Part shown: in pieces, positions 1-64,000 of the stretch | How the letters are laid out: each line of letters begins with the position of its first letter | Numbering within the stretch: the first letter of the stretch is position 1 | Assembly (NCBI RefSeq): GCF_003790525.1 | Contig: NZ_CP033636.1 | Direction: 5' to 3' (one strand) | DNA length: 64,000 nt | DNA from: Escherichia coli | Lineage (GTDB): Bacteria > Pseudomonadota > Gammaproteobacteria > Enterobacterales > Enterobacteriaceae | Notes under the pieces: generated by a model | Database searches by the model: none | What the model saw: only the letters and a program-made list of their open reading frames with translations | Told to the model about the DNA's origin: nothing | Made by a program: the position numbers and the translations under genes

Positions 1-1
1 T

Positions 2-448
2 GCTGCCGGGACCGTCGCGCCAAGCCAGATTCTGCGGAAACTCGCCTCCTATCCGCGGCAGAACGAGCTCGCGACAGCCCTGCGGGAAGTCGGTCGCGTC
101 GAGCGCACCCTGTTCATGATCGACTGGATTCTGGATGCCGAACTCCAACGGCGTGCCCAGATCGGGCTCAACAAAGGCGAAGCTCATCATGCGCTGAAGC
201 GGGCAATCAGCTTCCACCGCCGCGGTGAAATCCGCGACCGTTCCGCCGAAGGCCAGCATTACCGCATCGCCGGCATGAATCTGCTCGCCGCCATCATCAT
301 CTTCTGGAACACCATGAAGCTCGGCGAGGTCGTTGCAAACCAGAAACGCGATGGAAAGCTGCTATCGCCCGATCTCTTGGCCCATGTTTCGCCGCTCGGA
401 TGGGAACACATCAATCTCACCGGAGAATATCGCTGGCCAAAGCCTTAG
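2..448 (+). CDS. tnpA: Tn3-family transposase TnpA, C-terminal fragment (5' part lies outside window); Tn5393-like
   Basis: Frame open from window edge, ends ...[19 protein letters not shown]; same C-terminal motif as the other Tn3-family TnpA copies in this window; stop abuts a Tn5393-type terminal repeat. Confidence 0.8.
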   Translation, partial: AAGTVAPSQILRKLASYPRQNELATALREVGRVERTLFMIDWILDAELQRRAQIGLNKGEAHHALKRAISFHRRGEIRDRSAEGQHYRIAGMNLLAAIIIFWNTMKLGEVVANQKRDGKLLSPDLLAHVSPLGWEHINLTGEYRWPKP

Positions 449-481
449 CGTAGGATTCCGCCCCCTCCCGCAAACGACCCC
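401..481 (-). repeat. Tn5393-type terminal inverted repeat (about 81 bp, 38-bp core 444-481, GGGG terminus at 481)
   Basis: Reverse complement reads GGGGTCGTTTGCGGGAGGGGGCGGAATCCTACGCTAAGGC...; near-identical to the repeat at 2592-2672. Confidence 0.7.
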
Positions 482-1393
482 GTGATGACCCTGCAGGCAT
501 CCCCTGAGACCCGGTTAATGCGCGCCGAGGTGCAGCGGCATTATCCGCACATCTGGCAGGAGCTGGAGGGGCTGGCGCAGGGACTGGAGGCCACTGTTGA
601 TCAGGTCTTTGCCTGGAACTGCCGTGGCGATCTGGTGCGCTCAACGTCGGATGGCTGTACGACGGTGGCCGGGGTAAACGCCGCAGGCGAGCGGATTATC
701 GCGCATAATGAAGACGGTTTTCCTCAGTTACGGGATGAATGCTTGCTGGCTACCATTACTCCGAGTCGCGGTCTGAGCTTTACGAGTTTTGCCTATCCGG
801 GGTCGATTTGCGGCCACACCTTTGCGGTAAATGAAAAAGGTATCGTTAACACGGTGAATAACATCCGTGCAGTGTATCGTCCGCAGGGATTACCGCGTCA
901 GATCCTGGCTCGCGCCTCGCTGAATGCGAACACCCTCGACGAGGCCATCACTATACTTACCGGCCAGCCGCGATCCGGGGCGTTTCACCATACGCTCGGG
1001 CAGCTGGGCGATGCGCGGCTGTTCAGCGTTGAGGCCACCGGTCAAGGCTGTTCCGTTCTACCCCTGACGACGGTAACCGGGCATGCCAACCATCTGGTGC
1101 ATGCGGCACTGGCTGGCGTTGAGCAGATCGTTACCGACAGTTCAGCGTCGCGGCAGTTACGCCTCGTGCAGTGGCGGGAAACGCAACCTCCGTTTGACGC
1201 CGCGGCGGCAAAAACCATTCTCTCAGATACCCATGACGCAGAACTGCCAATTTACCGGCTGGCTGCCGACGATCCGGATGAGGAGAACACCCTCGCCACG
1301 GCAGTTTTCACCCTCGATGCCAACCACGTCAGGTGGCAAATTTTCGACATTAACCGCGACGATGCTAAATTTCATGGAGAAGTGCGTGGGTGA
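482..1393 (+). CDS. Ntn-hydrolase (peptidase C45 / acyl-CoA:6-APA acyltransferase-like) protein, probably 5'-truncated at the transposon end
   Basis: 303-aa ORF starting inside the IR; contains SDGCTTVAG nucleophile-like motif typical of Ntn hydrolases; assignment from motif memory only. Confidence 0.4.
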   Translation: MMTLQASPETRLMRAEVQRHYPHIWQELEGLAQGLEATVDQVFAWNCRGDLVRSTSDGCTTVAGVNAAGERIIAHNEDGFPQLRDECLLATITPSRGLSFTSFAYPGSICGHTFAVNEKGIVNTVNNIRAVYRPQGLPRQILARASLNANTLDEAITILTGQPRSGAFHHTLGQLGDARLFSVEATGQGCSVLPLTTVTGHANHLVHAALAGVEQIVTDSSASRQLRLVQWRETQPPFDAAAAKTILSDTHDAELPIYRLAADDPDEENTLATAVFTLDANHVRWQIFDINRDDAKFHGEVRG

Positions 1394-1546
1394 AATAGCC
1401 GGTCGTCAGTCATAAAGGGCAGGGGAGTACCGTTGGCCCGGCGTTCGATAGTACCGTCCGGATACTGCCAGATATCGGCGTCCAGGGAGATGTCCTGAAG
1501 CGCGGTGTCCGGAATTTCAGGTTTGTGTCTCTACAAAGACTAACTA

Positions 1547-2362
1547 TCAGAAAAACTCATCGAGCATCAAATGAAACTGCAATTTATTCATATCAGGATT
1601 ATCAATACCATATTTTTGAAAAAGCCGTTTCTGTAATGAAGGAGAAAATTCACCGAGGCAGTTCCATAGGATGGCAAGATCCTGGTATCGGTCTGCGATT
1701 CCGACTCGTCCAACATCAATACAACCTATTAATTTCCCCTCGTCAAAAATAAGGTTATCAAGTGAGAAATCACCATGAGTGACGACTGAATCCGGTGAGA
1801 ATGGCAAAAGCTTATGCATTTCTTTCCAGACTTGTTCAACAGGCCAGCCATTACGCTCGTCATCAAAATCACTCGCATCAACCAAACCGTTATTCATTCG
1901 TGATTGCGCCTGAGCGAGACGAAATACGCGATCGCTGTTAAAAGGACAATTACTAACAGGAATCGAATGCAACCGGCGCAGGAACGCTGCCAGCGCATCA
2001 ACAATATTTTCACCTGAATCAGGATATTCTTCTAATACCTGGAATGCTGTTTTCCCGGGGAGCGCAGTGGTGAGTAACCATGCATCATCAGGAGTACGGA
2101 TAAAATGCTTGATGGTCGGAAGAGGCATAAATGCCGTCAGCCAGTTTAGTCTGACCATCTCATCTGTAACATCATTGGCAACGCTACCTTTGCCATGTTT
2201 CAGAAACAACTCTGGCGCATCGGGCTTCCCATACAATCGATAGATTGTCGCACCTGATTGCCCGACATTATCGCGAGCCCATTTATACCCATATAAATCA
2301 GCATCCAGGTTGGAATTTAATCGCGGCCTCGAGCAAGACGTTTCCCGTTGAATATGGCTCAT
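1547..2362 (-). CDS. aph(3')-Ia: aminoglycoside 3'-phosphotransferase APH(3')-Ia (kanamycin/neomycin resistance, Tn903 type)
   Basis: 271-aa translation MSHIQRETSCSRPRLNSNLDADLYGYKWARDNVGQSG... matches the Tn903 kanamycin resistance protein. Confidence 0.95.
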   Translation of the reverse strand: MSHIQRETSCSRPRLNSNLDADLYGYKWARDNVGQSGATIYRLYGKPDAPELFLKHGKGSVANDVTDEMVRLNWLTAFMPLPTIKHFIRTPDDAWLLTTALPGKTAFQVLEEYPDSGENIVDALAAFLRRLHSIPVSNCPFNSDRVFRLAQAQSRMNNGLVDASDFDDERNGWPVEQVWKEMHKLLPFSPDSVVTHGDFSLDNLIFDEGKLIGCIDVGRVGIADRYQDLAILWNCLGEFSPSLQKRLFQKYGIDNPDMNKLQFHLMLDEFF

Positions 2363-2466
2363 AACACCCCTTGTATTACTGTTTATGTAAGCAGACAGTT
2401 TTATTGTTCATGATGATATATTTTTATCTTGTGCAATGTAACATCAGAGATTTTGAGACACAACGT

Positions 2467-2591
2467 GGATTTGTTGAATAAATCGAACTTTTGCTGAGTT
2501 GAAGGATCAGATCACGCATCTTCCCGACAACGCAGACCGTTCCGTGGCAAAGCAAAAGTTCAAAATCACCAACTGGCCCACCTACAATAAA
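2467..2591. mobile_element. IS903 terminal fragment (about 125 bp) upstream of aph(3')-Ia
   Basis: GGATTTGTTGAATAAATCGAACTTTTGCTGAGTTGAAGGATCAGATCACGC... matches IS903 end as found in Tn903; cut off by the Tn5393 IR. Confidence 0.7.
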
Positions 2592-2672
2592 GGGGTCGTT
2601 TGCGGGAGAGGGCGAAATCCTACGCTAAGGCTTTGGCCAACGATATTCTCCGGTAAGATTGATGTGTTCCCA
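2592..2672 (+). repeat. Tn5393 terminal inverted repeat (IRR, about 81 bp) downstream of strB
   Basis: GGGGTCGTTTGCGGGAGAGGGCGAAATCCTACGCTAAGGCTTTGGCCAACGATATTCTCCGG... Confidence 0.8.
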
Positions 2673-2697
2673 GGGGATAGGAGAAGTCGCTTGATAT

Positions 2698-3534
2698 CTA
2701 GTATGACGTCTGTCGCACCTGCTTGATCGCGGCCGCGATAGCTAGATCGCGTTGCTCCTCTTCTCCATCCGCGTTCCAAGCTGCGGAAAGGCACCCATAA
2801 GCGTACGCCTGGTCGAGCAGGCGACGCGGATCGACGTCCAGCGCACGAGAGAATGCGTCCGCCATCTGTGCAATGCGTCTAGGATCGAGACAAAGGTCGT
2901 CTCTGTCAGCCGGATCGTAGAACATATTGGCGGCGCCAAAGCCCACTTCACCGACCAGACCGACGGGATCTATCACCAGCCAGCCGCGACTGGAGAACAT
3001 GATGTTTTCATGATGCAGATCGCCATGTAGCCCACGCAGTTCCGAGGCATTGCTCATCATTTGATCGGCTATAATCGCCGCGTGGACGTAGTCAGTTTGA
3101 CAACCTGCGTTTTGATCATCGCGCGCCCGCTGAAACAAAGCTGCAAAGCGATCCCGGATCGGGAGAAGGGCAGAAGGCAGGGGTTCCTCAGATGCGGCAT
3201 ACAGCTTCGCCATTAGTTCCGCTGCAATTTCGGTCGCCTGGTAGTCGCCGTGCTCGGCAACGATGTGAGAGAGCATTCGCTCCCCGGCATATTCGAGCAA
3301 CATCAGATTGTTCTCACGACCGAGCAACCGGACTGCTCCCCTCCCATTGCGCCATACCAGATAGTCGGCCCCGCGCAGTTCATCAGCAATGTCTTCTATA
3401 GGTTTCAATTCCTTGACGATTGCAGGAGTCCCGTCTGGCAATGAAACTTTCCAAACGAGGCTGGAAAAGGTGTCCGCAATGAGAACAGGTTGCGAAACGT
3501 GCCAATGAGCAGGAAAAACAGGCGGCATGAACAT
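2698..3534 (-). CDS. strB: aminoglycoside 6-phosphotransferase APH(6)-Id (streptomycin resistance)
   Basis: Translation MFMPPVFPAHWHVSQPVLIADTFSSLVWKVSLPDGTPAIVK... (278 aa from internal ATG); overlaps strA stop by 1 nt. Confidence 0.95.
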   Translation of the reverse strand: MFMPPVFPAHWHVSQPVLIADTFSSLVWKVSLPDGTPAIVKELKPIEDIADELRGADYLVWRNGRGAVRLLGRENNLMLLEYAGERMLSHIVAEHGDYQATEIAAELMAKLYAASEEPLPSALLPIRDRFAALFQRARDDQNAGCQTDYVHAAIIADQMMSNASELRGLHGDLHHENIMFSSRGWLVIDPVGLVGEVGFGAANMFYDPADRDDLCLDPRRIAQMADAFSRALDVDPRRLLDQAYAYGCLSAAWNADGEEEQRDLAIAAAIKQVRQTSY

Positions 3535-4337
3535 CAACCCCAAGTCAGAGGGTCCAATCGCAGATAGAAGGCAAGGCGTTCGCGGTCGGGGGCTTCGATC
3601 CCCAATACATTGAATAGGACAGCGAAGGCGCGCTCTGCTTCATCTGGCGCTGCCCAGTTCTCTTCGGCGTTAGCAATCATGAGTGCCAAATCGGCATAGC
3701 GATCTGCTGTTCCGAGCCGCCCAAGGTCGATCAGACCCGTGCATTGAAGAGTTTTAGGGTCCACCATGAAGTTCGGCATGCAGGGATCACCATGGCAAAC
3801 AACCATATCGGTGCGCTCTTGGTCGAGCCGCACCGGTAGCTCTCGTTCGACACGAGCCAAAAGATCGAGCTGCGGCGTACTCTTGTCCTCGTCCGGTAAG
3901 AAGTCGGGATTGACGGCATTGCGGGACACCACATCAACGGCGCGTCCGAACATTCGCGACAGCCTGCGCTCAAACGGACATTGATCAACCGATAGGCTGT
4001 GAACAGCGCCAAGTTGCTGCCCCATTGACGGCCACGCTTTGAGCAAATCCGCTCCAGACAGATCAGCCGCCGGTACTCCCGGAATTGCCGTTATCACCAA
4101 GCATGCACCCTCCTGTTCCTCCTGCCAGTTGATCACCTCGGGGCAAGCCACACCTCGACCTTTGAGCCAAATGAGGCGGTCACGCTCTCCAGCGAGCTCA
4201 CCGCGGCGGGAAGCAGGTGCGATTTTCGCGAAGGCATGCCCGTCACCACGTCGAAAAACAAAATCACCAGATTCTCCGCCTCTGACAGGCAACCAGTCAG
4301 AATGCGATTCACCAAAAAAAATATTAGTTCGATTCAA
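3534..4337 (-). CDS. strA: aminoglycoside 3''-phosphotransferase APH(3'')-Ib (streptomycin resistance), TTG start
   Basis: 267-aa product LNRTNIFFGESHSDWLPVRGGESGDFVFRRGDGHAFAKIAPASRRGELAGERDRLIWLKG... within longer ORF. Confidence 0.95.
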   Translation of the reverse strand: MNRTNIFFGESHSDWLPVRGGESGDFVFRRGDGHAFAKIAPASRRGELAGERDRLIWLKGRGVACPEVINWQEEQEGACLVITAIPGVPAADLSGADLLKAWPSMGQQLGAVHSLSVDQCPFERRLSRMFGRAVDVVSRNAVNPDFLPDEDKSTPQLDLLARVERELPVRLDQERTDMVVCHGDPCMPNFMVDPKTLQCTGLIDLGRLGTADRYADLALMIANAEENWAAPDEAERAFAVLFNVLGIEAPDRERLAFYLRLDPLTWG

Positions 4338-4629
4338 TGGAGGTTCCTTCAGTTTTCTGATGAAGCGCGGAGGTGGCTCAACCTGCGAAAAGAAACGAGT
4401 TGCTATGGACTTGCACCGGTTGTGTTCCGGTCTATCTCTCATTTTAAGCGGCTTTTTTCTCAAATGCCACCGGCGATTTCCAGCCGAGTGTTGAATGTCT
4501 TCGGCGTGGATTATAAAAGCCATTTACCCATATAATGCGCCTACTTATCAGCCTTTGGGACGTTGGGACGGTATTTTTCACTATATACCCCCAAGTTTTT
4601 AGACATGAAAAAAGGGTAATGACTCCAAC

Positions 4630-5133
4630 TTATTGATAGTGTTTTATGTTCAGATAATGCCCGATGACTTTGTCATGCAGCTCCACCGATTTTGAGAACG
4701 ACAGCGACTTCCGTCCCAGCCGTGCCAGGTGCTGCCTCAGATTCAGGTTATGCCGCTCAATTCGCTGCGTATATCGCTTGCTGATTACGTGCAGCTTTCC
4801 CTTCAGGCGGGATTCATACAGCGGCCAGCCATCCGTCATCCATATCACCACGTCAAAGGGTGACAGCAGGCTCATAAGACGCCCCAGCGTCGCCATAGTG
4901 CGTTCACCGAATACGTGCGCAACAACCGTCTTCCGGAGCCTGTCATACGCGTAAAACAGCCAGCGCTGGCGCGATTTAGCCCCGACGTATCCCCACTGTT
5001 CGTCCATTTCCGCGCAGACGATGACGTCACTGCCCGGCTGTATGCGCGAGGTTACCGACTGCGGCCTGAGTTTTTTAAGTGACGTAAAATCGTGTTGAGG
5101 CCAACGCCCATAATGCGGGCTGTTGCCCGGCAT
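4630..5133 (-). CDS. insB: IS1 InsB
   Basis: 167-aa [61 protein letters not shown]... Confidence 0.9.
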
Positions 5134-5327
5134 CCAACGCCATTCATGGCCATATCAATGATTTTCTGGTGCGTACCGGGTTGAGAAGCGGTGTAAGTGA
5201 ACTGCAGTTGCCATGTTTTACGGCAGTGAGAGCAGAGATAGCGCTGATGTCCGGCGGTGCTTTTGCCGTTACGCACCACCCCGTCAGTAGCTGAACAGGA
5301 GGGACAGCTGATAGAAACAGAAGCCAC
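5052..5327 (-). CDS. insA: IS1 InsA
   Basis: 91-aa [46 protein letters not shown]... Confidence 0.9.
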
Positions 5328-5382
5328 TGGAGCACCTCAAAAACACCATCATACACTAAATCAGTAAGTTGGCAGCATCACC

Positions 5383-5561
5383 CGACGCACTTTGCGCCGA
5401 ATAAATACCTGTGACGGAAGATCACTTCGCAGAATAAATAAATCCTGGTGTCCCTGTTGATACCGGGAAGCCCTGGGCCAACTTTTGGCGAAAATGAGAC
5501 GTTGATCGGCACGTAAGAGGTTCCAACTTTCACCATAATGAAATAAGATCACTACCGGGCG
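5383..5561. promoter_or_regulatory. Tn9 catA1 upstream/promoter remnant (cat gene itself absent)
   Basis: ...ACGTAAGAGGTTCCAACTTTCACCATAATGAAATAAGATCACTACCGGGCG matches the region between IS1 and cat in Tn9/pACYC184-type sequences; ends at the IS10 junction. Confidence 0.6.
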
Positions 5562-6120
5562 CTGAGAGATCCCCTCATAATTTCCCCAAAGCGTAACCAT
5601 GTGTGAATAAATTTTGAGCTAGTAGGGTTGCAGCCACGAGTAAGTCTTCCCTTGTTATTGTGTAGCCAGAATGCCGCAAAACTTCCATGCCTAAGCGAAC
5701 TGTTGAGAGTACGTTTCGATTTCTGACTGTGTTAGCCTGGAAGTGCTTGTCCCAACCTTGTTTCTGAGCATGAACGCCCGCAAGCCAACATGTTAGTTGA
5801 AGCATCAGGGCGATTAGCAGCATGATATCAAAACGCTCTGAGCTGCTCGTTCGGCTATGGCGTAGGCCTAGTCCGTAGGCAGGACTTTTCAAGTCTCGGA
5901 AGGTTTCTTCAATCTGCATTCGCTTCGAATAGATATTAACAAGTTGTTTGGGTGTTCGAATTTCAACAGGTAAGTTAGTTGCTAGAACCCATGGCTCCTT
6001 TGCCGACGCTGAGTAGATTTTAGGTGACGGGTGGTGACAATGAGTCCGTGTCGAGCGCTGATTTTTTCGGCCTTTAGAGCGAGATTTATACAATAGAATT
6101 TGGCATGAGATTGGATTGCT
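5562..6120 (-). mobile_element. IS10 fragment (inside end plus 3' part of transposase gene), truncated by IS26
   Basis: CTGAGAGATCCCCTCATAATTTCCCC end; 172-aa ORF 5575-6093 matches IS10 transposase C-terminus (...EETFRDLKSPAYGLGLRHSRTSSSERFDIMLLIALML...). Confidence 0.8.
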
Positions 6121-6940
6121 GGCACTGTTGCAAAGTTAGCGATGAGGCAGCCTTTTGTCTTATTCAAAGGCCTTACATTTCAAAAACTCTGCTTACCAGG
6201 CGCATTTCGCCCAGGGGATCACCATAATAAAATGCTGAGGCCTGGCCTTTGCGTAGTGCACGCATCACCTCAATACCTTTGATGGTGGCGTAAGCCGTCT
6301 TCATGGATTTAAATCCCAGCGTGGCGCCGATTATCCGTTTCAGTTTGCCATGATCGCATTCAATCACGTTGTTCCGGTACTTAATCTGTCGGTGTTCAAC
6401 GTCAGACGGGCACCGGCCTTCGCGTTTGAGCAGAGCAAGCGCGCGACCATAGGCGGGCGCTTTATCCGTGTTGATGAATCGCGGGATCTGCCACTTCTTC
6501 ACGTTGTTGAGGATTTTACCCAGAAACCGGTATGCAGCTTTGCTGTTACGACGGGAGGAGAGATAAAAATCGACAGTGCGGCCCCGGCTGTCGACGGCCC
6601 GGTACAGATACGCCCAGCGGCCATTGACCTTCACGTAGGTTTCATCCATGTGCCACGGGCAAAGATCGGAAGGGTTACGCCAGTACCAGCGCAGCCGTTT
6701 TTCCATTTCAGGCGCATAACGCTGAACCCAGCGGTAAATCGTGGAGTGATCGACATTCACTCCGCGTTCAGCCAGCATCTCCTGCAGCTCACGGTAACTG
6801 ATGCCGTATTTGCAGTACCAGCGTACGGCCCACAGAATGATGTCACGCTGAAAATGCCGGCCTTTGAATGGGTTCATGTGCAGCTCCATCAGCAAAAGGG
6901 GATGATAAGTTTATCACCACCGACTATTTGCAACAGTGCC
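6121..6940 (-). mobile_element. IS26 copy 1 (820 bp)
   Basis: 14-bp terminal IRs GGCACTGTTGCAAA / TTTGCAACAGTGCC at exact 820-bp spacing; flanks ggattgct / acttgacc (no target duplication). Confidence 0.95.
6173..6877 (-). CDS. tnpA: IS26 transposase Tnp26 (IS6 family), G184 reference form
   Basis: 234-aa [35 protein letters not shown]... with ...[10 protein letters not shown]... Confidence 0.95.
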   Translation of the reverse strand: MNPFKGRHFQRDIILWAVRWYCKYGISYRELQEMLAERGVNVDHSTIYRWVQRYAPEMEKRLRWYWRNPSDLCPWHMDETYVKVNGRWAYLYRAVDSRGRTVDFYLSSRRNSKAAYRFLGKILNNVKKWQIPRFINTDKAPAYGRALALLKREGRCPSDVEHRQIKYRNNVIECDHGKLKRIIGATLGFKSMKTAYATIKGIEVMRALRKGQASAFYYGDPLGEMRLVSRVFEM

Positions 6941-6984
6941 ACTTGACCTGATAGTTTGGCTGTGAGCAATTATGTGCTTAGTGC
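6941..6984 (-). other. First ~44 bp of class 1 integron 3'-conserved segment, truncated by IS26
   Basis: Reverse complement GCACTAAGCACATAATTGCTCACAGCCAAACTATCAGGTCAAGT follows a GTTAGAT cassette boundary (6985-6991). Confidence 0.6.
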
Positions 6985-7029
6985 ATCTAACGTCAAAATC
7001 AGCGGCGCGTTTTTATGCGTCCGCTGGAT

Positions 7030-7851
7030 TTACTTGTTGTGCGGCGTCGCAGACTCATTGAACAACCTTTTTGCCTGCGCAATTACAGTTCTCGGAAGCT
7101 CGATATTCAGAGGTTCTGTCACGCTCTTGAACAATTCGAGACTCCACGTCCACGTTTGATGATAGGCTGCACATAGTGCTCTTGGTTCTGCACTGCTTGT
7201 GCATGCCAGATAGCGATTATACGAGTCCTCCGAGATATCCTTTTCGAGCGCGCGTGAAGGTGTCGGCCAGTGGTCTGTTGCCCCTTCGTGGAGTCGAACC
7301 AGCTTGAGTAGGTTTTCATGTGCTTTGCTGAGCAAAGCCCAGGCGCGAGCGTACTCTCCCCGATTTAAAAGATTGGCCCCAAAGAGCATCAGGCTGATGA
7401 GGTTCAACACAAGCCCTTCCACCAGCGGCGCGCCTTCACGTATCGGGGGACCGCCCACGAGAGCGCTTGCGTACCTTGACAACTCTCCTGATCGGTCCAA
7501 CAAAACAGCCGCCTCAAGCGAGGGAAACCACCCATAGCCTTGCCAAGTGGAAATGACCGGTATGTCCGATTTTCGCATGAAATGGAATTCACCGCGAATG
7601 CCGTTTTCAAAAAGTGCGGTGTGGTGGCCGAAGTCGTCCGGAAAGTAAGCAGCAACCGGACTTACGGCATTAAGCCACGAGCGCTGATCGAAATTTTCAA
7701 AATGGTCATCCTGGATGAACACTGCGAATTCGATATCAGAGAACTCGTCACCCTCTCCGATAGCAAATGAGCCGAACATCAATGCCGCGATTATTCGTGC
7801 ATCCTCATGACAACCTTCCTTGAAGAGTTCGATCATTTTCAGTTGAAGCAT
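7030..7851 (-). CDS. lnu(F): lincosamide nucleotidyltransferase Lnu(F) (gene cassette 2 of integron 1)
   Basis: 273-aa MLQLKMIELFKEGCHEDARIIAALMFGSFAIGEGDEFSDIEFAVFIQDD...; cassette context after aadA2 attC. Confidence 0.85.
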   Translation of the reverse strand: MLQLKMIELFKEGCHEDARIIAALMFGSFAIGEGDEFSDIEFAVFIQDDHFENFDQRSWLNAVSPVAAYFPDDFGHHTALFENGIRGEFHFMRKSDIPVISTWQGYGWFPSLEAAVLLDRSGELSRYASALVGGPPIREGAPLVEGLVLNLISLMLFGANLLNRGEYARAWALLSKAHENLLKLVRLHEGATDHWPTPSRALEKDISEDSYNRYLACTSSAEPRALCAAYHQTWTWSLELFKSVTEPLNIELPRTVIAQAKRLFNESATPHNK

Positions 7852-7923
7852 AGAAATATCCTTTTATTGAAGCCACAGATTATGAGGAAAGGTATACGCA
7901 GATTTTTGTTTTTTTTCGTCAGC

Positions 7924-7983
7924 ACAACGCCGGAGTTAAGCCGCCGCGCGTAGCGCGGTCGGCTTGAACGAATTGTTAGACAT
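7924..7983 (-). other. attC (59-be) of aadA2 cassette
   Basis: Reverse complement GTCTAACAATTCGTTCAAGCCGACCGCGCTACGCGCGGCGGCTTAACTCCGGCGTT, imperfect palindrome typical of aadA attC. Confidence 0.6.
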
Positions 7984-8774
7984 TATTTGCCGATTACCTT
8001 GGTGATCTCGCCTTTCACGTAGTGGACAAATTCTTCCAACTGATCTGCGCGCGAGGCCAAGCGATCTTCTTCTTGTCCAAGATAAGCCTGTCTAGCTTCA
8101 AGTATGACGGGCTGATACTGGGCCGGCAGGCGCTCCATTGCCCAGTCGGCAGCGACATCCTTCGGCGCGATTTTGCCGGTTACTGCGCTGTACCAAATGC
8201 GGGACAACGTAAGCACTACATTTCGCTCATCGCCAGCCCAGTCGGGCGGCGAGTTCCATAGCGTTAAGGTTTCATTTAGCGCCTCAAATAGATCCTGTTC
8301 AGGAACCGGATCAAAGAGTTCCTCCGCCGCTGGACCTACCAAGGCAACGCTATGTTCTCTTGCTTTTGTCAGCAAGATAGCCAGATCAATGTCGATCGTG
8401 GCTGGCTCGAAGATACCTGCAAGAATGTCATTGCGCTGCCATTCTCCAAATTGCAGTTCGCGCTTAGCTGGATAACGCCACGGAATGATGTCGTCGTGCA
8501 CAACAATGGTGACTTCTACAGCGCGGAGAATCTCGCTCTCTCCAGGGGAAGCCGAAGTTTCCAAAAGGTCGTTGATCAAAGCTCGCCGCGTTGTTTCATC
8601 AAGCCTTACGGTCACCGTAACCAGCAAATCAATATCGCTGTATGGCTTCAGGCCGCCATCCACTGCGGAGCCGTACAAATGCACGGCCAGCAACGTTGAT
8701 TCCAGATGGCGCTCAATGACGCTTAGCACCTCTGATAGTTGGTTCGAAATTTCGATGGTCACCGCTACCCTCAT
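7983..8774 (-). CDS. aadA2: aminoglycoside (3'') adenylyltransferase AadA2 (streptomycin/spectinomycin), cassette 1 of integron 1
   Basis: MRVAVTIEISNQLSEVLSVIERHLESTLLAVHLYGSAVDGGLKPYSDIDLLVTVTVRLDE...; start chosen at internal ATG of longer ORF that reads through attI1. Confidence 0.9.
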   Translation of the reverse strand: MRVAVTIEISNQLSEVLSVIERHLESTLLAVHLYGSAVDGGLKPYSDIDLLVTVTVRLDETTRRALINDLLETSASPGESEILRAVEVTIVVHDDIIPWRYPAKRELQFGEWQRNDILAGIFEPATIDIDLAILLTKAREHSVALVGPAAEELFDPVPEQDLFEALNETLTLWNSPPDWAGDERNVVLTLSRIWYSAVTGKIAPKDVAADWAMERLPAQYQPVILEARQAYLGQEEDRLASRADQLEEFVHYVKGEITKVIGK

Positions 8775-8922
8775 GATGTCTAACTTTGTTTTAGGGCGAC
8801 TGCCCTGCTGCGTAACATCGTTGCTGCTCCATAACATCAAACATCGACCCACGGCGTAACGCGCTTGCTGCTTGGATGCCCGAGGCATAGACTGTACCCC
8901 AAAAAAACAGTCATAACAAGCC
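8775..8922. other. attI1 recombination region of integron 1 (approximate)
   Basis: Lies between intI1 start (8923) and first cassette; contains the ORF-11-like leader translated as ...PRASKQQARYAVGRCLMLWSSNDVTQQGSRPKTKL. Confidence 0.55.
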
Positions 8923-9720
8923 ATGAAAACCGCCACTGCGCCGTTACCACCGCTGCGTTCGGTCAAGGTTCTGGACCAGTTGCGTGAGCGCATACGCTAC
9001 TTGCATTACAGCTTACGAACCGAACAGGCTTATGTCCACTGGGTTCGTGCCTTCATCCGTTTCCACGGTGTGCGTCACCCGGCAACCTTGGGCAGCAGCG
9101 AAGTCGAGGCATTTCTGTCCTGGCTGGCGAACGAGCGCAAGGTTTCGGTCTCCACGCATCGTCAGGCATTGGCGGCCTTGCTGTTCTTCTACGGCAAGGT
9201 GCTGTGCACGGATCTGCCCTGGCTTCAGGAGATCGGAAGACCTCGGCCGTCGCGGCGCTTGCCGGTGGTGCTGACCCCGGATGAAGTGGTTCGCATCCTC
9301 GGTTTTCTGGAAGGCGAGCATCGTTTGTTCGCCCAGCTTCTGTATGGAACGGGCATGCGGATCAGTGAGGGTTTGCAACTGCGGGTCAAGGATCTGGATT
9401 TCGATCACGGCACGATCATCGTGCGGGAGGGCAAGGGCTCCAAGGATCGGGCCTTGATGTTACCCGAGAGCTTGGCACCCAGCCTGCGCGAGCAGCTGTC
9501 GCGTGCACGGGCATGGTGGCTGAAGGACCAGGCCGAGGGCCGCAGCGGCGTTGCGCTTCCCGACGCCCTTGAGCGGAAGTATCCGCGCGCCGGGCATTCC
9601 TGGCCGTGGTTCTGGGTTTTTGCGCAGCACACGCATTCGACCGATCCACGGAGCGGTGTCGTGCGTCGCCATCACATGTATGACCAGACCTTTCAGCGCG
9701 CCTTCAAACGTGCCGTAGAA
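8923..9720 (+). pseudogene. intI1: class 1 integron integrase intI1, 3'-truncated by IS26 (about 266 of 337 codons retained)
   Basis: [44 protein letters not shown]... reading frame runs into IS26 IR at 9721. Confidence 0.9.
9010..9038 (-). promoter_or_regulatory. Pc cassette promoter, weak PcW configuration (-35 TGGACA, 17-bp spacer, -10 TAAGCT)
   Basis: Reverse strand reads TGGACATAAGCCTGTTCGGTTCGTAAGCT inside intI1 5' region. Confidence 0.6.
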
Positions 9721-10540
9721 GGCACTGTTGCAAAGTTAGCGATGAGGCAGCCTTTTGTCTTATTCAAAGGCCTTACATTTCAAAAACTCTGCTTACCAGG
9801 CGCATTTCGCCCAGGGGATCACCATAATAAAATGCTGAGGCCTGGCCTTTGCGTAGTGCACGCATCACCTCAATACCTTTGATGGTGGCGTAAGCCGTCT
9901 TCATGGATTTAAATCCCAGCGTGGCGCCGATTATCCGTTTCAGTTTGCCATGATCGCATTCAATCACGTTGTTCCGGTACTTAATCTGTCGGTGTTCAAC
10001 GTCAGACGGGCACCGGCCTTCGCGTTTGAGCAGAGCAAGCGCGCGACCATAGGCGGGCGCTTTATCCGTGTTGATGAATCGCGGGATCTGCCACTTCTTC
10101 ACGTTGTTGAGGATTTTACCCAGAAACCGGTATGCAGCTTTGCTGTTACGACGGGAGGAGAGATAAAAATCGACAGTGCGGCCCCGGCTGTCGACGGCCC
10201 GGTACAGATACGCCCAGCGGCCATTGACCTTCACGTAGGTTTCATCCATGTGCCACGGGCAAAGATCGGAAGGGTTACGCCAGTACCAGCGCAGCCGTTT
10301 TTCCATTTCAGGCGCATAACGCTGAACCCAGCGGTAAATCGTGGAGTGATCGACATTCACTCCGCGTTCAGCCAGCATCTCCTGCAGCTCACGGTAACTG
10401 ATGCCGTATTTGCAGTACCAGCGTACGGCCCACAGAATGATGTCACGCTGAAAATGCCGGCCTTTGAATGGGTTCATGTGCAGCTCCATCAGCAAAAGGG
10501 GATGATAAGTTTATCACCACCGACTATTTGCAACAGTGCC
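9721..10540 (-). mobile_element. IS26 copy 2 (820 bp)
   Basis: Exact IS26 IRs; flanks ccgtagaa / attctcac (no target duplication); truncates intI1. Confidence 0.95.
9773..10477 (-). CDS. tnpA: IS26 transposase Tnp26, G184 form
   Basis: Identical 234-aa product to copy 1. Confidence 0.95.
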
Positions 10541-10829
10541 ATTCTCACATGCGATCTCGAGTAGCCAGTTGTGGAAAACCGACATAAACATCCCCTGTTA
10601 CCCTGAAACTCTACTCACCATTTTTTCATAATTATATACAAACAGCCAGAAAGGCTGTTACAGGCGATTTGATCTGCAACCTATTGGTTAAATTAATGTA
10701 TCAAAAACGATGGTTTCTGTGACACATCCCTATAAGCAGTTGCCTATACAATAAAACGCTCTCCGGCTGTAACAAAACCCGTTACAGTATCAATACAACA
10801 AAAACGATGTAACAAAATAGGGTGGCAAA

Positions 10830-10976
10830 ATGATAATCGGCTATGCGCGTAAATCGACACATCTTCAGGATGTAACGCATCAGGTTGATGAACTGACAAA
10901 AGCGGGTTGCGAGCAAATCTATCATGAACAGATCTCACGCGGCGGCACTAAACGCGCCAAAAATGGTGCCCCGGAA
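10830..10976 (+). pseudogene. serine recombinase (resolvase/invertase family) 5' fragment, truncated by IS26
   Basis: MIIGYARKSTHLQDVTHQVDELTKAGCEQIYHEQISRGG... resembles N-terminus of Hin/Gin/TnpR-type recombinases; upstream region carries repeated GTTACAG/TGTAACA motifs. Confidence 0.6.
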
Positions 10977-12193
<1,217 letters not shown>

Positions 12194-12363
12194 TACGCCT
12201 ATTTTTATAGGTTAATGTCATGATAATAATGGTTTCTTAGACGTCAGGTGGCACTTTTCGGGGAAATGTGCGCGGAACCCCTATTTGTTTATTTTTCTAA
12301 ATACATTCAAATATGTATCCGCTCATGAGACAATAACCCTGGTAAATGCTTCAATAATATTGA

Positions 12364-13236
<873 letters not shown>

Positions 13237-13345
13237 CTGTCAGACCAAGTTTACTCATATATACTTTAGATTGATTTAAAACTTCATTTTTAATTTAAAA
13301 GGATCTAGGTGAAGATCCTTTTTGATAATCTCATGACCAAAATCC

Positions 13346-13383
13346 CTTAACGTGAGTTTTCGTTCCACTGAGCGTCAGACCCC
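13346..13383 (-). repeat. Tn3/Tn2 38-bp terminal inverted repeat (IRR) downstream of blaTEM
   Basis: CTTAACGTGAGTTTTCGTTCCACTGAGCGTCAGACCCC. Confidence 0.9.
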
Positions 13384-13997
13384 GTATATCGCTTGCTGAT
13401 TACGTGCAGCTTTCCCTTCAGGCGGGATTCATACAGCGGCCAGCCATCCGTCATCCATATCACCACGTCAAAGGGTGACAGCAGGCTCAGAAGACGCTCC
13501 AGTGTGGCCAGAGTGCGTTCACCGAAAACGTGCGCCACAACTGTCCTCCGTATCCTGTCATACGCGTAAAACAGCCAGCGCTGACGTGATTTAGCACCGA
13601 CGTAGCCCCACTGTTCGTCCATTTCAGCGCAGACAATCACATCACTGCCCGGTTGTATGCGCGAGGTTACCGACTGCGGCCTGAGTTTTTTAAGTGACGT
13701 AAAACCGTGTTGAGGCCAACGCCCATAATGCGGGCAGTTGCCCGGCATCCAACGCCATTCATGGCCATATCAATGATTTTCTGGTGCGTACCGGGTTGAG
13801 AAGCGGTGTAAGTGAACTGCAGTTGCCATGTTTTACGGCAGTGAGAGCAGAGATAGCGCTGGTGTCCGGCAGTGCTTTTGCCGTTACGCACCACCCCGTC
13901 AGTAGCTGAACAGGAGGGACAGCTGATAGAAACAGAAGCCACTGGAGCACCTCAAAAACACCATCATACACTAAATCAGTAAGTTGGCAGCATCACC
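13384..13997 (-). mobile_element. IS1 fragment (614 bp; insB 3' end and right IR missing), abutting Tn3 IRR
   Basis: Starts inside insB (GTATATCGCTTGCTGATTACGTGCAGC...) and ends with IS1 left IR ...ATCAGTAAGTTGGCAGCATCACC. Confidence 0.85.
13667..13942 (-). CDS. insA: IS1 InsA (within truncated IS1)
   Basis: 91-aa ORF identical in most positions to insA of the complete IS1 at 5052-5327. Confidence 0.85.
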
Positions 13998-14043
13998 CGA
14001 TGCAGCTTTCGTCAATCATGACAGTTATGAGTTTTCCGGTTAC

Positions 14044-14367
14044 TTATCCATTTTTGCCAGCGTGTTCCGCAACATCTGTTTTACTGTTTACACAGCACTC
14101 TTCACGTAAGAATTCGATGATAGCTTCCAGTATTTCGTATTGAGAGACACACATGAGCGTTCGACTCTCCCGGTTTTGTGTGACGAGCCCTACTGATACC
14201 AGGGCTGAAATATGATGACTTAACGTTGATGAGGGAATGCCAAGCTGCTTTTGCAATTCACCTACAGGCAAACCTTGTTCTCCAGCTTTTACAAGATGTT
14301 TGAATATGAACAAACGGGTCGGGTGACCCAGCTCTTTTAGTGCTTTAGCTACTTCTTCCAGTTGCAT
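14044..14367 (-). CDS. arsR: ArsR/SmtB-family metalloregulatory transcriptional repressor
   Basis: 107-aa MQLEEVAKALKELGHPTRLFIFKHLVKAGEQGLPVGELQKQLGIPSSTLSHHISALVSVGLV... winged-HTH signature; divergent from permease gene. Confidence 0.75.
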   Translation of the reverse strand: MQLEEVAKALKELGHPTRLFIFKHLVKAGEQGLPVGELQKQLGIPSSTLSHHISALVSVGLVTQNRESRTLMCVSQYEILEAIIEFLREECCVNSKTDVAEHAGKNG

Positions 14368-14472
14368 GTGACAACCCTCTGTCTAATGATATTTCGATAA
14401 TACCAGAAATATCTTGACCAGAATTATATTTCGATTATTCTAGAAACGTAGATTTTGTCAAGAGGGTTTAGT

Positions 14473-15606
14473 ATGAATAGTTGGATTTCTATGCTGCAAG
14501 ATGCCGCAGAGATGTTTTTGTTTTTGGCCGTCGAGCTATCTTTGCTGTTTATTGTCATCAGTGCCGGTGTGAGCCTGATAAGGCAAAAGGTCCCGGACCA
14601 TAAAATCCAGCAATTGATAGGGGCGAAAAAAGGAAAAGGCTACCTGCTGGCCTCGTTGTTGGGAGCCGTTACCCCTTTCTGTAGTTGCTCAACAATTCCA
14701 ATGCTACGAGGGTTGTTGTCGGCGAAAGCAGGGTTTGGTCCGACACTCACTTTTTTGTTTGTTTCACCGTTGCTTAATCCCATTATCGTGGGGTTAATGT
14801 GGGTTACCTTTGGCTGGAAAGTAACTTTGTTGTACGCGATCATCGCTGCCGGTGTCTCAGTCCTTGCCAGTATCGTATTGGATTTACTAGGATTTGAACG
14901 TCATATTGTTGATCACAAAAACTCAGCATCAAGTGGTTGCACCACGAAATGCGATGATTCCGAAGCTTCGGTAAAAACGTCGGCGGGTTCCAGTTGTTGC
15001 AGCACTAGCTCGACTCAATTGCCTTTAAAAACGAGTTGCTGTACTTCATCAGCGAACCCCATAATTAACTTAAGGACGGTAAAGAACGAGCAGAACGTAT
15101 CAGCGTGTTGTTCATCAATATCATCTGAACAACCAGCTGTTAGCTGTTGCAGCAGCGAGAATCTGGGCAATGTGAATCTCACAACGAATACCACCTCTGG
15201 CCCAATAAAGTTAGCTATGAAAGATGCCTTACAGCAGTTTAAGGATGTTCTGCCTTATCTTTTGTTAAGTGTATTAATAGGTTCATTTATTTATGGCTTT
15301 ATCCCTTCAGAGTGGATTGCAGCTCATGCCGGAGCAGATAATCCCTTAGCCATACCGCTGAGTGCAGTTGTTGGTATTCCGTTGTATATCCGCGCAGAGG
15401 CAGTGATACCACTTGCATCAGTGCTGATGACTAAAGGAATGGGCCTGGGGGCATTAATGGCCTTGATAATCGGTAGTGCTGGAGCGAGTTTGACAGAAGT
15501 AATACTGCTTAAATCAATGTTCAGAATGCCTATGATAGTCGCTTTTCTGACAGTAATCCTGGGTATGGCCATACTTATGGGGTATCTGACCCAATTGCTT
15601 TTTTAA
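14473..15606 (+). CDS. arsP: ArsP-like permease (putative organoarsenical efflux permease) with Cys-rich central insertion
   Basis: Contains TPFCSCS motif (AVTPFCSCSTIPMLRG) recalled as diagnostic of ArsP permeases; multiple TM segments; ~90-aa Cys/Ser/Thr-rich low-complexity segment; SD AGAGGG 6 bp upstream of ATG 14473. Confidence 0.7.
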   Translation: MNSWISMLQDAAEMFLFLAVELSLLFIVISAGVSLIRQKVPDHKIQQLIGAKKGKGYLLASLLGAVTPFCSCSTIPMLRGLLSAKAGFGPTLTFLFVSPLLNPIIVGLMWVTFGWKVTLLYAIIAAGVSVLASIVLDLLGFERHIVDHKNSASSGCTTKCDDSEASVKTSAGSSCCSTSSTQLPLKTSCCTSSANPIINLRTVKNEQNVSACCSSISSEQPAVSCCSSENLGNVNLTTNTTSGPIKLAMKDALQQFKDVLPYLLLSVLIGSFIYGFIPSEWIAAHAGADNPLAIPLSAVVGIPLYIRAEAVIPLASVLMTKGMGLGALMALIIGSAGASLTEVILLKSMFRMPMIVAFLTVILGMAILMGYLTQLLF

Positions 15607-15630
15607 TAATAATAGTAAGGGTCTTCTGGT

Positions 15631-16450
15631 GGCACTGTTGCAAATAGTCGGTGGTGATAAACTTATCATCCCCTTTTGCTGATGGAGCTGCACATGAACC
15701 CATTCAAAGGCCGGCATTTTCAGCGTGACATCATTCTGTGGGCCGTACGCTGGTACTGCAAATACGGCATCAGTTACCGTGAGCTGCAGGAGATGCTGGC
15801 TGAACGCGGAGTGAATGTCGATCACTCCACGATTTACCGCTGGGTTCAGCGTTATGCGCCTGAAATGGAAAAACGGCTGCGCTGGTACTGGCGTAACCCT
15901 TCCGATCTTTGCCCGTGGCACATGGATGAAACCTACGTGAAGGTCAATGGCCGCTGGGCGTATCTGTACCGGGCCGTCGACAGCCGGGGCCGCACTGTCG
16001 ATTTTTATCTCTCCTCCCGTCGTAACAGCAAAGCTGCATACCGGTTTCTGGGTAAAATCCTCAACAACGTGAAGAAGTGGCAGATCCCACGATTCATCAA
16101 CACGGATAAAGCGCCCGCCTATGGTCGCGCGCTTGCTCTGCTCAAACGCGAAGGCCGGTGCCCGTCTGACGTTGAACACCGACAGATTAAGTACCGGAAC
16201 AACGTGATTGAATGCGATCATGGCAAACTGAAACGGATAATCAACGCCACGCTGGGATTTAAATCCATGAAGACGGCTTACGCCACCATCAAAGGTATTG
16301 AGGTGATGCGTGCACTACGCAAAGGCCAGGCCTCAGCATTTTATTATGGTGATCCCCTGGGCGAAATGCGCCTGGTAAGCAGAGTTTTTGAAATGTAAGG
16401 CCTTTGAATAAGACAAAAGGCTGCCTCATCGCTAACTTTGCAACAGTGCC
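15631..16450 (+). mobile_element. IS26 copy 4 (820 bp), G184N variant type, flanked by 8-bp direct repeat CTTCTGGT
   Basis: Exact IS26 IRs; 15623-15630 and 16451-16458 both CTTCTGGT (target site duplication of a simple insertion). Confidence 0.95.
15694..16398 (+). CDS. tnpA: IS26 transposase, G184N variant
   Basis: ...[15 protein letters not shown]... Confidence 0.9.
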   Translation: MNPFKGRHFQRDIILWAVRWYCKYGISYRELQEMLAERGVNVDHSTIYRWVQRYAPEMEKRLRWYWRNPSDLCPWHMDETYVKVNGRWAYLYRAVDSRGRTVDFYLSSRRNSKAAYRFLGKILNNVKKWQIPRFINTDKAPAYGRALALLKREGRCPSDVEHRQIKYRNNVIECDHGKLKRIINATLGFKSMKTAYATIKGIEVMRALRKGQASAFYYGDPLGEMRLVSRVFEM

Positions 16451-16559
16451 CTTCTGGTTTCATGTTGAACAAAGAAGACCCTTTAGCTTCTGTAATCCAT
16501 TTAATCAGTCTGAATGAAATAGATTATAAATTCTGCTCTGCATACCTGCTTAACCAAAG

Positions 16560-16930
16560 TCTCATGATTCTGATTGTCGGTACAGTGCCTGAATGTGGCA
16601 TATCTGGGAGGTGCTGTACCCTGTTGCATCTGCCGTTTCTTTCTTGACCTGCCGGTAGTAAAGTACCTTTTGATGCCGTTCCTGAGCGACCTGTTTTCCC
16701 TGATATTTACCCAGCGTATGTGCGAGTTCAACTCCCTGCTTTTGGCGCTGGCGGTCAATTTGCTCGACCAGCAAAATATCATTGCGGTGACTGTCCATCA
16801 GTAAGCGACCCAGTTCCGGTCGGTCAAGTTTTGTACCGCTGATATTCTCCCGGTAGTAACTGGCTATTTTATGCCCCCGCTCCTAAACAAACTGCTCCAG
16901 CATCTCTTTTGCCCGATCGGTGAACTGATC
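16560..16930 (-). pseudogene. degenerate serine recombinase (resolvase-like) remnant upstream of tnpA
   Basis: Minus-strand translation ...YYRENISGTKLDRPELGRLLMDSHRNDILLVEQIDR... resembles the SG.K.DRP.L..LL...GD.LVV..LDRL core of serine recombinases but frame is interrupted. Confidence 0.35.
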
Positions 16931-17133
16931 TTCCGTCTATGCCCTTAAATAAGTGCTGATGAACATTTTTTCACCGCATTACCGCATTTAGGTTATTGCA
17001 TTTAATCTATCGCATATAGGCTATGTCGTTCATTGTGTGCCGTCACGTTTAGATTATGGTGTCAGGGTATACCCTTATGCGATAACCATTTTTGTTAAAA
17101 ATAACGCATCGAATAATTTATGAGGAAAACTAT

Positions 17134-20121
17134 ATGGCAAGGAGGCAGATTCTTTCTCTGTCGGAAAGAGAATCATTACTGGCATTACCGGACGATGAGT
17201 TAACGCTGACCCGAATGGCCTATTTCAGTGAGCATGATCTGGCGCTTATCAGTGCTCACCGTAAACCCGCCAGCCGTTTTGGTTTTGCCGTCCTTCTTTG
17301 CTATCTGAAAAATGTCGGCTTTGCCCCGGATAAAAAAATCTCTCCCTCTGATGCGCTGCTGAAGCATATCGCCAGCAGGCTAAAGCTTACCGGGGATCTC
17401 TGGCCTGCTTACCTTTCCGGCCGGGATACGACCCGGCGTGAGCATTTAACCGAACTGTACCGCTATCTTGGCGTAAAGGCGTTCACCGGCAAAATACAGC
17501 AGGACTGTATTACGCACCTGTTATCGATGGCGACGCGCACCGATAAAGGCATTCTCCTAGCCGAAGAGTTACTTGTCTATCTCCGGCAGAACAACGTGAT
17601 AATCCCCGCGATTGATGTCGTGGAGCGTACCTGTGCTGAAGTCATGGCAGGCGGCGATAAAATCGTATTTCAGACCCTGAATGCCCCGTTAACTCCGGCT
17701 CACAGGGATGCCCTGGATCATTTACTTGAGTCATCAGATAATCAGCCTTCCAGGCTGACATGGCTTCTGCAACCGCCGGGTAAAATCAATGGTAAGAACG
17801 TGCTGCAACATCTTGATCGGCTCAGCAGCATTGAATCGCTGGCATTACCTGAAGGTATAGATCGTACCATTCACCAGAACCGGTTGCTGAAACTGGCGCG
17901 GGAAGGCCGAAAGATGAGTAGCCGGGATTTGACCCGATTTTCAGCTGCCCGGCGTCATGCGATCCTGGTGTGCGTGCTGGAAGAAGCCAGAGCCACACTG
18001 ACAGACGAAGTGATTGAGCTGCATGAGCGAATGCTGAATAGTCTTTTCAGCAAAGCCAAACGAACACAGGCTGAGCGCCTTCAGCAGACCGGAAAGCTGA
18101 TCCAGTCAAAACTGAGGCAGTACATCGATGTCGGTCAGGCGCTGTCTGATGCCCGTGATTCCGGTGGCGATCCCTGGCTCGCAATAGAAAACATACTCCC
18201 ATGGGCTGAATTTGTCGCCAGTCTGGATGAAACACGCCATCTCGCCAGAAAAAATAATTTTGACCCGCTGCATATTATTACCGAGAAATACAGCACATTA
18301 CGGAAATATGCCCCACGCATGTTGTCCGCTTTACAGTTAGTCGCAACCCCGGCAGCGCAACCTCTGGCTGATGCACTGGTTGTGATCAAGGATATGTACC
18401 GGAAGCAGTCACGTAAAGTTCCGGCGGCAGCGCCGCTTGAGTTTGTCCCTGAAAGCTGGCGCAAGGTGGTGATTACACCTGTGGGTATTGACCGGCAGTA
18501 CTATGAGTTTTGTGCACTCAGCGAGCTTAAGGGGGCGTTGCGCTCCGGGGATATCTGGGTTAAAGGCTCGCGCCGCTACAAAAATTTTGATGATTACCTC
18601 ATACCCGAGAAGGACTTTGACAAACTCACACCGGCACTGCCACTGCCCGTATCTGCTGATTATCATGAGTACATTACCAGCCGTATGACCCTGCTTCAGT
18701 CCAGACTTGAAGAGGTCAATGCCATGGCTGCCCTTGGTGAACTGCCCGATGTGGAAATATCCGACAGGGGCGTAAAAGTCTCTCCGCTGGATAACTGCGT
18801 TCCGGCGCAGGTTTCACCGCTGGCAGAGCTGGTTTACAGCATGCTACCGCGACCTAAAATCACGGAAATTCTCGATGAGGTAAACAGCTGGACGACGTTT
18901 ACCCGACATTTTTCGCATATAAAAAATGACATTACCCGTCCCGATACCCGCTTGCTCCTCACCACCATTCTTGCGGATGGCATCAATCTTGGCCTGACCA
19001 AAATGGCAGAAGCCTGCCCCGGGAGCACCAAATCATCACTCGAAGATATTCAGGCATGGTACATCCGTGACGAAACCTATTCAGCCGCTCTTGCAGAGCT
19101 GGTAAATGCGCAGGGGAAAAGACCGTTGGCGGCATTTTGGGGAGACGGAACAACGTCATCATCAGATGGACAAAATTTCAGAACCGGCAGCTCAGGCCGC
19201 TACGCAGGGCAGGTTAACCCGAAATATGGGCAAGAGCCTGGACGTCAGTTTTATACCCATATTTCGGATCAATACAGCCCGTTTTACACCTGCATAATCA
19301 GTCGGGTCAGGGATTCAACCCATGTTCTCGATGGCTTGCTGTACCACGAAAGCGACCTGGAAATCAGGGAACATTACACCGATACCGCTGGTTTCACCGA
19401 TCATGTCTTTGCCCTGATGCATCTGTTGGGATTTGCGTTCTGTCCGCGAATCAGGGATCTCCACGACAAAAAACTGTTTATCAAAGGGAAAGCAGAGAAA
19501 TACCCGGCGCTTCAGTCACTGATATCAACGACCAGCCTGAATCTGAAAGAGATCGAAATCCACTGGCGTGAAGTGCTGCGTCTGGCAACCTCGATAAAGC
19601 AGGGAACCGTGACGGCATCCCTGATGCTGAAAAAGCTTGCCAGCTATCCCAAGCAAAACGGACTTGCCAAAGCACTGAGAGAAATTGGCCGCATTGAGCG
19701 AACCCTGTTTATGCTCGACTGGTTCCGCGACCCGGCTCTGCGTCGGCGGGTACAGGCGGGGCTGAATAAAGGCGAAGCCCGTAACGCGCTGGCGCGTGCG
19801 GTATTTATGCACCGACTGGGAGAAATCAGGGACAGAAAACCGGAAAATCAGAGCTATCGCGCCAGTGGACTGACGCTGCTGACGGCTGCCATATCCCTGT
19901 GGAATACCGTCTATATGGAAAGAGCGGTCGATGCCCTGAAGCGTAAAGGGGTGAAGATCAACGAGCAACTGCTGTCGCATTTGTCGCCGTTGGGCTGGGA
20001 ACACATCAATCTGACAGGTGATTATATCTGGAAAAGCAACCGGATACCGGCTTCTGGTAAGTTTCGTCGGCTAAGACCAGCTAAAGTCGAAAGGTCAAAA
20101 AACAGCCTTAACGTACAATAA
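17134..20121 (+). CDS. tnpA: Tn3-family (Tn21-subgroup-like) transposase TnpA, apparently intact
   Basis: 995-aa [44 protein letters not shown]... to ...[45 protein letters not shown]; SD GAGGA upstream; stop inside 38-bp IR. Confidence 0.9.
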   Translation: MARRQILSLSERESLLALPDDELTLTRMAYFSEHDLALISAHRKPASRFGFAVLLCYLKNVGFAPDKKISPSDALLKHIASRLKLTGDLWPAYLSGRDTTRREHLTELYRYLGVKAFTGKIQQDCITHLLSMATRTDKGILLAEELLVYLRQNNVIIPAIDVVERTCAEVMAGGDKIVFQTLNAPLTPAHRDALDHLLESSDNQPSRLTWLLQPPGKINGKNVLQHLDRLSSIESLALPEGIDRTIHQNRLLKLAREGRKMSSRDLTRFSAARRHAILVCVLEEARATLTDEVIELHERMLNSLFSKAKRTQAERLQQTGKLIQSKLRQYIDVGQALSDARDSGGDPWLAIENILPWAEFVASLDETRHLARKNNFDPLHIITEKYSTLRKYAPRMLSALQLVATPAAQPLADALVVIKDMYRKQSRKVPAAAPLEFVPESWRKVVITPVGIDRQYYEFCALSELKGALRSGDIWVKGSRRYKNFDDYLIPEKDFDKLTPALPLPVSADYHEYITSRMTLLQSRLEEVNAMAALGELPDVEISDRGVKVSPLDNCVPAQVSPLAELVYSMLPRPKITEILDEVNSWTTFTRHFSHIKNDITRPDTRLLLTTILADGINLGLTKMAEACPGSTKSSLEDIQAWYIRDETYSAALAELVNAQGKRPLAAFWGDGTTSSSDGQNFRTGSSGRYAGQVNPKYGQEPGRQFYTHISDQYSPFYTCIISRVRDSTHVLDGLLYHESDLEIREHYTDTAGFTDHVFALMHLLGFAFCPRIRDLHDKKLFIKGKAEKYPALQSLISTTSLNLKEIEIHWREVLRLATSIKQGTVTASLMLKKLASYPKQNGLAKALREIGRIERTLFMLDWFRDPALRRRVQAGLNKGEARNALARAVFMHRLGEIRDRKPENQSYRASGLTLLTAAISLWNTVYMERAVDALKRKGVKINEQLLSHLSPLGWEHINLTGDYIWKSNRIPASGKFRRLRPAKVERSKNSLNVQ

Positions 20122-20144
20122 TTTTCGATATCCAAACTGACCCC
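20107..20144 (-). repeat. 38-bp Tn3-family terminal inverted repeat belonging to the tnpA at 17134-20121
   Basis: Reverse complement GGGGTCAGTTTGGATATCGAAAATTATTGTACGTTAAG; differs from the Tn3, Tn21, Tn1721 and Tn5393 repeats present elsewhere in the window. Confidence 0.75.
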
Positions 20145-20403
20145 GAATACAAGGACAATGCCGGTACCGCCTGATTACTTCTGGCGTCGTCTACAATGTT
20201 ACTCCAGGCATATGCTGCGTCGTCCGGGGTTTGTTTTGGATCTATGTCCAATGTCGGCCAGACGTGGCCCTGATGATTCTTGCCCTTTGTACAGGAAGTG
20301 ATTAAGTGTACTGAGCGTTCAGAGAACATTATCTTCCTTACATACCCATAGAACAGCTTTCTAAGAACGGTGGGCTCGGCTGAAAATTACAAATCAGCCC
20401 CTT

Positions 20404-20766
20404 TCACGGCATCATTTTGATTCTTCGCGTCTGCCCCAGTAAGATGACCGGTTTTCTGCATGACAGTGTTATTCCTAACAAACGCAACACAAAACCACGC
20501 CAGCCAGAGCAAATTTTTTCATTTGCTGCGTAAAGCCTATTGTTTTCTCTTTTAAGCTTCGCCCACTCGTTACAGAGGGTAACATCATCAAGCGCTGTTA
20601 TATGCTTCGCCTCACCTTCGACGATAACGGTATGGATACCGTATGCTGTAAATCTCATACTATTTTCCAGAACCCAGTTGCGGTATTCGTCGAGTCCACC
20701 TTCGGAACCGGTAGCTCTGCGCCACATTTCAATTTGCTTGTGTGATGGGTCAAGTGTACTTGTCAT
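20404..20766 (-). CDS. hypothetical protein (120 aa)
   Basis: ORF only; no recognisable motif. Confidence 0.3.
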   Translation of the reverse strand: MTSTLDPSHKQIEMWRRATGSEGGLDEYRNWVLENSMRFTAYGIHTVIVEGEAKHITALDDVTLCNEWAKLKRENNRLYAANEKICSGWRGFVLRLLGITLSCRKPVILLGQTRRIKMMP

Positions 20767-21408
20767 TGAAGCCTCGTCTCAGCGATAACGCTTGAAATAG
20801 CCCGCTTTGGTCATCATGAAATTAGCCATCTGACTGGCGATTTGATTGTATCTTACTCATAGTGCCCTACCTATAGGTTAAAAAGGGGCATTTTCGCTTT
20901 ATAGCGTGTTCAGCAGCATCAATCCTCCCAAGAAAGGCTGGCTTATTAAGCCGGTCCATCATTTTCTGTATATCTCTCATCAATTTTTATATCCGCCCTG
21001 GAGTGCACCGTTCAAGCACACCGATTAGGCAGATAGTCACTAGTTAACTCTTTACTAGTGACTAAATTCCATTGATATACGTGACAACGTCACGTCATGA
21101 AAGCTTTTAAATGCCTATTTTTCATACAATGGGATTTAATTAGGAGTAAATCCCATAGGCTTACATAAGGATGACAATTAAAAGCGTTAAATATCAACCA
21201 GATAGAATGATTACCCCCAATTAATGGGCTCATCACATTATTTCACTGGCTGGGGTTATTGCTGGCATATCTGAAAGTGCTAATATGTTAGTCATTAGTA
21301 ATTAGTAAAGCCTTTACTAAACGCGTTTCTACGTAATTTCTATAGGTTTTATAGTGTCCTACCTTTGCTCAAATCAAAATGTTCTGACATACCAAAATGG
21401 AGTGTAAA

Positions 21409-22227
21409 ATGACTCAAAACCAGGGTTCTGAGCCAGTACCGGCGAGCCGGACAGGGCAGCTCATCAGCGCCCGGGATATGGCCATGCAGAAATTCGAAGA
21501 AGGGATGCGGTTAATCTCGGAAGCGTCGGAACTGTGCGGTCTCTCTCTCTTCACCAGCAGAATTATGCAGCCCAACGCATTTGGTCTTCCGTCGTCACTG
21601 GATCGCACCATCGAGGAGGGGCGTAAGGAAATTGACCGTAAAACGTGGAAAAGGCTCTTTGAAGAAACAGGTATGGACCGGTACTGGAACCATAAGCAAA
21701 AAGAAGCCTTTAACGAATCCCTTCGTACGGATCCGCCCGTCGCTTCCCTGGAGATTGTTAAGGGAACATTACAGCATGCACTGGCTAACAGACGAGACAC
21801 CCTTGCAGAAGGTTTCGTTGATGTTCTCAACAAGCTTGACCGAAGTTTCAAAAGCAATGCCAGGCAATATACAATGCCAAAAAAGCTTGTTCTTCGGGGG
21901 ATTTTTCCTGGTGTGAACGTGCTGAGGTACAACGGTTTCTCGCAGGACAATCACTTTTGTTTACGCGACTTTGAGAATATTGTATGCATCTGTTCTGATA
22001 CTCCAACACCTGCAACCGGCGGTGGGCTGAGTATGGTCGACAGGCTGACGGCCATGAGAAATACAGAATTCACAGGCGAGGTCAGTGATGAGAATGGCTG
22101 GCGGTGTCGCCTGTTTGAGAATGGAAACGTTCATATTTGCATCGACAGTATCTCGCTTCTGAATGCTCTGAACGATCTTATCAGCATATATTTTGCAAAC
22201 CAGCTTCCGGCCGCAGGAAAAAAATGA
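21409..22227 (+). CDS. hypothetical protein (272 aa), first gene of a two-gene operon
   Basis: ATG at 21409 preceded by GGAG; stop overlaps next start (ATGATGA); low-GC island. Confidence 0.5.
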   Translation: MTQNQGSEPVPASRTGQLISARDMAMQKFEEGMRLISEASELCGLSLFTSRIMQPNAFGLPSSLDRTIEEGRKEIDRKTWKRLFEETGMDRYWNHKQKEAFNESLRTDPPVASLEIVKGTLQHALANRRDTLAEGFVDVLNKLDRSFKSNARQYTMPKKLVLRGIFPGVNVLRYNGFSQDNHFCLRDFENIVCICSDTPTPATGGGLSMVDRLTAMRNTEFTGEVSDENGWRCRLFENGNVHICIDSISLLNALNDLISIYFANQLPAAGKK

Positions 22228-23429
22228 TGATTGAAAATGATAAAGAAAAAAGCCTGAACGATGCTACCCCGCCAGAGGTGCAGAATGACATCCGCAGCGA
22301 ATCCACTGAAAAATCAAAGGAAATGGGTCGTTCAAGGTACTCATCTATCGCGATGATCGATTACTTCAATGCAATCGAACGTCTGTGCAAAGAGAAAGAA
22401 ATTAACCCGGAAAATATCGATCTGAGCTTCAAAGTTCACTGGCTCAGAAACGCTGTTGGCGGCTCGTTTGCAAGGTCACAGGAGATGTTCGCGGAGTACC
22501 AGAAGTATGTTAAAGAGGTTCCTGAAGAGGCCCGTTACCTGGATATACCCGATGAGGTAAAGGTTGCACTCGGCGATATTATCTCGTACATCACCTGGCA
22601 CTACCGTAGAAGCTATACCGCAATACAGAATGATAGTGTTAAAAAAGCTGAAGCACGTAGCATGCAGCTGGAGGAGGAGGTAACGCAGCTGTTACAGCGG
22701 CTTGAGCAAAGCGCTACCGATATGGATGAGCTGAAACTTGAGAATCAGGCACTACAGGGTCGATTAGAGATCCGGGACAGTACCGTCAAGGAGTTAGAAA
22801 CAAGGCTGAATGTTGCCGAAGCAGAACTCGAAACCTGCCATCACCAGTTAGATAGCACACGGCATGAATTGAGCCTCGCACAGCAGTCAAATGACTCACT
22901 CTCCCAGCAACTGGCTGAACGTAAAACAGAGATCGCTGGTCACCTTGAATATCAAAAAAAGCTGAACGAAGAGATCAACACGCAGCGTTCTGATAACGCC
23001 GGTCTTTCCAGACAATGCGACCAGTTAAGTCAGACTGTGTCAGATACAAAGGCAGAGAGGGACAGGTTTGAACAGGAATTGATTGCTGCACAGAACCTTT
23101 GTACTGAGCTGAAAAGTGCACTGTCCGGGAAAGAGGGTGACCTGGTGGCGGTGAATGCCGAGCTTACTGAACTCCATAAACTAAACGAGTCGCTGAGCGC
23201 CGACCTGAATAAAGTAACTTTGGTCAGCCAGGGCTATGAAGCGGAAGTGGCTGAACAAAGCAATGAACTCAAAACGCTCCAGGCCAAAGTAATGAAGCTG
23301 GAAGCTACCCTGGAGGCGGAGAAAACAATCTCAGAATCCCTAAAAGGCACCATTGATACATTAACTGGTGCAATGGCAGGGGGAGGTACTGGAAAGTCAA
23401 AACAGCCGCGTAGCAGAAAAACATCATGA
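22224..23429 (+). CDS. coiled-coil protein (401 aa), KfrA-like architecture
   Basis: Long heptad-rich, Q/E/L/K-rich central region (…LEEEVTQLLQRLEQSATDMDELKLENQALQGRLEIRDSTVKELETRLNVAEAELE…) after a globular N-terminus; translationally coupled to upstream gene. Confidence 0.5.
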   Translation: MMIENDKEKSLNDATPPEVQNDIRSESTEKSKEMGRSRYSSIAMIDYFNAIERLCKEKEINPENIDLSFKVHWLRNAVGGSFARSQEMFAEYQKYVKEVPEEARYLDIPDEVKVALGDIISYITWHYRRSYTAIQNDSVKKAEARSMQLEEEVTQLLQRLEQSATDMDELKLENQALQGRLEIRDSTVKELETRLNVAEAELETCHHQLDSTRHELSLAQQSNDSLSQQLAERKTEIAGHLEYQKKLNEEINTQRSDNAGLSRQCDQLSQTVSDTKAERDRFEQELIAAQNLCTELKSALSGKEGDLVAVNAELTELHKLNESLSADLNKVTLVSQGYEAEVAEQSNELKTLQAKVMKLEATLEAEKTISESLKGTIDTLTGAMAGGGTGKSKQPRSRKTS

Positions 23430-23482
23430 TAAATGAAGCCAGGTTGATACACTTCTCTGCATCCCCTGGCACATAAGAACTT

Positions 23483-23507
23483 CTGCGGACATTCAGCCCG
23501 TCCGCAG
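23483..23507 (+). terminator. putative rho-independent terminator after the coiled-coil gene
   Basis: CTGCGGAC-ATTCAGCCC-GTCCGCAG stem-loop followed by GAGTTTTCG. Confidence 0.45.
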
Positions 23508-23708
23508 GAGTTTTCGTCCTTCAGTCAACAAATGCACTACCTTTTTTGAGTCTCCACTTTCCAGAGCAGAAAACACGTTACCGATTCTACCAACAGCTTG
23601 TATCTGAGTGATAACCCCAGTCTTGTAATCATCTAGGATCCCTGACAGGAAAGCGTTCAGTTTTGTCTGTTCGCTTAGCGAAAGCATGTAGGACATTTTT
23701 TCTCCATT

Positions 23709-25028
23709 TTAAGCAGGTGTGTCAGTTGAAAGAGGTTTGCGTGATTCTGGAAAATGAGGCAGCACCATAGTTTCAGATGCTGTGGTCGCATCCCAGTGCC
23801 ACCATCCATAAGGCCCATATTCACGGTTGTAATAATCTTTTTTGAGTTGCTTTCGGGCCAGATAAGCAGGAGTGGCCATACCAAATACTTCCATCGGGAA
23901 CGGCTTATCGCTTTTTGTGTCGAGCAGGTAGAAGTCAGGGAACACCTCACTAATACTCGCATCATAACGCATGGGCTTAACGTACTGCCGGTGCTCTGCA
24001 TCCAGCTTTTCTGCAACAACCGCCTCATAGGAGGAGTCCAGAGGTATCCAGTTCTCGCTAACGTGCATCAGCACAATTTGATGAGCTCTTACAGAAGGGC
24101 CTCTGCCGGTTACCGCAGCTGGTGACGTCAACGCAAAGACAACTATTTTCGCCCCGGATTTCCATGCTGCGTACTCCGATGAAAATCGTTTCTTTACGCT
24201 ATCCCAATGGACTTCTGAATTGAAAAAAATCAGCGGTAGCCCCCCAAAATTCCGCAGGGGTAAAAATTTAAGTGGCTTCTCATGCTTTTCAGCATCGTAG
24301 CGAGGTAAAACTGACAGGAGCATGAGACGTTTATCACTCATCGCCTGTGATGAAAGACGCTGAATTTGCGACTGAGCGACAGGTTGTTTCGGGTCAGGTA
24401 CACCAATGAATAAATGGTCACCTATGCAGGCTCTGCCGGTACGAATTTGTTTAGCGGTTTCAAGCAGACGATACCGTACCAGTGAATCGTTACGTTTCCC
24501 TGCCATTTTCGGGTACCAGACATTCAGACCAGACTCTGTCCACAAAAGACTAAGCAAGCCCAGGAGGGTCATTGAGGCCTGACCTCCTTCTGGTCGCTGA
24601 ACATGGGGCAGGGGAGGCACTTCTGATTTTTCAGGAGGATCTTTCTCTGTCATACCGATACCGAGCCTTACAGCCATATCACCTTCGGTTGTAATCCGGA
24701 CCACACCACTCGCATATCCTTTCAGGCCGGTATGCCGGGCATCAAGGGAGAAGAATACACAGGAAGGATCATGCTCAATGCCCGTGTTAGCGGCTTTGAC
24801 GAGAATAAAGGCATCACCGTTCGGTAAAGCACGAACATAAAGTCGCTTTTCTCCTTTTCCACGACATCCGCAGGTGATGACTGATTTTTGACCTGAGGTG
24901 TGGTGTGCCTTTTTAAGAGCCGACTGCCACCCTTTAGCAAACTCATCCTGCGTTTGAAAGTCAGGTGAATACCTTTTGACGTTTGGATCGTCGTCGTAAG
25001 CAATCATCACTGCGAATTTTTGGCTCAT
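23709..25028 (-). CDS. hypothetical protein (439 aa), last large gene of methyltransferase operon; candidate effector/restriction component
   Basis: SD AGGAGA 8 bp upstream of ATG; contains CGCRGKG and other Cys/His-containing segments; no confidently recognisable nuclease motif by eye. Confidence 0.6.
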   Translation of the reverse strand: MSQKFAVMIAYDDDPNVKRYSPDFQTQDEFAKGWQSALKKAHHTSGQKSVITCGCRGKGEKRLYVRALPNGDAFILVKAANTGIEHDPSCVFFSLDARHTGLKGYASGVVRITTEGDMAVRLGIGMTEKDPPEKSEVPPLPHVQRPEGGQASMTLLGLLSLLWTESGLNVWYPKMAGKRNDSLVRYRLLETAKQIRTGRACIGDHLFIGVPDPKQPVAQSQIQRLSSQAMSDKRLMLLSVLPRYDAEKHEKPLKFLPLRNFGGLPLIFFNSEVHWDSVKKRFSSEYAAWKSGAKIVVFALTSPAAVTGRGPSVRAHQIVLMHVSENWIPLDSSYEAVVAEKLDAEHRQYVKPMRYDASISEVFPDFYLLDTKSDKPFPMEVFGMATPAYLARKQLKKDYYNREYGPYGWWHWDATTASETMVLPHFPESRKPLSTDTPA

Positions 25029-25050
25029 AGTAGTCTCCTAAACAGGAAGT

Positions 25051-25218
25051 TTAATATCCCAACCAGAGCAACACTTCCTGAGCGTCATACTGTTCCTTTA
25101 CGCCCATGTCGCTAAAGAATTCTTCGAAATCTGTTTCGGGAACGCAATGCCTGGACAGTTCTTGTAATGCTCGTTCTTTAGATACCGTCTCACCTTCAGC
25201 TGATTCGAAATACGTCAT
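25051..25218 (-). CDS. small hypothetical protein (55 aa) between methyltransferase and 439-aa gene
   Basis: Own translation of minus strand: MTYFESAEGETVSKERALQELSRHCVPETDFEEFFSDMGVKEQYDAQEVLLWLGY; not in supplied ORF track (below length cut-off). Confidence 0.4.
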   Translation of the reverse strand: MTYFESAEGETVSKERALQELSRHCVPETDFEEFFSDMGVKEQYDAQEVLLWLGY

Positions 25219-25278
25219 GGTTGACCTCTGACATTATTACAACAATCTTAAGCATTTAAATTGATGAAGGAGCTCAGG

Positions 25279-26706
25279 TCAGCTGACTTCGTCGTAAAAC
25301 TGCCGCAAGCGCTGGGAGGCTGCAAATTCAATTCGTGACTTCAGCAGTTTGGCGACGGCCGCAAAGACATCAACGACCACGGAGTTCCCAAACTGTCTGT
25401 AAGCCTGTGTATTGGACACAGGGATACGGAAAACACTTTCCCCGGGTTTATCGAAGCCCATTAGCCTGCTGCATTCACGTGGCGTTAGCATGCGTGGCCG
25501 ACGGTCCATGTTGTATGTGTTATGGAAATCAGTTTCTCCCAGTTCATGAGACCAGCCCCGATCAATAAGAATTTCAGATCCGTCTTTCATATAGCGGCTT
25601 GAGAGGGTTCTGGTGACACTATTAACATTGGAAGGATCTACTAGTCCAAAACCAAAACCATTGCCTTTTGCCGCATGTTTCTTTGCATAGTTGTATAAGT
25701 ACTCCCAGAGTTTAGGGGAGAGGATGTATTTACTATCTACGCTCGGATCCAGTAAATCTGAGAGAGAAGGGCGCTTGTCCGGATAAAAGTCTTTAATGTC
25801 TCTCAGAGTAAAACCGTCTTTCAGACGTAGGTCGCGGCGAAAACCAATAAGGACGATACGTTCACGGTGCTGGGGTCGGAAATGACGGCCATCGATGACT
25901 TTAGGATCATCCGCGCCCGTGCTTTCGCTGTTTGCGACGTCGTAGCCAAGCTCATCGAGCGTTTTCATGATGATGTTAAAGGTATTACCCTTATCGTGAC
26001 TCTTCAGATTTTTTACGTTTTCCAGAACAAAAATTGCAGGTTGTTTTGCCCGGATGATCCTGGCCACATCAAAGAAGAGCGTACCCTGAGTGTCGCACTC
26101 GAAACCGTGTTTGCGACCCATAGAGTTCTTTTTACTGACACCGGCGATGCTGAATGGCTGGCATGGAAATCCCGCAAGAAGAACATCATGATCCGGGATA
26201 GAGGCATCGATAAATTTGTATGCCTCGTCATCAGTAACCTCGGGCCGGTTGCTAAGAGTGATGTCACGGATGTCTGAATTGAAGCGGTGCTCGTTCTCAT
26301 CGCAATACCAGTTCGCCCGGTAAGTACGGCTGGAATAAGTATTCCATTCGCTCGTGAAAAGACATTTACCACCGATGGCATCAAATCCGCTTCGCAGTCC
26401 ACCTATCCCTGCAAACAGATCGATAAAGCTAAAGTGCCTGTCCTCATAATCAGCAGGTCGTGAAGGTATTAAAGTCTGTAGATAGCGTCCATCTGCGATA
26501 CTCAGCTCACAATGCTCAGGTATGCATGTAACCTGACGTTTAAGGGATGCACGGGACCAATTACTGCCATTTTCATCATTTAATACCTGAGCCAGATATT
26601 TCAGGTCATAAATGGTCGAAGCTGTTAACAAAGTTTTGTGGATCAGAGATGGTGTTTTATCCACATCATTCAGGTCTGTCTCAAGATCATGAGTGTAACG
26701 TTTCAT
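25279..26706 (-). CDS. DNA (cytosine-5)-methyltransferase with ~100-aa N-terminal extension
   Basis: Motif [16 protein letters not shown], motif [13 protein letters not shown], motif VI ENVKNL, motif X QFGNSV; ATG at 26706 chosen (longer ORF to 26748 uses a GTG). Confidence 0.85.
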
Positions 26707-26917
26707 CCAAACTCTCTCAGGAATAATATCTTTGAGATAGATTAACACGCTTAATTTGGATTATTTTTTGGTTCAGGTTCTAAATTTATTGTGATTATTC
26801 TGCCTTTAAGTTGCAAAAAGATTGGTTTTAAGCCCGCCCATGAAATAATGACTTGTTAAAATACTGCCTGTAAATAGGCTTGTGGATACATGTCTGTACT
26901 CAACAAATCAAGGTGAA

Positions 26918-27436
26918 ATGATGTTTTTTTTAACAAAGTTACTTTTGCCCATCATGATTGTTGTATTCCCAGTGGCGTCCTGGGGGAACTCAACAACTTT
27001 TGAGGCAAAGGTGGTTAAGATTGTTGACGGTGACACCATAACTGCGTTGGATGCTCAAAACACAACCATCAAAATACGGATGTATGGTATAGACGCTCCT
27101 GAATCTAAACAGGCTTTTGGCCAAAAAGCAAAACAGGCCTTAACCACAGCTATAGCAACTAAAATCGTTACCGTGATAGACCATGGTACGGATATCTATG
27201 GCCGTATGTTAGGTACCATCTGGTTAGATGGATATGATATCAATGCCTCTATGGTGGACAGTGGATATGCGTGGGTTTATCGGTTCGAAGATAACGCCAT
27301 TGTCCCTGGCTATATCAAATATGAATCCGCAGCACAAAAGGAGGCAAAAGGGTTATGGGCAGACACCAACCCTGTCCCACCATGGCAGTGGAGACAGGCA
27401 AACGAAAAGCCCAGAAAGGTGAAAGAGAAGAAATAA
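26918..27436 (+). CDS. nuc: secreted thermonuclease (staphylococcal nuclease / SNase family)
   Basis: Signal peptide MMFFLTKLLLPIMIVVFPVASWG; SNase motifs VDGDT, RMYGIDAPE, YGR, GLW; SD AAGGTG upstream. Confidence 0.8.
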   Translation: MMFFLTKLLLPIMIVVFPVASWGNSTTFEAKVVKIVDGDTITALDAQNTTIKIRMYGIDAPESKQAFGQKAKQALTTAIATKIVTVIDHGTDIYGRMLGTIWLDGYDINASMVDSGYAWVYRFEDNAIVPGYIKYESAAQKEAKGLWADTNPVPPWQWRQANEKPRKVKEKK

Positions 27437-27438
27437 CC

Positions 27439-28335
27439 ATGATGAAAGAGCCTCATCCGTTACTTCAGTTGGTACTAAACGATTCCGGTCGTCTAACCAT
27501 GCCTGTTTATTATAGAGATCAACAGTATTGCCCGACTTGCCTTACAAAGGTGTTGAAGAGTGAGGATGGAAGTTTGGCGCACCTCGGGGAAATAAATCAA
27601 AATACATGTAGACCTTCTATTTCAGTAGTTGTGACAAAAGCAATTATTGAAATGTTATGTGACGGGGAAAAAATATATGTAAATCCAATACGACACCGAG
27701 GCCGGGTGCTGGCACCCTCAGTAATTTTTTCTCCCGACACTCACACTTTCAAACCGTTTATAAATACAGACTATCAGCCTGTGGGAGCAAACTGGAAAAG
27801 TGAAAAGGGATATAAACTCGGTCTGTTTTATCTCAAAGATCGAGCCAACTCTATCAATAAAGAGGAATTTGATTTCATTGCCGTTATAGACCCTGAGGCA
27901 ATGCAGAAAGAATTTATTTCGGCCTGGTCTGAGGTTGATGAAAAAAATCCATTGGAAACGCTGAAGCAGATCTTACGATCTAAAAACAACTCTTCTTTAT
28001 GGGTAAAATGGCCTGGCAAAATTGAGCATGCGCAAAAAGGAAATTACAACGAAAATTACTGGTTCGATTATCAATCTGATAATCAGGAAGTGAACTGTAC
28101 GGTCTCTGTTGTAGGTATCGAAGGTAACAGTTCCGGTGAGACAATTTATAGATTGCAAACTTTGCTAAAGCGTAAGCTCAATGAATATCAACTGGTTCGG
28201 TCTTTAGGAACTATTATGCTTCTTGATAATACCGGGAATATGATTCCATCAAACCATCCTTATTTTGAAGTCATCTCAAAAGCATGTATAAATGGAGTGC
28301 GTGACTTTGTTCGTCAAAACCCGTGGGTAGTCTGA
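27439..28335 (+). CDS. hypothetical protein (298 aa)
   Basis: Starts 2 nt after nuclease stop; no recognisable motif. Confidence 0.5.
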   Translation: MMKEPHPLLQLVLNDSGRLTMPVYYRDQQYCPTCLTKVLKSEDGSLAHLGEINQNTCRPSISVVVTKAIIEMLCDGEKIYVNPIRHRGRVLAPSVIFSPDTHTFKPFINTDYQPVGANWKSEKGYKLGLFYLKDRANSINKEEFDFIAVIDPEAMQKEFISAWSEVDEKNPLETLKQILRSKNNSSLWVKWPGKIEHAQKGNYNENYWFDYQSDNQEVNCTVSVVGIEGNSSGETIYRLQTLLKRKLNEYQLVRSLGTIMLLDNTGNMIPSNHPYFEVISKACINGVRDFVRQNPWVV

Positions 28336-28382
28336 CGGTCAACTATAAAGCATAATATAATTAGTAATAACAAGGAACAGAC

Positions 28383-28790
28383 ATGAATGAAAACTCAGTA
28401 ATCTTAATAAGTTTATTTTGGTTTTTTTTGGGATCGAGTGTTGTAGCTGGTTTTATGGATGCATCATTATATTGCTGGATTTTTGCAGCCATAAGCGCAT
28501 TGTTTCTTCTTTCGGTGATACAAACACCAAAGGAGTTAACGGTATCTATTAGTCATATGACAAGCAAAACGCTGATCTCAAAGACAGATGATGGATACAC
28601 ATTTAGCATTTCACCTTACGGAGACGGGTACCGCTTATCAGTCTCGCCTGAAAATCGTCACAATGGTACCCAAAGCTTTGACGGCTGGTTCCCACGTTTT
28701 TTTTCCGAACCACAGTATGCCAAATCATCTTTAACTAAATTTCTCGGTGAGTCCTTAGTATGGGAAGAAGATTCAAGTAATGCTCTATGA
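28383..28790 (+). CDS. hypothetical membrane protein (135 aa, two N-terminal hydrophobic helices)
   Basis: SD AAGGA upstream; hydrophobic N-terminus ILISLFWFFLGSSVVAGF... Confidence 0.45.
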   Translation: MNENSVILISLFWFFLGSSVVAGFMDASLYCWIFAAISALFLLSVIQTPKELTVSISHMTSKTLISKTDDGYTFSISPYGDGYRLSVSPENRHNGTQSFDGWFPRFFSEPQYAKSSLTKFLGESLVWEEDSSNAL

Positions 28791-28835
28791 GATTACTTAT
28801 TATAAATTTTTCTATTAATCTCCATGGAGTGATAT

Positions 28836-29090
28836 ATGAATTTGGCCTATTTTTTATTTTTGTCTATAACTGTTATGCTTACGAGCTTTATTATTAAATC
28901 ACTTGTCGTATTGGTAAAGTTCAAATTACTTCGTGATGAACGTCTCGAATATACCAGCAATAAAAATATTGATGAGATGTACGATTTAATGAATGCGAAG
29001 GAAGAAATCCTCATAAGGCATCATAAGCAGATGTTGGCATTGCATCTTTCACTATTAATATTCGTTCTATTTATTGCTTACATTTACTAA
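28836..29090 (+). CDS. small hypothetical membrane protein (84 aa)
   Basis: SD GGAG upstream; two hydrophobic segments. Confidence 0.4.
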   Translation: MNLAYFLFLSITVMLTSFIIKSLVVLVKFKLLRDERLEYTSNKNIDEMYDLMNAKEEILIRHHKQMLALHLSLLIFVLFIAYIY

Positions 29091-29127
29091 AAATAATTTT
29101 ATTCAACATTTCAACAAAGGGTTTTCA

Positions 29128-29415
29128 ATGGAAAGCTTCGAAACTGAACAAATGATTCAATATGCTTTCTACATAAATATCGTAATAACGACTGGTTTGG
29201 CATGGTTTTGCTTGCGGTCAGGATTGCATTACAATTTTTTCAGAAAAGCAGAGAGTGCCAGAACAAAAGGGCTGAGTAGTACCTCTACTGAACACGGTCC
29301 AGCAATAGTGAGACTAAAGAAGCTACAAGCATTAGTAGATTTTATTAGTAACTGTGCTTTTCTAATCCTTTCAATTGGCACAGCTTATATTTTGTATGTT
29401 TGGAGCCACAGTTAA
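29128..29415 (+). CDS. small hypothetical membrane protein (95 aa)
   Basis: ATG at 29128 within longer TTG-initiated ORF; two hydrophobic segments. Confidence 0.4.
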   Translation: MESFETEQMIQYAFYINIVITTGLAWFCLRSGLHYNFFRKAESARTKGLSSTSTEHGPAIVRLKKLQALVDFISNCAFLILSIGTAYILYVWSHS

Positions 29416-29484
29416 CTCATACGAGGTAACTTCGGCAGGTAACAACTTCTAATGCAGGACTTTAATAACTCTAAGGGATTCTAC

Positions 29485-29682
29485 ATGAAAAAAGACGATC
29501 TAATTACGCGTTGTAAATTACTTAAAGGCGAACGCGATGAGTCTATCTTTACCATATTAATTGGGATAGTAGTAAAGCTGGGGCTGGTAGGCCTGGCATT
29601 CTATCTGTTGCTTGGTTCCACGATTGATTGGTCAAGCTGGAAAACTTATGCCGCCATGTTGATCTTGGGAGCATTTCTCTAA
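29485..29682 (+). CDS. small hypothetical membrane protein (65 aa)
   Basis: MKKDDLITRCKLLKGERDESIFTILIGIVVKLGLVGLAFYLLLG...; SD AAGGGA upstream. Confidence 0.35.
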   Translation: MKKDDLITRCKLLKGERDESIFTILIGIVVKLGLVGLAFYLLLGSTIDWSSWKTYAAMLILGAFL

Positions 29683-29794
29683 AATCTTGAACCTTTTTTC
29701 ACTCATTACAAGCCATGACCTAGTGCGTAGATCATACGATCTTTAAACCTTATGTCATTGATTTATAAGTACATATAACAAAGATTATGTTAAA

Positions 29795-29812
29795 TACTGT
29801 ATGTATGTACAG
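29795..29812. promoter_or_regulatory. LexA-box-like palindrome (CTGT-N8-ACAG)
   Basis: TACTGTATGTATGTACAG about 200 bp upstream of the 30019 gene; could be chance in AT-rich DNA. Confidence 0.35.
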
Positions 29813-30018
29813 CATCAACAGTTGCCCCCCTCATATTGAGGTAATTGCTACATTCATACCACTATTCTTCTTATAGTATCGACATCCTGAATTATTGCAC
29901 CCTACTGCTTTGTCTTTAGCTGTTCCGAATTAAAATTCATTGCTCAATTTGGATCACATGACGATCAGCGTATTCCTTTGCTTTATCAAAGTTAAGTTTT
30001 TAAAACATAAGATATGTA

Positions 30019-30480
30019 ATGACAAATTCTCAATCTGATTTTCCTTTGAACGATCAAAATTTTCAGGCAGATTTGCTGAAAATCAAAAAGGTTTTCGCCG
30101 ACCTTATAACGCAGGCATCAGATGGTAAGATACCCATAAGGTCTTCTCATGTACACGGCTTACACCATTTCGAGGAGCTCTACATCCGGGCAAGAGCAGG
30201 CATGTGTTCGGTCCTGGGATATCCGGTCATGGTTGTTTCAACTATCTCAGTTAAAGAGCCCGGCACAGGCATTTTTAGAGCGCTTCTTGCAGAATTGAAA
30301 TGTATTGCAGATGAACAAAATTACATTTTGAAAATTGAAAATGTACTGCCTCCCCTATTCCGCAAATACCTTATTCAAGAAGGTTTTGTTTTCCCAGGTG
30401 AACCTTGGATGTGTGGTTCCGGCTATTGGTTTAAGAACCCACAAGTACTTCATGAAAATATTGAGTTATTATCTGTTTAA
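30019..30480 (+). CDS. hypothetical protein (153 aa), possible GNAT-like fold
   Basis: Segment VMVVSTISVKEPGTGIFRALLAEL loosely resembles acetyltransferase motif A; weak. Confidence 0.4.
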   Translation: MTNSQSDFPLNDQNFQADLLKIKKVFADLITQASDGKIPIRSSHVHGLHHFEELYIRARAGMCSVLGYPVMVVSTISVKEPGTGIFRALLAELKCIADEQNYILKIENVLPPLFRKYLIQEGFVFPGEPWMCGSGYWFKNPQVLHENIELLSV

Positions 30481-30509
30481 GTCGATCTAACAATTTCACT
30501 GGAGCTAAC

Positions 30510-30917
30510 ATGTCCCCGGAATTGGTATCAGACATTGCAAGAGTGGCGCATGAAAAGCTACTTTCAATTTTAACGGAGTGCGGCATAGAGAAGACGGCAG
30601 GCACTTGCCTTTTTGCAAGCTATCTTGTGTGTTATTTAGCAAAAACTAAAGGTCTAGATGCTGTTGTCCGTGGGGGTAACGGTGCAGATGATGGCGGTAT
30701 ATTTATAGAGTGTGGTGGCTTTGGCCATTATTGGTGTGAGTTGAATTTCGAAGAAGTGCAATATTATATTGACATCACTTCCGAACAGTTTGGGTTTCAT
30801 CCATACATAGTGAAACTCGCCAACGATATAACAGGATGGCCTCGATATATTCCTGGTGATCAGGAAACGGTCGATAGTCATTTAGAACAATTATTACGCG
30901 ACGGCTATACAGAATAG
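30510..30917 (+). CDS. hypothetical protein (135 aa), possible Cys/His hydrolase
   Basis: SD GGAG upstream; candidate catalytic Cys (AGTCLFASY) and His (GGFGHYWCE); speculative. Confidence 0.4.
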   Translation: MSPELVSDIARVAHEKLLSILTECGIEKTAGTCLFASYLVCYLAKTKGLDAVVRGGNGADDGGIFIECGGFGHYWCELNFEEVQYYIDITSEQFGFHPYIVKLANDITGWPRYIPGDQETVDSHLEQLLRDGYTE

Positions 30918-30967
30918 GCTGCGTATACCCTATCGCAGCCTTTCAGGCTCTTAACCCTTGTGACCTG

Positions 30968-31495
30968 TTAACGGAACCACTCAGGATGACGCTGCCGATC
31001 AACTTTGATAACCTGCGAATTAAATTCAACGACATCCGCTGGAGTAAGCATTAATTCATCAGGATTTACAATAAATGGTCTTAAAACCACTTCGCCACCG
31101 TCTTCTTTTGCACCGTAGATATTAATAAGAAAGTGCAGTCGTTGATTTCCTTCAGCATTGCGTTGCCATTCTCTAAAAGTCAAAGTTTGTTTAATATAGT
31201 TTGTTAAAAGAAATGCGAATTCAGATTCTTCCGTTTGTGAGATACCGATTTTGTTAGACATTTTTTTTAGTATCTTTCCGAGCATGGACACACAGGCATC
31301 TAGACTTAACGATGTTGAAATTTTGGTCGTATTAAAATCCTCCTGCGAAAGTGAAATCATCCATGTATTATCTTTATGATAGTCGGTAATATAAATAAAA
31401 TGAGATGTAAAAGGCGTTGAGTGATTGAACTCTCCTAAGTTCCATCCATACTGACTCACTGTATTTGAGCTAAGTTCTTTGTCGGTAATGTTCAT
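30968..31495 (-). CDS. hypothetical protein (175 aa)
   Basis: ORF with plausible SD; no motif recognised. Confidence 0.45.
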   Translation of the reverse strand: MNITDKELSSNTVSQYGWNLGEFNHSTPFTSHFIYITDYHKDNTWMISLSQEDFNTTKISTSLSLDACVSMLGKILKKMSNKIGISQTEESEFAFLLTNYIKQTLTFREWQRNAEGNQRLHFLINIYGAKEDGGEVVLRPFIVNPDELMLTPADVVEFNSQVIKVDRQRHPEWFR

Positions 31496-31661
31496 AATTC
31501 ATACCTTTCGATAAAGTCTGTAATGATAATTAGCTATCTCAAAGGACCAGAACAACTCTTGAAATAACCACACTCGAAGAATTTATCATATTGAACACCC
31601 CTACCTAATAACCTTGCCGACTTAATAAATCACAATAGCCCTCCCCTGACATTTTAAAATG

Positions 31662-32048
31662 CTACTTGAATTTTTGATAGCTTATGGTTGTTTTATGTTC
31701 TTTGTGATACGCATATGTCATCTTCTCTTTCCAGTACCAATCTTGTAGATCCTGCAAGTCTAGCCCATTTTTCTCACGTATGCTTTCGTGTAATTCGCTA
31801 AGCGCGAGTTTATCATTAGGTTTATAAATGGCTAATTTTTCTTCAAATAAATCCAGCCAACGTTTCCCCATCTTACGACGCAAAACAAACACCATCGTGA
31901 TAAATGTAATGAAATGCACAGCAATTAGTTCCAACTTATGCGATTGCTGACCAGATAAAATTACTATTGTAACAACAGGGATGGCCGTATATAAAGCAAT
32001 CAAAGCGACCATAAGTTGGTATGGTTTTTCCCGTATTACCATGTTCAT
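31662..32048 (-). CDS. hypothetical membrane protein (128 aa)
   Basis: Two hydrophobic helices; start lies 41 bp from the Tn1721 IR so promoter may be displaced. Confidence 0.4.
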   Translation of the reverse strand: MNMVIREKPYQLMVALIALYTAIPVVTIVILSGQQSHKLELIAVHFITFITMVFVLRRKMGKRWLDLFEEKLAIYKPNDKLALSELHESIREKNGLDLQDLQDWYWKEKMTYAYHKEHKTTISYQKFK

Positions 32049-32088
32049 GGGTAAACCAGAGGACGCTACTGCTTGCCAAAATCTTAAA

Positions 32089-32126
32089 GGGGAGCCCGCA
32101 GAATTCGGAAAAAATCGTACGCTAAG
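32089..32126 (+). repeat. Tn1721 38-bp terminal inverted repeat
   Basis: GGGGAGCCCGCAGAATTCGGAAAAAATCGTACGCTAAG. Confidence 0.9.
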
Positions 32127-33942
32127 GTTTTCCGGGCATCCGTAAGGGCCGAAACTTCCCGTCTTCCAGTCTGCGGCTCTGCCGCCAGACGTAATCGCCG
32201 GTTAGGTTGATGTGCTCCCAGCCCAGCGGCGACAGGAATTGCAGCAGCTCGCCGTCCACCGGCTTGCCGGCCTCGACCAACCCCTGGGTGGCGCGTTCCA
32301 GGTACACCGTGTTCCACAGCACGATAGCCGCCGTCACCAGGTTGAGGCCGCTGGCCCGGTAGCGCTGCTGCTCGAAGCTCCGATCCCTGATTTCCCCAAG
32401 GCGGTTGAAGAACACCGCCCTGGCCAGCGAGTTGCGCGCCTCACCTTTGTTCAGGCCGGCATGCACGCGGCGGCGCAGTTCAACACTTTGCAGCCAGTCC
32501 AGGATGAACAGCGTGCGCTCGATCCGGCCCAGCTCGCGCAGGGCCACGGCCAGTCCGTTCTGGCGCGGGTAGCTGCCGAGCTTGCGCAGCATCAGCGAGG
32601 CGGTGACGGTGCCCTGCTTGATCGAGCTGGCCAGGCGCAGGATGTCGTCCCAGTGGGCACGCACGTGCTTGATGTTCAGGGTGCCGCCGATCAGCGGGCG
32701 CAACGTCGGGTAGGCTTGCACGCCCTGCGGCACGTACAGCTTGGTTTCGCCGAGGTCGCGGATGCGCGGCGCGAAGCGGAAGCCTAGCAGGTGCATCAGG
32801 GCAAAGACGTGATCGGTGAAGCCGGCCGTGTCGGTGTAGTGCTCCTCGATCCGCAGGTCGGACTCGTGGTACAGCAGGCCGTCGAGCACATAGGTGGAAT
32901 CGCGGACGCCGACATTCACCACGCGGGTGCTGAACGGCGCGTACTGGTCGGAGATATGGGTATAGAACAGCCGTCCCGGCTCGCTACCGTACTTCGGGTT
33001 GACGTGCCCGGTGCTCTCGCCCCGGCCACCCGCGCGGAAGCGCTGGCCATCGGAGGATGAGGTCGTGCCGTCGCCCCAGTGGGCGGCAAAGGCGTGGCGA
33101 TACTGGTGGTTGACCAGCTCGGCCAAGGCCGCCGAATAGGTTTCGTCGCGGATGTGCCAGGCTTGCAGCCAGGACAGCTTGGCGTAGGTCAGGCCGGGGC
33201 TCGACTCGGCCATCTTGGTCAGCCCGAGGTTGATCGCATCACCGAGGATTGCGGACAGCAGCAACGTCCTGTCTTTGGCCTCGGCCCCGTCCTTCAAGTG
33301 GGTGAAGTGGCGGCTGAAGCCCGTCCAGTCGTCCACGTCCATCAGCAGTTCGGTGATCTTGATGCGCGGCAGTAACTGGCTGGTTTGGTCGATCAGCGCC
33401 TGCGCCCGATCCGGCACCGCCGCATCCAGCGGGGTGATTTTCAGCCCTGACTCGGTGAGGATGGCATCGGGCAGCTCGTTGTCCTTGGCCAGGCGGGTGA
33501 CGGTGGCCAACTGCTCGTCCAGCAGCTGCAAACGCTCTTCCAGGTACTGGTCGCTGTTCGGGTTGATCGCCAGGGGCAGGGCCTGCTCGCGCTTGAGTGC
33601 GGCGAACTTCTCGGCCGGCAGCAGGTAGTCGTCGAAGTCGCGGAACTGCCGCGAGCCCTTGACCCAGATGTCGCCGGAGCGCAGGGCGTTCTTCAGCTCG
33701 GACAGGGCGCAGATTTCGTAGAATTTCCGGTCGAGGCCTTCCGGGGTGATCACCAGCGGCTTCCAGCGCGGCTTGATGAAGGCCGTGGGTGCATCGGCCG
33801 GCACCTTGCGCAGGTTGTCGGCGTTCATCTCACGCAGGGTCTGCACGGCTGCCAGCACGCCTTGCGCGGCCGGCCCGTGCTGTTCCCCAACTTTTCGCTC
33901 GGCGAAGAGTATGAACATGCGCCGCCGGCGACGAATCGCCAA
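32122..33942 (-). pseudogene. tnpA: Tn1721 truncated transposase gene (tnpA', C-terminal ~585 codons)
   Basis: ...[74 protein letters not shown]... to ...[36 protein letters not shown]; N-terminal half absent. Confidence 0.85.
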
Positions 33943-34269
33943 ATCTCACCGTATCTCCCGAGCGGACGATTTCGCACCGGTCTGCCCGTCGAAGGGCTTG
34001 CGATCGAACGGGGCGACCTTTTCTATGCATGTCCGCGAGCCAGCGTCTTTTATGGCACGGCGCTCGACGCCGACCTTCGGACGCGCGGCGTAAGCACGCT
34101 TGTCATGGCCGGGATAAGCACCACCGGCGTTGTTCTTTCAAGCGTCGCCTGGGCTAGTGATGCGGACTACGACGTGCGTTTGGTCCAGGACTGCTGCTAC
34201 GACCCGGATCGGGATGCCCACGAAGCTCTGTTGCGTTCCGGGTTCGGCGGACGTGTACAGGTCGTGTAA
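33862..34269 (+). pseudogene. isochorismatase-family hydrolase fragment (Tn1721 tet module)
   Basis: ...YACPRASVFYGTALDADLRTRGVSTLVMAGISTTGVVLSSVAWASDADYDVRLVQDCCYDPD... resembles C-terminus of isochorismatase-like proteins; 5' end overlaps tnpA' junction. Confidence 0.4.
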
Positions 34270-34406
34270 TTTTCGGGCCTCGCATGATCGCGGCCATAGC
34301 CGCAGGTGGATTGGTGCGAGGCAGGGCCAGTCCAAGTCAGGGTGCGGTCATCGCGGCGCCTGCAACTCTCAAAAACCCATCGCCGTAGCGGAGGTCTTGT
34401 AATCGC

Positions 34407-35291
34407 ATGTCATTACGCACGCCCGATTTATTGTTCACAGCGATAGCACCTGCCATTTGGGGCAGCACCTACATTGTCACCACCCAATACCTGCCGAACT
34501 TCTCACCGATGACGGTCGCGATGCTGCGGGCGTTGCCGGCGGGTTTATTGCTCGTGATGATCGTCCGACAGATTCCAACGGGAATCTGGTGGATGCGCAT
34601 CTTCATCCTCGGCGCACTTAATATTTCGCTATTCTGGAGCTTGTTGTTTATTTCGGTCTACCGCCTGCCGGGCGGGGTCGCGGCGACGGTAGGCGCTGTG
34701 CAGCCGCTGATGGTCGTGTTCATCTCTGCCGCTCTGCTAGGTAGCCCGATACGATTGATGGCGGTCCTGGGGGCTATTTGCGGAACTGCGGGCGTGGCGC
34801 TGTTGGTGTTGACACCAAACGCAGCGCTAGATCCTGTCGGCGTCGCAGCGGGCCTGGCGGGGGCGGTTTCCATGGCGTTCGGAACCGTGCTGACCCGCAA
34901 GTGGCAACCTCCCGTGCCTCTGCTCACCTTTACCGCCTGGCAACTGGCGGCCGGAGGACTTCTGCTCGTTCCAGTAGCTTTAGTGTTTGATCCGCCAATC
35001 CCGATGCCTACAGGAACCAATGTTCTCGGCCTGGCGTGGCTCGGCCTGATCGGAGCGGGTTTAACCTACTTCCTTTGGTTCCGGGGGATCTCGCGACTCG
35101 AACCTACAGTTGTTTCCTTACTGGGCTTTCTCAGCCCGGGGACCGCCGTGTTGCTAGGATGGTTGTTCTTGGATCAGACGCTGAGTGCGCTTCAAATCAT
35201 CGGCGTCCTGCTCGTGATCGGGAGTATCTGGCTGGGCCAACGTTCCAACCGCACTCCTAGGGCGCGTATAGCTTGCCGGAAGTCGCCTTGA
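34407..35291 (+). CDS. pecM: PecM-like EamA/DMT family transporter
   Basis: 294-aa multi-TM protein in the expected position of the Tn1721 tet module. Confidence 0.8.
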   Translation: MSLRTPDLLFTAIAPAIWGSTYIVTTQYLPNFSPMTVAMLRALPAGLLLVMIVRQIPTGIWWMRIFILGALNISLFWSLLFISVYRLPGGVAATVGAVQPLMVVFISAALLGSPIRLMAVLGAICGTAGVALLVLTPNAALDPVGVAAGLAGAVSMAFGTVLTRKWQPPVPLLTFTAWQLAAGGLLLVPVALVFDPPIPMPTGTNVLGLAWLGLIGAGLTYFLWFRGISRLEPTVVSLLGFLSPGTAVLLGWLFLDQTLSALQIIGVLLVIGSIWLGQRSNRTPRARIACRKSP

Positions 35292-35322
35292 CCCGCATGG
35301 CATAGGCCTATCGTTTCCACGA

Positions 35323-36522
35323 TCAGCGATCGGCTCGTTGCCCTGCGCCGCTCCAAAGCCCGCGACGCAGCGCCGGCAGGCAGAGCAAGTAGAGGGCAGC
35401 GCCTGCAATCCATGCCCACCCGTTCCACGTTGTTATAGAAGCCGCATAGATCGCCGTGAAGAGGAGGGGTCCGACGATCGAGGTCAGGCTGGTGAGCGCC
35501 GCCAGTGAGCCTTGCAGCTGCCCCTGACGTTCCTCATCCACCTGCCTGGACAACATTGCTTGCAGCGCCGGCATTCCGATGCCACCCGAAGCAAGCAGGA
35601 CCATGATCGGGAACGCCATCCATCCCCGTGTCGCGAAGGCAAGCAGGATGTAGCCTGTGCCGTCGGCAATCATTCCGAGCATGAGTGCCCGCCTTTCGCC
35701 GAGCCGGGCGGCTACAGGGCCGGTGATCATTGCCTGGGCGAGTGAATGCAGAATGCCAAATGCGGCAAGCGAAATGCCGATCGTGGTCGCGTCCCAGTGA
35801 AAGCGATCCTCGCCGAAAATGACCCAAAGCGCGGCCGGCACCTGTCCGACAAGTTGCATGATGAAGAAGACCGCCATCAGGGCGGCGGCGACGGTCATGC
35901 CCCGGGCCCACCGGAACGAAGCGAGCGGGTTGAGAGCCTCCCGGCGTAACGGCCGGCGTTCGCCTTTGTGCGACTCCGGCAAAAGGAAACAGCCCGTCAG
36001 GAAATTGAGGCCGTTCAAGGCTGCCGCGGCGAAGAACGGAGCGTGGGGGGAGAAACCGCCCATCAGCCCACCGAGCACAGGTCCCGCGACCATCCCGAAC
36101 CCGAAACAGGCGCTCATGAAGCCGAAGTGCCGCGCGCGCTCATCGCCATCAGTGATATCGGCAATATAAGCGCCGGCTACCGCCCCAGTCGCCCCGGTGA
36201 TGCCGGCCACGATCCGCCCGATATAGAGAACCCAAAGGAAAGGCGTCGTCGCCATGATGGCGTAGTCGACAGCAGCGCCGGCCAGCGAGACGAGCAAGAC
36301 CGGCCGCCGCCCGAAACGATCCGACAGCGCGCCCAGCACAGGTGCGCAGGCAAATTGCATCAACGCATACAGCGCCAGCAGAATGCCATAGTGGGCGGTG
36401 ACGTCGTTCGAGTGAACCAGATCGCGCAGGAGGCCCGGCAGCACCGGCATAATCAGGCCGATGCCGACAGCGTCGAGCGCGACAGTGCTCAGAATTACGA
36501 TCAGGGGTCTGTTGGGTTTCAC
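35323..36522 (-). CDS. tet(A): tetracycline efflux MFS transporter Tet(A), GTG start
   Basis: 399-aa VKPNRPLIVILSTVALDAVGIGLIMPVLPGLLRDLVHSNDVTAHYGILLALYALMQF...LWSGAGQRADR. Confidence 0.95.
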   Translation of the reverse strand: MKPNRPLIVILSTVALDAVGIGLIMPVLPGLLRDLVHSNDVTAHYGILLALYALMQFACAPVLGALSDRFGRRPVLLVSLAGAAVDYAIMATTPFLWVLYIGRIVAGITGATGAVAGAYIADITDGDERARHFGFMSACFGFGMVAGPVLGGLMGGFSPHAPFFAAAALNGLNFLTGCFLLPESHKGERRPLRREALNPLASFRWARGMTVAAALMAVFFIMQLVGQVPAALWVIFGEDRFHWDATTIGISLAAFGILHSLAQAMITGPVAARLGERRALMLGMIADGTGYILLAFATRGWMAFPIMVLLASGGIGMPALQAMLSRQVDEERQGQLQGSLAALTSLTSIVGPLLFTAIYAASITTWNGWAWIAGAALYLLCLPALRRGLWSGAGQRADR

Positions 36523-36627
36523 GTCTGGCCTCCGGACCAGCCTCCGCTGGTCCGATTGAACGCGCGGATTCTTTATCACTGATAAGTTGGTGGACATATT
36601 ATGTTTATCAGTGATAAAGTGTCAAGC

Positions 36628-37278
36628 ATGACAAAGTTGCAGCCGAATACAGTGATCCGTGCCGCCCTGGACCTGTTGAACGAGGTCGGCGTAGACGGTC
36701 TGACGACACGCAAACTGGCGGAACGGTTGGGGGTTCAGCAGCCGGCGCTTTACTGGCACTTCAGGAACAAGCGGGCGCTGCTCGACGCACTGGCCGAAGC
36801 CATGCTGGCGGAGAATCATACGCATTCGGTGCCGAGAGCCGACGACGACTGGCGCTCATTTCTGATCGGGAATGCCCGCAGCTTCAGGCAGGCGCTGCTC
36901 GCCTACCGCGATGGCGCGCGCATCCATGCCGGCACGCGACCGGGCGCACCGCAGATGGAAACGGCCGACGCGCAGCTTCGCTTCCTCTGCGAGGCGGGTT
37001 TTTCGGCCGGGGACGCCGTCAATGCGCTGATGACAATCAGCTACTTCACTGTTGGGGCCGTGCTTGAGGAGCAGGCCGGCGACAGCGATGCCGGCGAGCG
37101 CGGCGGCACCGTTGAACAGGCTCCGCTCTCGCCGCTGTTGCGGGCCGCGATAGACGCCTTCGACGAAGCCGATCCGGACGCAGCGTTCGAGCAGGGACTC
37201 GCGGTGATTGTCGATGGATTGGCGAAAAGGAGGCTCGTTGTCAGGAACGTTGAAGGACCGAGAAAGGGTGACGATTGA
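36628..37278 (+). CDS. tetR(A): tetracycline repressor TetR(A)
   Basis: MTKLQPNTVIRAALDLLNEVGVDGLTTRKLAERLGVQQPALYWHFRNKRALLDALAEAMLAENHTHSVP...; divergent from tet(A). Confidence 0.95.
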   Translation: MTKLQPNTVIRAALDLLNEVGVDGLTTRKLAERLGVQQPALYWHFRNKRALLDALAEAMLAENHTHSVPRADDDWRSFLIGNARSFRQALLAYRDGARIHAGTRPGAPQMETADAQLRFLCEAGFSAGDAVNALMTISYFTVGAVLEEQAGDSDAGERGGTVEQAPLSPLLRAAIDAFDEADPDAAFEQGLAVIVDGLAKRRLVVRNVEGPRKGDD

Positions 37279-37669
37279 TCAGGACCGCTGCCGGAGCGCA
37301 ACCCACTCACTACAGCAGAGCCATGTAGACAACATCCCCTCCCCCTTTCCACCGCGTCAGACGCCCGTAGCAGCCCGCTACGGGCTTTTTCATGCCCTGC
37401 CCTAGCGTCCAAGCCTCACGGCCGCGCTCGGCCTCTCTGGCGGCCTTCTGGCGCTCCTGCTGCGGCGTCCGCTCGTGGGCCGTGGCGCGGGTCCGCGCGC
37501 CGGCCTCGTGCGCCTGGCGCTCGCGGGCGAGGTCCAGGGCGGCCGTCTTCACGTTCTGCCTTGCGCAGATGAGATAGGAGAGCATGAAAAACCTCGGGGC
37601 AGCCATCGAATGATGCCATCTACAGGGGTTAAAATAACCACCATCATTTCATAACAATACCTGCTGACT

Positions 37670-38260
37670 ATGAAGATCTACGTCATCAAAATAGCAGTTC
37701 ATGGAGTCAGTCCGATGGTCTGGCGTCGGCTGAGAATTGCTGCCGACACGTCACTGGCCGCGCTTCACTTCATTTTCCAGATAGTGCAGGGCTGGGGGGA
37801 CGACCATCTCCATCAATTTCACATTTATGGCAAAGATTACGGTATCTCCTACGAAGGAGGCATCGGTTTTGTCGATAATCCGTTCCGGGTCGTGATTGAT
37901 GATTTTGCTTTTGATGCTGGCGATCGCTTTACCTATGAATACAATTTCTTTGAGCACTGGCTTCATGACATTCGTGTTGAGGCCATTTATGAAAACTCTA
38001 CGCTGAAAGCGCCGTTTTGTATAAGCGGCCATGGTATGCCCGGAGCCACAGCTGCGGATGAGTTCGATAAAACCCTGGCGTTTCTTGAAGCTATCGTTAA
38101 TGCGGATGATGAAACAACGGTCGGCGAGATCCGCCCTTTTGCTGACGACCTGGATGCTGTCAGGTTCAACCGCCACAAAATCAACCGGCAACTGAGCAGG
38201 CTCGACCTTGCATCTCCGGTACTGGAGCCTGAAGTTATCTGGCTGGGCCGTCGTCGCTGA
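37670..38260 (+). CDS. plasmid pRiA4b ORF-3-like protein
   Basis: MKIYVIKIAVHGVSPMVWRRLRIAADTSLAALHFIFQIVQGWGDDHLHQF... matches the remembered IYQLKITL...PIWRR...LH..IQ...GW...HLH.F signature. Confidence 0.55.
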   Translation: MKIYVIKIAVHGVSPMVWRRLRIAADTSLAALHFIFQIVQGWGDDHLHQFHIYGKDYGISYEGGIGFVDNPFRVVIDDFAFDAGDRFTYEYNFFEHWLHDIRVEAIYENSTLKAPFCISGHGMPGATAADEFDKTLAFLEAIVNADDETTVGEIRPFADDLDAVRFNRHKINRQLSRLDLASPVLEPEVIWLGRRR

Positions 38261-38396
38261 CTGATGTCTATAAAGGTATACGTTTTCAGCATGCCTCTCA
38301 GATCCCCGAAAAAATGTCTATAAACCTCCCTAAATCAGTGTTTATGGATTATTCTTTAAATCTCTATGATGTTTAAAGACCTTCCGGAGGTTTTGC

Positions 38397-38969
38397 GTGC
38401 AATATGCCTACATCAGGGTAAGCTCGGCCGATCAGAATACGGCCCGTCAGGAAGAGGCATTGTCAAAGGCGGGTTTTCAGCCTGATAAAATTTGTGTTGA
38501 GCATGCCAGCGCGAAGGACACAAACCGCCCGGGGTTACAGGAACTCCTGGGGCAATTACGCCCTGGTGATACGCTTCTGGTTCATTCCATCGATCGCCTT
38601 TGCCGGAATATGTCGGATATGTGCGCTGTCACCACCCGGCTTCGTGACCAGGGCGTTACCCTTATTTTTCTGAAAGAGCAGCTGACGTTCAGCGCCGGCA
38701 CAAACAATCCGATGCAGGAACTGCAGCTGCACATGATGTCGGCATTCAGCCAGTTTGAACGAGCCTTACTGAAGGAAAGGCAGGCCGACGGCATCGCCGC
38801 GAAAAAAGCACGGGGTGAAAAAACAGGGCGCCCCGGCGCCGATATCAAAAAGATCCAGGAAATTGACGCACTCAGAAGCAGAGGGGTCAGGCTCAGGATC
38901 GCCTGCGACCATGCGGGCCTTGGCGTTTCCACATATTATAAGCTTCGTCACCAGATGAACAACCAGTAG
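38397..38969 (+). CDS. serine recombinase / resolvase
   Basis: MQYAYIRVSSADQNTARQEEALSKAGFQPDKICVEHASAKDTNRPGLQELLGQLRPGDTLLVHSIDRLCR...; upstream direct repeats ATGTCTATAAA x2 (res-like). Confidence 0.8.
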   Translation: MQYAYIRVSSADQNTARQEEALSKAGFQPDKICVEHASAKDTNRPGLQELLGQLRPGDTLLVHSIDRLCRNMSDMCAVTTRLRDQGVTLIFLKEQLTFSAGTNNPMQELQLHMMSAFSQFERALLKERQADGIAAKKARGEKTGRPGADIKKIQEIDALRSRGVRLRIACDHAGLGVSTYYKLRHQMNNQ

Positions 38970-39002
38970 CCGGGAGATAGTCATCCACCACAGCAGGAGG
39001 CA

Positions 39003-40397
39003 ATGATGCAACTGACGCTCCAGATAGTCATCACCGATGAATCAGGCTCCAGTCGAACGGAGGAACTGATGACAATCCAGAAATCAGGGGAGACCCGGAA
39101 CGACATCGGATTATCGGTGTCAGAATCCAAGCTGTTGCTGAATACGGTCCAGCAGTCGGTGGTCCAGCTGCAGGCAGACGAATATACTCAACACCATATC
39201 CGGTGCCCTCACTGCCTTGCTGCGCGCAGAATCAAAGGCAAACAGAAAATACGGTACCGGACGCTGTTTGGCGTTATTCCGGTATCCGGGCTTCGGGTGT
39301 ACCGGTGCCGTTGTGAAGAGAGTGATACAAAGACAGTCAGTTTGCTCAGCGACTGGGCCGGCGATTATTCTCACCCGGCACTGAAATATATTGAAACCCG
39401 CTGGGCCTCGATGATCTCCTATGAAATGACGACTCGTCTGCTGAAAGATATTCTGCCGGTGGGCCACAGCCTGAATGCCTCAACGGTGAGGAATCATTTA
39501 TGCCAGGTGGCGCAGCGTCTTGACGCTGAGGCTGAAGCTCATTCAGGTTTTCTTTCCGGCTGCCCCCGCGACTGGGGGAACCTGCCCAGGCCAGGAAAAC
39601 CGCTTGTGGTGGGTATAGATGGTGGTTATGTTCGCGATCGGGATGACAAAAAGCGTAATTTTGAAATTATTGCCGGGAAGTCTTTTTCCGTTGGTGCGCC
39701 TGCTGACACCCGCCGCTTCGGTTTTGTTCAGAAGGATGACTGTCATCCGGAACGCAGGCTCATGACCCACCTTTCAGCGCAGGGAATGCAGGCCAACCAG
39801 CAGATATTTTTTCTGTCCGACGGCGCGGATAATCTCAGGGACCTCCAGTTCGGTATGTACCCTGAGTCAACGCATGTGCTGGACTGGTTTCATATCACCA
39901 TGAGGCTGAAGGTGCTCATGCAATATGCCCGGGGACTGCTGGTATCAGATCCAGAGGCGGGGAGTAAAGTTCTGGCACTGCTGGAAAGCATTAAACGATA
40001 TCTCTGGCATGGCAATGTTGTCGCTGCGCTGGAACATATTGATAATTGCGTTATGTATTGCGATGACCCTGAACTCAGCTATCCTAGCCTGAAATCCCTG
40101 CAAAAACATCTGGATGAAATGTATACCTACATCCGGAATAATAAGATGATGATCCCAAACTACGGCGAAATGCGTCGGTACGGAGAGCCGGTATCAACCG
40201 CGTTTGTGGAATCCACGATCAATGAAGTGATCGCCAGACGAATGGCCAAAAAGCAGCAGATGCAGTGGAGCAGAAAAGGGGCTCATTATTTGTTACAGAC
40301 CCGGACCGCCGTTTTGAATAACGAACTGCAGGATAAATTTGTCTGCTGGTATCCGGGTTTTCAAAGTGACGGGAAGGGACCAGCGATGGCAGCATAG
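39003..40397 (+). CDS. DDE transposase, ISKra4-family-like (possibly ISKpn19-like element)
   Basis: 464-aa protein with CPHC...C.C zinc-finger-like N-terminal segment and large catalytic domain; family assignment from memory, unverified. Confidence 0.5.
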   Translation: MMQLTLQIVITDESGSSRTEELMTIQKSGETRNDIGLSVSESKLLLNTVQQSVVQLQADEYTQHHIRCPHCLAARRIKGKQKIRYRTLFGVIPVSGLRVYRCRCEESDTKTVSLLSDWAGDYSHPALKYIETRWASMISYEMTTRLLKDILPVGHSLNASTVRNHLCQVAQRLDAEAEAHSGFLSGCPRDWGNLPRPGKPLVVGIDGGYVRDRDDKKRNFEIIAGKSFSVGAPADTRRFGFVQKDDCHPERRLMTHLSAQGMQANQQIFFLSDGADNLRDLQFGMYPESTHVLDWFHITMRLKVLMQYARGLLVSDPEAGSKVLALLESIKRYLWHGNVVAALEHIDNCVMYCDDPELSYPSLKSLQKHLDEMYTYIRNNKMMIPNYGEMRRYGEPVSTAFVESTINEVIARRMAKKQQMQWSRKGAHYLLQTRTAVLNNELQDKFVCWYPGFQSDGKGPAMAA

Positions 40398-40420
40398 CTC
40401 ACGCTGCCCCAATATTTTTT

Positions 40421-40858
40421 ATGCTCTCGGTCGTATGGAAGCTGGACCGCCTCGGTCGTGATCTTCGTCATCTCATTAATACAGTGCACGACCTGACCGC
40501 GAGGGGGACCGGTCTGAAAGTGCTGACCGGTCACGGGGCGACTATCGACACAACAACGGCCGCTGGCAAGCTTGTCTTCGGTATCTTTGCCGCACTGGCG
40601 GAGTTTGAGCGCGAACTGATTGCTGAAAGAACGACTGCAGGTCTGGCATCAGCAAGAGCCCGTGGGCGGAACGGCGGCCGACCTTATAAAATGACGCCAG
40701 TCAAACTGCGACTGGCAATGGCATCAATGGGACAATCAGAAACAAAGGTCAGTACGCTATGCCAGGAACTTGGGATAACCCGGCAAACTTTGTACAGGCA
40801 TATTTCCCCTGTTGGTCAACTGCGGGCGGACGGGATCAAGCTGCTCAACCGTGGATAA
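40421..40858 (+). pseudogene. tnpR: Tn3-family resolvase gene fragment (C-terminal two-thirds)
   Basis: Begins at ...[67 protein letters not shown]...; lacks N-terminal catalytic serine region. Confidence 0.7.
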
Positions 40859-40908
40859 TTTGAACGGACGGAAAAATCTGGGGTTCCGGCGTAGTACCCC
40901 TATCACCT

Positions 40909-40928
40909 CCACATTTTTGCAACAGTGC
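40909..40928 (+). repeat. orphan IS6-family (IS26-like) terminal repeat
   Basis: CACATTTTTGCAACAGTGCC, ending in the exact 14-bp IS26 IR TTTGCAACAGTGCC with diverged subterminal sequence; no adjacent IS body. Confidence 0.4.
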
Positions 40929-41176
40929 CTTATAAATGGCAGCCTTATGTTTACTTGCCAAGATGGGCTACCATATGATGTTTTATACTGAGCAATATTA
41001 ATATTATCTTTAATGGAAAAATTAAGCCCACTAAGTGACCCACTGCTATATGGCTCTATTGTGAAGACGCCTGAGGGTAAAAATTTATACATGGTTGTCC
41101 CTATGTCTATTATTGCAAGGTTGACAATATTATTCGTTTTATAAATTTGAGCGTTTAAAATCACACATCAAAGCAA

Positions 41177-41833
41177 TTAGTCAGGATAAACAACAATACC
41201 CAGTGCTTCGAGAATCAGTTCTTGCTGCCAGGCTGCAATTTTGATACCTGATGTATCGACTTTGCGGGGATCTAAACCGTCGAGTTCGGCGTGGCATAAA
41301 TTGGCACCCTGTAGGCTAAATTGCCCCCAGACATCTTCGGAAAAAACACCTCGACTTAAGTCTGACTCTTTCAGTGATGCACCCGCTAGGTTCGTTCCTA
41401 TCCAGCGATTTTCAAACAACTCACATTTTTCTAAACAAACCCTCTCCATATTGGCATAGGAAAGATTACATCCAGAAATAAATGCTGAGCAAAAGTACAT
41501 ACGATTACTCACTTGATGGGCAAAGTTTGTTCGGGAAAAGTTGGCACCTTTTAAATCACACGCACGGAACTCTATACCGTAGCAATTGGCATTACTGAAG
41601 TTTGCCATCGCAAGTTGGCATTGTTGGAAACTTGCATCACGAAGATCTGCGACATCAAAGTGGCAGCCTTCGATATCACCCTGTTCAATGAACTTGCAGT
41701 TGACGAATGTCGTATCACGCAAGTTAGCACGTCGAAAGTCGCTGCGAATGAATGTGCAAGCGGTGAAGGTGAGATCACTTAAGTCTTTATGTGAAAAGTT
41801 GTGGTGCCGATATGTATGATTGTAGGTTTCCAT
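41177..41833 (-). CDS. qnrS1: pentapeptide-repeat quinolone resistance protein QnrS1
   Basis: 218-aa METYNHTYRHHNFSHKDLSDLTFTACTFIRSDFRRANLRDTTFVNCKFIEQGDIEGCHFDVADLRDASFQQC... Confidence 0.95.
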   Translation of the reverse strand: METYNHTYRHHNFSHKDLSDLTFTACTFIRSDFRRANLRDTTFVNCKFIEQGDIEGCHFDVADLRDASFQQCQLAMANFSNANCYGIEFRACDLKGANFSRTNFAHQVSNRMYFCSAFISGCNLSYANMERVCLEKCELFENRWIGTNLAGASLKESDLSRGVFSEDVWGQFSLQGANLCHAELDGLDPRKVDTSGIKIAAWQQELILEALGIVVYPD

Positions 41834-42136
41834 GAGTACTCCTTGTTGAAAGGAGGGCTAGACTACCATTATACATATGCCAAGACATTAAAATAAAAGC
41901 CTGTTACATCAACACATTACAACCCCTCAATTTACCTGTTTTAAGTGGTCAAATTGGCGCGTAGAGCGCCTATCGCTCTTGCATTGGCACGCGGCCCTGT
42001 TGAAAAAAGTTATTCGCTTTAGATAGGGTTAGGAGAGCCGTGCTTCGCCGGTAAAAAATCGGACTATCCGACGCAGGGCGGACTCATCGGCGGAGAAGCA
42101 AACTTTGACTATATCTCCCTACACTTGGAAGAGGGC

Positions 42137-42847
42137 TAGACTGGCCCCATAGATCACCAGACACTTCGACTCTCTTAAAATAAGAGGTAGTCTTGGAACT
42201 ATGTTTAATACCAGTCAGAACGATAAGATGGTTGAAGTGTTATCAGGACCTGAGCGGCGTCGGCGTCGTACACCGCAGGAAAAAATTGCCATTATTCAGC
42301 AGACTATGGAGCCCGGTATGACCGTGTCTCATGTCGCGCGCCTGCATGGCATCAATGCAAACCAGATATTCAAATGGCGCAAGCAATATTAAGACGGTTC
42401 ACTGACGGCTGTTGCATCGGGCGAGGAAGTGGTGCCGGCCTCCGAACTCGCTGCCGCCAATAAGCAAATTCGCGAACTCCAGCGCCTTCTGGGCAAAAAG
42501 ACGATGGAAGCCGAGATACTCAAAGAGGCCGTGGAGTTCGGCCGGGCAAAAAAATGGATTGCGCATGCGCCCTCGTTGCCTGGGAACGACGAATAAGCGA
42601 CGTTTGCAGAAGTCTTAGCGTGTCGCGTGCGCAGTTGAGCATTCGGGTTCACCGGCCATCTGACTGACAGGATCGCAGACGGCAGCCCCGTTCTGACGAT
42701 ACCACCGTATTGTCCCGGATAAACATGGCGGTGGCTGACCTGCCGACGTATGGTTATCGCCGTGTGTGGGCGCTGCTGCGACGGGAGTCGGAGCGGGACG
42801 GCCTGCCTGTGGTTAATGCAAAGCGGGTGTATCGCATTATGAGAACG
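42137..42847 (+). mobile_element. IS3-family (IS2-group, ISEcl2-like) element fragment: left IR, orfA and 5' part of orfB, truncated by IS26
   Basis: Begins TAGACTGGCCCC...; orfA 42201-42392 [63 protein letters not shown]; downstream frames continue IS2-like OrfB. Confidence 0.7.
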
Positions 42848-43667
42848 GGCACTGTTGCAAATAGTCGGTGGTGATAAACTTATCATCCCCTTTTGCTGAT
42901 GGAGCTGCACATGAACCCATTCAAAGGCCGGCATTTTCAGCGTGACATCATTCTGTGGGCCGTACGCTGGTACTGCAAATACGGCATCAGTTACCGTGAG
43001 CTGCAGGAGATGCTGGCTGAACGCGGAGTGAATGTCGATCACTCCACGATTTACCGCTGGGTTCAGCGTTATGCGCCTGAAATGGAAAAACGGCTGCGCT
43101 GGTACTGGCGTAACCCTTCCGATCTTTGCCCGTGGCACATGGATGAAACCTACGTGAAGGTCAATGGCCGCTGGGCGTATCTGTACCGGGCCGTCGACAG
43201 CCGGGGCCGCACTGTCGATTTTTATCTCTCCTCCCGTCGTAACAGCAAAGCTGCATACCGGTTTCTGGGTAAAATCCTCAACAACGTGAAGAAGTGGCAG
43301 ATCCCGCGATTCATCAACACGGATAAAGCGCCCGCCTATGGTCGCGCGCTTGCTCTGCTCAAACGCGAAGGCCGGTGCCCGTCTGACGTTGAACACCGAC
43401 AGATTAAGTACCGGAACAACATGATTGAATGCGATCATGGCAAACTGAAACGGATAATCGGCGCCACGCTGGGATTTAAATCCATGAAGACGGCTTACGC
43501 CACCATCAAAGGTATTGAGGTGATGCGTGCACTACGCAAAGGCCAGGCCTCAGCATTTTATTATGGTGATCCCCTGGGCGAAATGCGCCTGGTAAGCAGA
43601 GTTTTTGAAATGTAAGGCCTTTGAATAAGACAAAAGGCTGCCTCATCGCTAACTTTGCAACAGTGCC
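42848..43667 (+). mobile_element. IS26 copy 5 (820 bp), V171M transposase variant
   Basis: Exact IS26 IRs; flanks tgagaacg / cactagtg. Confidence 0.95.
42911..43615 (+). CDS. tnpA: IS26 transposase, V171M ([10 protein letters not shown]), G184 form
   Basis: Single substitution relative to copies 1, 2, 6. Confidence 0.9.
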
Positions 43668-44673
43668 CACTAGTGAGGGGCGGCAGCGCATCAAGCGGTG
43701 AGCGCACTCCGGCACCGCCAACTTTCAGCACATGCGTGTAAATCATCGTCGTAGAGACGTCGGAATGGCCGAGCAGATCCTGCACGGTTCGAATGTCGTA
43801 ACCGCTGCGGAGCAAGGCCGTCGCGAACGAGTGGCGGAGGGTGTGCGGTGTGGCGGGCTTCGTGATGCCTGCTTGTTCTACGGCACGTTTGAAGGCGCGC
43901 TGAAAGGTCTGGTCATACATGTGATGGCGACGCACGACACCGCTCCGTGGATCGGTCGAATGCGTGTGCTGCGCAAAAACCCAGAACCACGGCCAGGAAT
44001 GCCCGGCGCGCGGATACTTCCGCTCAAGGGCGTCGGGAAGCGCAACGCCGCTGCGGCCCTCGGCCTGGTCCTTCAGCCACCATGCCCGTGCACGCGACAG
44101 CTGCTCGCGCAGGCTGGGTGCCAAGCTCTCGGGTAACATCAAGGCCCGATCCTTGGAGCCCTTGCCCTCCCGCACGATGATCGTGCCGTGATCGAAATCC
44201 AGATCCTTGACCCGCAGTTGCAAACCCTCACTGATCCGCATGCCCGTTCCATACAGAAGCTGGGCGAACAAACGATGCTCGCCTTCCAGAAAACCGAGGA
44301 TGCGAACCACTTCATCCGGGGTCAGCACCACCGGCAAGCGCCGCGACGGCCGAGGTCTTCCGATCTCCTGAAGCCAGGGCAGATCCGTGCACAGCACCTT
44401 GCCGTAGAAGAACAGCAAGGCCGCCAATGCCTGACGATGCGTGGAGACCGAAACCTTGCGCTCGTTCGCCAGCCAGGACAGAAATGCCTCGACTTCGCTG
44501 CTGCCCAAGGTTGCCGGGTGACGCACACCGTGGAAACGGATGAAGGCACGAACCCAGTGGACATAAGCCTGTTCGGTTCGTAAGCTGTAATGCAAGTAGC
44601 GTATGCGCTCACGCAACTGGTCCAGAACCTTGACCGAACGCAGCGGTGGTAACGGCGCAGTGGCGGTTTTCAT
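43668..44673 (-). CDS. intI1: class 1 integron integrase IntI1 (last ~2 codons replaced by IS26 junction)
   Basis: [19 protein letters not shown]...[20 protein letters not shown] then reads into IS26. Confidence 0.9.
44558..44586 (+). promoter_or_regulatory. Pc cassette promoter, PcW configuration
   Basis: TGGACA-17 bp-TAAGCT within intI1 coding region. Confidence 0.6.
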
Positions 44674-44845
44674 GGCTTGTTATGACTGTTTTTTTGTACA
44701 GTCTATGCCTCGGGCATCCAAGCAGCAAGCGCGTTACGCCGTGGGTCGATGTTTGATGTTATGGAGCAGCAACGATGTTACGCAGCAGGGCAGTCGCCCT
44801 AAAACAAAGTTATGCAGCCAAATCCCAACAATTAAGGGTCTTAAA
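44674..44845. other. attI1 region of integron 2 (approximate)
   Basis: Between intI1 start and first cassette ATG. Confidence 0.55.
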
Positions 44846-45298
44846 ATGGTAAAAGATTGGATTCCCATCTCTCATGATAATTACAAGCAGGTGCAAGGAC
44901 CGTTCTATCATGGAACCAAAGCCAATTTGGCGATTGGTGACTTGCTAACCACAGGGTTCATCTCTCATTTCGAGGACGGTCGTATTCTTAAGCACATCTA
45001 CTTTTCAGCCTTGATGGAGCCAGCAGTTTGGGGAGCTGAACTTGCTATGTCACTGTCTGGCCTCGAGGGTCGCGGCTACATATACATAGTTGAGCCAACA
45101 GGACCGTTCGAAGACGATCCGAATCTTACGAACAAAAAATTTCCCGGTAATCCAACACAGTCCTATAGAACCTGCGAACCCTTGAGAATTGTTGGCGTTG
45201 TTGAAGACTGGGAGGGGCATCCTGTTGAATTAATAAGGGGAATGTTGGATTCGTTAGAGGACTTAAAGCGCCGTGGTTTACACGTCATTGAAGACTAG
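44846..45298 (+). CDS. arr-2: rifampin ADP-ribosyltransferase Arr (arr-2/arr-3 group)
   Basis: 150-aa MVKDWIPISHDNYKQVQGPFYHGTKANLAIGDLLTTGFISHFEDGRILKHIYFSALMEP...; allele number not verifiable here, arr-2 guessed from the cmlA-blaOXA-10-aadA1 array. Confidence 0.8.
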   Translation: MVKDWIPISHDNYKQVQGPFYHGTKANLAIGDLLTTGFISHFEDGRILKHIYFSALMEPAVWGAELAMSLSGLEGRGYIYIVEPTGPFEDDPNLTNKKFPGNPTQSYRTCEPLRIVGVVEDWEGHPVELIRGMLDSLEDLKRRGLHVIED

Positions 45299-45490
45299 TC
45301 CTTTGCATAACAAAGCCATCAAACCGGACGCCAGAGATTCCGCGCCTGTTGCGCATGGCTTCGCCATTTTATGCGCAATAGGCGCGCCACCCTGTCGCCG
45401 TTTATGGCGGCGTTGGGCGCACAATAAGGCTCCTCGCAGAGTTGCTTGAAAGTTGTTACGATTCAAATTCAATCATGAGATAGTCAGCAG

Positions 45491-45520
45491 ATGAGCACTT
45501 CCAAGAACGCAGACAAGTAA
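45491..45520 (+). CDS. cmlA leader peptide (translation attenuation)
   Basis: ATGAGCACTTCCAAGAACGCAGACAAGTAA encodes MSTSKNADK, upstream of cmlA SD AAGGAG. Confidence 0.6.
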   Translation: MSTSKNADK

Positions 45521-45618
45521 GCCGCAGCAACCTTCATTTTTCGGTTGTTGCGGCGTTCTCATGAATCCTTTTGCTCTACGGGAGCGCCGCCAAATCCTTT
45601 GTTCAAGGAGATGGTTTC

Positions 45619-46878
45619 GTGCGCTCAAAAAACTTTAGTTGGCGGTACTCCCTTGCCGCCACGGTGTTGTTGTTATCACCGTTCGATTTATTGGCATCAC
45701 TCGGCATGGACATGTACTTGCCAGCAGTGCCGTTTATGCCAAACGCGCTTGGTACGACAGCGAGCACAATTCAGCTTACGCTGACAACGTACTTGGTCAT
45801 GATTGGTGCCGGTCAGCTCTTGTTTGGACCGCTATCGGACCGACTGGGGCGCCGCCCCGTTCTACTGGGAGGTGGCCTCGCCTACGTTGTGGCGTCAATG
45901 GGCCTCGCTCTTACGTCATCGGCTGAAGTCTTTCTGGGGCTTCGGATTCTTCAGGCTTGTGGTGCCTCGGCGTGCCTTGTTTCCACATTTGCAACAGTAC
46001 GTGACATTTACGCAGGTCGCGAGGAAAGTAATGTCATTTACGGCATACTCGGATCCATGCTGGCCATGGTCCCGGCGGTAGGCCCATTGCTCGGAGCGCT
46101 CGTCGACATGTGGCTTGGGTGGCGGGCTATCTTTGCGTTTCTAGGTTTGGGCATGATCGCTGCATCTGCAGCAGCGTGGCGATTCTGGCCTGAAACCCGG
46201 GTGCAACGAGTTGCGGGCTTGCAATGGTCGCAGCTGCTACTCCCCGTTAAGTGCCTGAACTTCTGGTTGTACACGTTGTGTTACGCCGCTGGAATGGGTA
46301 GCTTCTTCGTCTTTTTCTCCATTGCGCCCGGACTAATGATGGGCAGGCAAGGTGTGTCTCAGCTTGGCTTCAGCCTGCTGTTCGCCACAGTGGCAATTGC
46401 CATGGTGTTTACGGCTCGTTTTATGGGGCGTGTGATACCCAAGTGGGGCAGCCCAAGTGTCTTGCGAATGGGAATGGGATGCCTGATAGCTGGAGCAGTA
46501 TTGCTTGCCATCACCGAAATATGGGCTTCGCAGTCCGTGTTAGGCTTTATTGCTCCAATGTGGCTAGTGGGTATTGGTGTCGCCACAGCGGTATCTGTGT
46601 CGCCCAATGGCGCTCTTCGAGGATTCGACCATGTTGCTGGAACGGTCACGGCAGTCTACTTCTGCTTGGGCGGTGTACTGCTAGGAAGCATCGGAACGTT
46701 GATCATTTCGCTGTTGCCGCGCAACACGGCTTGGCCGGTTGTCGTGTACTGTTTGACCCTTGCAACAGTCGTGCTCGGTCTGTCTTGTGTTTCCCGAGTG
46801 AAGGGCTCTCGCGGCCAGGGGGAGCATGATGTGGTCGCGCTACAAAGTGCGGAAAGTACATCAAATCCCAATCGTTGA
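45619..46878 (+). CDS. cmlA: chloramphenicol efflux MFS transporter CmlA (cmlA5-like), GTG start
   Basis: VRSKNFSWRYSLAATVLLLSPFDLLASLGMDMYLPAVPFMPNALGTTASTIQLTLTTYLVMIGAGQLLFGPLSDRLGRRPVLL... Confidence 0.9.
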   Translation: MRSKNFSWRYSLAATVLLLSPFDLLASLGMDMYLPAVPFMPNALGTTASTIQLTLTTYLVMIGAGQLLFGPLSDRLGRRPVLLGGGLAYVVASMGLALTSSAEVFLGLRILQACGASACLVSTFATVRDIYAGREESNVIYGILGSMLAMVPAVGPLLGALVDMWLGWRAIFAFLGLGMIAASAAAWRFWPETRVQRVAGLQWSQLLLPVKCLNFWLYTLCYAAGMGSFFVFFSIAPGLMMGRQGVSQLGFSLLFATVAIAMVFTARFMGRVIPKWGSPSVLRMGMGCLIAGAVLLAITEIWASQSVLGFIAPMWLVGIGVATAVSVSPNGALRGFDHVAGTVTAVYFCLGGVLLGSIGTLIISLLPRNTAWPVVVYCLTLATVVLGLSCVSRVKGSRGQGEHDVVALQSAESTSNPNR

Positions 46879-47142
46879 GAGAATGTGGCAAGCTATCGCC
46901 CAACAAATCGCTGCAGCCGACCCAAAACCGCTACGCGGTTTCGGTCGGCTGAGCTCAGGCGTTAGGCCTCGCCGAAGCGAAAGATCGCTACTTGAAGTGT
47001 TGACGCCTTTGTTTTAAAGTTTCGCGTCTATCTTTCTGATTTTGTTAAAAAATCAGACTTTGATTAATCATGTTAGACGTCAGAGGTATTTTGACTTAAA
47101 CGCCTCTGAGGTCGAATTAACGTTAGCCACCAAGAAGGTGCC

Positions 47143-47943
47143 ATGAAAACATTTGCCGCATATGTAATTATCGCGTGTCTTTCGAGTACGGCATTAGCTG
47201 GTTCAATTACAGAAAATACGTCTTGGAACAAAGAGTTCTCTGCCGAAGCCGTCAATGGTGTCTTCGTGCTTTGTAAAAGTAGCAGTAAATCCTGCGCTAC
47301 CAATGACTTAGCTCGTGCATCAAAGGAATATCTTCCAGCATCAACATTTAAGATCCCCAACGCAATTATCGGCCTAGAAACTGGTGTCATAAAGAATGAG
47401 CATCAGGTTTTCAAATGGGACGGAAAGCCAAGAGCCATGAAGCAATGGGAAAGAGACTTGACCTTAAGAGGGGCAATACAAGTTTCAGCTGTTCCCGTAT
47501 TTCAACAAATCGCCAGAGAAGTTGGCGAAGTAAGAATGCAGAAATACCTTAAAAAATTTTCCTATGGCAACCAGAATATCAGTGGTGGCATTGACAAATT
47601 CTGGTTGGAAGGCCAGCTTAGAATTTCCGCAGTTAATCAAGTGGAGTTTCTAGAGTCTCTATATTTAAATAAATTGTCAGCATCTAAAGAAAACCAGCTA
47701 ATAGTAAAAGAGGCTTTGGTAACGGAGGCGGCACCTGAATATCTAGTGCATTCAAAAACTGGTTTTTCTGGTGTGGGAACTGAGTCAAATCCTGGTGTCG
47801 CATGGTGGGTTGGGTGGGTTGAGAAGGAGACAGAGGTTTACTTTTTCGCCTTTAACATGGATATAGACAACGAAAGTAAGTTGCCGCTAAGAAAATCCAT
47901 TCCCACCAAAATCATGGAAAGTGAGGGCATCATTGGTGGCTAA
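47143..47943 (+). CDS. blaOXA-10: class D beta-lactamase OXA-10 type
   Basis: 266-aa [81 protein letters not shown]... Confidence 0.9.
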
Positions 47944-47959
47944 AACAAAGTTAAACATC

Positions 47960-48751
47960 ATGAGGGAAGTGGTGATCGCCGAAGTATCGACTCAACTATC
48001 AGAGGTAGTTGGCGTCATCGAGCGCCATCTCGAACCGACGTTGCTGGCCGTACATTTGTACGGCTCCGCAGTGGATGGCGGCCTGAAGCCACACAGTGAT
48101 ATTGATTTGCTGGTTACGGTGACCGTAAGGCTTGATGAAACAACGCGGCGAGCTTTGATCAACGACCTTTTGGAAACTTCGGCTTCCCCTGGAGAGAGCG
48201 AGATTCTCCGCGCTGTAGAAGTCACCATTGTTGTGCACGACGACATCATTCCGTGGCGTTATCCAGCTAAGCGCGAACTGCAATTTGGAGAATGGCAGCG
48301 CAATGACATTCTTGCAGGTATCTTCGAGCCAGCCACGATCGACATTGATCTGGCTATCTTGCTGACAAAAGCAAGAGAACATAGCGTTGCCTTGGTAGGT
48401 CCAGCGGCGGAGGAACTCTTTGATCCGGTTCCTGAACAGGATCTATTTGAGGCGCTAAATGAAACCTTAACGCTATGGAACTCGCCGCCCGACTGGGCTG
48501 GCGATGAGCGAAATGTAGTGCTTACGTTGTCCCGCATTTGGTACAGCGCAGTAACCGGCAAAATCGCGCCGAAGGATGTCGCTGCCGACTGGGCAATGGA
48601 GCGCCTGCCGGCCCAGTATCAGCCCGTCATACTTGAAGCTAGACAGGCTTATCTTGGACAAGAAGAAGATCGCTTGGCCTCGCGCGCAGATCAGTTGGAA
48701 GAATTTGTTCACTACGTGAAAGGCGAGATCACCAAGGTAGTCGGCAAATAA
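47960..48751 (+). CDS. aadA1: aminoglycoside (3'') adenylyltransferase AadA1 type
   Basis: MREVVIAEVSTQLSEVVGVIERHLEPTLLAVHLYGSAVDGGLKPHSDIDLLVTVTVRLDE...EFVHYVKGEITKVVGK. Confidence 0.9.
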   Translation: MREVVIAEVSTQLSEVVGVIERHLEPTLLAVHLYGSAVDGGLKPHSDIDLLVTVTVRLDETTRRALINDLLETSASPGESEILRAVEVTIVVHDDIIPWRYPAKRELQFGEWQRNDILAGIFEPATIDIDLAILLTKAREHSVALVGPAAEELFDPVPEQDLFEALNETLTLWNSPPDWAGDERNVVLTLSRIWYSAVTGKIAPKDVAADWAMERLPAQYQPVILEARQAYLGQEEDRLASRADQLEEFVHYVKGEITKVVGK

Positions 48752-48752
48752 T

Positions 48753-48812
48753 GTCTAACAATTCGTTCAAGCCGACGCCGCTTCGCGGCGCGGCTTAACT
48801 CAAGCGTTAACC
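48753..48812 (+). other. attC (59-be) of aadA1 cassette
   Basis: TGTCTAACAATTCGTTCAAGCCGACGCCGCTTCGCGGCGCGGCTTAACTCAAGCGTTAAC. Confidence 0.6.
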
Positions 48813-48816
48813 CAGG

Positions 48817-49299
48817 ATGAGAACCTTGAAAGTATCATTGATGGCTGCGAAAGCGAAAAACGGCGTGATTGGTTGCGGTCCAGACATACCCTGGTCCGCG
48901 AAAGGGGAGCAGCTACTTTTTAAAGCATTGACCTACAATCAGTGGCTTCTGGTGGGTCGCAAGACGTTTGAATCTATGGGCGCACTCCCCAATAGGAAAT
49001 ACGCGGTCGTTACCCGCTCAGGTTGGACATCAAATGATGACAATGTAGTTGTATTTCAGTCAATCGAAGAGGCCATGGACAGGCTAGCTGAATTCACCGG
49101 TCACGTTATAGTGTCTGGTGGCGGAGAAATTTACCGAGAAACATTACCCATGGCCTCTACGCTCCACTTATCGACGATCGACATCGAGCCAGAGGGGGAT
49201 GTTTTCTTCCCGAGTATTCCAAATACCTTCGAAGTTGTTTTTGAGCAACACTTTACTTCAAACATTAACTATTGCTATCAAATTTGGAAAAAGGGTTAA
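48817..49299 (+). CDS. dfrA14: trimethoprim-resistant dihydrofolate reductase DfrA14
   Basis: [80 protein letters not shown]... Confidence 0.9.
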
Positions 49300-49482
49300 C
49301 AAAGCTATGCAATCGACGGCAAAAAGCTTCGTTCGCTTCGCGCACTACGCCTTTTCCGCGATTGATAGCGACGTTATGTGAATATTGAAATGAGCATTCC
49401 AAAGAAAGGAAGTAGAAAAATTATCGTGGGCGAAAATGAGTTTTTGTGGCTCATTAGGTCAAAACTCACATATTCGCAGGAC

Positions 49483-50721
<1,239 letters not shown>

Positions 50722-50830
50722 CTGTCAGACCAAGTTTACTCATATATACTTTAGATTGATTTAAAACTTCATTTTTAATTTAAAAGGATCTAGGTGAAGA
50801 TCCTTTTTGATAATCTCATGACCAAAATCC

Positions 50831-50868
50831 CTTAACGTGAGTTTTCGTTCCACTGAGCGTCAGACCCC
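50831..50868 (-). repeat. Tn3/Tn2 38-bp IRR (second copy)
   Basis: CTTAACGTGAGTTTTCGTTCCACTGAGCGTCAGACCCC, followed directly by tet(A) internal sequence. Confidence 0.9.
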
Positions 50869-51770
50869 ATATCGGGCGGATCGTGGCCGGCATCACCGGG
50901 GCGACTGGGGCGGTAGCCGGCGCTTATATTGCCGATATCACTGATGGCGATGAGCGCGCGCGGCACTTCGGCTTCATGAGCGCCTGTTTCGGGTTCGGGA
51001 TGGTCGCGGGACCTGTGCTCGGTGGGCTGATGGGCGGTTTCTCCCCCCACGCTCCGTTCTTCGCCGCGGCAGCCTTGAACGGCCTCAATTTCCTGACGGG
51101 CTGTTTCCTTTTGCCGGAGTCGCACAAAGGCGAACGCCGGCCGTTACGCCGGGAGGCTCTCAACCCGCTCGCTTCGTTCCGGTGGGCCCGGGGCATGACC
51201 GTCGTCGCCGCCCTGATGGCGGTCTTCTTCATCATGCAACTTGTCGGACAGGTGCCGGCCGCGCTTTGGGTCATTTTCGGCGAGGATCGCTTTCACTGGG
51301 ACGCGACCACGATCGGCATTTCGCTTGCCGCATTTGGCATTCTGCATTCACTCGCCCAGGCAATGATCACCGGCCCTGTAGCCGCCCGGCTCGGCGAAAG
51401 GCGGGCACTCATGCTCGGAATGATTGCCGACGGCACAGGCTACATCCTGCTTGCCTTCGCGACACGGGGATGGATGGCGTTCCCGATCATGGTCCTGCTT
51501 GCTTCGGGTGGCATCGGAATGCCGGCGCTGCAAGCAATGTTGTCCAGGCAGGTGGATGAGGAACGTCAGGGGCAGCTGCAAGGCTCACTGGCGGCGCTCA
51601 CCAGCCTGACCTCGATCGTCGGACCCCTCCTCTTCACGGCGATCTATGCGGCTTCTATAACAACGTGGAACGGGTGGGCATGGATTGCAGGCGCTGCCCT
51701 CTACTTGCTCTGCCTGCCGGCGCTGCGTCGCGGGCTTTGGAGAAATTCTTCAAATTCCCGTTGCACATAG
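50869..51770 (+). pseudogene. tet(A): tet(A) fragment lacking ~124 N-terminal codons, with altered 3' end
   Basis: Starts ...IGRIVAGITGATGAVAGAYIADITDG...; ends ...LPALRRGLWRNSSNSRCT instead of ...LWSGAGQRADR; one internal difference from full copy (MTVVAAL vs MTVAAAL). Confidence 0.9.
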
Positions 51771-52342
51771 CCCGGCAATTCCTTTCCCTGCTCTGCCATA
51801 AGCGCAGCGAATGCCGGGTAATACTCGTCAACGATCTGATAGAGAAGGGTTTGCTCGGGTCGGTGGCTCTGGTAACGACCAGTATCCCGATCCCGGCTGG
51901 CCGTCCTGGCCGCCACATGAGGCATGTTCCGCGTCCTTGCAATACTGTGTTTACATACAGTCTATCGCTTAGCGGAAAGTTCTTTTACCCTCAGCCGAAA
52001 TGCCTGCCGTTGCTAGACATTGCCAGCCAGTGCCCGTCACTCCGCGGTCTTCACTGCGTGATCGAGTTGATCGACACCCGCCGTGACACGCTCCATGAAG
52101 TGCCTGCCTGCGTCTGTTAGCCGAACGCCCCGCGCATGGCGCTCAAATAGCAGGACACCAAGGTTATCCTCCAGCGCTTTCACACGCGCGCTGACGCTCG
52201 ACTGGCTGATACCAAGTGCCTTGGCCGCATGCCGAAAATTCAGATGCTCGGCGACGGCGATGAACTGAACAAGGGAAATGAGCGGTATCCTGCCAGACAG
52301 GATACCGACATTCACGAGGTTTCGATGGTTAGTGCGCCGCAT
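51771..52342 (-). pseudogene. truncated LysR-family regulator gene downstream of floR
   Basis: 101-aa ORF 52037-52342 carries the N-terminal HTH (…ISLVQFIAVAEHLNFRHAAKALGISQSSVSARVKALEDNLGVLLFERHARGVRLTDAG…); effector domain missing. Confidence 0.6.
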
Positions 52343-52369
52343 CGGAGCGGGCCTGCTACCAGTCGTCGG

Positions 52370-53584
52370 TTAGACGACTGGCGACTTCTCGGTGGCAGCC
52401 CCACGGAGCCGAAGGAGCACCAGCCCCAACGAAACCAGTACCGCCATCGCCGTGGCGTAACAGATCACGGGCCACGCTGTGTCACCGTTTAAAAGTGCCA
52501 CCGCCAATGTCCCGACAATGCTGACTATCAGGCTTTGAACGCAGAAGTAGAACGCGACCGCTGATCCCGCGATGTCGTCGAACTCTGCCAAAGCGCCGTT
52601 CGCGGTAACGGACACCGTGAAGACAATACCGACCGCGACAACCCACATCGGTAGGATGAAGGTGAGGAATGACGGCGAGCCGTAAAGTTCGCCGATCCCC
52701 AACAGGACCGCTCCGCAAACAAGCAACGCCATCCCACGCGCCACGCATCCTGCGATGCCCCATCTGGCGACAAAGGACTTCGCGAAACGGGTTGTCACGA
52801 TCATTACAAGCGCGACAGTGGCGAAGGCAAAGCTGAATCCGATCTCGGAATATTCCGCTTGGCCTATGAGCACACGGGTAGCCGTCGAGAAGAAGACGAA
52901 GTAGGTGCCCATACCGGCGCTAAAGCCGACAGTGTAAACCCAAAAAGCCGGACTCGCGAAGATCGGCAAGACAGATCGGCGCGTCTTGACTTGATCCAGA
53001 GGGCGGGTTTCGTGCCACCTGAAACCCGCATTTAGGAGTGCGAGCATCGCCAGTATAGCCAAAGTAATGAATATCGCCTGCCATCCCAAGAACTCGCCGA
53101 TCAATGCTCCGGCGATAGGGCCGAGCGCAGGCACGAACGCCAGCATCGAACTGAAAAGGCCGTAGATGACGACACCCTCAGGACGGTTGGCATAAACGTC
53201 GCGAACCGTCGCGAACGTCGCCACCAGCATGGCCGACGCGCCCACTGCTTGAAGTAGACGGAAAGCGACAAAGGCCGGTGCAGTTGAAGACCAAGCTGCT
53301 CCCAGAGACGCAATGACGAAAGCCGTTGCGCCCGCAAGTAGAATTGGCCGTCGCCCGATTCTGTCTGAGAGCGGACCAAAAATCACCTGGCCCACGCCGA
53401 GCATCACCATATAGAGGCTCAACGTGAGTTGGATCATAGCGGGCGTCGTGTTCAGGATGCCGGGCATCGCTGGAACGACAGGGAGATAAATATCCATCGC
53501 CAGTGAAGCGAGGATGTCGAAAGGAGCCATCAGCAGCAGTGCTGCCGGCAGCGTATAGGCCCACGCGGGGCGTGTGGTGGTCAT
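52370..53584 (-). CDS. floR: florfenicol/chloramphenicol efflux MFS transporter FloR
   Basis: 404-aa MTTTRPAWAYTLPAALLLMAPFDILASLAMDIYLPVVPAMPGILNTTPAMIQLTLSLYMVMLGVGQVIFGPLSDRIGRRP... Confidence 0.95.
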   Translation of the reverse strand: MTTTRPAWAYTLPAALLLMAPFDILASLAMDIYLPVVPAMPGILNTTPAMIQLTLSLYMVMLGVGQVIFGPLSDRIGRRPILLAGATAFVIASLGAAWSSTAPAFVAFRLLQAVGASAMLVATFATVRDVYANRPEGVVIYGLFSSMLAFVPALGPIAGALIGEFLGWQAIFITLAILAMLALLNAGFRWHETRPLDQVKTRRSVLPIFASPAFWVYTVGFSAGMGTYFVFFSTATRVLIGQAEYSEIGFSFAFATVALVMIVTTRFAKSFVARWGIAGCVARGMALLVCGAVLLGIGELYGSPSFLTFILPMWVVAVGIVFTVSVTANGALAEFDDIAGSAVAFYFCVQSLIVSIVGTLAVALLNGDTAWPVICYATAMAVLVSLGLVLLRLRGAATEKSPVV

Positions 53585-53800
53585 GACGAATCAACCCTCG
53601 ATTAAGGAATACCGGGCGACGTCTGCTCGTCAGCAATCAGATGAGACTAGCCTTACAGAGCGCCGCAACAACAATACTGGTTGTTGCGGCTTACTTGTCT
53701 GCTGACTTGGAATTTCCCATCTGATTACTCCACGCTTACGAATATGAATTGCTACATTTTATCCGATTATCTTTTGCTTCGCAATGCGGCATGGGCGCAC

Positions 53801-54685
53801 TCAGCGTTCCAGCCCCCTCTGCCGCCCTAACTGCCACGACACCGACCCGCCCTGCACGATGCCCATAACCTCGCGGCCGAGTTGGCGGTCGATGATCGGC
53901 CGCCACGGGACAAGGGTGAACTCATGGGATTTCTCGACCACGGCGAACTTGCCGCTCGATAGATGCACGGTTCCGGTAAACTTGCCGCTGACGCTCTCGC
54001 CGTCCGTGGCGGCGCGGAACGGCAGGCCCTTACTCAAAGCCATATCCGATCCGACGCCGGCTACCTCGCGCTCCCGCAGGATGGCGAGAAGGTTGCGCCG
54101 GTAGAAGACGCGGCTGTCCCGGCTGCGGGTGGCGTCGCCCTGTTCGATATGGTGCTCGCGGCGCTGGTCCATGGCTTCGCGGACTTGTTGCCCGAAGCCG
54201 GTTGGCGCAAGGTCGGCCGTCTCGCCGTGGATCAGCCGCCGGTCCAGCCAGGTCGCGCCGTCCGATCCGATCTGTTTGTTCAGATCGACCGGGGAAAGGA
54301 CGCGAACGCTGGCCTGACTGTCTCGGCCGGCGTCATGGGCGGCGGCACGGCTGACCAGATCATCGGGGATGCGCCATTGGTCGGCGTCGATCCGCTCGAC
54401 GATACCGGCCCGGCGTAGCGCCTCCAGCCGGCGCACATGGGCATCGACATAGCCCTCATAGTCGCCGCCTGGAACGCGGCACGTATAGGAAGAATAAACG
54501 CCCTTTTCACCCAAGTCCAACAGCTTTGGACCGCAGTTGACTCTTTCGACACCCCTGCGATGCAACCCAATCCGGCTGACGGGGAGCCAGCAACGCTGAA
54601 AATTTACCCTCCTCTTTCCCACTAGCGGCTCCTTTTCCGACAACCAGCACGGCGGATCCCTGCCGCGGCGCTGTGAACGCAGCAT
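53801..54685 (-). CDS. hypothetical protein of the floR module (position of the ORF often labelled virD2-like)
   Basis: 294-aa high-GC ORF between ISCR2 remnant and floR; product not confidently assignable. Confidence 0.4.
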   Translation of the reverse strand: MLRSQRRGRDPPCWLSEKEPLVGKRRVNFQRCWLPVSRIGLHRRGVERVNCGPKLLDLGEKGVYSSYTCRVPGGDYEGYVDAHVRRLEALRRAGIVERIDADQWRIPDDLVSRAAAHDAGRDSQASVRVLSPVDLNKQIGSDGATWLDRRLIHGETADLAPTGFGQQVREAMDQRREHHIEQGDATRSRDSRVFYRRNLLAILREREVAGVGSDMALSKGLPFRAATDGESVSGKFTGTVHLSSGKFAVVEKSHEFTLVPWRPIIDRQLGREVMGIVQGGSVSWQLGRQRGLER

Positions 54686-54715
54686 TTTGATTGGTATCGT
54701 TGGCCTTCAGGCTCG

Positions 54716-55547
54716 TCAGTCAAACAGACCCAGGAGCAGCTCAGCCGGTGGCGCCCGGCTTTCGGGTAACGCCCTGGTCCCGCTGGTTTCGGCTTTGTGC
54801 TTCAGGTGATCAAGGATCTGCTTGATCACTATAGGGTCTTCAATGCAGGCGATGACTTTCATGGCGCCGCCGCAGCCGCTGCAGGTCTCGATGTCGATAT
54901 TGAAAACACGCTTGAGCCGTTGCGCCCATGTCATCGACGCTCGCCGTTGTGCTGGTGTTGCCGGTTCATCAGCCACCCTGACCTTGTTGCCCCTGCCCCG
55001 TTTTGCCGGCGTGACCAACGCCCGGTGCCGACTGTTGGGTGCGAACACCCCGTGGAAGCGGGTTAGGTTGACTCTGGGCTTCGGTACCAGGGCGGCCAGC
55101 CTTGCAATGAAATCCAATGGTTCGAAAATGACGTGCGTGGTGCCGTCCCGGTACGGCGTCTTGAGCTGGTAGCGCACGTTGCCGCCTCGTGTTAACGACA
55201 GCCGCTTCTCGGATACCGCCGGGCGGCTGATGTACCGGCACAGCCGTTCGAGCTTCTTGCGTTCATCGGCCCTGGCCGCCACGCCGGCGTGCAGGCTGGA
55301 CCCGGCTACCTTGCCAATCCCGTCACCGAACGGATCACCACTGGTCGGCAGAGTTTGCAAAGTGAACACCTTTCGCCCCGCCTGTGAACCGACAGCGATA
55401 CGGTAAGTGATCGAGTGCCCCAGCAGGGGTGTCATCGGGTCGTCATCCACCGCATCCGAGGCCAGATAGCTGTTTTCGACATCCCGTTCCAGCAGGCCTT
55501 GCCGTTCCAGATAGCGACCCACCCGGTGGGCGATGGTGTGCGTCAGC
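54716..55547 (-). pseudogene. ISCR2 (IS91-family) transposase gene, 3' portion only; 5' part removed by IS1006-like insertion
   Basis: ...RLSLTRGGNVRYQLKTPYRDGTTHVIFEPLDFIARLAALVPKPRVNLTRFHGVFAPNSRHRALV...; reads into IS IR at 55548. Confidence 0.75.
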
Positions 55548-56366
55548 GGCACTGTTGCAAATAACCACGAATGGTAAGCTGAAGACTGTTTTAGCTAAAG
55601 GTGCAGCATATGAATCCTTTCCATGGTCGGCATTTTCAGGGCGAAATCATTCTTTGGGCTGTGCGCTGGTATTGTAAATATGGCATTAGCTATCGTGAAC
55701 TGCAGGAAATGCTGGCCGAACGGGGTGTGAATGTTGATCACACGACTATTTACCGTTGGGTTCAACGTTATGCTCCTGAAATAGAAAAACGTTTACGCTG
55801 GTATTGGCGTAATCCTACAGATCTGAGCTCGTGGCATATTGATGAAACCTATGTAAAAGTGAATGGACGATGGTCTTATCTGTATCGTGCAGTCGATCAA
55901 CGTGGCGATACCATTGATTTTTATCTTTCTTCTAGACGTAATACCAAATCAGCATATTGTTTTCTTGGAAAAATTTTAAATAATGTGAAGAAGTGGCAAA
56001 TTCCACAAGTGATCAACACGGATAAAGCACCCACATATGGACGTGCTTTATCACGGTTAAAACGGGAAGGTAAATGTCCACCAGACCTTGAGCACAGGCA
56101 GATTAAGTATAAAAATAACGTGATTGAATGTGATCATGGCAAGCTAAAGCGGATCATCAGGGCCACATTAGGATTCAAATCTATGAAGACGGCTTATGCC
56201 ACAATTAAAGGTATTGAAGTCATGCGTGCACTACGTAAAGGACAAGCATCGTCATTTTATTATGGTCAGCCTCAGGGTGAAGTGTGTCTAATCAACAGGG
56301 TTTTCGGTCTCTAAGTACTTTTTAAAGGGAACATCATCGACTCAAATCTCTATTTGCAACAGTGCC
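55548..56366 (+). mobile_element. IS6-family element, IS1006/IS1008-like (819 bp), sharing the IS26 14-bp terminal repeat
   Basis: Ends GGCACTGTTGCAAATAACC... / ...TTTGCAACAGTGCC; internal sequence and transposase clearly diverged from IS26. Confidence 0.8.
55610..56314 (+). CDS. tnpA: IS1006-like transposase (IS6 family)
   Basis: [105 protein letters not shown]... Confidence 0.85.
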   Translation: MNPFHGRHFQGEIILWAVRWYCKYGISYRELQEMLAERGVNVDHTTIYRWVQRYAPEIEKRLRWYWRNPTDLSSWHIDETYVKVNGRWSYLYRAVDQRGDTIDFYLSSRRNTKSAYCFLGKILNNVKKWQIPQVINTDKAPTYGRALSRLKREGKCPPDLEHRQIKYKNNVIECDHGKLKRIIRATLGFKSMKTAYATIKGIEVMRALRKGQASSFYYGQPQGEVCLINRVFGL

Positions 56367-56400
56367 AAAAAAACCAACTTCAAGTTGGTTTTTCTTTTTT
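56367..56400. terminator. bidirectional rho-independent terminator-like hairpin
   Basis: AAAAAAACCAACTT-C-AAGTTGGTTTTTCTTTTTT: 9-bp stem flanked by A-run and T-run. Confidence 0.5.
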
Positions 56401-56731
56401 AATCATCAGTGGCGACCTTAACACCATATCCAATTAAACCTGCAAGGCTAGCATAGGCTATTTTGGCATAAATCGAACCCCACCAGACCGTAATTTTACT
56501 GGCACCAAATTCCCGAACCGTTTGCCCCATAAAATTAGTGGTTTCATAGAAATTTTTAGCAGAATAACCTAACGCAATATGATCAAGGACAGGGAATAAA
56601 CTAAAAGCTAAACCTACTGCTGCTGCGGGGAAAGTAAACTCTCTTGATAGACCGAATTTTCCAGTAATAAATACAAGCGATACCACGATAATTAATCTAA
56701 TGATAGTCCATAGCATCACTGTGAAAGGCAA
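56399..56731 (-). CDS. hypothetical small membrane protein (110 aa)
   Basis: Hydrophobic N-terminal helices; ORF only. Confidence 0.35.
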   Translation of the reverse strand: MPFTVMLWTIIRLIIVVSLVFITGKFGLSREFTFPAAAVGLAFSLFPVLDHIALGYSAKNFYETTNFMGQTVREFGASKITVWWGSIYAKIAYASLAGLIGYGVKVATDD

Positions 56732-56797
56732 GTTAAAGATGCCTGCTCCCTGCCACGCAAGACCGCAAACAACTAGGGGTCGTCTCAGAAAACGGAA

Positions 56798-58124
56798 TCT
56801 ATGGTCACTCCCGTTTTTGCAACACCGATTTTGACGACAAGTTGGCTTGCTTGAATCTATCCGGCGTCTGAATGGGATTTTATTCCCGCGCCTCGATGAG
56901 TTCCGCGCCTGATGAACCTCCAGAAAATATACGGCTTCAATGAGCCTTTCCGTTTTACAGGTTCCTCAACAGGCCGGTGGGCCGTTAGTATCATCAATAT
57001 CAGTATTCGCAAAACCAGATGAATGATTGTTTAAACTGGTGTATTTCTGCCTTTATGCTTCGTAAGTTTGCTGTCGCGCCGTCAGTGCCCAGGCTATTCT
57101 GGCCAGCTTGTTTGCCAGAGCACAGGTGACGACAAAGTTGCTTTTCCGACACAACAACTCCCTGACCCAGTCGGCCAACTTGCCAGACTGGTGTTCCAGT
57201 TTTTGTATGAATACCCTGGCACACTGAACCAACAAAGTTCGGATCTTTTTGTTGCCCCGCTTGCTAATCCCTAACAATGTCGTCCGACCTCCCGTGCTGT
57301 ACTGTCGGGGTACCAGCCCTGTTGCCGCCGCAAAGTCACGGCTGCTGGCGTACTGCTTCCCGTCGCCAATCTCAGTTGAAATAGTACTGGCAGTCAGCGT
57401 TCCAACGCAGGGAATACTCAGCAAGCGCTGTCCAACCTCATCTTCGTCCAACTTTCGTTTCAACTGAGATTCCAGATCTTTAATCTGCTCAACAAGATAG
57501 TGATAATGCTGTTGTAATTTCAGCAGTAACTGGCTGAGATAAAGAGGCAAACTACTGTCCTCAAGAAGGGTACTCAGTCGACTAATAACGGCAGCACCTC
57601 GCGGAACGCTGATACCAAATTCCAGCAGAAAAGCATGCATCTGATTAGTTGTTTTCACCTTATCCTGAACCAGGGATTCACGGACACGATGCAGAGCTCG
57701 CATTGCCTGCTGAGATTCGGTTCTGGGCTGCACGAAACGCATAGATGGACGTGATGCTGCTTCACAGATAGCTTCAGCATCAACGAAGTCATTTTTGTTG
57801 CTTTTAACGAATGGGCGGACAAATTGCGGTGATATCAGCTTTGGAAAATGCCCTAACTCTTCCAGCTTGCGTGCCATAAAGTGAGAACCGCCACAGGCTT
57901 CCATCGCGATGGTTGTTGCCGGGCATGTCGCCAGAAATTCGATTAGCTTTGGTCGGGTGAATTTTTTACGGTAAACGGCCTTCCCACGATGATCCTGACA
58001 ATGAATATGGAAAGAGTTCTTACCCAGATCGATACCAATAAGCGCAATGTTTTCCATGATGGTTCTCCGAATGAAAGCCTGTCCTCAGCATAGTACTGGG
58101 AAGGAGGGAGTGACCATCTCATTA
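56798..58124 (-). mobile_element. IS4321/IS5075-like element (IS110 family, 1327 bp) inserted in the 38-bp IR of a Tn21-family transposon
   Basis: Interrupts GGGGTCGTCTCAGAAAACGGAA (56776-56797) | AATAAAGCACGCTAAG (58125-58140), the Tn21 IRtnp; 1327-bp length matches IS4321/IS5075. Confidence 0.85.
57053..58057 (-). CDS. IS110-family transposase (IS4321/IS5075 type)
   Basis: 334-aa MENIALIGIDLGKNSFHIHCQDHRGKAVYRKKFTRPKLIEFLATCPATTIAMEACGGSHFMARKLEELGH... Confidence 0.85.
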   Translation of the reverse strand: MENIALIGIDLGKNSFHIHCQDHRGKAVYRKKFTRPKLIEFLATCPATTIAMEACGGSHFMARKLEELGHFPKLISPQFVRPFVKSNKNDFVDAEAICEAASRPSMRFVQPRTESQQAMRALHRVRESLVQDKVKTTNQMHAFLLEFGISVPRGAAVISRLSTLLEDSSLPLYLSQLLLKLQQHYHYLVEQIKDLESQLKRKLDEDEVGQRLLSIPCVGTLTASTISTEIGDGKQYASSRDFAAATGLVPRQYSTGGRTTLLGISKRGNKKIRTLLVQCARVFIQKLEHQSGKLADWVRELLCRKSNFVVTCALANKLARIAWALTARQQTYEA

Positions 58125-58135
58125 AATAAAGCACG

Positions 58136-61087
58136 CTAAGCCGGTTGCAGAGGCCGTAGCGGCCTGAACTTCCCCGCGCCGATCTTGGCGCTGCTGCGCC
58201 ATAGGTAATCACCGGTCAGGTTGATGTGCTCCCAGCCGAGTGGCGACAGGTACTGCAATAGCGAGTCATCGACGGCATGACCATTGCCGCGCAACGCATG
58301 CGCCGCACGCTCCAGGTAGACCGTGTTCCACAGCACGATGGCCGCCGTCACCAGGTTGAGGCCGCTGGCCCGGTAGCGCTGCTGCTCGAAACTGCGGTCA
58401 CGGATTTCACCAAGGCGGTTGAAGAACACGGCACGGGCCAGCGCATTGCGCGCCTCGCCCTTGTTCAGCCCGGCATGCACGCGGCGGCGTAGCTCGACGC
58501 TTTGCAGCCAGTCGAGGATGAACAGCGTGCGCTCGATGCGGCCCAACTCGCGCAGCGCGACGGCCAAGCCGTTCTGGCGCGGGTAGCTGCCGAGTTTCCT
58601 GAGCATCAGCGAGGCCGTCACCGTGCCCTGCTTGATCGAGGTGGCCAGCCGCAGGATTTCGTCCCAATGGGCGCGGACGTGCTTGATGTTGAGCGTGCCG
58701 CCGATCATCGGCTTGAGCGCGTCATAGGCGGCATCGCCCTTCGGGATGTAGAGCTTGGTGTCGCCCAGGTCGCGGATGCGCGGCGCGAAGCGGAAGCCCA
58801 AGAGGTGCATCAGGGCGAAGACGTGATCGGTGAAGCCCGCCGTGTCGGTGTAGTGCTCCTCGATCCGCAGGTCGGATTCGTGGTACAGCAGGCCGTCGAG
58901 CACGTAGGTTGAGTCGCGCAGGCCGACATTGACCACCTTGGTGTGGAATGGCGCGTATTGGTCGGAGATGTGGGTGTAGAAAGTCCGTCCTGGGCTGCTG
59001 CCATATTTTGGGTTGATGTGCCCCGTGCTCTTTGCCTTGCTAGCGGTTCGGAAATTCTGTCCGTCCGATGATGATGTGGTGCCATCGCCCCAGTGCCCGG
59101 CAAAGGGATGCCGAAACTGAGCGTTGACCAGTTCAGCCAACGCTGTCGAGTACGTTTCGTCGCGGGTATGCCAGGCTTGCAGCCAAGCGAGCTTCGCGTA
59201 GGTCGTGCCGGGGCAGGACTCGGCCATCTTGGTCAGGCCCAGGTTGATCGCGTCGGCCAGGATCGTGGTCAACAACAGGTTCTTGTCCTTGGCCAGATCG
59301 CCCGATTTCAAGTGCGTGAAGTGCCGGGTGAAGCCCGTCCACTCATCGACTTCGAGCAGCAGTTCGGTGATCTTGACGTGCGGCAGGACCATGGCTGTCT
59401 GGTCTATCAGCGCCTGCGCGGTGTCGGGCACCGCCGCATCCAGCGGCGTGATCTTCAAGCCCGACTCGGTGATGATGGCATCCGGCAGGTCGTTGGCTGC
59501 CGCCATGCGGTTGACGGTGGCAAGTTGTGCTTCCAGCAGCGTCAGCCGCTCATGCAGATATTGTTCGCAGTCGGTGGCCACGGCCAGCGGCAATTCGCTG
59601 GACTGCTTGAGGCTGGTGAACTTCTCGGGCGGTACCAGGTAGTCCTCGAAGTCCTTGAACTGGCGTGAACCCTGCACCCAGATGTCGCCCGAGCGCAGGG
59701 AGTTCTTCAACTCGGACAGCGCGCACAGTTCGTAGTAGCGCCGGTCGATGCCGGCGTCGGTCATCACCAGTTTCTGCCAGCGCGGCTTGATGAAGCCGGT
59801 CGGTGCATCGGCTGGCAGCTTGCGGGCGTTGTCGGTGTTCATGCCGCGCAGCACCTCAATGGCATCAAGCACGTTTTTGGCGGCGGGCGCGGCCCGCAGC
59901 TTGAGCACGGCAAGGAATTCCGGTGCATAGCGGCGCAGGGTGGCGTAGCTCTCGCCGATGCGATGCAGGAAATCGAAGTCATCGGGTTGCGCGAGCTTCT
60001 GCGCCTCGGTGACGCTCTCGGCAAAGGAATCCCAGGACATGACGGCCTCGATGGCGGCAAACGCATCGCGGCCTGATTGCTTGGCGTCGATCAGCGCCTG
60101 ACCGATGCGCCCGTACAGACGTACCTTGGCGTTGATGGCCTTGCCTGACGCCTGGAACTGCTGCTGATGCTTATTCTTGGCAGCGTTAAACAGCTTACCC
60201 AGGATGCGGTCGTGCAGGTCGATGATTTCGTCGGTGACGGTGGCCAGCGCCACGAGAGTGGCGTAGCGCCGTTGCGGCTCGAATTTGGCCAGGTCGGCGG
60301 GTGTCATCTGGCCGCCCTCGCGGGCAATCTTGAGCAGGCGGTTCTGGTGAACCAGCCGCTCGATGCCGGTAGGCAGATCGAGTGCCTGCCATGCCTTGAG
60401 GCGTTCGATGTGTTCCAGCATATGCCGCGAATTTGGCTTGGCCGGAGACTGGCGCAACCAAGCCAACCAGGTCGTCTTGCCGTTGTCCCGGCGCTTGAGC
60501 AGATCGTCGAGGCGGCGGCGATGCGCGTCCGCCAGTGGTTCGGCCAAGGCGTCGTAGATGCGCCGGTTAGCACGGGTGATCGCCTCGGCACTCGCCCGCT
60601 CGACGGCGTTGAGGGCGGGCAGAATGACCGACTGCCGCCGCAGGTGCCCGATCAAGGCGCTGGCCAGCACGATGCCTTTGTCGGTTTGCATCGCCAGCTC
60701 GGTCAGCATCTGGACGGCCTGCCGGTAATGGCTCATGGTGAAGGGCCGGAAACCGAACACGGTTTGCAGCTCGCTCAGGTGCTCGCGCCGGGTCTGCTCC
60801 CGCTGGCCGTACTCGTTCCAGCTTTCGACGCCGACCTTGAGCTGGTCGGCGACCAGCTTCAACAAGGGCGGGAACGGTAGTTCATCGACGCCCAGGATGA
60901 CGCCGGGAAAGCGCAGGTAACAGAGCTGCACCGCGAAGCCCAGCCGATTGGCTGGCCCGCGCCGCTGTCGGATGATCGAGAGGTCGGTATCGTTGAATGT
61001 GTAATGTCGGATCAGGTCGTCCTTGGAGTCCGGCAACGCCAGCAGGCTTTCCCGCTCGGCGGCGGACAGGATGGAACGACGTGGCAT
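58136..61087 (-). CDS. tnpA: Tn21-family transposase TnpA
   Basis: 983-aa [66 protein letters not shown]...; stop within IRtnp. Confidence 0.9.
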
Positions 61088-61089
61088 AT

Positions 61090-61502
61090 TTACTGATCCG
61101 TTCTCAAGTATTGATACAGGGTTTCGCGACTGATTCCGAATTCACGAGCAAGCTTGGTCTTTTGCTCGCCAGCCTCGACACGTTGGCGCAGTTCGGCAAT
61201 ACGCTCAGACGACAGGGATTTCTTCCTGCCACGGTAAGCCCCGCGTTGCTTGGCGAGCGCAATACCCTCGCGCTGACGCTCGCGGATCAGGGCGCGCTCG
61301 AACTCGGCGAACGCGCCCATCACCGAGAGCATCAGGTTCGCCATCGGAGAGTCTTCGCCAGTAAAACTGAGGTGTTCCTTGACGAATTCGATATGCACGC
61401 CGCGTTGTGTCAGCGTTTGCACGATCCGGCGCAAATCATCGAGATTGCGCGCCAGGCGATCCATGCTATGCACCACCACGGTGTCGCCGGTGCGGGCGAA
61501 GC
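61090..61502 (-). pseudogene. tnpR: Tn21-family resolvase tnpR, 5'-truncated by IS26
   Basis: ...FARTGDTVVVHSMDRLARNLDDLRRIVQTLTQRGVHIEFVKEHLSFTGEDSPMANLMLSVMGAFAEFERALIRERQREGIALAKQRG...YLRTDQ. Confidence 0.85.
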
Positions 61503-62322
61503 GGCACTGTTGCAAATAGTCGGTGGTGATAAACTTATCATCCCCTTTTGCTGATGGAGCTGCACATGAACCCATTCAAAGGCCGGCATTTTCAGCGTGA
61601 CATCATTCTGTGGGCCGTACGCTGGTACTGCAAATACGGCATCAGTTACCGTGAGCTGCAGGAGATGCTGGCTGAACGCGGAGTGAATGTCGATCACTCC
61701 ACGATTTACCGCTGGGTTCAGCGTTATGCGCCTGAAATGGAAAAACGGCTGCGCTGGTACTGGCGTAACCCTTCCGATCTTTGCCCGTGGCACATGGATG
61801 AAACCTACGTGAAGGTCAATGGCCGCTGGGCGTATCTGTACCGGGCCGTCGACAGCCGGGGCCGCACTGTCGATTTTTATCTCTCCTCCCGTCGTAACAG
61901 CAAAGCTGCATACCGGTTTCTGGGTAAAATCCTCAACAACGTGAAGAAGTGGCAGATCCCACGATTCATCAACACGGATAAAGCGCCCGCCTATGGTCGC
62001 GCGCTTGCTCTGCTCAAACGCGAAGGCCGGTGCCCGTCTGACGTTGAACACCGACAGATTAAGTACCGGAACAACGTGATTGAATGCGATCATGGCAAAC
62101 TGAAACGGATAATCAACGCCACGCTGGGATTTAAATCCATGAAGACGGCTTACGCCACCATCAAAGGTATTGAGGTGATGCGTGCACTACGCAAAGGCCA
62201 GGCCTCAGCATTTTATTATGGTGATCCCCTGGGCGAAATGCGCCTGGTAAGCAGAGTTTTTGAAATGTAAGGCCTTTGAATAAGACAAAAGGCTGCCTCA
62301 TCGCTAACTTTGCAACAGTGCC
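61503..62322 (+). mobile_element. IS26 copy 7 (820 bp), G184N variant type
   Basis: Exact IS26 IRs; flanks ggcgaagc / aatcttcc. Confidence 0.95.
61566..62270 (+). CDS. tnpA: IS26 transposase, G184N variant
   Basis: ...[15 protein letters not shown]... Confidence 0.9.
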   Translation: MNPFKGRHFQRDIILWAVRWYCKYGISYRELQEMLAERGVNVDHSTIYRWVQRYAPEMEKRLRWYWRNPSDLCPWHMDETYVKVNGRWAYLYRAVDSRGRTVDFYLSSRRNSKAAYRFLGKILNNVKKWQIPRFINTDKAPAYGRALALLKREGRCPSDVEHRQIKYRNNVIECDHGKLKRIINATLGFKSMKTAYATIKGIEVMRALRKGQASAFYYGDPLGEMRLVSRVFEM

Positions 62323-62580
62323 AATCTTCCCGCCTTTACCATCGAAAGCGATAAACCAGAAATCGTCCGTGCCAGTTTCAAGATTTCTGCAACGTTTCAG
62401 ATGCCATCCGCCTTCTCTCGCCCAGATGGTACGGTTATTTCTGGCATTCGTTTTGTCATACCCGTGCTCGTCAAGCCAGCTATCAAAGCTGGTCAGCCCC
62501 AGGTCCTGAACCTCCAGAGAAGGTACACGAATGACCTGCAAGGTATGGCGTGGTCTTGGCTCTCTCATCTTGATCTCTTC

Positions 62581-62991
62581 CTAGCGCTGGTCTGGGAAAT
62601 ACGGATATTGCGGGCCATATTCATAATCATGCGGGCCTGGCTCAACTTCCCAGAATGGACGGCCGCTAATTGTCTTTGGACCGCGCTCGTTTACGATGTC
62701 TTCTACATCCTGAATATTAAATGGCATCGTTGCCAGTAACAGCTGATCTTCGGGTGTCAGCGTCACAGTTGCACCGTCGATACGGCTGTAAAGGTCGGCA
62801 AACTGTTTACCTGCACCGTGCAACCGGTGCTCCGCTACACTTCTGATTGCGTGTAAGTCCAGCTCCGCCGCTTCCATGCGATCCACGTATAGTTTCATTT
62901 CTTTACGCAAAGCGCTCAGCTCACGGGTTTTAATAAATCCGTAGGCGTACCCACCCAGGGCGATAACTGCAATGATTGCTAAAATAGCCAT
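62581..62991 (-). CDS. hypothetical protein (136 aa) with N-terminal membrane anchor
   Basis: MAILAIIAVIALGGYAYGFIKTRELSALRKEMKLYVDRMEAAELDLHAIR...; single N-terminal TM then helical region. Confidence 0.4.
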   Translation of the reverse strand: MAILAIIAVIALGGYAYGFIKTRELSALRKEMKLYVDRMEAAELDLHAIRSVAEHRLHGAGKQFADLYSRIDGATVTLTPEDQLLLATMPFNIQDVEDIVNERGPKTISGRPFWEVEPGPHDYEYGPQYPYFPDQR

Positions 62992-63092
62992 TTATTTTCT
63001 CTTACGTTACTGCGGCCGCCGCTTTAGTCTTAATGTGAAGCCTGGGAATTCGCTGAATGAAGAATACGTTTTCACCCCCAGGCCGACAGCTG

Positions 63093-63299
63093 TTAAGGCG
63101 CGATCCCAACACTCCATTTGTAAGTATCAGGCCCATCTTCTCCGCTGGTGGCATCAGCTACAATCTGTGCATAACGTTCTCCAGCAAGTTCTCTTACCAT
63201 CTGATCCACGACCCATTGCAGATGATGCATTTCATCGGTTCCGCCGTAACGACAAGCCAACTCAATAGCCCGCTCTATTCTTTTTTGTTCTTCAGTCAT
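63093..63299 (-). CDS. small hypothetical protein (68 aa)
   Basis: ORF only. Confidence 0.3.
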   Translation of the reverse strand: MTEEQKRIERAIELACRYGGTDEMHHLQWVVDQMVRELAGERYAQIVADATSGEDGPDTYKWSVGIAP

Positions 63300-63359
63300 A
63301 CTGAATCCTCACGCTTACATCAGCTATTCTGAAAACATGCACACTATAAATTGCGGCTG

Positions 63360-64000
63360 TCATTTCTCAGCCAGGCGCCTGCATTGCTGCCTCATTCCAT
63401 CAAAAATACTTTCCGCAAGCTGCTGGGGGAACTGGTCCGGAAGAAGCCCGCTAACACGTTCAATGACACCTGGGGTTCTGGCGATGATTTCCTCTATCAT
63501 CGCCTCTGTCTGCTGTTTACTCAGGCCGGTTATCTCACCATGCCTGATCCAGTGGCGTCGTTGTATTCGATATATCTGGTAATAGTTGCTACTGCCACGT
63601 ACGGCCATCGCCAATTTGCACTTCTGCCAGGATATCTGATTGTTCCCATGACCGATCACCGGCCATGCCGACAACACATCATAGTTTGGTGTAAGGTGAT
63701 AACGTCCCTGTGGCCCAATAGAAATACTGAAATTTTTAGCGTGGCCATCTGTTGCGGCCATCATCCAGAAAATTATCTGCGTCATAAAAAACTGCGCTTT
63801 GTCACGCTCAGCACGGTCTGAATTACTCAGAACCTCCATAATTTCCGATATACCTGGCCCGCCGTCCGCCTGATATTTTCGTAATGGCGAAACGCCCAGG
63901 GCCTGACACATATCCTCCTGGGGTAAACGAATGATCCATTGTCCGTCTCCTGACCATTTTCGGTCAAAACGTTCTACCACCAGCGCTTTCTGATCTTCAA
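63360..64000 (-). CDS. hipA: HipA-family serine/threonine kinase toxin, C-terminal part (gene continues beyond window)
   Basis: ...ERFDRKWSGDGQWIIRLPQEDMCQALGVSPLRKYQADGGPGISEIMEVL...ATDGHAKNFSISIGPQGRYHLTPNYDVLSAWPV... closely parallels E. coli HipA C-terminal kinase core including the DGHAKN motif; frame open to window edge. Confidence 0.75.
   Translation of the reverse strand, partial: EDQKALVVERFDRKWSGDGQWIIRLPQEDMCQALGVSPLRKYQADGGPGISEIMEVLSNSDRAERDKAQFFMTQIIFWMMAATDGHAKNFSISIGPQGRYHLTPNYDVLSAWPVIGHGNNQISWQKCKLAMAVRGSSNYYQIYRIQRRHWIRHGEITGLSKQQTEAMIEEIIARTPGVIERVSGLLPDQFPQQLAESIFDGMRQQCRRLAEK

Follow-up and report, generated by a model that had tools for sequence, protein, structure and literature searches.

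At the left edge of the window (the whole 64,000-nucleotide stretch of Escherichia coli DNA that was analysed) lies what we take, with a probability of roughly three in four, to be the relic of two directly oriented Tn5393 copies that bracket a 2,110-bp segment carrying aphA1 in an IncHI2 multiresistance region. The segment is composed of 1,985 bp of Klebsiella michiganensis chromosome and 125 bp of IS903B. The exact 4.7-kb arrangement is present in at least 81 PLSDB plasmids, mostly IncHI2, and relatives with longer Tn5393 sequence carry two copies.

Organization of the region

The components named in the original prediction, which are the two repeats, a tnpA at the window edge, aph(3')-Ia, an IS903 stub and strB-strA, are all present in the sequence. 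Between the repeats the order is the C45 open reading frame (482/485-1393), aph(3')-Ia, a 104-bp upstream region and a 125-bp IS903-group end. The features are as follows.

1..448, plus strand: 3' end of tnpA of the left Tn5393 copy (NCBIfam transpos_Tn3, profile positions 810-954 of 954)
401..481, minus strand: Tn5393 IRL, 81 bp, outer tip at 481; contains the tnpA stop codon (446-448)
482..1393, plus strand: remnant of a C45-family peptidase/acyltransferase gene of K. michiganensis chromosomal origin, 5'-truncated by 111 bp (37 codons)
1394..1546, no strand: chromosomal spacer from the C45 gene to aphA1; colinear with K. michiganensis-type contigs L011 and L012
1547..2362, minus strand: aphA1 / aph(3')-Ia, kanamycin and neomycin resistance (NCBIfam APH_3p_Ia, 643.6 bits, cut-off 625)
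2363..2466, minus strand: native aphA1 upstream region, 104 bp, read from sequence; holds the motif TTGTGT-17-TACATT
2467..2591, plus strand: IS903B end, 125 bp, comprising an IS903-group inverted repeat with the sequence next to it; cut off by Tn5393 IRR
2592..2672, plus strand: Tn5393 IRR, 81 bp, outer tip at 2592
2698..3534, minus strand: strB / aph(6)-Id, G42E variant
3534..4337, minus strand: strA / aph(3'')-Ib (NCBIfam APH_3pp_Ib, 637.7 bits, cut-off 600)
4338..4405, minus strand: Tn5393 spacer 5' of strA; the right copy stops at Tn5393c coordinate 1814
4406..4526, minus strand: IS1133 end, 121 bp, at the canonical Tn5393 insertion site; same as in pCFS3273-1, with a weak IS3-family C-terminal match
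4527..5382, minus strand: 89-bp fragment, then IS1 (from about 4615), closing the right Tn5393 remnant

Source of the aphA1 segment

The open reading frame at 482-1393, whose source had been left to database comparison, comes from the K. michiganensis chromosome. Positions 482-1533 are 98.2% identical to and colinear with the type strain DSM 25444, in which the full-length gene encodes 340 amino acids, and positions 482-2428 are colinear with a K. michiganensis-like contig that carries the C45 gene and aphA1 in the same order (98.3% and 98.8% identity), so that near-identity to the chromosome is contiguous around aphA1. The spacer between the two genes is 55 bp longer in contig L012. As indicated by these alignments, a K. 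michiganensis origin of the chromosomal segment agrees with Moran and Hall (2025; PMC12670165), who reported matches of >99% between strain YZUMF202001 and K. michiganensis-derived aphA1 passenger segments.

The truncated frame had been assigned to a hydrolase family, and correctly so: NF040521 scores 236 bits against a cut-off of 85, and C45_proenzyme matches from profile position 42, with positions 1-41 missing. C45 is a family of autoproteolytic acyltransferases/hydrolases. The frame is open from position 449, straight after the tnpA stop codon and in the same frame as tnpA, and its first possible starts, GTG at 482 and ATG at 485, lie just outside the repeat and not inside it as had been supposed. 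On the far side of aphA1, the TTGTGT-17-TACATT motif has been proposed as the aphA1 promoter (Moran and Hall; PMC12670165); in our promoter and terminator scan, matches were no more numerous than expected by chance.

The insert had also been called Tn903-derived. What holds of this description is the junction, since an IS903-group end lies 104 bp upstream of aphA1, exactly as in Tn903, and these 104 bp are identical in the two; nothing else is common to both. Tn903 consists of a 980-bp aphA1 passenger between two inverted IS903 copies, whereas here there is a single 125-bp stub, which is 97.6% identical to the IS903 of Tn903 and is instead IS903B; many Klebsiella plasmids have annotated IS903B copies that agree with window positions 2500-2592 at 100% identity. 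The aphA1 gene differs from the Tn903 allele at seven nucleotides, ranging from 54 bp past the start codon to the stop codon itself (TGA versus TAA), and from the stop codon onward the sequences diverge completely. The spacer at 1394-1546 is not in Tn903, and the DNA that follows aphA1 here is the neighbour that the gene has in K. michiganensis, with the native order and spacing retained; the 60 bp that Tn903 has downstream of aphA1 are absent here and find no match in the K. michiganensis-type loci that we fetched. It is thus improbable that the insert is a Tn903 fragment that later gained unrelated flanking DNA.

The Tn5393 repeats and remnants

The two 81-bp repeats lie exactly where they had been predicted, agree at 77 of 81 positions, and face each other with their outer tips across 2,110 bp. 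The 64-kb window has no further match to the repeat, and shuffled sequence is expected to yield none. The original prediction read the differences between them as the mark of two different Tn5393-family members. However, a Pseudomonas psychrotolerans plasmid carries a complete Tn5393 whose IRL and IRR are identical to the left and the right repeat, respectively; R64 has this same IRL, and pTP10 has this same IRR. Alignment with Tn5393 variants therefore gives the 4 differences as the normal ones between IRL and IRR of a single complete transposon. The RSF1010 / sul2-strAB lineage does have a different IRR variant, but it is not the one present here, and the identity of the two remnants to Tn5393c is 99.9% or higher. 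Descent of the repeats from two family members is therefore highly improbable. The conclusion that two Tn5393 copies are involved nevertheless stands on another basis, namely overlapping Tn5393 content and different internal insertion sequences in pCFS3273-1 and pFAM21845_1.

The left remnant in full comprises 1,535 bp including IRL (Tn5393c coordinates 3936-5470; truncation point mapped in pSCE516-1), and its part in the window is 100% identical to coordinates 4990-5470. Its truncation, which lies upstream of the window, is due to an IS6-family element (ISEc59 by published descriptions); the plasmid pTZ20_1P (MN510447), compared by its paper alone, is described there with an ISEc59-truncated Tn5393 adjoining Tn1722. 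The right remnant is 99.9% identical to coordinates 1-1814, with strA-strB adjoining IRR as in Tn5393. Hence both repeats, the tnpA 3' end, strB, strA and the IS1133 site are identical or nearly identical to those of Tn5393/Tn5393c, but no complete element is present: the left copy keeps only the tnpA 3' end and IRL, the 5' half of tnpA is missing, and tnpR and res are not present in the window. Moreover, the ends face inward onto the foreign 2.1-kb segment instead of outward, and no 5-bp target duplication is found in the window, the flanks being GTGAT and ATAAA; a genuine single insertion, such as that in pTP10, has the duplication AAGAT/AAGAT.

Simple rearrangements of one insertion do not account for these features. 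Inversion, by which the left repeat would belong to the same copy as the right and which was named in advance as the refuting case, cannot apply because the remnants point in the same direction, and a contiguous transposon cannot be rebuilt by any one inversion; inversion is also disfavoured by the flanks, which are not reverse complements. An unresolved simple cointegrate from one insertion would need a matching 5-bp flank repeat and identical copies, and neither is observed.

Two copies of Tn5393 in related plasmids

The remnants in the window do not overlap in Tn5393 content (3936-5470 and 1-1814), so that, judged from the window alone, a single circularly permuted Tn5393 would fit equally well. 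This could arise by insertion beside the segment and intramolecular transposition, giving a circle of Tn5393 and 2.1 kb that was later opened by an insertion sequence, and it predicts that no target duplication connects the two flanks, as is seen. Also in its favour, the left part in pSE08-00436-1 begins at 1782 and the right part stops at 1778. However, the Tn5393 sequences to the left and right of the segment overlap in pCFS3273-1 and pFAM21845_1, their IS markers differ from copy to copy, and the remnants in the window are subsets of those copies. The fullest form is that of pFAM21845_1. Its left copy begins at an IRR of its own and comprises strB, strA, tnpR, tnpA and IRL; an IS3-family element that duplicated 3 bp (1782-1784) lies between strA and tnpR, and tnpA is interrupted by IS26-aac(3)-IV-aph(4)-Ia-IS6. 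After this IRL come the same 2,110 bp and then a second complete IRR-strB-strA. In pCFS3273-1, coordinates 1782-2157 are present in both copies, and IS1133, which is complete and flanked by a 3-bp duplication of coordinates 1812-1814, is in the right copy only. The near-complementarity in pSE08-00436-1 is accounted for by an RSF1010-type sul2/strA junction at one end together with an independent IS3-family insertion at the other. We accordingly rejected the breakpoints 1778 and 1782 as a single circle opening, since pFAM21845_1 reveals 1782-1784 to be the independent IS3-family duplication. A permuted single copy is thus rather unlikely as the source of the arrangement. It could in principle be rescued if the two-copy plasmids were secondary, rebuilt by recombination with other Tn5393 copies, and a circle step could also have been the start of the two-copy form.

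The core junctions are not confined to one plasmid type, as they were found in IncHI2, IncF, IncX1 and P1-like plasmids, the junction of IRL with the C45 gene in 145 PLSDB records and that of IS903B with IRR in 132. The position of IS1133 in the right copy differs between IncHI2 and IncF relatives, which shows repeated recombination that blurs the history. The IncX1 plasmids were considered as evidence that a double-copy composite had transposed, and this was rejected: their right-hand IRL tip lies at TTCTA, an old Tn5393 site common to R6K, and the arrangement is a secondary derivative in which the aphA1 segment was joined to the old R6K-type site via CGC microhomology.

Formation of the arrangement

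For the relic of two direct Tn5393 copies, we infer the following order of events and mode of junction formation. IS903B would have inserted 104 bp upstream of aphA1 in K. michiganensis-derived DNA, leaving the first 125 bp that remain today. Both junctions of the segment, that of IRR with IS903B and that of IRL with codon 38 of the C45 gene, were probably made by transposase and not by random breakage, because both repeats are complete to the last base at the segment. Homologous recombination between Tn5393 copies is the most likely origin of the two-copy state. For example, a circle or replicon carrying one Tn5393 and the segment may have recombined with a resident Tn5393; alternatively, two separate insertions may have been followed by recombination. 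In the lineage of the window, both copies would later have been trimmed: the left one would have been cut by a unit of aac(3)-IV and aph(4)-Ia with an IS6-family element at its end, and the right one would have come to end in the 121-bp IS1133 stub, which is followed by the 89-bp fragment and then IS1.

Simple insertions predict reciprocal junctions that read TGTGGCAAACGGTGAT then GGGGTCGTTTGCGGGAG, and CCCGCAAACGACCCC then ATAAAGCTCTCATC. Neither the 5' part of the C45 gene followed by GTGAT and IRR, nor IRL followed by ATAAAG and the remainder of IS903B, was found in 72,556 PLSDB plasmids or in JGI metagenome contigs, which weighs against the proposed mode of junction formation.

Discussion

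The region is a mosaic of resistance genes without mobility of its own, lacking an intact transposase, a resolvase and a properly oriented pair of ends. It now acts only as a gene cluster, with aphA1 conferring resistance to kanamycin and neomycin and strA-strB to streptomycin, and it is carried along by the plasmid and by IS26-bounded blocks, and also moves through recombination in common Tn5393 sequence. On IncHI2 plasmids that circulate widely and come from food animals and people, the module joins kanamycin/neomycin resistance to streptomycin resistance, and in the lineage of the window the link extends to resistance to apramycin/gentamicin and hygromycin. The module is nevertheless an ordinary part of a multidrug-resistance plasmid that had been sequenced before; all its components are described in the literature, and its significance is small beyond bookkeeping. 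A correct reading prevents two annotation errors, which are naming the insert Tn903 and mistaking the C45 frame for an intact gene. For the history of aphA1, the region is a common and well-preserved case of the gene still joined to its native K. michiganensis neighbour, and one capture event may be added to those published.

Three captures of aphA1 from K. michiganensis have been catalogued, in pIE545, R478 and Tn2680 (Moran and Hall 2025; PMC12670165), with R478 lacking the peptidase gene by published description (PMC12670165). The closest in content is TnaphA1-pIE545, which is bounded by IS102 and, like the segment here, has aphA1 with its native downstream C45 gene from a peptidase-containing K. 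michiganensis lineage. In pIE545, which we know by description only, IS102 lies 116 bp from the start codon, whereas IS903B lies at 104 bp here; furthermore, the C45 gene here is cut at codon 38 by Tn5393, and there is no glnQ, glnP or second insertion sequence. We suggest tentatively, and consider it less probable than its opposite, that the segment with IS903B at -104 represents a capture outside the published three. This might be a fourth pickup by an IS903-group element, or the segment could be a long precursor of the Tn903-type IS/aphA1 junction, preserved only because the Tn5393 ends froze it. Linked to this is the possibility that one Tn5393 and the segment move as a circle that integrates by recombination into any resident Tn5393. 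Such a unit, if real, would explain why the segment is found in IncHI2, IncF, IncX1 and P1-like replicons that have different right-hand Tn5393 variants.

This possible behaviour resembles, in mechanism and not in membership, that of IS26 translocatable units and pseudo-compound transposons, in which a passenger between direct copies spreads to replicons that already hold a copy. The flanking element here is of the Tn3 family, however, and the joining would be by homologous recombination and not by a transposase-catalysed conservative reaction. aphA1 and the strA-strB genes of Tn5393 also occur in one cluster in Tn5393e, which is Tn5393 with the IS26-aphA1 transposon Tn6023, and in pTP10. In these, aphA1 is inside a single Tn5393 and flanked by IS26, whereas here it lies outside, between two copies; pTP10 and a C. 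resistens plasmid, both high-scoring in comparison with the region, were set aside on this ground, as each carries a Tn5393 with an internal IS26-aphA1-IS26 and is a different structure.

Two Tn5393 copies flank the aphA1 segment

The 81-bp terminal repeat of the strA-strB transposon Tn5393 occurs exactly twice in the window, where no occurrence is expected by chance, and the GGGG tips of both repeats face the 2,110 bp (482-2591) that carry aphA1 (aph(3')-Ia). A Tn3-family transposase gene runs past the window start and has its stop codon inside the left repeat, while strB and strA (minus strand) follow the right repeat. The original prediction had both the coordinates and the content of this region right.

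Features of the region
401-481, minus strand: left Tn5393 81-bp repeat (IRL)
482-1393: C45-family autoproteolytic acyltransferase/hydrolase ORF (profile match)
2592-2672, plus strand: right Tn5393 81-bp repeat (IRR)
2698-3534, minus strand: strB

The C45 ORF was also said to start inside the inverted repeat, which it does not: the repeat ahead of it contains no start codon, and the first starts are GTG at 482 and ATG at 485, just beyond it. The frame is open from 449, immediately past the tnpA stop and in the frame of tnpA. The remnant lies 11 codons past the TAG stop of tnpA (window 446-485), and read-through transcription from tnpA into it is possible. The feature region lacks an intact transposase, an intact resolvase and any pair of ends facing outward, and it is incapable of moving by itself.

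A Pseudomonas psychrotolerans plasmid (L003) carries a complete Tn5393 of 5,470 bp, in the Tn5393c form that lacks IS elements. The left repeat is identical to the IRL of this transposon and the right repeat to its IRR. In Tn5393c coordinates, window 1-481 matches 4990-5470 at 100% identity and window 2592-4405 matches 1-1814 at 99.9%, with a single difference; both remnants are essentially pure Tn5393. The two repeats agree at 77 of 81 positions, and their differences had been read as evidence for two Tn5393-family ends. This argument is wrong, because the same four differences separate the IRL and IRR of the complete transposon; they are ordinary asymmetry and uninformative about two families. 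Another IRR is found in the RSF1010 / sul2-strA-strB lineage (pAR060302, L005 4001-4081; pSF422-2, L006 2879-2959), with one difference from IRL (A at position 17) versus four in complete Tn5393, and it is not the type found in the window. In L003 (positions 3012, 8481 and 10779), the TTACA partner of the Tn5393 IRR flank adjoins a separate second IRL 2.3 kb further on, not the IRL of the contiguous copy, and thus that plasmid has its own Tn5393-end rearrangement.

Because the remnants share no Tn5393 content, the window alone is indecisive between one copy and two. We therefore turned to a permuted query (Tn5393 tnpA half, 2.1-kb segment, Tn5393 strAB half), more than 80% of which was held by 30 records. 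In the IncHI2 plasmid pCFS3273-1, coordinates 1782 to 5470 make up the left copy, whose tnpR and tnpA are intact, and the right copy comprises 1-1814, a complete IS1133 and then 1812-2157 as far as IS26. Coordinates 1782-2157 are present twice, and IS1133 only in the right copy. In pFAM21845_1, an IncF plasmid from raw-milk cheese, the left copy includes an IRR of its own as well as strB, strA and tnpR; an IS3-family element has inserted in it, duplicating the 3 bp at 1782-1784, and its tnpA is split by IS26-aac(3)-IV-aph(4)-Ia-IS6. The IRL of this copy is followed by the same 2,110 bp and then by a second IRR-strB-strA. These layouts demonstrate that two directly oriented Tn5393 copies flank the segment, such that the two-copy conclusion stands on evidence other than the repeat differences, and the window remnants align as subsets of these two copies.

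The AT-rich IS3-family element at 1782-1784 (L052 and L053, 8513-9000; L057, 2719-4000) is 3 bp away from the point where sul2 meets strA in RSF1010 (1778) and 30 bp away from where IS1133 is inserted (1812-1814). The short spacer between strA and tnpR looks like a hot spot for insertions.

Formation of the junctions

Each repeat is complete up to its last base, and this suggests joints made by transposase. A true single insertion of Tn5393, in pTP10, has a 5-bp duplication (AAGAT) on each side. The flanks of the segment at the Tn5393 ends are GTGAT and ATAAA, those of the left copy in pFAM21845_1 are TTGAT at IRR (integron side) and GTGAT at IRL, and none of these copies keeps a matching pair. 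PLSDB contains 145 records of the IRL/C45 junction and 132 of the IS903B/IRR junction; the reciprocal junctions that simple insertions in the C45 gene and in IS903B would be expected to leave are absent from PLSDB and from the JGI metagenome contigs.

Orientation excludes an inversion of one Tn5393 copy. The lack of a duplication speaks against a simple, unresolved cointegrate, and so does the fact that the copies differ in IS content. We infer that the junctions arose by one of two routes, both of which remain and are inseparable on present evidence. Different molecules might have received separate insertions, after which the Tn5393 copies underwent homologous recombination. Alternatively, one insertion could have been followed by intramolecular transposition releasing a circle of Tn5393 plus segment, which would then have recombined with a resident Tn5393.

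The IS1133 of the right copy is at 1812-1814 in IncHI2 plasmids and near 1845, beside IS10/Tn10, in IncF plasmids, and these differing positions show repeated recombination with other Tn5393 variants. The IncF arrangement resembles published descriptions of Tn5393h/i; hence, the same aphA1 core adjoins different Tn5393 variants. In the IncF relatives L054 (~16040-16190) and L057 (15471-15559), the IS1133 end meets Tn5393 near 1845, not 1814, and is cut by IS10/Tn10.

Origin of the captured segment

A search for the source of 482-1393, as had been proposed, gave Klebsiella michiganensis DSM 25444 as the best relative in a scan of one genome per species, in which the second-closest species reached only 86%. 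Window 482-1533 is 98.2% identical to this genome at the nucleotide level, and the locus is colinear with glnH-glnP-glnQ-C45. The ORF lacks the first 41 positions of the profile; since the chromosomal gene product has 340 aa, the window copy is short by 111 bp (37 codons).

In a contig labelled Acinetobacter idrijaensis MII (L012), aphA1 comes immediately behind the C45 gene, with order and orientation as in the window (C45 98.3% and aphA1 98.8% identical, with a spacer 55 bp longer). This contig is 98.6% colinear with that of K. michiganensis across 5.3 kb, and its species label looks doubtful. The type strain DSM 25444 has glnHPQ-C45 without aphA1 behind it (L011, 7050 onward), where L012 has aphA1 (7118-7933). 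It has been reported that aphA1 originates from K. michiganensis and that, in one chromosomal lineage, a C45 peptidase gene natively adjoins it on the downstream side (Moran and Hall, J Antimicrob Chemother 2025, PMC12670165), a conclusion that our C45/aphA1 sequence comparison reproduces.

The description of the segment as Tn903-derived holds for the upstream side only. The IS/aphA1 junction is at the same site as in Tn903, 104 bp upstream of the gene. However, window 1546-2592 differs from Tn903 (from plasmid pIS2) at 10 positions: three of them fall in the IS end and the other seven, among them the stop codon, in aphA1. From the stop codon onward the sequences are unrelated. Over the tested stretch, the IS stub matches IS903B at 100% identity. 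By the alignment with Tn903, neither the aphA1 allele nor any of the downstream DNA is Tn903-like. Among catalogued captures, pIE545 has IS102 at 116 bp from aphA1, versus 104 bp here, and R478 lacks the peptidase gene (PMC12670165); the segment thus matches no listed capture exactly (pIE545 by published description).

Resistance genes, distribution and derivatives

The aphA1 gene retains its own 104-bp upstream region with a proposed promoter. Both strA and strB are intact, save for G42E in APH(6)-Id (strB), caused by a lone C-to-T change from Tn5393c at window 3410; this allele (WP_049195390.1) also occurs in plasmids 100% identical to the window. Upstream of strA a 121-bp IS1133 end remains, at which a promoter scan gave one consensus-like site, with an overall match count no higher than chance. 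This end is followed by an 89-bp fragment (window 4406-4615 together), which in pSCE516-1 is also present inverted beside the other IS1 copy (L001 7329-7417). An IS10-like fragment lies behind IS1 in the window.

Many public plasmids already have this arrangement: window 1-4700 occurs base for base in at least 81 complete PLSDB plasmids, mostly IncHI2 plasmids of 230-290 kb in animal, food and human isolates of E. coli and Salmonella. The components of the arrangement have been described in published work. An IS6-family element upstream of the window truncates tnpA, leaving 1,535 bp; publications that describe the same aac(3)-IV / aph(4)-Ia / ISEc59 / truncated-Tn5393 boundary name this element ISEc59. 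The remaining multiresistance region (window ~5562-6000 to ~25000) has matches in IncHI2 plasmids, for example NZ_MT513102.1 (89% of window 1-25000), whose annotation of the matched stretch shows IS26 copies, blaTEM-1, an ArsR-family regulator and permease, a Tn3-family transposase and then backbone.

In IncX1 plasmids (L007-L009, ~8850-11056) the module is shortened: it comprises 151 bp from the end of Tn5393, the C45 remnant, aphA1 and no more than 51 bp of IS903B. A CGC microhomology links it to the final ~20 bp of another IRL, which adjoins backbone TTCTA. The same IRL/TTCTA junction is found in R6K, where Tn5393 is interrupted by Tn3 (L050 6581-7400), and in an IncX1 plasmid having the 151 bp alone (L051 2001-2151), so the IncX1 form is secondary. 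Nor can it be the source of the IncHI2 form, because the IncHI2 flanks are longer on both sides. The IncX1 forms are missing ~407 bp of backbone (thermonuclease gene region) at the left.

Follow-up and report, generated by a model that had tools for sequence, protein, structure and literature searches.

A chloramphenicol-resistance promoter stranded next to truncated IS10-Right and IS26 on a large resistance plasmid of Escherichia coli: anatomy and probable history of a transposon scar

On a large natural resistance plasmid, the upstream region of a chloramphenicol acetyltransferase gene runs directly into one end of an IS10, which is itself cut by an IS26, and the gene is nowhere to be seen. 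How did the promoter come to lose its gene, which of the mobile elements around it took part, and does the remaining structure still do anything? We addressed these questions in a window of 64 kb (the whole stretch of DNA that was analysed, to which all positions below refer unless a reference plasmid is named). A first-pass annotation had described the order IS1, a Tn9-type cat upstream segment of about 180 bp, 559 bp of IS10 counted from its inside end, and IS26, and all of its coordinates hold.

Plasmid R100 (NC_002134.1) served as the reference, with which the window was compared by local BLAST and by direct base comparison. Positions 4615–5561 aligned with R100 21992–21046, that is, with IS1b and the catA1 upstream region, over 947 bp without gaps, and the four mismatches (5079, 5082, 5085 and 5121) all fell within IS1. 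This IS1 (4615–5382, minus strand, 768 bp) was delimited from the R100 alignment, its ORFs insA (5052–5327) and insB' (4630–5133) and the annotation of identical plasmids, where PGAP names it 'IS1A family'. The adjoining catA1 upstream remnant of the Tn9/Tn2670 type (5383–5561, plus strand, 179 bp) was identical to the IS1-to-catA1 spacer of R100 (21224–21046) at 179 of 179 positions, so the segment attributed to Tn9 does match on alignment. Its origin can be named only by type, because the downstream half of the unit is gone and Tn9 is then not distinguishable from Tn2670 or the R100 r-determinant. The left inverted repeat (IRL) of IS1 at 5382 adjoins the upstream sequence directly; the latter begins CGACGCACTTTGCGCC, and the boundary between IS1 and CGACGCACTTT is the same as in R100. 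This is the native boundary of Tn9/Tn2670, and IS1, which the first-pass annotation had counted as one of three eroding elements, is therefore a part of the unit, which was damaged by two IS events only.

A second, directly repeated IS1 that would close the transposon was not found in the window, where the only further IS1 sequence is partial and diverged. That copy (13383–14009) has about 95% identity to the R100/Tn9-side IS1, is a different variant and lies in an unrelated context. We also noticed that the IS1 at 4615–5382 shows no 9-bp duplication across 4614/5383, and that a short ORF between strA and this IS1 (4444–4581) may encode the C-terminus of an IS3-family transposase, possibly as a remnant of IS1133/Tn5393.

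The window and R100 part exactly after position 5561. In the window CACTACCGGGCG is followed by CTGAGAGATCC, whereas in R100 it is followed by TATTTTTTGAG, with the cat ATG 44 bp on. From 5562 to 6120 (minus strand) the window contains a truncated IS10-Right, named 'ISVsa5 family' by PGAP, which was identical to the IS10-Right of the R100 Tn10 at 559 of 559 positions counted from the inside end; it differed from IS10-Left at seven positions and was of the R type at all seven diagnostic sites. Identities of 179/179 and 559/559 on the two sides of the junction cannot be due to chance. The IS10 inside end at the junction, CTGAGAGATCCCCTCATAATTTCCCC, is the authentic terminus and identical to that of R100 IS10-Right. 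The three bases before it are GCG in the window and GCA in the interior of Tn10. As the preceding bases are not common with the Tn10 interior, the break coincides exactly with the IS10 terminus, which is the mark of transposition and not of illegitimate recombination. Microhomology at the junction had been considered after BLAST extended the match by 3 bp, and was rejected on the direct comparison of GCG with GCA.

The last 9 bp before the break, TACCGGGCG (5553–5561, plus strand), represent the probable IS10 target and the putative left copy of a former target-site duplication. The right copy would be lost in the window; it is seen after the outside end of IS10 in IncF plasmids, to which we return below, and in laboratory insertions. 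What is left of IS10 amounts to 559 of 1329 bp and lacks the outside end, pIN and pOUT. Its ORF (5575–6120, minus strand) covers the C-terminal part of the transposase only, with the N-terminal part missing, and is an annotated pseudogene in identical plasmids. No further IS10 sequence beyond 5562–6120 was present in the 64-kb window, and catA1 (R100 20342–21045) had no match anywhere in it.

All elements of the cat promoter lie upstream of the IS10 break, so the remnant holds the complete promoter together with 15 nt at the start of the cat leader. The promoter core (Pcat, 5511–5547, plus strand) consists of the −35 element ACGTAA (5511–5516), a 17-bp spacer, the −10 element CATAAT (5534–5539) and the start site, a G at 5547. 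These positions were placed from a mutagenesis oligonucleotide and its numbering (PMC3407185), and they agree with the description of the TACCGGGCG target as '22 bp downstream of the -10 element' (PMC4574204). The −35 element is poor, with two of six consensus matches, and a consensus promoter scan of 5300–7100 did not call Pcat, which fits this poor −35.

The junction itself can be read directly, and its precision, together with an analogy from the laboratory, suggests that IS10-Right inserted 15 nt into the cat leader, between +15 and +16, at the target TACCGGGCG. IS10 recurrently lands at 5'-TACCGGGCG-3' between Pcat and cat in the pACYC184-derived vectors pSU8 and pSW (Gonzalez-Prieto, Agundez and Llosa 2015, PMC4574204). 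In the vectors the insertions are complete IS10 elements, with both ends sequenced and a 9-bp duplication, at the same nucleotide; they were found in at least four independently derived constructs and took over cultures at high chloramphenicol (PMC4574204). The authors proposed, without measuring it, that outward IS10 promoters drive cat again and that this was the cause of the selection. According to the legend to Fig. 2 of that paper the IS10 'begins in nucleotide 1329', that is, with its inside end, and the orientation reads as the same as in the window. The first-pass annotation had it that cat was replaced by IS10. It is clear that cat is absent, but IS10 would have been inserted precisely into the leader, and the gene would have been lost in a later event involving IS26.

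The IS26 that truncates IS10 (6121–6940, minus strand, 820 bp) is intact, with intact 14-bp terminal inverted repeats and a 705-nt tnp26 (6173–6877, minus strand). The 8-mers that flank it differ (AGCAATCC on the IRR side, GGTCAAGT on the IRL side), and this lack of an 8-bp target duplication points to a deletion or recombination junction. On its far side IS26 adjoins an lnu(F)-aadA-ΔintI1 integron fragment, which is closed off by a further IS26 of the same orientation; the bases right beside IS26 on that flank we take to be a truncated integron 3'-conserved segment. The aadA cassette by lnu(F) (7936–8774) is annotated as frameshifted in identical sister plasmids, and the window ORF of 336 aa (7983–8993, minus strand) runs through aadA into the upstream sequence. 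Altogether seven IS26 copies are present in the 64 kb (6121–6940, 9721–10540, 10977–11796, 15631–16450, 42848–43667, 49483–50302 and 61503–62322). A target duplication accompanies one of the seven (15631–16450; 8 bp, CTTCTGGT), and the others mark rearrangement junctions. The duplication CTTCTGGT is also noted in the description of the region in PMC8920835. Most likely, an IS26-mediated adjacent deletion or a recombination between IS26 copies removed the rest of IS10 together with catA1.

We therefore consider it highly probable that the structure arose in three steps (a Tn9/Tn2670-type unit, an insertion of IS10-Right and an IS26-associated event), which left a non-functional scar. The presence at the start of a unit of the order IS1-Pcat-catA1 can be read from the preserved part. 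IS10-Right would then have entered the cat leader by transposition, its inside end pointing to Pcat, so that the outside end with its outward pOUT faced catA1; cat would have been cut off from its weak native promoter and, by analogy with the vectors, may have been driven again from the outward IS10 promoter. In the third step, whose junction is preserved, an IS26-associated event would have truncated IS10 at bp 559 and fused it with the IS26-bounded lnu(F)-aadA integron fragment, either by adjacent deletion or by homologous or targeted recombination between IS26 copies, with loss of the outside 770 bp of IS10 and of catA1. Afterwards a group of large plasmids would have passed on the scar without change, and in some of them Tn7051, carrying blaNDM-5, landed there. 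The loss of catA1 probably cost nothing, because two phenicol exporters, cmlA (45571–46878) and floR (52370–53584), are encoded in the same window. Further resistance genes of the window are qnrS, a member of the blaOXA-10 family and aadA1, located among 41177–41833, 47143–47943 and 47921–48751.

We built the predicted ancestor, Pcat-IS10R-TACCGGGCG-cat, and used it as a search query. An intact Pcat-IS10(1329 bp)-TACCGGGCG-catA1 intermediate was found neither in PLSDB nor among 5,426 complete E. coli genomes. The 36-mer across the junction of Pcat and the IS10 inside end, AAGATCACTACCGGGCGCTGAGAGATCCCCTCATAA, was absent in its exact form from GTDB representative genomes and JGI metagenomes. 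In relatives no IS10 longer than 559 bp was found on Pcat, with a probe that is blind to an extension of less than about 45 bp. Similarly, we looked for the reciprocal product of the IS26 event, in which IS26 would be followed by bp 560–1329 of IS10 and catA1 (IS26 joined to GGATTGCTTTTAGTCAGCC): a 1,287-bp probe returned no record that covered the IS26-IS10 joint, and an earlier, 328-bp probe gave two-piece matches only among the 15 matches listed, an ambiguous outcome. Since neither the intact intermediate nor the reciprocal product was found, the insertion step is read from one junction and from analogy.

An insertion of IS10 by itself is not the only event that could set its inside end against Pcat. 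The two inside ends of a resident Tn10 may attack a nearby target in an intramolecular rearrangement that produces a deletion or an inversion, and such a rearrangement would at the same time have deleted or inverted catA1. It is established that such inside-end events put the inside end of Tn10 against new DNA, and an inside end abutting new DNA, as seen here, is just the product they give. In addition, Tn10 adjoins catA1 units in plasmids of Shigella and of the IncF type, and it is frequent in older IncHI plasmids (bioRxiv 10.1101/334409). However, a solo IS10 insertion also sets the inside end against its target, the vector events at the same 9-mer are complete IS10 insertions with both ends sequenced (PMC4574204), the complementary junction of the outside end with TACCGGGCG and catA1 exists in nature, and neither tet(B) nor other Tn10 sequence was found in the window. 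We regard a Tn10 rearrangement as improbable on these grounds. Insertion of a whole Tn10 with its outside end on Pcat (Pcat-TACCGGGCG followed by CTGATGAATCCCC) was searched for as a separate candidate, and PLSDB gave 0 records at a coverage of at least 80%; with no such junction in PLSDB, nothing points to a whole-Tn10 insertion on the Pcat side.

The complementary junction mentioned above, with the IS10 outside end, TACCGGGCG, TATTTTTTGAG and catA1 in one piece, was found in about 20 IncF E. coli plasmids and in one chromosome. Examples are p3PCN033 (L005, 7004–8400), pMG336 (L008, 12004–14045) and p13C1079T-1 (L009, 12001–14042). In these plasmids it is Pcat and IS1 that are missing, whereas the window misses cat; catA1 has no Pcat and stands directly behind the outside end of IS10, where pOUT lies. 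The IS10 beside catA1 represents the left arm of Tn10 (IS10-Left) or a hybrid of L and R: most copies are IS10-Left without admixture to within 24 bp of the outside end, and the catA1-proximal copy of pMG336 (L008, 12004–13332) is of the L type at 30–81 and of the R type at 427–1306. The truncated IS10-Right of p3PCN033 has the L allele at 427, and the allele patterns indicate exchange between IS10 copies. In pMG336 and p13C1079T-1 a Tn2 end truncates the other arm of Tn10, IS10-Right, at bp 692.

An inside-end junction cannot arise from an outside-end junction by homologous recombination, and both junctions are therefore primary transposition products; together they look like what one solo IS10 insertion would leave. 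It may be, although we are doubtful, that the IncHI2 scar and the IncF fusion of Tn10 with catA1 are indeed the two halves of one ancestral IS10 insertion, and that in the IncF lineage Pcat and IS1 were deleted by a crossover between this IS10 and the IS10-Left, in direct orientation, of a Tn10 that the plasmid also carried. The junctions complement each other exactly and agree in 9-mer and orientation, the L/R pattern of pMG336 is the one expected from a crossover between IS10-Right and IS10-Left, and the orientation of IS10-Left relative to the cat unit in R100 is the one that is needed. Yet the mostly pure IS10-Left copies would need a crossover within the last 23 bp or a later gene conversion, and independent hits are equally plausible at a site that has proved to be a recurrent hotspot under selection. 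Because the IncF copies are of the L type or hybrid and the window copy is of the R type, the two lineages may record independent hits of the hotspot and not halves of one event. Slightly more tentative still is the wider proposal that the scar and the IncF fusions each preserve one half of a single natural IS10 insertion, that chloramphenicol in the field selected an insertion of the vector type, and that catA1 in the roughly 20 IncF plasmids is expressed from an IS10 promoter instead of the native one. The native cat promoter is catabolite-sensitive.

The three-step history leaves Pcat intact, as the first-pass annotation had stated when it described an outward-facing promoter left behind, but the DNA downstream speaks against its hint of a function. 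There is no plus-strand ORF downstream of Pcat; all three plus-strand frames are filled with stop codons after +1, and the IS10 transposase remnant, tnp26, lnu(F) and aadA all lie on the opposite strand of this DNA. Judged from the sequence, the scar now probably does nothing, and any Pcat transcript would run antisense through the IS10 remnant and IS26 and encode nothing. We see it as a probable non-functional relic with no predicted phenotype. One could imagine that the promoter was co-opted, with antisense transcripts across tnp26 and lnu(F)/aadA, or transcripts meeting an outward promoter at the IS10 inside end, modulating IS26 activity or cassette expression, and that this explains the conservation of the scar. 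The location of outward promoters at the IS10 inside end is taken from a secondary citation. Besides the intact promoter with its upstream region, the lack of any terminator-like site in a scan of 5300–7100 and the 100% conservation of the scar in dozens of plasmids would fit such a role. We nevertheless consider it most improbable. Recent common descent explains the conservation, since the flanks are identical too (window 1–11796 is 100% identical to pG3X16-2-2 over 11.8 kb), and sister plasmids tolerate the insertion of the 3.2-kb IS3000 or the 14-kb Tn7051 158 bp upstream of the start site, as well as the loss of the ΔIS10-IS26-lnu(F) segment. The target of these insertions in sister IncHI2 plasmids is the 5-bp ACTTT at 5389–5393 (plus strand), which is uninterrupted in the window; pNDM-M121 reads CGACGCACTTT, IS3000, ACTTTG at the remnant.

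We also examined how widely the scar occurs. A 1.1-kb probe across it matched 46 PLSDB records at a coverage of at least 80%, at least 30 of them with 100% identity from end to end, and 33 complete E. coli genomes. Hosts among the PLSDB matches listed were E. coli, Salmonella, E. fergusonii and K. oxytoca, and the sources included pig, chicken, duck, human and sewage. Both scar plasmids whose typing was checked (n = 2) were IncHI2A. A probe made of the 179-bp segment and the 5' end of cat found catA1 in 659 PLSDB plasmids. A block of 17.4 kb in the window (20145–37577) is 99.9% identical to pG3X16-2-2 and inverted, and the window thus comes from a rearranged relative and not from pG3X16-2-2 itself.

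As a structure, the scar is already known, since the same region appears in published maps and in many sequenced plasmids, and both of its components are known. The literature search found no paper in which the spacer is identified as the cat promoter or connected with the hotspot of the vectors. Its use is that of a precise lineage marker for one multidrug-resistance region on large plasmids, which are IncHI2 where typed, and it marks the landing spot of the blaNDM-5 transposon Tn7051. The scar is of small importance outside annotation and plasmid archaeology, and the phenicol resistance of the window comes from cmlA and floR.

Among the closest known systems is the IncHI2 region of PMC8920835, mapped there as IS1...ΔIS10-IS26-lnu(F)-aadA2-IS26, which is the same DNA as the window, except that the window has no IS3000/Tn7051 at ACTTT. 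In that description Tn7051 (blaNDM-5) is placed 'between IS1 and IS10R', with the target-site duplication ACTTT, and in this wording the spacer is named by its neighbours and not as a cat promoter remnant. The Tn9/Tn2670 r-determinant of R100 (NR1) shares the boundary of the IS1 IRL with CGACGCACTTT and the 179-bp upstream region; unlike R100, the window lacks catA1, with neither ybjA/Tn21 nor a second IS1 downstream, and its IS1 differs from IS1b at the four positions given above. Activation of otsBA by IS10 pOUT in experimental evolution (PMC2744996) resembles the window in that IS10 sits in a 5' leader at a non-consensus site, +12/+13 there and +15/+16 here. It concerns another gene, and there the activated state was kept, with pOUT reading into the gene, whereas the window holds a scar from which the pOUT end is gone. 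From the vectors of PMC4574204 the window differs in lying on a natural large resistance plasmid and in holding the promoter-side junction only, the outside end and cat having most likely been removed by IS26. With those vectors it shares the Tn9-derived sequence, the TACCGGGCG target 22 bp after the −10 element, a precise IS10 terminus and, as the figure legend reads, the inside end toward Pcat. The cat-leader hotspot for IS10, in the literature found described only in cloning vectors, would thus have been hit in natural plasmids too, and the scar may be seen as a small natural counterpart of a laboratory artefact.

Follow-up and report, generated by a model that had tools for sequence, protein, structure and literature searches.

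An IS26-bounded relic in an IncHI2-type multiresistance region of Escherichia coli is a fragment of IncN plasmid backbone with a predicted res site

The 436-bp segment that lies between two IS26 copies in the stretch of Escherichia coli DNA analyzed here (64,000 nucleotides of contig NZ_CP033636.1, referred to as the window) is, to near certainty, a piece of IncN plasmid backbone. The best explanation of the segment is that IS26 has cut an IncN fragment, consisting of the start of ecoRII, a res site and the start of the resolvase gene resP, and that this fragment now resides in an IncHI2-type multiresistance region. Taken together with the ResP/res mechanism proposed below, this explanation is very probably correct. 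The relic itself is already known material, in that it is an ordinary piece of IncN backbone.

The boundaries of the segment are set by the 14-bp terminal repeat of IS26 (GGCACTGTTGCAAA), which occurs 17 times in the window. Complete 820-bp copies placed by these repeats include those at 6121-6940, 9721-10540 and 10977-11796. Since the terminal repeats fix copies 2 and 3 of the element, the gap between them is 10541-10976, or 436 bp, and the initial annotation, which had described a 436-bp relic between these two copies, is borne out. The flanking elements are as follows.

9721..10540, minus strand: IS26 copy 2, with canonical Tnp26; left boundary of the relic, placed by terminal repeats and open reading frame (ORF)
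10977..11796, minus strand: IS26 copy 3, the variant with Tnp26 G184N; right boundary of the relic

Copy 2 is identical in sequence to copy 1, and copy 3 differs from copy 2 at three nucleotides, its product being Tnp26 G184N. The G184N variant has been described as more active. Downstream of copy 3, from 11797, are a truncated Tn2/Tn3 tnpR and then blaTEM-1. In both flanking copies tnp26 is on the minus strand, and they are therefore direct repeats. The 8-mers on the two sides of copy 2 (CCGTAGAA and ATTCTCAC) are unlike, as are those on the two sides of copy 3 (CCCCGGAA and GGTGGAGG), so that neither copy has a target-site duplication. Given the differing IS26 variants and the lack of target-site duplications, each of the two junctions arose in an IS26 event of its own. 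As a short passenger between directly oriented IS26 copies, the relic resembles an IS26 pseudo-compound transposon or translocatable unit. All of its flanking 8-mers differ, and an 8-bp target-site duplication is found neither around the whole structure nor around each IS, which is typical of IS26-driven reshuffling. Unlike the usual IS26-bounded segment, the passenger is a 436-bp non-resistance scar, and the copies on its two sides are different variants (canonical and G184N).

Other IS26-related sequences occur in the window. For example, CTTCTGGT is found on either side of the IS26 at 15631-16450; this clean 8-bp target-site duplication serves as a positive control. A lone terminal repeat at 40916-40929, with no partner at the expected distance, presumably marks a truncated IS26. 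An 819-bp element at 55548-56366 has perfect IS26-type 14-bp terminal repeats and is internally only ~75.6% identical to IS26; it is a different IS6-family member.

The parent of the relic, which had been left for a BLAST search to identify, is the IncN backbone, specifically resP and its upstream region. By megablast against 72,556 plasmids, 436 of 436 bp match IncN plasmids, including pRSB201 and pYLPI24b, at 100% identity, and 315 PLSDB records cover at least 80% of the segment. In pRSB201 (replicon IncN), the genes under the match are annotated as resP (resolvase) and ecoRII; the ecoRII coding sequence ends at locus position 4045 and the match starts at 4001. The segment is thus both identical to and collinear with the ecoRII-resP region of typed IncN plasmids. 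It is made up of 45 bp of ecoRII, a 244-bp intergenic region and 147 bp of resP.

10541..10585, minus strand: codons 1-15 of ecoRII (MSVFHNWLLEIACEN), the 5′ end of the gene, cut off by IS26; 100% identical to pRSB201
10586..10829, no strand: divergent ecoRII-resP intergenic region, 244 bp; 100% identical to IncN plasmids
10830..10976, plus strand: codons 1-49 of the 198 in resP, the 5′ end of the gene, cut off by IS26; recognized by ORF and Pfam match

The start of resP had been recognized at the outset, and the 5′ end of ecoRII in the first 45 bp had been overlooked. No further pieces of resP or ecoRII were found within the window. A stretch at 25343-26427 resembles the IncN gene dcm (cytosine methyltransferase), at ~68% identity, and is unrelated to the relic.

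The ATG at 10830 opens 49 codons (MIIGYARKSTHLQD; MIIGYARKST...NGAPE) ahead of the IS26 at 10977, and the frame continues into the element.

10830..11138, plus strand: 102-aa fusion ORF, with 49 aa of ResP and 53 aa from IS26

The 49-aa fragment matches the Pfam Resolvase family (PF00239) with an E value of 1.8e-5 and 25.3 bits (cut-off 23.3), covering profile positions 1-48 of 145 only. It contains the catalytic-serine motif YARKST, and thus shows the N-terminal catalytic domain and serine motif of a small serine recombinase. The full-length parent, ResP, is a 198-aa protein (WP_000583524.1, the same accession in R46 and pYLPI24b) with a Pfam Resolvase domain (PF00239) followed by HTH_7 (PF02796). 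Among solved structures its closest match is Gin invertase (E 6e-39), with gamma-delta resolvase at E 2.6e-18 and Sin at E 1e-8. The ORF, the PF00239 match and the Gin match all agree with the earlier description of the fragment as the first 49 codons of a Hin/Gin-like serine recombinase. Compared with the intact IncN system, the window keeps 49 of 198 codons, in an IncHI2-type region between IS26 copies. Because resP ends after codon 49, ~75% of the catalytic domain, the E-helix and the DNA-binding domain, with its C-terminal helix-turn-helix, are missing from the window, and the 102-aa fusion ORF is not expected to be a functional recombinase. A sigma-70 scan found no convincing resP promoter, giving two matches against 1.1 expected, one of them over the start codon. 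A search of genome contigs with ResP returned only three loci, among them a 277-bp contig and one distant homologue (L009). In R46, ResP corresponds to Uvp1, a reported resolvase (Tosini 1998, as cited in PMC12217951).

Upstream of resP, GTTACAG occurs at 10657 (plus), 10767 (minus) and 10781 (plus), and TGTAACA at 10656 (minus), 10768 (plus) and 10808 (plus). These occurrences fall in four distinct places, 10655-10663, 10767-10774, 10781-10787 and 10808-10814. The initial annotation had counted at least four copies of GTTACAG or its complement spread over ~250 bp; the count stands, and the spread shrinks to 160 bp for exact copies, or ~220 bp if a degenerate TGTTACC at 10596 is included. It could be argued that such repetition is a functionless product of chance, since the region is rich in A and T, and since TGTAACA so nearly equals its reverse complement that counting on both strands exaggerates its number. 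This is scarcely credible given that the TGTAAC core is present five times in the 436 bp, where 0.09 occurrences would be expected at the frequency seen in the rest of the window (Poisson P ~5e-8), that the cluster occurs only once in the complete 38.9-kb IncN plasmid pYLPI24b, and that the positions and spacing of the motifs are conserved where their surroundings have diverged to ~30% identity. One further TGTAAC, the fifth, lies inside resP at 10871-10876 (codons 14-16); the type-B gene described below does not keep it, and it is therefore probably due to chance.

The motif copies were originally proposed to form a recombination site, either res or an inversion site, orphaned by IS26. Such a site is supported by the comparisons below, and its likely crossover point is a 28-bp dyad at 10697-10724 that the initial annotation had missed. 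With a score of 39.1, this is the best dyad in the whole 64-kb window, where the next best scores 15.9. It has a 12 + 4 + 12 bp layout with a central AT at 10710-10711, and its half-sites are of the form TGTATC/TGTCAC. When a matrix is built from the half-sites of this dyad only, the next best half-sites in the segment are those at 10768 (plus), 10808 (plus) and 10794 (plus). Because the matrix ranks the flagged repeats next, the repeats and the dyad share, by this measure, one recognition element, TGT-A/C-A/T-C followed by an A-tract. The predicted array and its surroundings comprise the following features.

10642..10658, no strand: 17-bp palindrome ACAGCCAGAAAGGCTGT; overlaps the first motif copy
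10697..10724, no strand: predicted res site I (crossover), TGTATCAAAAAC-GATG-GTTTCTGTGACA; best dyad, conserved
10725..10767, no strand: 43-bp spacer; sequence ~30% identical between types, length invariant
10768..10786, no strand: predicted accessory site II, 19-bp dyad TGTAACAAAACCCGTTACA (TGTAACAAAACYCGTTACA); conserved in all lineages
10794..10805, plus strand: predicted accessory half-site IIIa, TACAACAAAAAC; score 10.4
10808..10819, plus strand: predicted accessory half-site IIIb, TGTAACAAAATA; score 10.7, fourth motif copy

Site II coincides with motif copies 2 and 3. Its left half scores 14.1 with the matrix trained on site I half-sites alone, and its right arm has only the TGTAAC core in common with the half-site. 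Half-site IIIb ends ~10 bp upstream of the resP ribosome-binding region. Three of the four motif copies are therefore predicted accessory half-sites. The remaining one (CTGTTACAG, 10655-10663) is of uncertain role: taken as a full half-site of 12 bp, its score is below 6, and the left arm of the segment (10541-10716) is identical in both IncN types, which leaves conservation at 10655-10663 without an independent lineage.

The array was compared with that of several relatives, namely type-B IncN plasmids (pKPC-56a and pYD626E, 84% identical at the DNA level over the initial 147 bp of resP and 91.5% identical in the protein), an IncI plasmid fragment, the IncF plasmid OZ038807, and two 35-kb IncN-like plasmids with resolvases just 60% identical to ResP. 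The order of a 28-bp dyad, a 19-bp dyad and two direct half-sites is kept in four diverged lineages, represented by five sequences, and the distance between the centres of sites I and II is 66.5 bp in all five. Half-sites IIIa and IIIb are direct repeats with 14-bp spacing in every lineage, IIIa taking the form TGTAACAAWAAC in the others. In the 60% lineage, the 28-bp dyad reads TGTCTCACAAAC-GATG-ATTTTTGTTACA. A second tblastn search, with the 60%-identical resolvase, revealed no additional lineages. The segment thus holds a ~28-bp crossover-like site with inverted 12-bp half-sites and a central palindromic dinucleotide, together with accessory sites in cis at a fixed distance between that site and the recombinase gene, as in a res site. 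The assignment of subsites is purely comparative; for the native IncN res site, the literature searches turned up neither binding nor recombination experiments.

Some of the relatives have additional features around the array. In the IncF and 35-kb IncN-like plasmids, two extra 19-bp palindromes, GTATCATCAWTGTTGATAC and GTGTCAACAWTGTTGAYAC, are located upstream of the 28-bp dyad (L006, 1437-1501; L010, 1000-1063; L011, 999-1063), and in L006 the array is separated from the resolvase gene by a VirB9-like ORF.

Two kinds of natural rearrangement fall in or beside the predicted site. Firstly, identity between window-type and type-B sequences is 100% through 10716, is first broken at 10717, and stands at 30% from 10725 onward; in pPNUSAS074905_1, 176 of 176 bp to the left of the break, including ecoRII, are identical. 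The identity break between the plasmid types falls within the dyad, at 10712-10717. This is the pattern that would be expected from site-specific exchange at the dyad centre between diverged res sites. An endpoint of homologous recombination could in principle also have fallen in the dyad by chance; the 13-bp break interval amounts to ~4-5% of the 290-bp upstream region. In the IncF lineage, the flanks have diverged (61% and 26%), and the dyad is one position off that of the window and identical to the type-B dyad.

Secondly, class 1 integrons have inserted beside or within the array. In the pKPC-56a type, the IRi end of a class 1 integron abuts the equivalent of 10641, which is 56 bp to the left of the dyad, and in R46 (L016, 3746-3836) In1 has its IRi end against 10740, a position that separates the 28-bp dyad from the 19-bp one. 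Tn402-type elements target res sites, with the insertion in SGI1 located between subsites I and II (PMC12217951), and both SGI1 and Tn1696 have Tn402-type elements inside a res site (PMC12217951; PMC5371602). Two independent integron insertions within 100 bp fit a res site.

These observations bear on whether the TGTAAC repeats might be mere operators for the resP and ecoRII promoters, bound by ResP or another regulator and with no role in recombination, so that just the 28-bp dyad, or nothing in the segment, would be a recombination site. The repeats do lie within 62 bp of the resP start codon, in the expected promoter zone, and the 19-bp dyad and direct repeats are unlike the geometry of Tn3 sites II and III. 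An operator would nevertheless not need to keep an exact distance to the dyad across a non-conserved spacer, as is seen in four lineages. The repeats also have the half-site of the crossover-like dyad, and the array is flanked by integron insertions typical of res. In known resolvase systems such as Tn3 and gamma-delta, the accessory sites act in regulation as well as recombination. A purely regulatory role for the repeats is thus unlikely.

A different reading takes the relic as the remnant of a Hin/Gin-type DNA-inversion switch, with the repeats as hix- or gix-like inversion sites. Gin is the best sequence relative of the protein, well ahead of gamma-delta resolvase (E 6e-39 against 2.6e-18), and the gene is labelled 'DNA-invertase' in some database records. 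The 28-bp dyad also resembles gix and hix, and its layout is that of the 26-bp gix sites of phage Mu. When gix sites were taken directly from the Mu genome (TTATCCAAAACC-TC-GGTTTACAGGAA), the inner 26 bp of the dyad were identical to gixL at 16 of 26 positions. Such a gix-like dyad fits the Gin-like protein, and the 44%-identical homologue from a deltaproteobacterial MAG (L009) has the same AAACGATGGTTT core upstream of its gene. Inversion, however, calls for two inverted crossover sites on one replicon, whereas the complete plasmid pYLPI24b, with an intact gene, has a single dyad: the next best candidate scores 14.1 against 39.1, and neither strand of its 38.9 kb has another sequence that matches at 19 or more of the 28 positions. 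There is, unlike in Hin and Gin systems, one site per replicon and no invertible segment. Hin and Gin systems also rely on a remote Fis-bound enhancer, whereas the IncN array has its accessory half-sites in cis at conserved, fixed distances, a resolvase-like architecture. The IncN central dinucleotide, unlike that of Hin/Gin sites, is a palindromic AT, which suits resolution. Finally, the R46 protein has been reported to catalyze resolution (PMC12217951). An inversion switch is accordingly most improbable. With a single dyad, conserved accessory sites in cis and reported resolution activity, the parent is probably a plasmid multimer-resolution system with an invertase-like enzyme, and the original proposal of a recombination site orphaned by IS26 is supported, as res rather than as an inversion site.

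The predicted IncN site shares several properties with Tn3 and gamma-delta res, including a site I that spans 28 bp and has inverted half-sites of 12 bp around a central AT, accessory sites located between it and the gene for the recombinase, use as a target by Tn402-type integrons, and natural hybrid sites attributable to exchange at site I. It differs from them in other respects. The IncN protein is Gin-like rather than TnpR-like, and its half-site is TGTAWCAAAAAC, whereas that of Tn3 and gamma-delta is of the TGTCYRTTA type. The centres of sites I and II are 66.5 bp apart in IncN, as opposed to 53 bp in gamma-delta. In addition, site II of IncN is a 19-bp dyad, much shorter than any Tn3 or gamma-delta accessory site, and site III is a pair of direct repeats, whereas Tn3 and gamma-delta have inverted accessory sites of 34 and 25 bp. 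In having an accessory site composed of the direct repeats IIIa and IIIb, spaced at 14 bp, the IncN array recalls the Sin/beta group, since site II of Sin consists of direct repeats. Unlike Sin and beta, the IncN array has three subsites rather than two, and the proteins are distantly related (Sin E 1e-8).

In the mechanism proposed for the parent system, ResP dimers would bind the 28-bp hix/gix-like dyad, and strands would be cut and exchanged at its central AT. ResP would also bind the accessory half-sites, with their TGTAAC and A-tract, in the 10768-10786 dyad and the 10794-10819 direct repeats. In a plasmid dimer, a pair of res sites in direct repeat would then synapse by way of the accessory sites, with resolution to monomers as the outcome. 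The same accessory sites, which adjoin the resP ribosome-binding region, would probably also repress resP. From the comparisons above we infer the identity of the binding protein, the exact crossover point and the autoregulation.

The plasmid R46 bears on this mechanism. The window is 100% identical to IncN backbones, and the protein of its parent is that of R46, which has a window-type resP gene and an identical ResP. Everything to the left of 10740 is absent from R46, however, and no similar 28-bp dyad was found anywhere in the plasmid, yet Uvp1-dependent resolution is reported for R46, with boxes I and II placed within the integron 5′-conserved segment (Tosini 1998, as given in PMC12217951). 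A search for a surrogate site I at the junction of In1 and the backbone in R46 gave weak scores only. Either R46 uses a weak surrogate crossover site, or the published or the present assignment is incomplete, and the 28-bp dyad is perhaps not the only or the true crossover site. It is mainly because R46 is reported to resolve without the dyad that the mechanistic part of the explanation is held with moderate confidence. The relic in the window keeps a more complete predicted res than R46 does.

A second resolvase gene, of the Tn3 type (MRLFGYARVSTSQQ...), is present in R46 (L016) at 20135-20850, with a classical gamma-delta-like res (CGTCCGAAATATTATAAATTCTCGGACA) at ~20800-20830. This Tn3-type TnpR, rather than ResP, may be the 'per' system of the older literature.

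The origin of the relic can be followed through its junctions. The IncN plasmid pYLPI24b (from a pig in Cuba) is 99.9% identical to the window over 7510-10976, and the two diverge exactly at the start of IS26 copy 3. This shared stretch runs from the aadA22 cassette region of an lnu(F)-aadA22 integron through a truncated intI1 and IS26 to truncated ecoRII, res and resP. In PLSDB, 29 records have the exact IS26|ecoRII junction, pYLPI24b among them, and 26, all of them 223-372 kb in size, have the exact resP|IS26 junction. The closest of these 26, pMCR1_025943, is typed as IncHI2A + IncN and is 99.98% identical to window positions 1-11796. From the shared junctions, we infer that a pYLPI24b-like IncN plasmid would first have carried an lnu(F)-aadA22 integron followed by IS26 and, joined to it, truncated ecoRII with res and resP, and that a second IS26 (G184N), linked to the truncated tnpR and blaTEM-1, would then have cut resP after codon 49. 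The complementary junction, between IS26 and resP codon 50, was not found in the window's plasmid lineage. An IS26|resP codon-50 junction is seen only in two unrelated plasmids, pOW1E2a (L012, 2486-2510) and NZ_CP139490.1, where it exactly complements the codon-49 junction, with zero overlap against the 8 bp expected from one IS26 event.

In its present state, the predicted res (10697-10819) is whole in the window. Since resP is truncated and the window has no other copy of it, the site appears to be an intact but orphaned res that should be inert by itself. Activity in trans, through the ResP of a co-resident IncN plasmid, is conceivable. A stronger version of this idea, put forward tentatively and thought somewhat doubtful, is that the relic preserves a complete native res, maybe of an undescribed hybrid architecture (a gix-like dyad at the 66.5-bp distance from a site II of 19 bp, with direct repeats as site III), and that ResP supplied in trans could make it a live site. 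If so, the relic could fuse IncN and IncHI2 plasmids at res, and it could draw Tn402-type 'res-hunter' integrons into the multiresistance region.

Within the window, the relic is of little importance, being a non-functional scar that is identical in at least 26 sequenced large plasmids, and two papers on IncHI2 multiresistance regions make no mention of it. Its practical use is as a lineage marker, as the IS26 junctions and the lnu(F)-aadA22-IS26 context tie the region to a pYLPI24b-like IncN ancestor. A by-product of modest specialist interest is the comparative model of the native IncN ResP res, a site that seems not yet to have been defined by experiment, and this model turns the focus on R46: the enzyme was studied in that plasmid, from which the predicted crossover site is absent.

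Follow-up and report, generated by a model that had tools for sequence, protein, structure and literature searches.

The window, a stretch of 64,000 nucleotides from Escherichia coli (GCF_003790525.1, NZ_CP033636.1), contains a divergent arsR-permease pair, an IS26 copy, a resolvase pseudogene and an intact Tn3-family transposase gene with a terminal inverted repeat (IR), bounded on the left by IS1 and on the right by IncHI2 plasmid backbone:

13384-13988, minus strand: truncated IS1 of 605 bp, left boundary of the remnant, its terminal sequence read directly
13989-14043: leftover of the arsH-arsR spacer, identical in loci L005, L006 and L007 up to the IS1 end
14044-14367, minus strand: arsR, an ArsR/SmtB repressor of 107 residues with a C-terminal Cys-Cys pair
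14368-14472: control region between the divergent arsR and permease genes, as read from the sequence
14473-15606, plus strand: ArsP-type permease of 377 residues
15619-15630: left half of a hairpin, GGGTCTTCTGGT, containing the left duplication copy (15623-15630)
15631-16450, plus strand: IS26 of 820 bp, with 14-bp terminal IRs GGCACTGTTGCAAA and tnp26 at 15694-16398
16451-16481: right duplication copy (16451-16458) followed by the right half of the hairpin (16459-16481), as read from the sequence
16562-16966, minus strand: tnpR pseudogene, defined by translation and by alignment with the intact resolvase genes of loci L003 and L006
16967-17133: res region between the divergent tnpR and tnpA, with a putative crossover site
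17134-20121, plus strand: tnpA, an intact Tn3-family transposase of 995 residues
20107-20144, minus strand: terminal 38-bp IR, GGGGTCAGTTTGGATATCGAAAATTATTGTACGTTAAG, overlapping the 3' end of tnpA
20145-20149: GAATA, IncHI2 backbone adjoining the IR, by comparison with the uninterrupted backbone in locus L003

The ArsR protein matches family model NF033788 with 63.2 bits (cutoff 55). Its best solved relative is AfArsR (6J05), whose ENCC aligns with EECC of the query, and it has no cysteine beyond the C-terminal pair. The control region contains two 20-bp direct repeats (14389-14408 and 14426-14445), identical at 17 of 20 positions, which may represent operator sites. The permease, labelled merely "permease" in public sources, matches Pfam ArsP_1 (PF03773) over residues 10-374 with an E-value of 6.7e-53. 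Its TPFCSCS motif (Cys70 and Cys72) is invariant in an alignment of seven homologues, and its central loop is Cys-rich and variable in length. ArsP is an efflux permease for trivalent organoarsenicals, exporting MAs(III) and Rox(III) but not As(III), and requires for transport a closely spaced cysteine pair in a membrane helix; Cys70 and Cys72 are presumably the counterpart of the essential cysteine pair of Campylobacter ArsP. Given the family membership, the cysteine motifs and the linkage to arsH, the intact arsR-arsP pair is most likely a repressor-controlled efflux module for trivalent arsenicals, and its predicted substrates are probably organoarsenicals.

At the other end of the unit, TnpA matches NF033527 with 1129.5 bits (cutoff 500), covering positions 2-954 of the 954-position profile. 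The 38-bp IR occurs once in the window, where no copy is expected by chance, and an identical IR bounds the relatives in loci L003, L006, L011 and L012; a literature search did not retrieve its sequence. Two IRs define a Tn3-family unit transposon, and the window element has one; in place of a working resolvase gene it has a tnpR pseudogene, next to a res-like region with a predicted res function. The gene had been described as degenerate, and the alignment revealed two stops, one in place of the catalytic serine (codon 10, TCG to TAG) and one at codon 28, and also two in-frame deletions, one of 222 bp with its junction at 16751/16752 and one of 12 bp near 16640. A 24-mer across the deletion junction gave a single chance match among the genome contigs scanned, in an unrelated high-G+C contig.

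Comparison with named transposons showed that the Tn6901-type formaldehyde transposon of 6,901 bp in locus L003 has an IR identical to that of the window and a TnpA of 96.9% identity. The Tn6901-type elements also share the divergent core, in which res separates tnpR on the minus strand from tnpA on the plus strand and the cargo lies downstream of tnpR. Their DNA identity to the window is about 87% for the tnpR/res query and 94.5% for the remainder of tnpR, res and tnpA. However, Tn6901 carries frmR-frmA-gloA-frmB and TnEc1 carries no cargo, whereas that of the window element is an arsenic island; moreover, tnpR is intact in the Tn6901-type elements. The window segment has previously been labelled deltaTnEc1 (PMC8920835), and Tn6901, Tn6399 and Tn7489 have been described as relatives of TnEc1 (bioRxiv 10.1101/2022.09.12.507718). 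We took near-identical IRs and TnpA identity of at least about 90% as defining the lineage, the link to TnEc1 itself coming from the literature. On the basis of the full-length TnpA, the identical IR, the close TnpA identity, the shared layout and the published labels, the window unit is assigned by sequence comparison as the right arm of a TnEc1/Tn6901-lineage Tn3-family transposon.

In Tn21, res, tnpR and tnpA all read in one direction, with res upstream of tnpR. The preliminary description had ascribed to the window the gene order of the Tn21 subgroup, with arsR-arsP as the passenger in the place of mer. Both points need correcting: tnpR and tnpA lie on different strands and are separated by res, with the cargo downstream of tnpR, and the arsR-arsP pair is no more than the tail end of a far larger arsenic island, its last two genes. 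The order in the window is that of Tn6901/Tn6399, Tn2503 and the Tn6535-like element described below. The window TnpA is nevertheless closer to Tn21-type transposases (56% identity to TnAs3/ISPa38) than to Tn3 (31%), and, as in Tn21, the metal(loid)-resistance cargo lies at the end away from tnpA.

Tn6535 and Tn6381 are Tn3-family arsenic unit transposons from the Hafnia alvei chromosome and IncHI5 plasmids (PMC6339943). As in the window element, a tnpA-res-tnpR core is combined with a large ars region; they have 38-bp IRs and 5-bp duplications. A Tn6535-like element on a Hafnia plasmid carries a homologous ars island, about 82% identical and in the same position relative to tnpR, but its TnpA is only 74% identical to that of the window, its IR differs at 9-11 of 38 positions, and it has no arsP beside tnpR. 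Its resolvase, compared with the Tn6901-type resolvase since the window tnpR is a pseudogene, shows 29.5% identity. Tn2502 and Tn2503, the Tn3-family arsHRBC transposons of Yersinia (PMC3316555), have divergent tnpR and tnpA with res between them, as in the window; the TnpA of Tn2503 is 74.9% identical to the window TnpA, and Tn2502 resembles the window element in having a defective mobility module. However, they are 4.6-6.8 kb long, with a four-gene arsHRBC cargo without arsP, and their IRs are 53-bp imperfect repeats, compared to the 38-bp IR of the window.

Eight full-length IS26 copies are present in the window, starting at 6121, 9721, 10977, 15631, 42848, 49483, 55548 (a copy of 819 bp) and 61503, in addition to a solitary IS26 end at 40916-40929. 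The copy at 15631-16450 is flanked by the 8-bp direct repeat CTTCTGGT (15623-15630 and 16451-16458), and matching 8-bp flanks, either direct or reverse-complemented, were absent from the other seven copies in the window survey. The earlier count of seven copies was thus one too low, although this copy is indeed the only one with a duplication. Removal of IS26 together with one repeat copy joins GGGTCTTCTGGT to TTCATGTTGAACAAAGAAGACCC, restoring a stable hairpin between the convergent permease and dead resolvase genes. The RNA of this hairpin has a folding energy of -20.7 kcal/mol (z = -3.65; none of 200 shuffles equally stable), and that of the opposite strand -19.1 kcal/mol (z = -3.71). As a candidate intrinsic terminator, which would combine a G+C-rich stem with a following U run, it has a stable stem and a weak trailing run (UUUAGCUU, plus strand).

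The uninterrupted allele is found in pE16-1 (NZ_CP119727.1), which contains window positions 13000-15640 and 16451-22458 as one contiguous stretch of at least 99.9% identity, and also in NZ_CP101516.1, the Citrobacter plasmids and others. The 8-bp duplication, the copy survey, the uninterrupted allele and the hairpin stability together show that IS26 entered by simple insertion into the hairpin loop, duplicating CTTCTGGT, just as the preliminary description had it; its proposal that arsR, arsP, the tnpR remnant, tnpA and the IR form one contiguous unit agrees with pE16-1 and the other plasmids. The same duplication beside "deltaTnEc1" has already been published (PMC8920835). One could argue that hairpin and duplication are coincidental, and that IS26 arrived by cointegrate formation or recombination between sides that were not originally adjacent, as the seven copies without duplication, the usual state in such regions, might suggest. 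Such a coincidence is already contradicted by the identical repeat on both sides of IS26 and by the contiguity of these sides in several independent plasmids, and it has virtually no probability left.

An intact relative resides in the Enterobacter ludwigii plasmid pEL-ars2 (NZ_CP094843.1, 133172-173888), on which the literature search found no paper. It measures 40,717 bp between perfect inverted IRs, is flanked by the 5-bp duplication CTTAA, and has an arm 99.97% identical to window positions 16451-20144. The reconstructed 300-bp empty site is matched over at least 80% of its length in 463 IncHI2 plasmids; the eight matches listed, R478 among them, are 100% identical over all 300 bp. The arsR-arsP pair lies within the IRs of this element; a location outside the IRs of an intact relative had been named as the observation that would speak against an arsenic-related Tn3-family transposon, whose remnant the window was thought to hold, and pEL-ars2 bears that view out. 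In addition, pN17S347-1 carries a 30.8-kb ars structure with outer IRs flanked by TGCTT, the empty site of which is present in the window at 20999-21033. The window-type arm is found at three different flanks, namely in the window, pEL-ars2 and pQJDsal1. The last of these was considered as an intact copy and rejected, as fragments of other transposases truncate its island behind arsA.

In the relatives without IS1 (pN17S347-1, the Citrobacter plasmids, pQJDsal1 and pEL-ars2), arsR is followed by arsH, a gene for a sigma factor, arsD, arsA and further genes. By this comparison, the predicted original cargo is a large (>20 kb) arsenic island, with arsR-arsP as its last two genes. Against the island as transposon cargo, many plasmids contain it without transposon parts. 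Homology of the IncF-type copies stops at 15607, and in Citrobacter plasmids nothing but the tnpR remnant and half of res accompanies the island. The Yersinia pestis Java 9 plasmid NC_015055.1 was a tblastn match, and the ars region of Klebsiella pKP187, which has neither arsP nor a transposon core, was uninformative as a relative.

The res region contains a 32-bp imperfect dyad (17054-17085) centred on the palindrome AGGGTATACCCT (17064-17075). Between the window and pN17S347-1 there are three differences over 13989-17085, followed by a divergence of about 4% from 17086 on. The Citrobacter arsenatis plasmid is 99.7% identical to the window up to 17075, and then continues into unrelated DNA without tnpA. 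At the other end, pN17S347-1 has a second transposon, whose tnpA matches the ars-side copy with 100% identity along most of the latter. Judging from these comparisons, the module of ars genes and tnpR remnant and the module of tnpA and IR are joined at a crossover inside res, a position that is joined to at least three different partners. The junctions would fit the action of a resolvase at the res core site; they could also have arisen through ordinary homologous recombination inside the shared segment. The 32-bp dyad is where all three partners are joined, and resolvases of co-resident TnEc1-type transposons may repeatedly attach new tnpA-IR arms and thereby re-mobilise the island. That the dead tnpR and half res serve as a reusable docking point, and that arsR-arsP is kept as a working organoarsenical pump, are two tentative readings, possible but on the whole doubtful.

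Altogether, positions 13989-20144, once IS26 is set aside, very probably represent the last 5.3 kb at the right end of a large Tn3-family transposon that was built on a TnEc1/Tn6901-type core and carried an ars island. Its layout would have been an IR, the ars island ending in arsH-arsR-arsP, the hairpin, the tnpR pseudogene, res, tnpA and the second IR. A compact transposon with arsR and arsP as its only passengers, and a left IR just beyond arsR, would explain why these two genes alone survive in the window and share the IS1-arsR junction with about 615 other plasmid records, and short-cargo relatives such as the 6.9-kb formaldehyde transposon do exist. It is already contradicted, however, by every relative without IS1, in which arsH and other ars genes come directly after arsR without any IR; indeed, no IR was seen beside arsR in any locus examined. 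Moreover, the sequence at the IS1 boundary (13989-14043) is the arsH-arsR spacer, which runs on into arsH in those relatives. We consider a compact transposon highly improbable. The left part is missing at the IS1 boundary, as had been claimed, with the IS1/ars junction at 13988/13989 and one IR in the window, but the ars sequence starts at 13989, immediately after IS1, and not at 13998. The other IS1 end adjoins the IR of Tn2 (blaTEM) at 13346-13383.

It is also conceivable, albeit unlikely, that the ars genes were never cargo in the window lineage, and that the segment of ars genes and tnpR remnant was joined later to a resident TnEc1-type tnpA arm, through recombination at res or homologous recombination with another plasmid. 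The Citrobacter plasmids, which hold the island, the tnpR remnant and half of res without tnpA or IR, are consistent with such a joining, as are the presence of the same ars module on two tnpA arms differing by 4% and the absence of the left end at the window site. Nevertheless, two other locations have the window-type arm (99.97-100% identical) on this ars module, one of them as a complete transposon for which both the target duplication and the empty site are known, and it is more likely that the assembled element moved than that one and the same hybrid arose anew each time. For the large transposon that we favour, we propose that it would have inserted into an IncHI2 backbone gene, where the IR at 20144 adjoins GAATA, which would be one copy of a 5-bp target duplication with its partner outside the window. 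Everything left of arsR would then have been lost, by a mechanism that we infer, with the IS1 junction marking the loss, and the insertion of IS26 into the hairpin loop between the convergent permease and tnpR genes would have followed. As only one IR is present and the left end at this site occurs in no record, whole-unit transposition into the site is an event that we infer. The predicted left junction (backbone ending in ACCTGAATA plus IR) had no contiguous match among plasmid records; in three Serratia records, the backbone half ACCTGAATA and the IR half lie about 450 bp apart, representing a different insertion. The remnant cannot transpose because it has one IR only, and the intact relative, without a working resolvase, would depend on host recombination, or on a related TnpR supplied in trans, for the resolution of cointegrates.

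The window stretch is common debris of multidrug-resistance plasmids rather than a new kind of element. Its usual label is "permease / ArsR / Tn3 family transposase" or "deltaTnEc1". Its recognition as the terminal part of an arsenic-island transposon accounts for the arsR and ArsP-type permease genes inside the antibiotic-resistance regions of IncHI2, IncF and IncX1 plasmids. It brings no new principle, as arsenic transposons of this family (Tn6535/Tn6381 and Tn2502/Tn2503) and res hybrids are already known, but the comparison puts on record an arsenic island of 29-41 kb that moves as a Tn3-family transposon with no resolvase of its own, and provides a clean example of module exchange at res. 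Roxarsone is an arsenical feed additive, and such additives may have retained arsR-arsP as a functional exporter of trivalent organoarsenicals, through co-selection along with antibiotic resistance. Hundreds of plasmids have kept the pair intact, and livestock and food figure prominently as sources in the matches listed.

The remnant at 13989-20144 consists of an arsenic-resistance gene pair and the tnpA end of a Tn3-family transposon, with an IS26 inserted between them:

14044-14367, minus strand: arsR, ArsR/SmtB regulator (score above the NCBIfam cutoff)
14473-15606, plus strand: ArsP-type permease gene (Pfam ArsP_1, E = 6.7e-53)
16562-16966, minus strand: tnpR pseudogene, from alignment with intact relatives
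17134-20121, plus strand: intact tnpA, 995 aa (full-length Tn3-family match)
20107-20144: terminal inverted repeat (IR, 38 bp), one copy within the window

Compared to intact relatives, the tnpR remnant has a stop in place of the catalytic serine codon, another stop at codon 28 and two in-frame deletions of 222 bp and 12 bp, in agreement with the preliminary description of a degenerate gene. The proposed Tn21-subgroup gene order, however, does not hold, as tnpR and tnpA point away from each other on either side of res, an arrangement that differs from that of Tn21. The TnpA shares 96.9% amino-acid identity with that of the Tn6901-type formaldehyde transposon, about 75% with Tn2503, 74% with a Tn6535-like Hafnia element, 56% with TnAs3/ISPa38 and 31% with Tn3. 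In plasmid pXXB1403, the same IRs bound a complete transposon of 6,901 bp with the layout frmR-frmA-VOC-fghA, tnpR (minus), res, tnpA (plus), agreeing with Tn6901, Tn6399 and Tn7489, which are cargo-bearing TnEc1 relatives (bioRxiv 10.1101/2022.09.12.507718). The core of the window element is of the TnEc1/Tn6901 lineage, and the element belongs with, and works like, the Tn3-family arsenic transposons, the closest functional analogues being Tn6535/Tn6381 (PMC6339943) and Tn2502/Tn2503 (PMC3316555). No name for a TnEc1-core arsenic transposon was found in the searchable literature.

An intact relative is present in pEL-ars2 (NZ_CP094843.1) of Enterobacter ludwigii from antimony-mine tailings, where perfect inverted IR copies lie 40,717 bp apart with CTTAA at both flanks. 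They enclose the entire arsenic island together with the same dead tnpR and the tnpA arm, which matches window 16451-20144 at 99.97% identity; arsR-arsP thus lie inside the IRs of this relative, not outside them, in keeping with the transposon reading first proposed. Removal of the element and one CTTAA gives a 300-bp empty site for which 463 plasmids show a match across at least 80% of the length, and the eight plasmids listed, R478 among them, match at 100% across all 300 bp. The arsA gene of pEL-ars2 is interrupted by an approximately 11.6-kb insertion of the Tn21 family (20845-32467 of that locus), which contains tnpR/tnpA of the Tn3 family, a gene for a P-type ATPase and additional arsC/arsR genes, with IS5075 and IS4321 at its flanks.

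In relatives without IS1, namely pN17S347-1, Citrobacter plasmids, pQJDsal1 and pEL-ars2, arsR leads into arsH, a sigma-factor gene, arsD and arsA. Past arsA lie genes for a regulator, a TauE exporter and a GNAT protein, arsCBADR, a cluster encoding a molybdopterin oxidoreductase, and others, with the sole exception of pQJDsal1, in which the island is cut after arsA. Since IS1 joins the arsH-arsR spacer at 13988/13989 in the window, arsR-arsP belong to a large arsenic island as its final two genes.

Of the solved structures, AfArsR (6J05) is the best relative for the window ArsR; its ENCC aligns with the C-terminal Cys-Cys pair of the window protein, beyond which that protein has no more cysteines. 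A comparable two-cysteine site is methylarsenite-selective in one characterised ArsR. In the permease, the TPFCSCS motif is invariant and a Cys-rich loop varies in length. Taken together with the adjoining arsH of the intact island, these features point to a regulated module that would export trivalent arsenicals, probably organoarsenicals. The central loop (14920-15210, residues about 150-245) is full of Cys-Cys pairs, and close homologues of 337-377 aa differ widely in loop length with nearly invariant membrane parts. In the interval between arsR and the divergent permease gene, 14389-14445 holds a pair of 20-bp direct repeats, ATATTTCGATAATACCAGAA and ATATTTCGATTATTCTAGAA, which may be ArsR operator sites.

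The 820-bp IS26 (15631-16450) has 14-bp terminal repeats and is abutted on each side by CTTCTGGT (15623-15630 and 16451-16458). Eight full-length copies occur in the window (6121-62322), not seven as initially counted, plus a lone IS26 end at 40916-40929; those starting at 6121, 9721 and 10977 are reversed relative to the others, and that at 55548-56366 is 819 bp. Comparison of the flanks of the remaining seven full-length copies, in either orientation, found no matching 8-bp sequences, so the copy at 15631 is indeed the only one with a direct repeat. In pE16-1 (NZ_CP119727.1), window 13000-15640 is joined to 16451-22458 in one contiguous stretch, and this uninterrupted allele is also present on several other plasmids, which together with the CTTCTGGT duplication confirms a simple insertion. 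The fragment itself, ordinary debris of a multidrug-resistance region, has already been described: a 2022 paper on IncHI2 NDM-5 plasmids reports this segment as deltaTnEc1, with an upstream IS26 and the CTTCTGGT duplication (PMC8920835), and its plasmid pNDM33-1 (MN915011) matches window 16459-20300 at 100%.

Deletion of IS26 and one repeat copy in silico yields GGGTCTTCTGGTTTCATGTTGAACAAAGAAGACCC, which rebuilds the expected hairpin between the stop codons of the permease (15606) and the tnpR remnant (16562). The RNA fold reaches -20.7 kcal/mol (z = -3.65; equally stable folds in 0 of 200 shuffles), and -19.1 kcal/mol on the opposite strand, with a weak U run. Because the two genes are convergent, this candidate terminator could end both transcripts.

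The window differs from pN17S347-1 at 3 positions over 13989-17085, and by about 4% from 17086 on. In the Citrobacter arsenatis plasmid, 99.7% identity to the window extends across the tnpR remnant and ends at 17075; the DNA past this point is unrelated, lies upstream of a nuclease gene and includes neither tnpA nor IR. Over most of its length, the ars-side tnpA of pN17S347-1 shows 100% identity to that of a second transposon, also of TnEc1 type, at the far end (28692-36341), which contains IS110 besides genes for cytochrome b and CDF transporters. All three breakpoints fall inside 17054-17085, an imperfect dyad of 32 bp with AGGGTATACCCT at its centre. Read from these breakpoints, the dyad would be the res crossover site, at which a resolvase acting in trans would have swapped the arms; homologous recombination within the shared segment could account for two of the three cases.

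In the Citrobacter plasmid (8300-8420), the island terminates with the inactive tnpR and one half of the res dyad. The DNA joined there lies upstream of a thermonuclease gene and retains a resemblance to the other res half-site (ACCGCGATAACG versus TATGCGATAACC). The second transposon of pN17S347-1, with a resolvase gene that appears intact and a tnpA lacking its 3' end (940 aa), shares its cytochrome b/CDF cargo and IR with a Hafnia alvei plasmid (L014 1-3720).

The window-type arm was found at three distinct flanks, in the window, pEL-ars2 and the IncX1 plasmid pQJDsal1; a left transposon end at the window's own insertion site was absent from all records searched. The pN17S347-1 structure spans 30.8 kb, with outer IRs flanked by TGCTT and an uninterrupted target at window 20999-21033. 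Three independent TnEc1-type insertions lie within about 2 kb of one IncHI2 backbone region (window 20145-21033; pXXB1403 2897-9797; pN17S347-1 5578/36341), namely the window arm at 20144/20145, the 30.8-kb structure at the equivalent of window 21013-21018 and Tn6901 in pXXB1403, and this region may be a regional hot spot.

On the other side of the remnant, the right IR of a Tn2-type blaTEM transposon (13346-13383) directly adjoins the truncated 605-bp IS1 (13384-13988), whereas in pXXB1403 the same IR adjoins the IncHI2 backbone (11349/11350). An Escherichia albertii IncF plasmid (L008 14650-21460) carries the same IS1-arsR-permease-tnpR remnant-tnpA block, with 100% identical TnpA and strB overlapping the tnpA 3' end, as well as another copy of the arsenic island, of IncF type.

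Follow-up and report, generated by a model that had tools for sequence, protein, structure and literature searches.

The window, as we call the whole 64,000-nucleotide stretch of Escherichia coli DNA analyzed here (contig NZ_CP033636.1), appears to carry an intact, self-regulated module consisting of an ArsR-family repressor and an ArsP-family secondary permease. Its sequence and genomic context favor, with moderate confidence, the export of trivalent arsenicals as its most likely function. Candidate substrates would be methylarsenite, reduced aromatic arsenicals such as roxarsone(III), and possibly As(III) and Sb(III), and export would be induced in response to the same arsenicals through the repressor, which we call arsR2. 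The permease is an uncharacterized member of a known family, and the module leaves the known categories of arsenic resistance unchanged; a limited literature search found no paper on the clade to which the permease belongs. Between its two membrane halves lies a cysteine-rich loop. Such loops recur in the family and evolve rapidly; the one found here is no new insertion. The two genes and their boundaries are as follows.

13347 to 13997, minus strand: end of IS1, left boundary of the module, with InsA/InsB-type open reading frames (ORFs) at 13347 to 13942
14044 to 14367, minus strand: arsR2, ArsR/SmtB repressor of 107 amino acids (NF033788, 63.2 bits against a cutoff of 55)
14473 to 15606, plus strand: permease (ArsP family, PF03773) of 377 amino acids (RefSeq WP_001089729.1, "permease")
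15631 to 16450, plus strand: IS26, right boundary, with GGCACTGTTGCAAA from 15631 and a 240-amino-acid transposase ORF at 15676 to 16398

In the window, the module has been captured as a 1.6-kb fragment, with IS1 on one side and IS26 on the other, inside a multiresistance region of the IncHI2 type; it is native to the backbone of IncI1 plasmids, where it adjoins repA. On the left we recognized what we take to be the terminal inverted repeat of IS1, ending at 13997. On the right, IS26 starts 24 bp past the stop codon of the permease and is so annotated in identical plasmid copies, and its far end is put at about 16450 on the assumption that it has the standard IS26 length of 820 bp. Many of the IncHI2 plasmids whose IS26-bounded resistance regions contain the module come from livestock. 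The arsR2-permease pair or a relative of it was found in 647 PLSDB plasmids and in 2386 of 5426 complete E. coli genomes, and nowhere does the annotation of the permease go beyond "permease". In PLSDB, the AMRFinderPlus and RGI tracks report arsC, blaTEM-1, and further genes of the same records and pass over the permease, which therefore escapes standard antimicrobial resistance screens, as the original prediction had proposed.

The ORF is real, and its early assignment as an ArsP-like permease was upheld by a match to the Pfam model ArsP_1 (PF03773; E value of 6.7e-53, 180 bits, model positions 4 to 293 of 294). The ATG start at 14473 coincides with the RefSeq start in identical plasmid copies; the program-made ORF list opens the gene at a TTG codon at 14455, six codons upstream of the ATG. 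ArsP of Campylobacter jejuni (TCDB family 2.A.119, PF03773) is an efflux permease for methylarsenite [MAs(III)] and trivalent roxarsone [Rox(III)], and ArsP in this functional sense denotes resistance to, and extrusion of, MAs(III) and Rox(III), not As(III). Relatives from Campylobacterota, which served as stand-ins for it, are about 28 to 35% identical to the permease (~135 bits). The representatives examined came from Helicobacter and other Campylobacter species; one of them (P0261) has housekeeping genes and no ars genes around it, and for the nearest one in an arsP-arsR arrangement, identity to the permease is only about 28 to 33% (28% for H. pullorum). The best NCBIfam match was the SO_0444 Cu/Zn efflux family (NF033936; 116 bits, E value of 1.9e-33), under the curated equivalog cutoff of 300 bits, and the SaoE model NF040736 scored 88 bits, under its curated cutoff of 325 bits. 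No sao ABC transporter genes were seen near the permease, either among the ORFs of the window or in the annotation of identical plasmid copies. Since the 116 bits to the SO_0444 model are so close to the ~135 bits to the Campylobacterota relatives, the substrate is not decidable from sequence alone.

The permease has in common with C. jejuni ArsP the PF03773 domain, the linkage to an ArsR regulator and ars operons, and a TPF-preceded C(S/T)C motif ("cluster 2", PMC4435449). The differences lie in the loop, which is ~50 residues longer than in the Campylobacterota relatives and has four CC pairs where these have at most one, which they often do carry, and in the regulator: arsR2 is divergent and has an AfArsR-like C-terminal CC pair, whereas the neighbor in H. 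pullorum has an R773-type LCVCDL site. The motif itself lies in the first membrane half.

14671 to 14691, plus strand: TPFCSCS motif, residues 67 to 73, at least 90% conserved family-wide

Each of its residues (T67, P68, F69, C70, S71, C72, and S73) is at least 90% conserved in 93 diverse family members, and the bearers of TPFCSCS among diverse members include some in non-ars contexts. The AF2 model places it at the break between helices 52 to 66 and 71 to 83, at the tip of the first helical hairpin. A tPF-C(S/T)C signature has been described for "cluster 2" ArsPs, which are encoded in ars operons (Yang et al. 2015, PMC4435449), and the permease carries it, with C(S/T)C in a membrane segment and tPF before it. 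The CSC motif is also common to the SO_0444 Cu/Zn efflux and SaoE families (10.1101/2022.07.06.499078), which belong with the permease to the PF03773 fold family. Judged by this distribution in sequences, TPFCSCS is uninformative on substrate, being family-wide. It had originally been associated with organoarsenical efflux permeases, with a lack of specificity counting against the idea; the motif proved to be unspecific, and the arsenical reading of the permease still stands because it draws on evidence other than the motif.

Part of that evidence comes from gene neighborhoods. In the window itself, the ArsR partner is the only ars-type neighbor of the permease. Close homologues with 69 to 84% identity to the permease are linked to ars genes in several arrangements: arsRBC followed by the divergent arsR2-permease pair on E. 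fergusonii and E. coli chromosomes, arsRDABC followed by the same pair in a Citrobacter prophage, and arsR2-arsH-sigma70-arsD-arsA adjoining a permease homologue on an IncI plasmid that we take to be R64-like. In Aeromonas and on most IncI1 plasmids, no ars genes accompany the pair, and distant CC-rich relatives adjoin PadR and metal-related genes. The repeated synteny with ars operons supports a putative arsenical role for the permease.

These neighborhoods also bear on a different reading, in our view quite unlikely, in which the permease is an exporter of soft metal cations [Cu(I), Zn, Cd, or Hg] in the manner of SO_0444 from Shewanella oneidensis and the loop binds metal in the cytoplasm; the CC-rich loop would then have its parallel in the loops rich in His and Cys that CDF and P1B-type transporters carry. 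SO_0444, the family of the best NCBIfam match, is required for growth under Zn or Cu stress (PMC3219624), the CSC motif is present in both branches (10.1101/2022.07.06.499078), a CC-rich relative (P0139) sits beside PadR, a Metal_resist protein, and a CDF transporter, and Zn, Cd, and Pb are also sensed by ArsR/SmtB regulators. However, the score of the permease falls far under the curated SO_0444 cutoff. In addition, the regulator reported for SO_0444 is of the ZntR/MerR type (PMC3219624), whereas that of the permease is an AfArsR-like ArsR protein with a CC pair at the arsenic site, and the close homologues adjoin three types of ars operon with no copper, zinc, mercury, or other metal-cation genes seen alongside.

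The pairing with an ArsR-family regulator, also part of the original prediction, was borne out by the divergent arsR2, which exceeds the NF033788 cutoff (63 versus 55 bits). The intergenic region holds the following elements.

14368 to 14472, no strand assigned: divergent promoter/operator region, from a promoter scan and two palindromes
14389 to 14412 and 14426 to 14446: ATTTC-N10-GAAA(T) palindromes, putative operators
14414 to 14419 (-35, TTGACC) and 14436 to 14441 (-10, TATTCT): predicted permease promoter, from the promoter scan
14461 (TTGACA) to 14434 (AATAAT), minus strand: predicted arsR2 promoter, from the promoter scan

The divergent promoter region is intact, and conservation of both palindromes extends over E. 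coli, E. fergusonii, Citrobacter, and Aeromonas to a metagenome homologue whose protein identity is 56%. Of the three conserved Cys residues of arsR2, one is C73 and the other two form the C-terminal CC pair (EECCVNS); partner regulators that are as little as 55% identical still have all three. Its best solved relative is AfArsR (6J05), a likeness that rests on an E value of 1.8e-11 and not on percent identity, and in the alignment the CC pair falls on Cys95/Cys96, which bind As(III) in AfArsR. We rejected a type 2, AfArsR-type assignment, which calls for three ligands equivalent to Cys95, Cys96, and Cys102 where the dimerization helix ends on its C-terminal side, because the third Cys is missing: arsR2 has none at the C102 position and none downstream of the CC pair (EECCVNSKTDVAEHAGKNG). 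The two-Cys SpArsR, which is selective for MAs(III), likewise has no Cys at the AfArsR Cys102 position (PMC11868830, PMC13236881). C73 is an extra conserved Cys, not present at that position in AfArsR, so that a noncanonical three-Cys As(III) site is possible and arsR2 may be selective for either MAs(III) or As(III).

Other structure matches of arsR2 were YgaV (3cuo, E value of 3.7e-08) and BigR (3pqj, E value of 4.1e-07), and they might suggest that the module handles reactive sulfur or thiol-reactive organics (persulfides, organotins, or electrophiles), with arsR2 as a redox/thiol sensor of the BigR/YgaV type and the ars linkage incidental; the pairs of Aeromonas and most IncI1 plasmids, which have no ars genes beside them, would fit. 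We consider this highly improbable. All of these regulator matches lie far under the curated cutoffs, with 38 bits against 155 for the BigR model (NF040642), AfArsR is the best match of arsR2, no sulfur genes of the BigR operon (rhodanese, persulfide dioxygenase) were seen beside the pair, and at least three genomic settings show the ars linkage independently of one another.

Returning to the permease as an arsenical exporter, the pLDDT of its AF2 model is >90 over the membrane core and 40 to 47 in the loop, and Lys/Arg residues average 13.8 on predicted cytoplasmic versus 2.1 on predicted periplasmic segments in 93 homologues. On the basis of this model and the charge distribution, the loop is predicted to be disordered and cytoplasmic. 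The protein would be built of two repeats in inverted orientation. In each of them, a long transmembrane helix would be followed by a re-entrant hairpin of helices, then by a broken helix, and then by another long helix, and the loop would be the linker joining the two repeats. Cys70 and Cys72 probably lie at the tip of the first hairpin, entering from the cytoplasm, as a putative thiol binding site. Transport may follow an elevator mechanism like that of the Ion Transporter superfamily, whose elevator transporters include INDY/DASS, ArsB, Pho90, and AbgT.

14911 to 15198, plus strand: Ser/Thr/Cys/Asn-rich linker between the membrane halves, residues ~147 to 242, from composition, pLDDT, Lys/Arg distribution, and dN/dS

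Over its ~96 residues the loop contains 24% Ser, 12.5% Thr, 10.4% Cys, and 9.4% Asn, compared to 0.7% Cys and 7% Ser in the rest of the permease. Apart from C70 and C72 of the CSC motif, all of the 12 Cys residues of the protein (10) are in the loop, as a CxxxC (C156/C160) and four CC pairs (175/176, 189/190, 212/213, and 225/226), where 0.86 pairs would be expected on shuffling the loop (P = 0.004). A Cys/Ser/Thr-rich loop with Cys clusters had thus been correctly anticipated as far as the CC pairs are concerned; the CxC clusters also expected there are absent, the sole CxC being the membrane motif. A recent repeat expansion had been suggested as well, to be looked for as tandem repeats in the DNA. 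Tandem repeats and recent expansion are ruled out as the origin of the loop: TRF with a minimum score of 30 found no tandem repeat in the loop DNA, and repeat finding with a seed of 6 gave only 12- to 17-nucleotide matches of the AGTTGTTGCAGCA type (Ser-Cys-Cys-Ser). A literature search on TPFCSCS and on a cysteine-rich loop in ArsP found no description of the loop.

The idea of an insertion unique to this allele did not survive comparison with relatives, since the loop is present in every close relative (Cys/CC-rich in 15 of 15) and about one-third of the distant representatives have CC pairs in the same loop. Its length ranges from 20 to 129 amino acids among 95 diverse family representatives, 39 of which have fewer than two loop Cys residues, and many family members presumably work with short, Cys-free loops. 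Across the family, Cys makes up 5.0% of loop residues versus 1.1% elsewhere, and the loops hold 64 CC dipeptides, ~4.4 times the number expected by chance (14.4 +/- 3.5, with a maximum of 26 in 2000 shuffles). Within the close clade, identity is 81 to 96% in the membrane core and 15 to 77% in the loop, and dN/dS is ~10 times higher in the loop (0.455 versus 0.048), with all 10 loop Cys residues retained. Cys columns of the loop were conserved in 108 of 120 cases versus 439 of 1010 for the other loop columns, a difference that the high C-C substitution score inflates in any alignment-based count. Near-identical plasmid alleles have in-frame loop indels of 54 and 96 nucleotides (18 and 32 codons), by which one or two CC pairs are lost. 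In the 359-amino-acid allele, the 54-nucleotide deletion lies between direct copies of GTAAAAACG; no clear direct repeats flank the 96-nucleotide deletion of the 345-amino-acid allele.

The rapid divergence, the range of lengths with many Cys-poor loops, the deletions that remove CC pairs, and the lack of structure in the AF2 model would all be expected if the loop were a tolerant, drifting linker with no specific function and its Cys residues a by-product, for example, of slippage at short TGTTGC repeats. We regard this as unlikely. The excess of Cys and CC dipeptides over the shuffled loops argues against it, as does the close clade, in which every member keeps 6 to 10 loop Cys residues and two to four CC pairs although identity at the remaining loop residues drops to 15 to 40%. 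Besides, unconstrained cytoplasmic linkers are not known to be Cys-rich as a rule.

If the module does export arsenicals, the vicinal Cys pairs, which appear to be the only clearly constrained part of the loop, would probably bind the trivalent forms and serve either as donors to the CSC site or as modulators of transport. For methylarsenite, two thiols suffice for binding. The variation from two to four CC pairs among near-identical alleles suggests that the loop is accessory and not essential. A more specific version, which we put forward tentatively and at some distance behind export itself, pictures the loop as an arsenical "fishing line": at each CC pair, one trivalent (organo)arsenical would be caught and then handed on to Cys70/Cys72, indels would tune affinity or substrate range, and the IncHI2 setting would open an unrecognized route to co-selection. 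Were this true, organoarsenical feed additives could co-select antibiotic resistance, given that the module lies within IS26-bounded IncHI2 resistance regions.

Vicinal Cys pairs are also found in the arsenic metallochaperone ArsD (Cys12-13, Cys112-113, and Cys119-120). There, CC pairs act as ligands of soft metalloids and pass As(III) to a transporter partner, and the likeness to the loop would be one of functional analogy only, with no sequence homology. ArsD, which serves the ArsA ATPase, is a soluble protein in its own right with a thioredoxin-like fold, whereas the permease has its CC pairs in its own disordered linker. Export of methylarsenite or reduced roxarsone, if true, would mean that an unscreened organoarsenical resistance is common in food-animal E. 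coli and Salmonella, and that its determinant is sometimes physically embedded in multidrug resistance regions. The conserved Cys pairs in a drifting linker also offer a test case for transporters that may carry their own metalloid-capturing tether.

Exactly two genes, arsR2 and a divergent ArsP-family permease, occupy the interval between the end of IS1 and the start of IS26 (13998-15630). The IS1 terminal repeat ends at 13997, and the IS26 start at 15631 is marked by GGCACTGTTGCAAA.

Features of the arsR2-permease pair and its surroundings
11792-12193, truncated resolvase
12376-13236, blaTEM-1
13347-13997, IS1
14044-14367, minus strand, arsR2, ArsR/SmtB regulator of 107 aa (NCBIfam NF033788, 63 bits; cutoff of 55)
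14473-15606, plus strand, permease of 377 aa (Pfam ArsP_1, PF03773, end-to-end match, E value of 6.7e-53)
17092-20121, Tn3-family transposase

The permease start (ATG at 14473, preceded by AGAGG) is the one used by RefSeq for identical plasmid copies. Such copies are found in IncHI2 multiresistance regions like that of pNDM33-1, in the order IS26-blaTEM-1-IS1-arsR2-permease-IS26-Tn3-family tnpA, and their IS-flanked layout indicates that the window copy is a backbone fragment caught between insertion sequences, with both genes and the entire intergenic region intact. The window as a whole is an IncHI2-type multiresistance region arranged as in pNDM33-1 (NZ_MN915011.1), with at least seven IS26-type transposase ORFs of 240 aa (at 6173, 9773, 11029, 15676, 42893, 49528, and 61548).

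The original prediction described a protein with TPFCSCS and a Cys/Ser/Thr-rich segment between two membrane halves, and composition and residue positions agree with this. Its assignment to the family was right and the function proposed probably is, whereas the motif is not specific to ArsP: within residues 67 to 73, T67, P68, F69, C70, S71, C72, and S73 were each at least 90% conserved among 93 diverse homologues, and PFCSCST was found, regardless of context, in nearly all of 95 full-length sequences that each represent a 50%-identity cluster. This is the sole CxC in the protein; Yang et al. reported C(S/T)C in all ArsP homologues from ars operons, with tPF upstream in cluster 2 (PMC4435449). 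The permease belongs neither to the Cu/Zn efflux family SO_0444 (116 bits; model cutoff of 300) nor to the SaoE efflux family (88 bits; cutoff of 325), and Campylobacterota relatives, including the Helicobacter pullorum permease, match it at ~135 bits and 28 to 35% identity. As the scores against the SO_0444 model and these relatives are similar, sequence alone does not fix the substrate, and soft-metal efflux of the SO_0444 kind keeps a small share of the probability. The case for arsenicals comes from synteny and the regulator, and arsenical efflux by the module is the reading that we favor, with reasonable rather than high confidence.

The 1563-bp pair was detected in 647 PLSDB plasmids, mostly from Escherichia and Salmonella (coverage of ≥80% in 615), and the pair or a relative in 2386 of 5426 complete E. 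coli genomes, at 2248 chromosomal places with ~84% identity and 375 plasmid places. On IncI1/I-gamma plasmids it is part of the backbone, immediately past repA. An IncI plasmid, presumably R64-like, has arsH, a sigma-70 gene, arsD, and arsA after arsR2 in the same orientation, and arsC lies beyond them. In E. fergusonii and E. coli chromosomes the pair comes directly after arsRBC, flanked by arsC and yhiS/slp; in Citrobacter it follows arsRDABC within a lambdoid prophage, and in Aeromonas it stands alone. We read the module as a probable arsenical-inducible efflux unit complementing ArsB or ArsAB. In PLSDB, the AMRFinderPlus and RGI tracks flag the neighbors of the permease and not the permease itself, a gene invisible to current resistance-gene screens. 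It belongs to a known transporter family, of which it is an uncharacterized yet extremely common member.

Some of these settings showed further peculiarities. The ars cluster of the IncI plasmid (NZ_CP010233.1, 26404-30308) starts with arsR2. Its gene for an RNA polymerase sigma factor of the sigma-70 family lies between arsH and arsD, and further on, ahead of arsC, the cluster encodes a wHTH regulator, a TauE/SafE exporter, and a GNAT acetyltransferase. In the Citrobacter prophage (L011 to L013, locus coordinates 3230-9092), full arsRDABC and the divergent pair are cargo placed between replication genes (DnaT/lambda-P-like) and dinI/rusA.

The 105-bp intergenic region contains two ATTTC-N10-GAAA(T) palindromes (14389-14412 and 14426-14446) that flank and partly cover the predicted promoter of the permease (TTGACC at 14414, TATTCT at 14436) and also overlap a strong predicted divergent arsR2 promoter (11/12 matches). 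Both palindromes, probably the ArsR2 operators, are kept in E. coli, E. fergusonii, Citrobacter, and Aeromonas, as well as in a homologue from a metagenome that has a permease only 56% identical. The best solved relative of ArsR2 is the repressor AfArsR (6J05; E value of 1.8e-11), whose ENCC, containing the As(III) ligands Cys95 and Cys96, aligns with EECC, although ArsR2 has no Cys matching the third ligand, Cys102. SpArsR, another repressor without Cys102, responds to methylarsenite and not to arsenite (PMC11868830, PMC13236881). ArsR2 has an additional cysteine, C73, present in every partner regulator examined down to 55% identity, so that both two-coordinate and atypical three-coordinate sensing are possible. 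A reactive-sulfur or organometal role, with ArsR2 as a BigR/YgaV-like sensor, seems very improbable. In H. pullorum (5001-6314 of the locus), the regulator that comes after the ArsP-family permease is an ArsR of the R773 type (LCVCDL motif), and thus the regulator class paired with these permeases varies by lineage.

An AlphaFold2 model (93 sequences) had a mean pLDDT of 82, above 90 in the membrane core and 40 to 47 at residues ~155-240, which indicates that this part of the loop is disordered. The halves are alike in helix layout (2-39, 52-66/71-83, 88-100/103-113, 115-138 and 244-276, 293-304/308-320, 325-337/340-346, 352-376; slashes mark breaks), an internal repeat that BLASTP detects weakly as a second HSP, and family-conserved residues (TPFCSCS, SPLLNP, Y305, S339/E342) sit at the helix breaks. 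In 93 homologues, K plus R amounted to 13.8 per protein on 37-56, 79-88, 346-352, and both central-loop flanks, versus 2.1 on the N terminus, 112-117, 277-292, 319-325, and the C terminus combined. This distribution is consistent with both termini being outside, the first hairpin, with Cys70/Cys72, entering from the cytoplasm, and the central loop being cytoplasmic. For arsenical efflux, ArsR2 would repress both promoters until a trivalent arsenical at its CC site caused release; in the permease, Cys70 and Cys72 at the tip of the hairpin would hold the arsenical between them for outward transport. The vicinal thiols of the loop would probably bind trivalent arsenicals too, since two thiols are enough for methylarsenite, and they may feed the Cys70/Cys72 site or modulate transport. 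The vicinal pairs of ArsD do likewise for ArsA, which for the loop is only an analogy, and that the loop is specifically there to bind arsenicals is a tentative proposal, held with less confidence than arsenical efflux.

The loop (residues ~147-242; Ser 24%, Thr 12.5%, Cys 10.4%, Asn 9.4%) contains C156, C160, and four CC pairs, versus 0.86 pairs expected on shuffling (P = 0.004). The feature first noted is real and statistically nonrandom; we found no description of a CC-rich loop in the literature searchable here. The proposal of a unique insertion or a recent repeat expansion was not borne out. Tandem Repeats Finder detected no tandem repeat in 14300-15800 down to a score of 30, and the only DNA repeats were 12-to-17-nt matches of the AGTTGTTGCAGCA (Ser-Cys-Cys-Ser) type. 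All members of an alignment of 16 close relatives have 6 to 10 loop cysteines and 2 to 4 CC pairs, while their cores are 81 to 96% identical to the window permease and their loops 15 to 77%; their lengths (322 to 377 aa) differ only in the loop, except for one shortened sequence. Columns with a query Cys were conserved in 108/120 cells versus 439/1010 in other loop columns, a contrast inflated by the high C-C substitution score of the alignment, from which the per-sequence counts are independent. Among the 95 representatives, loop length was 20 to 129 aa (median, 41), and 26 had ≥4 loop Cys, 32 at least one CC, and 8 at least three; Cys made up 5.0% of loop residues versus 1.1% elsewhere, and CC dipeptides numbered 64 versus 14.4 ± 3.5 in shuffles (maximum, 26). 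Central loops that vary and are enriched in vicinal cysteines thus recur across the family.

Comparison of the window allele with the 377-aa IncI allele of L003 gave a similar dS in core and loop (0.44 and 0.42) and a dN/dS of 0.048 and 0.455, respectively, with all ten Cys kept. In-frame indels distinguish plasmid alleles (L003 versus L001, window versus L002): the 359-aa allele has a 54-nt loop deletion between two GTAAAAACG copies, with one CC pair lost, and the 345-aa allele a 96-nt deletion lacking clear flanking repeats, with two pairs lost. As pair number varies among near-identical alleles and many relatives have none, the loop seems to be accessory. That it is a functionless linker, a view that bears on the loop alone and leaves the substrate hypotheses untouched, we consider rather unlikely. 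The ~84%-identical chromosomal pair, with a 333-aa permease, occurs in ~41% of complete E. coli genomes (as in L016 and L017), and its DNA match to the window ends exactly at the loop start.
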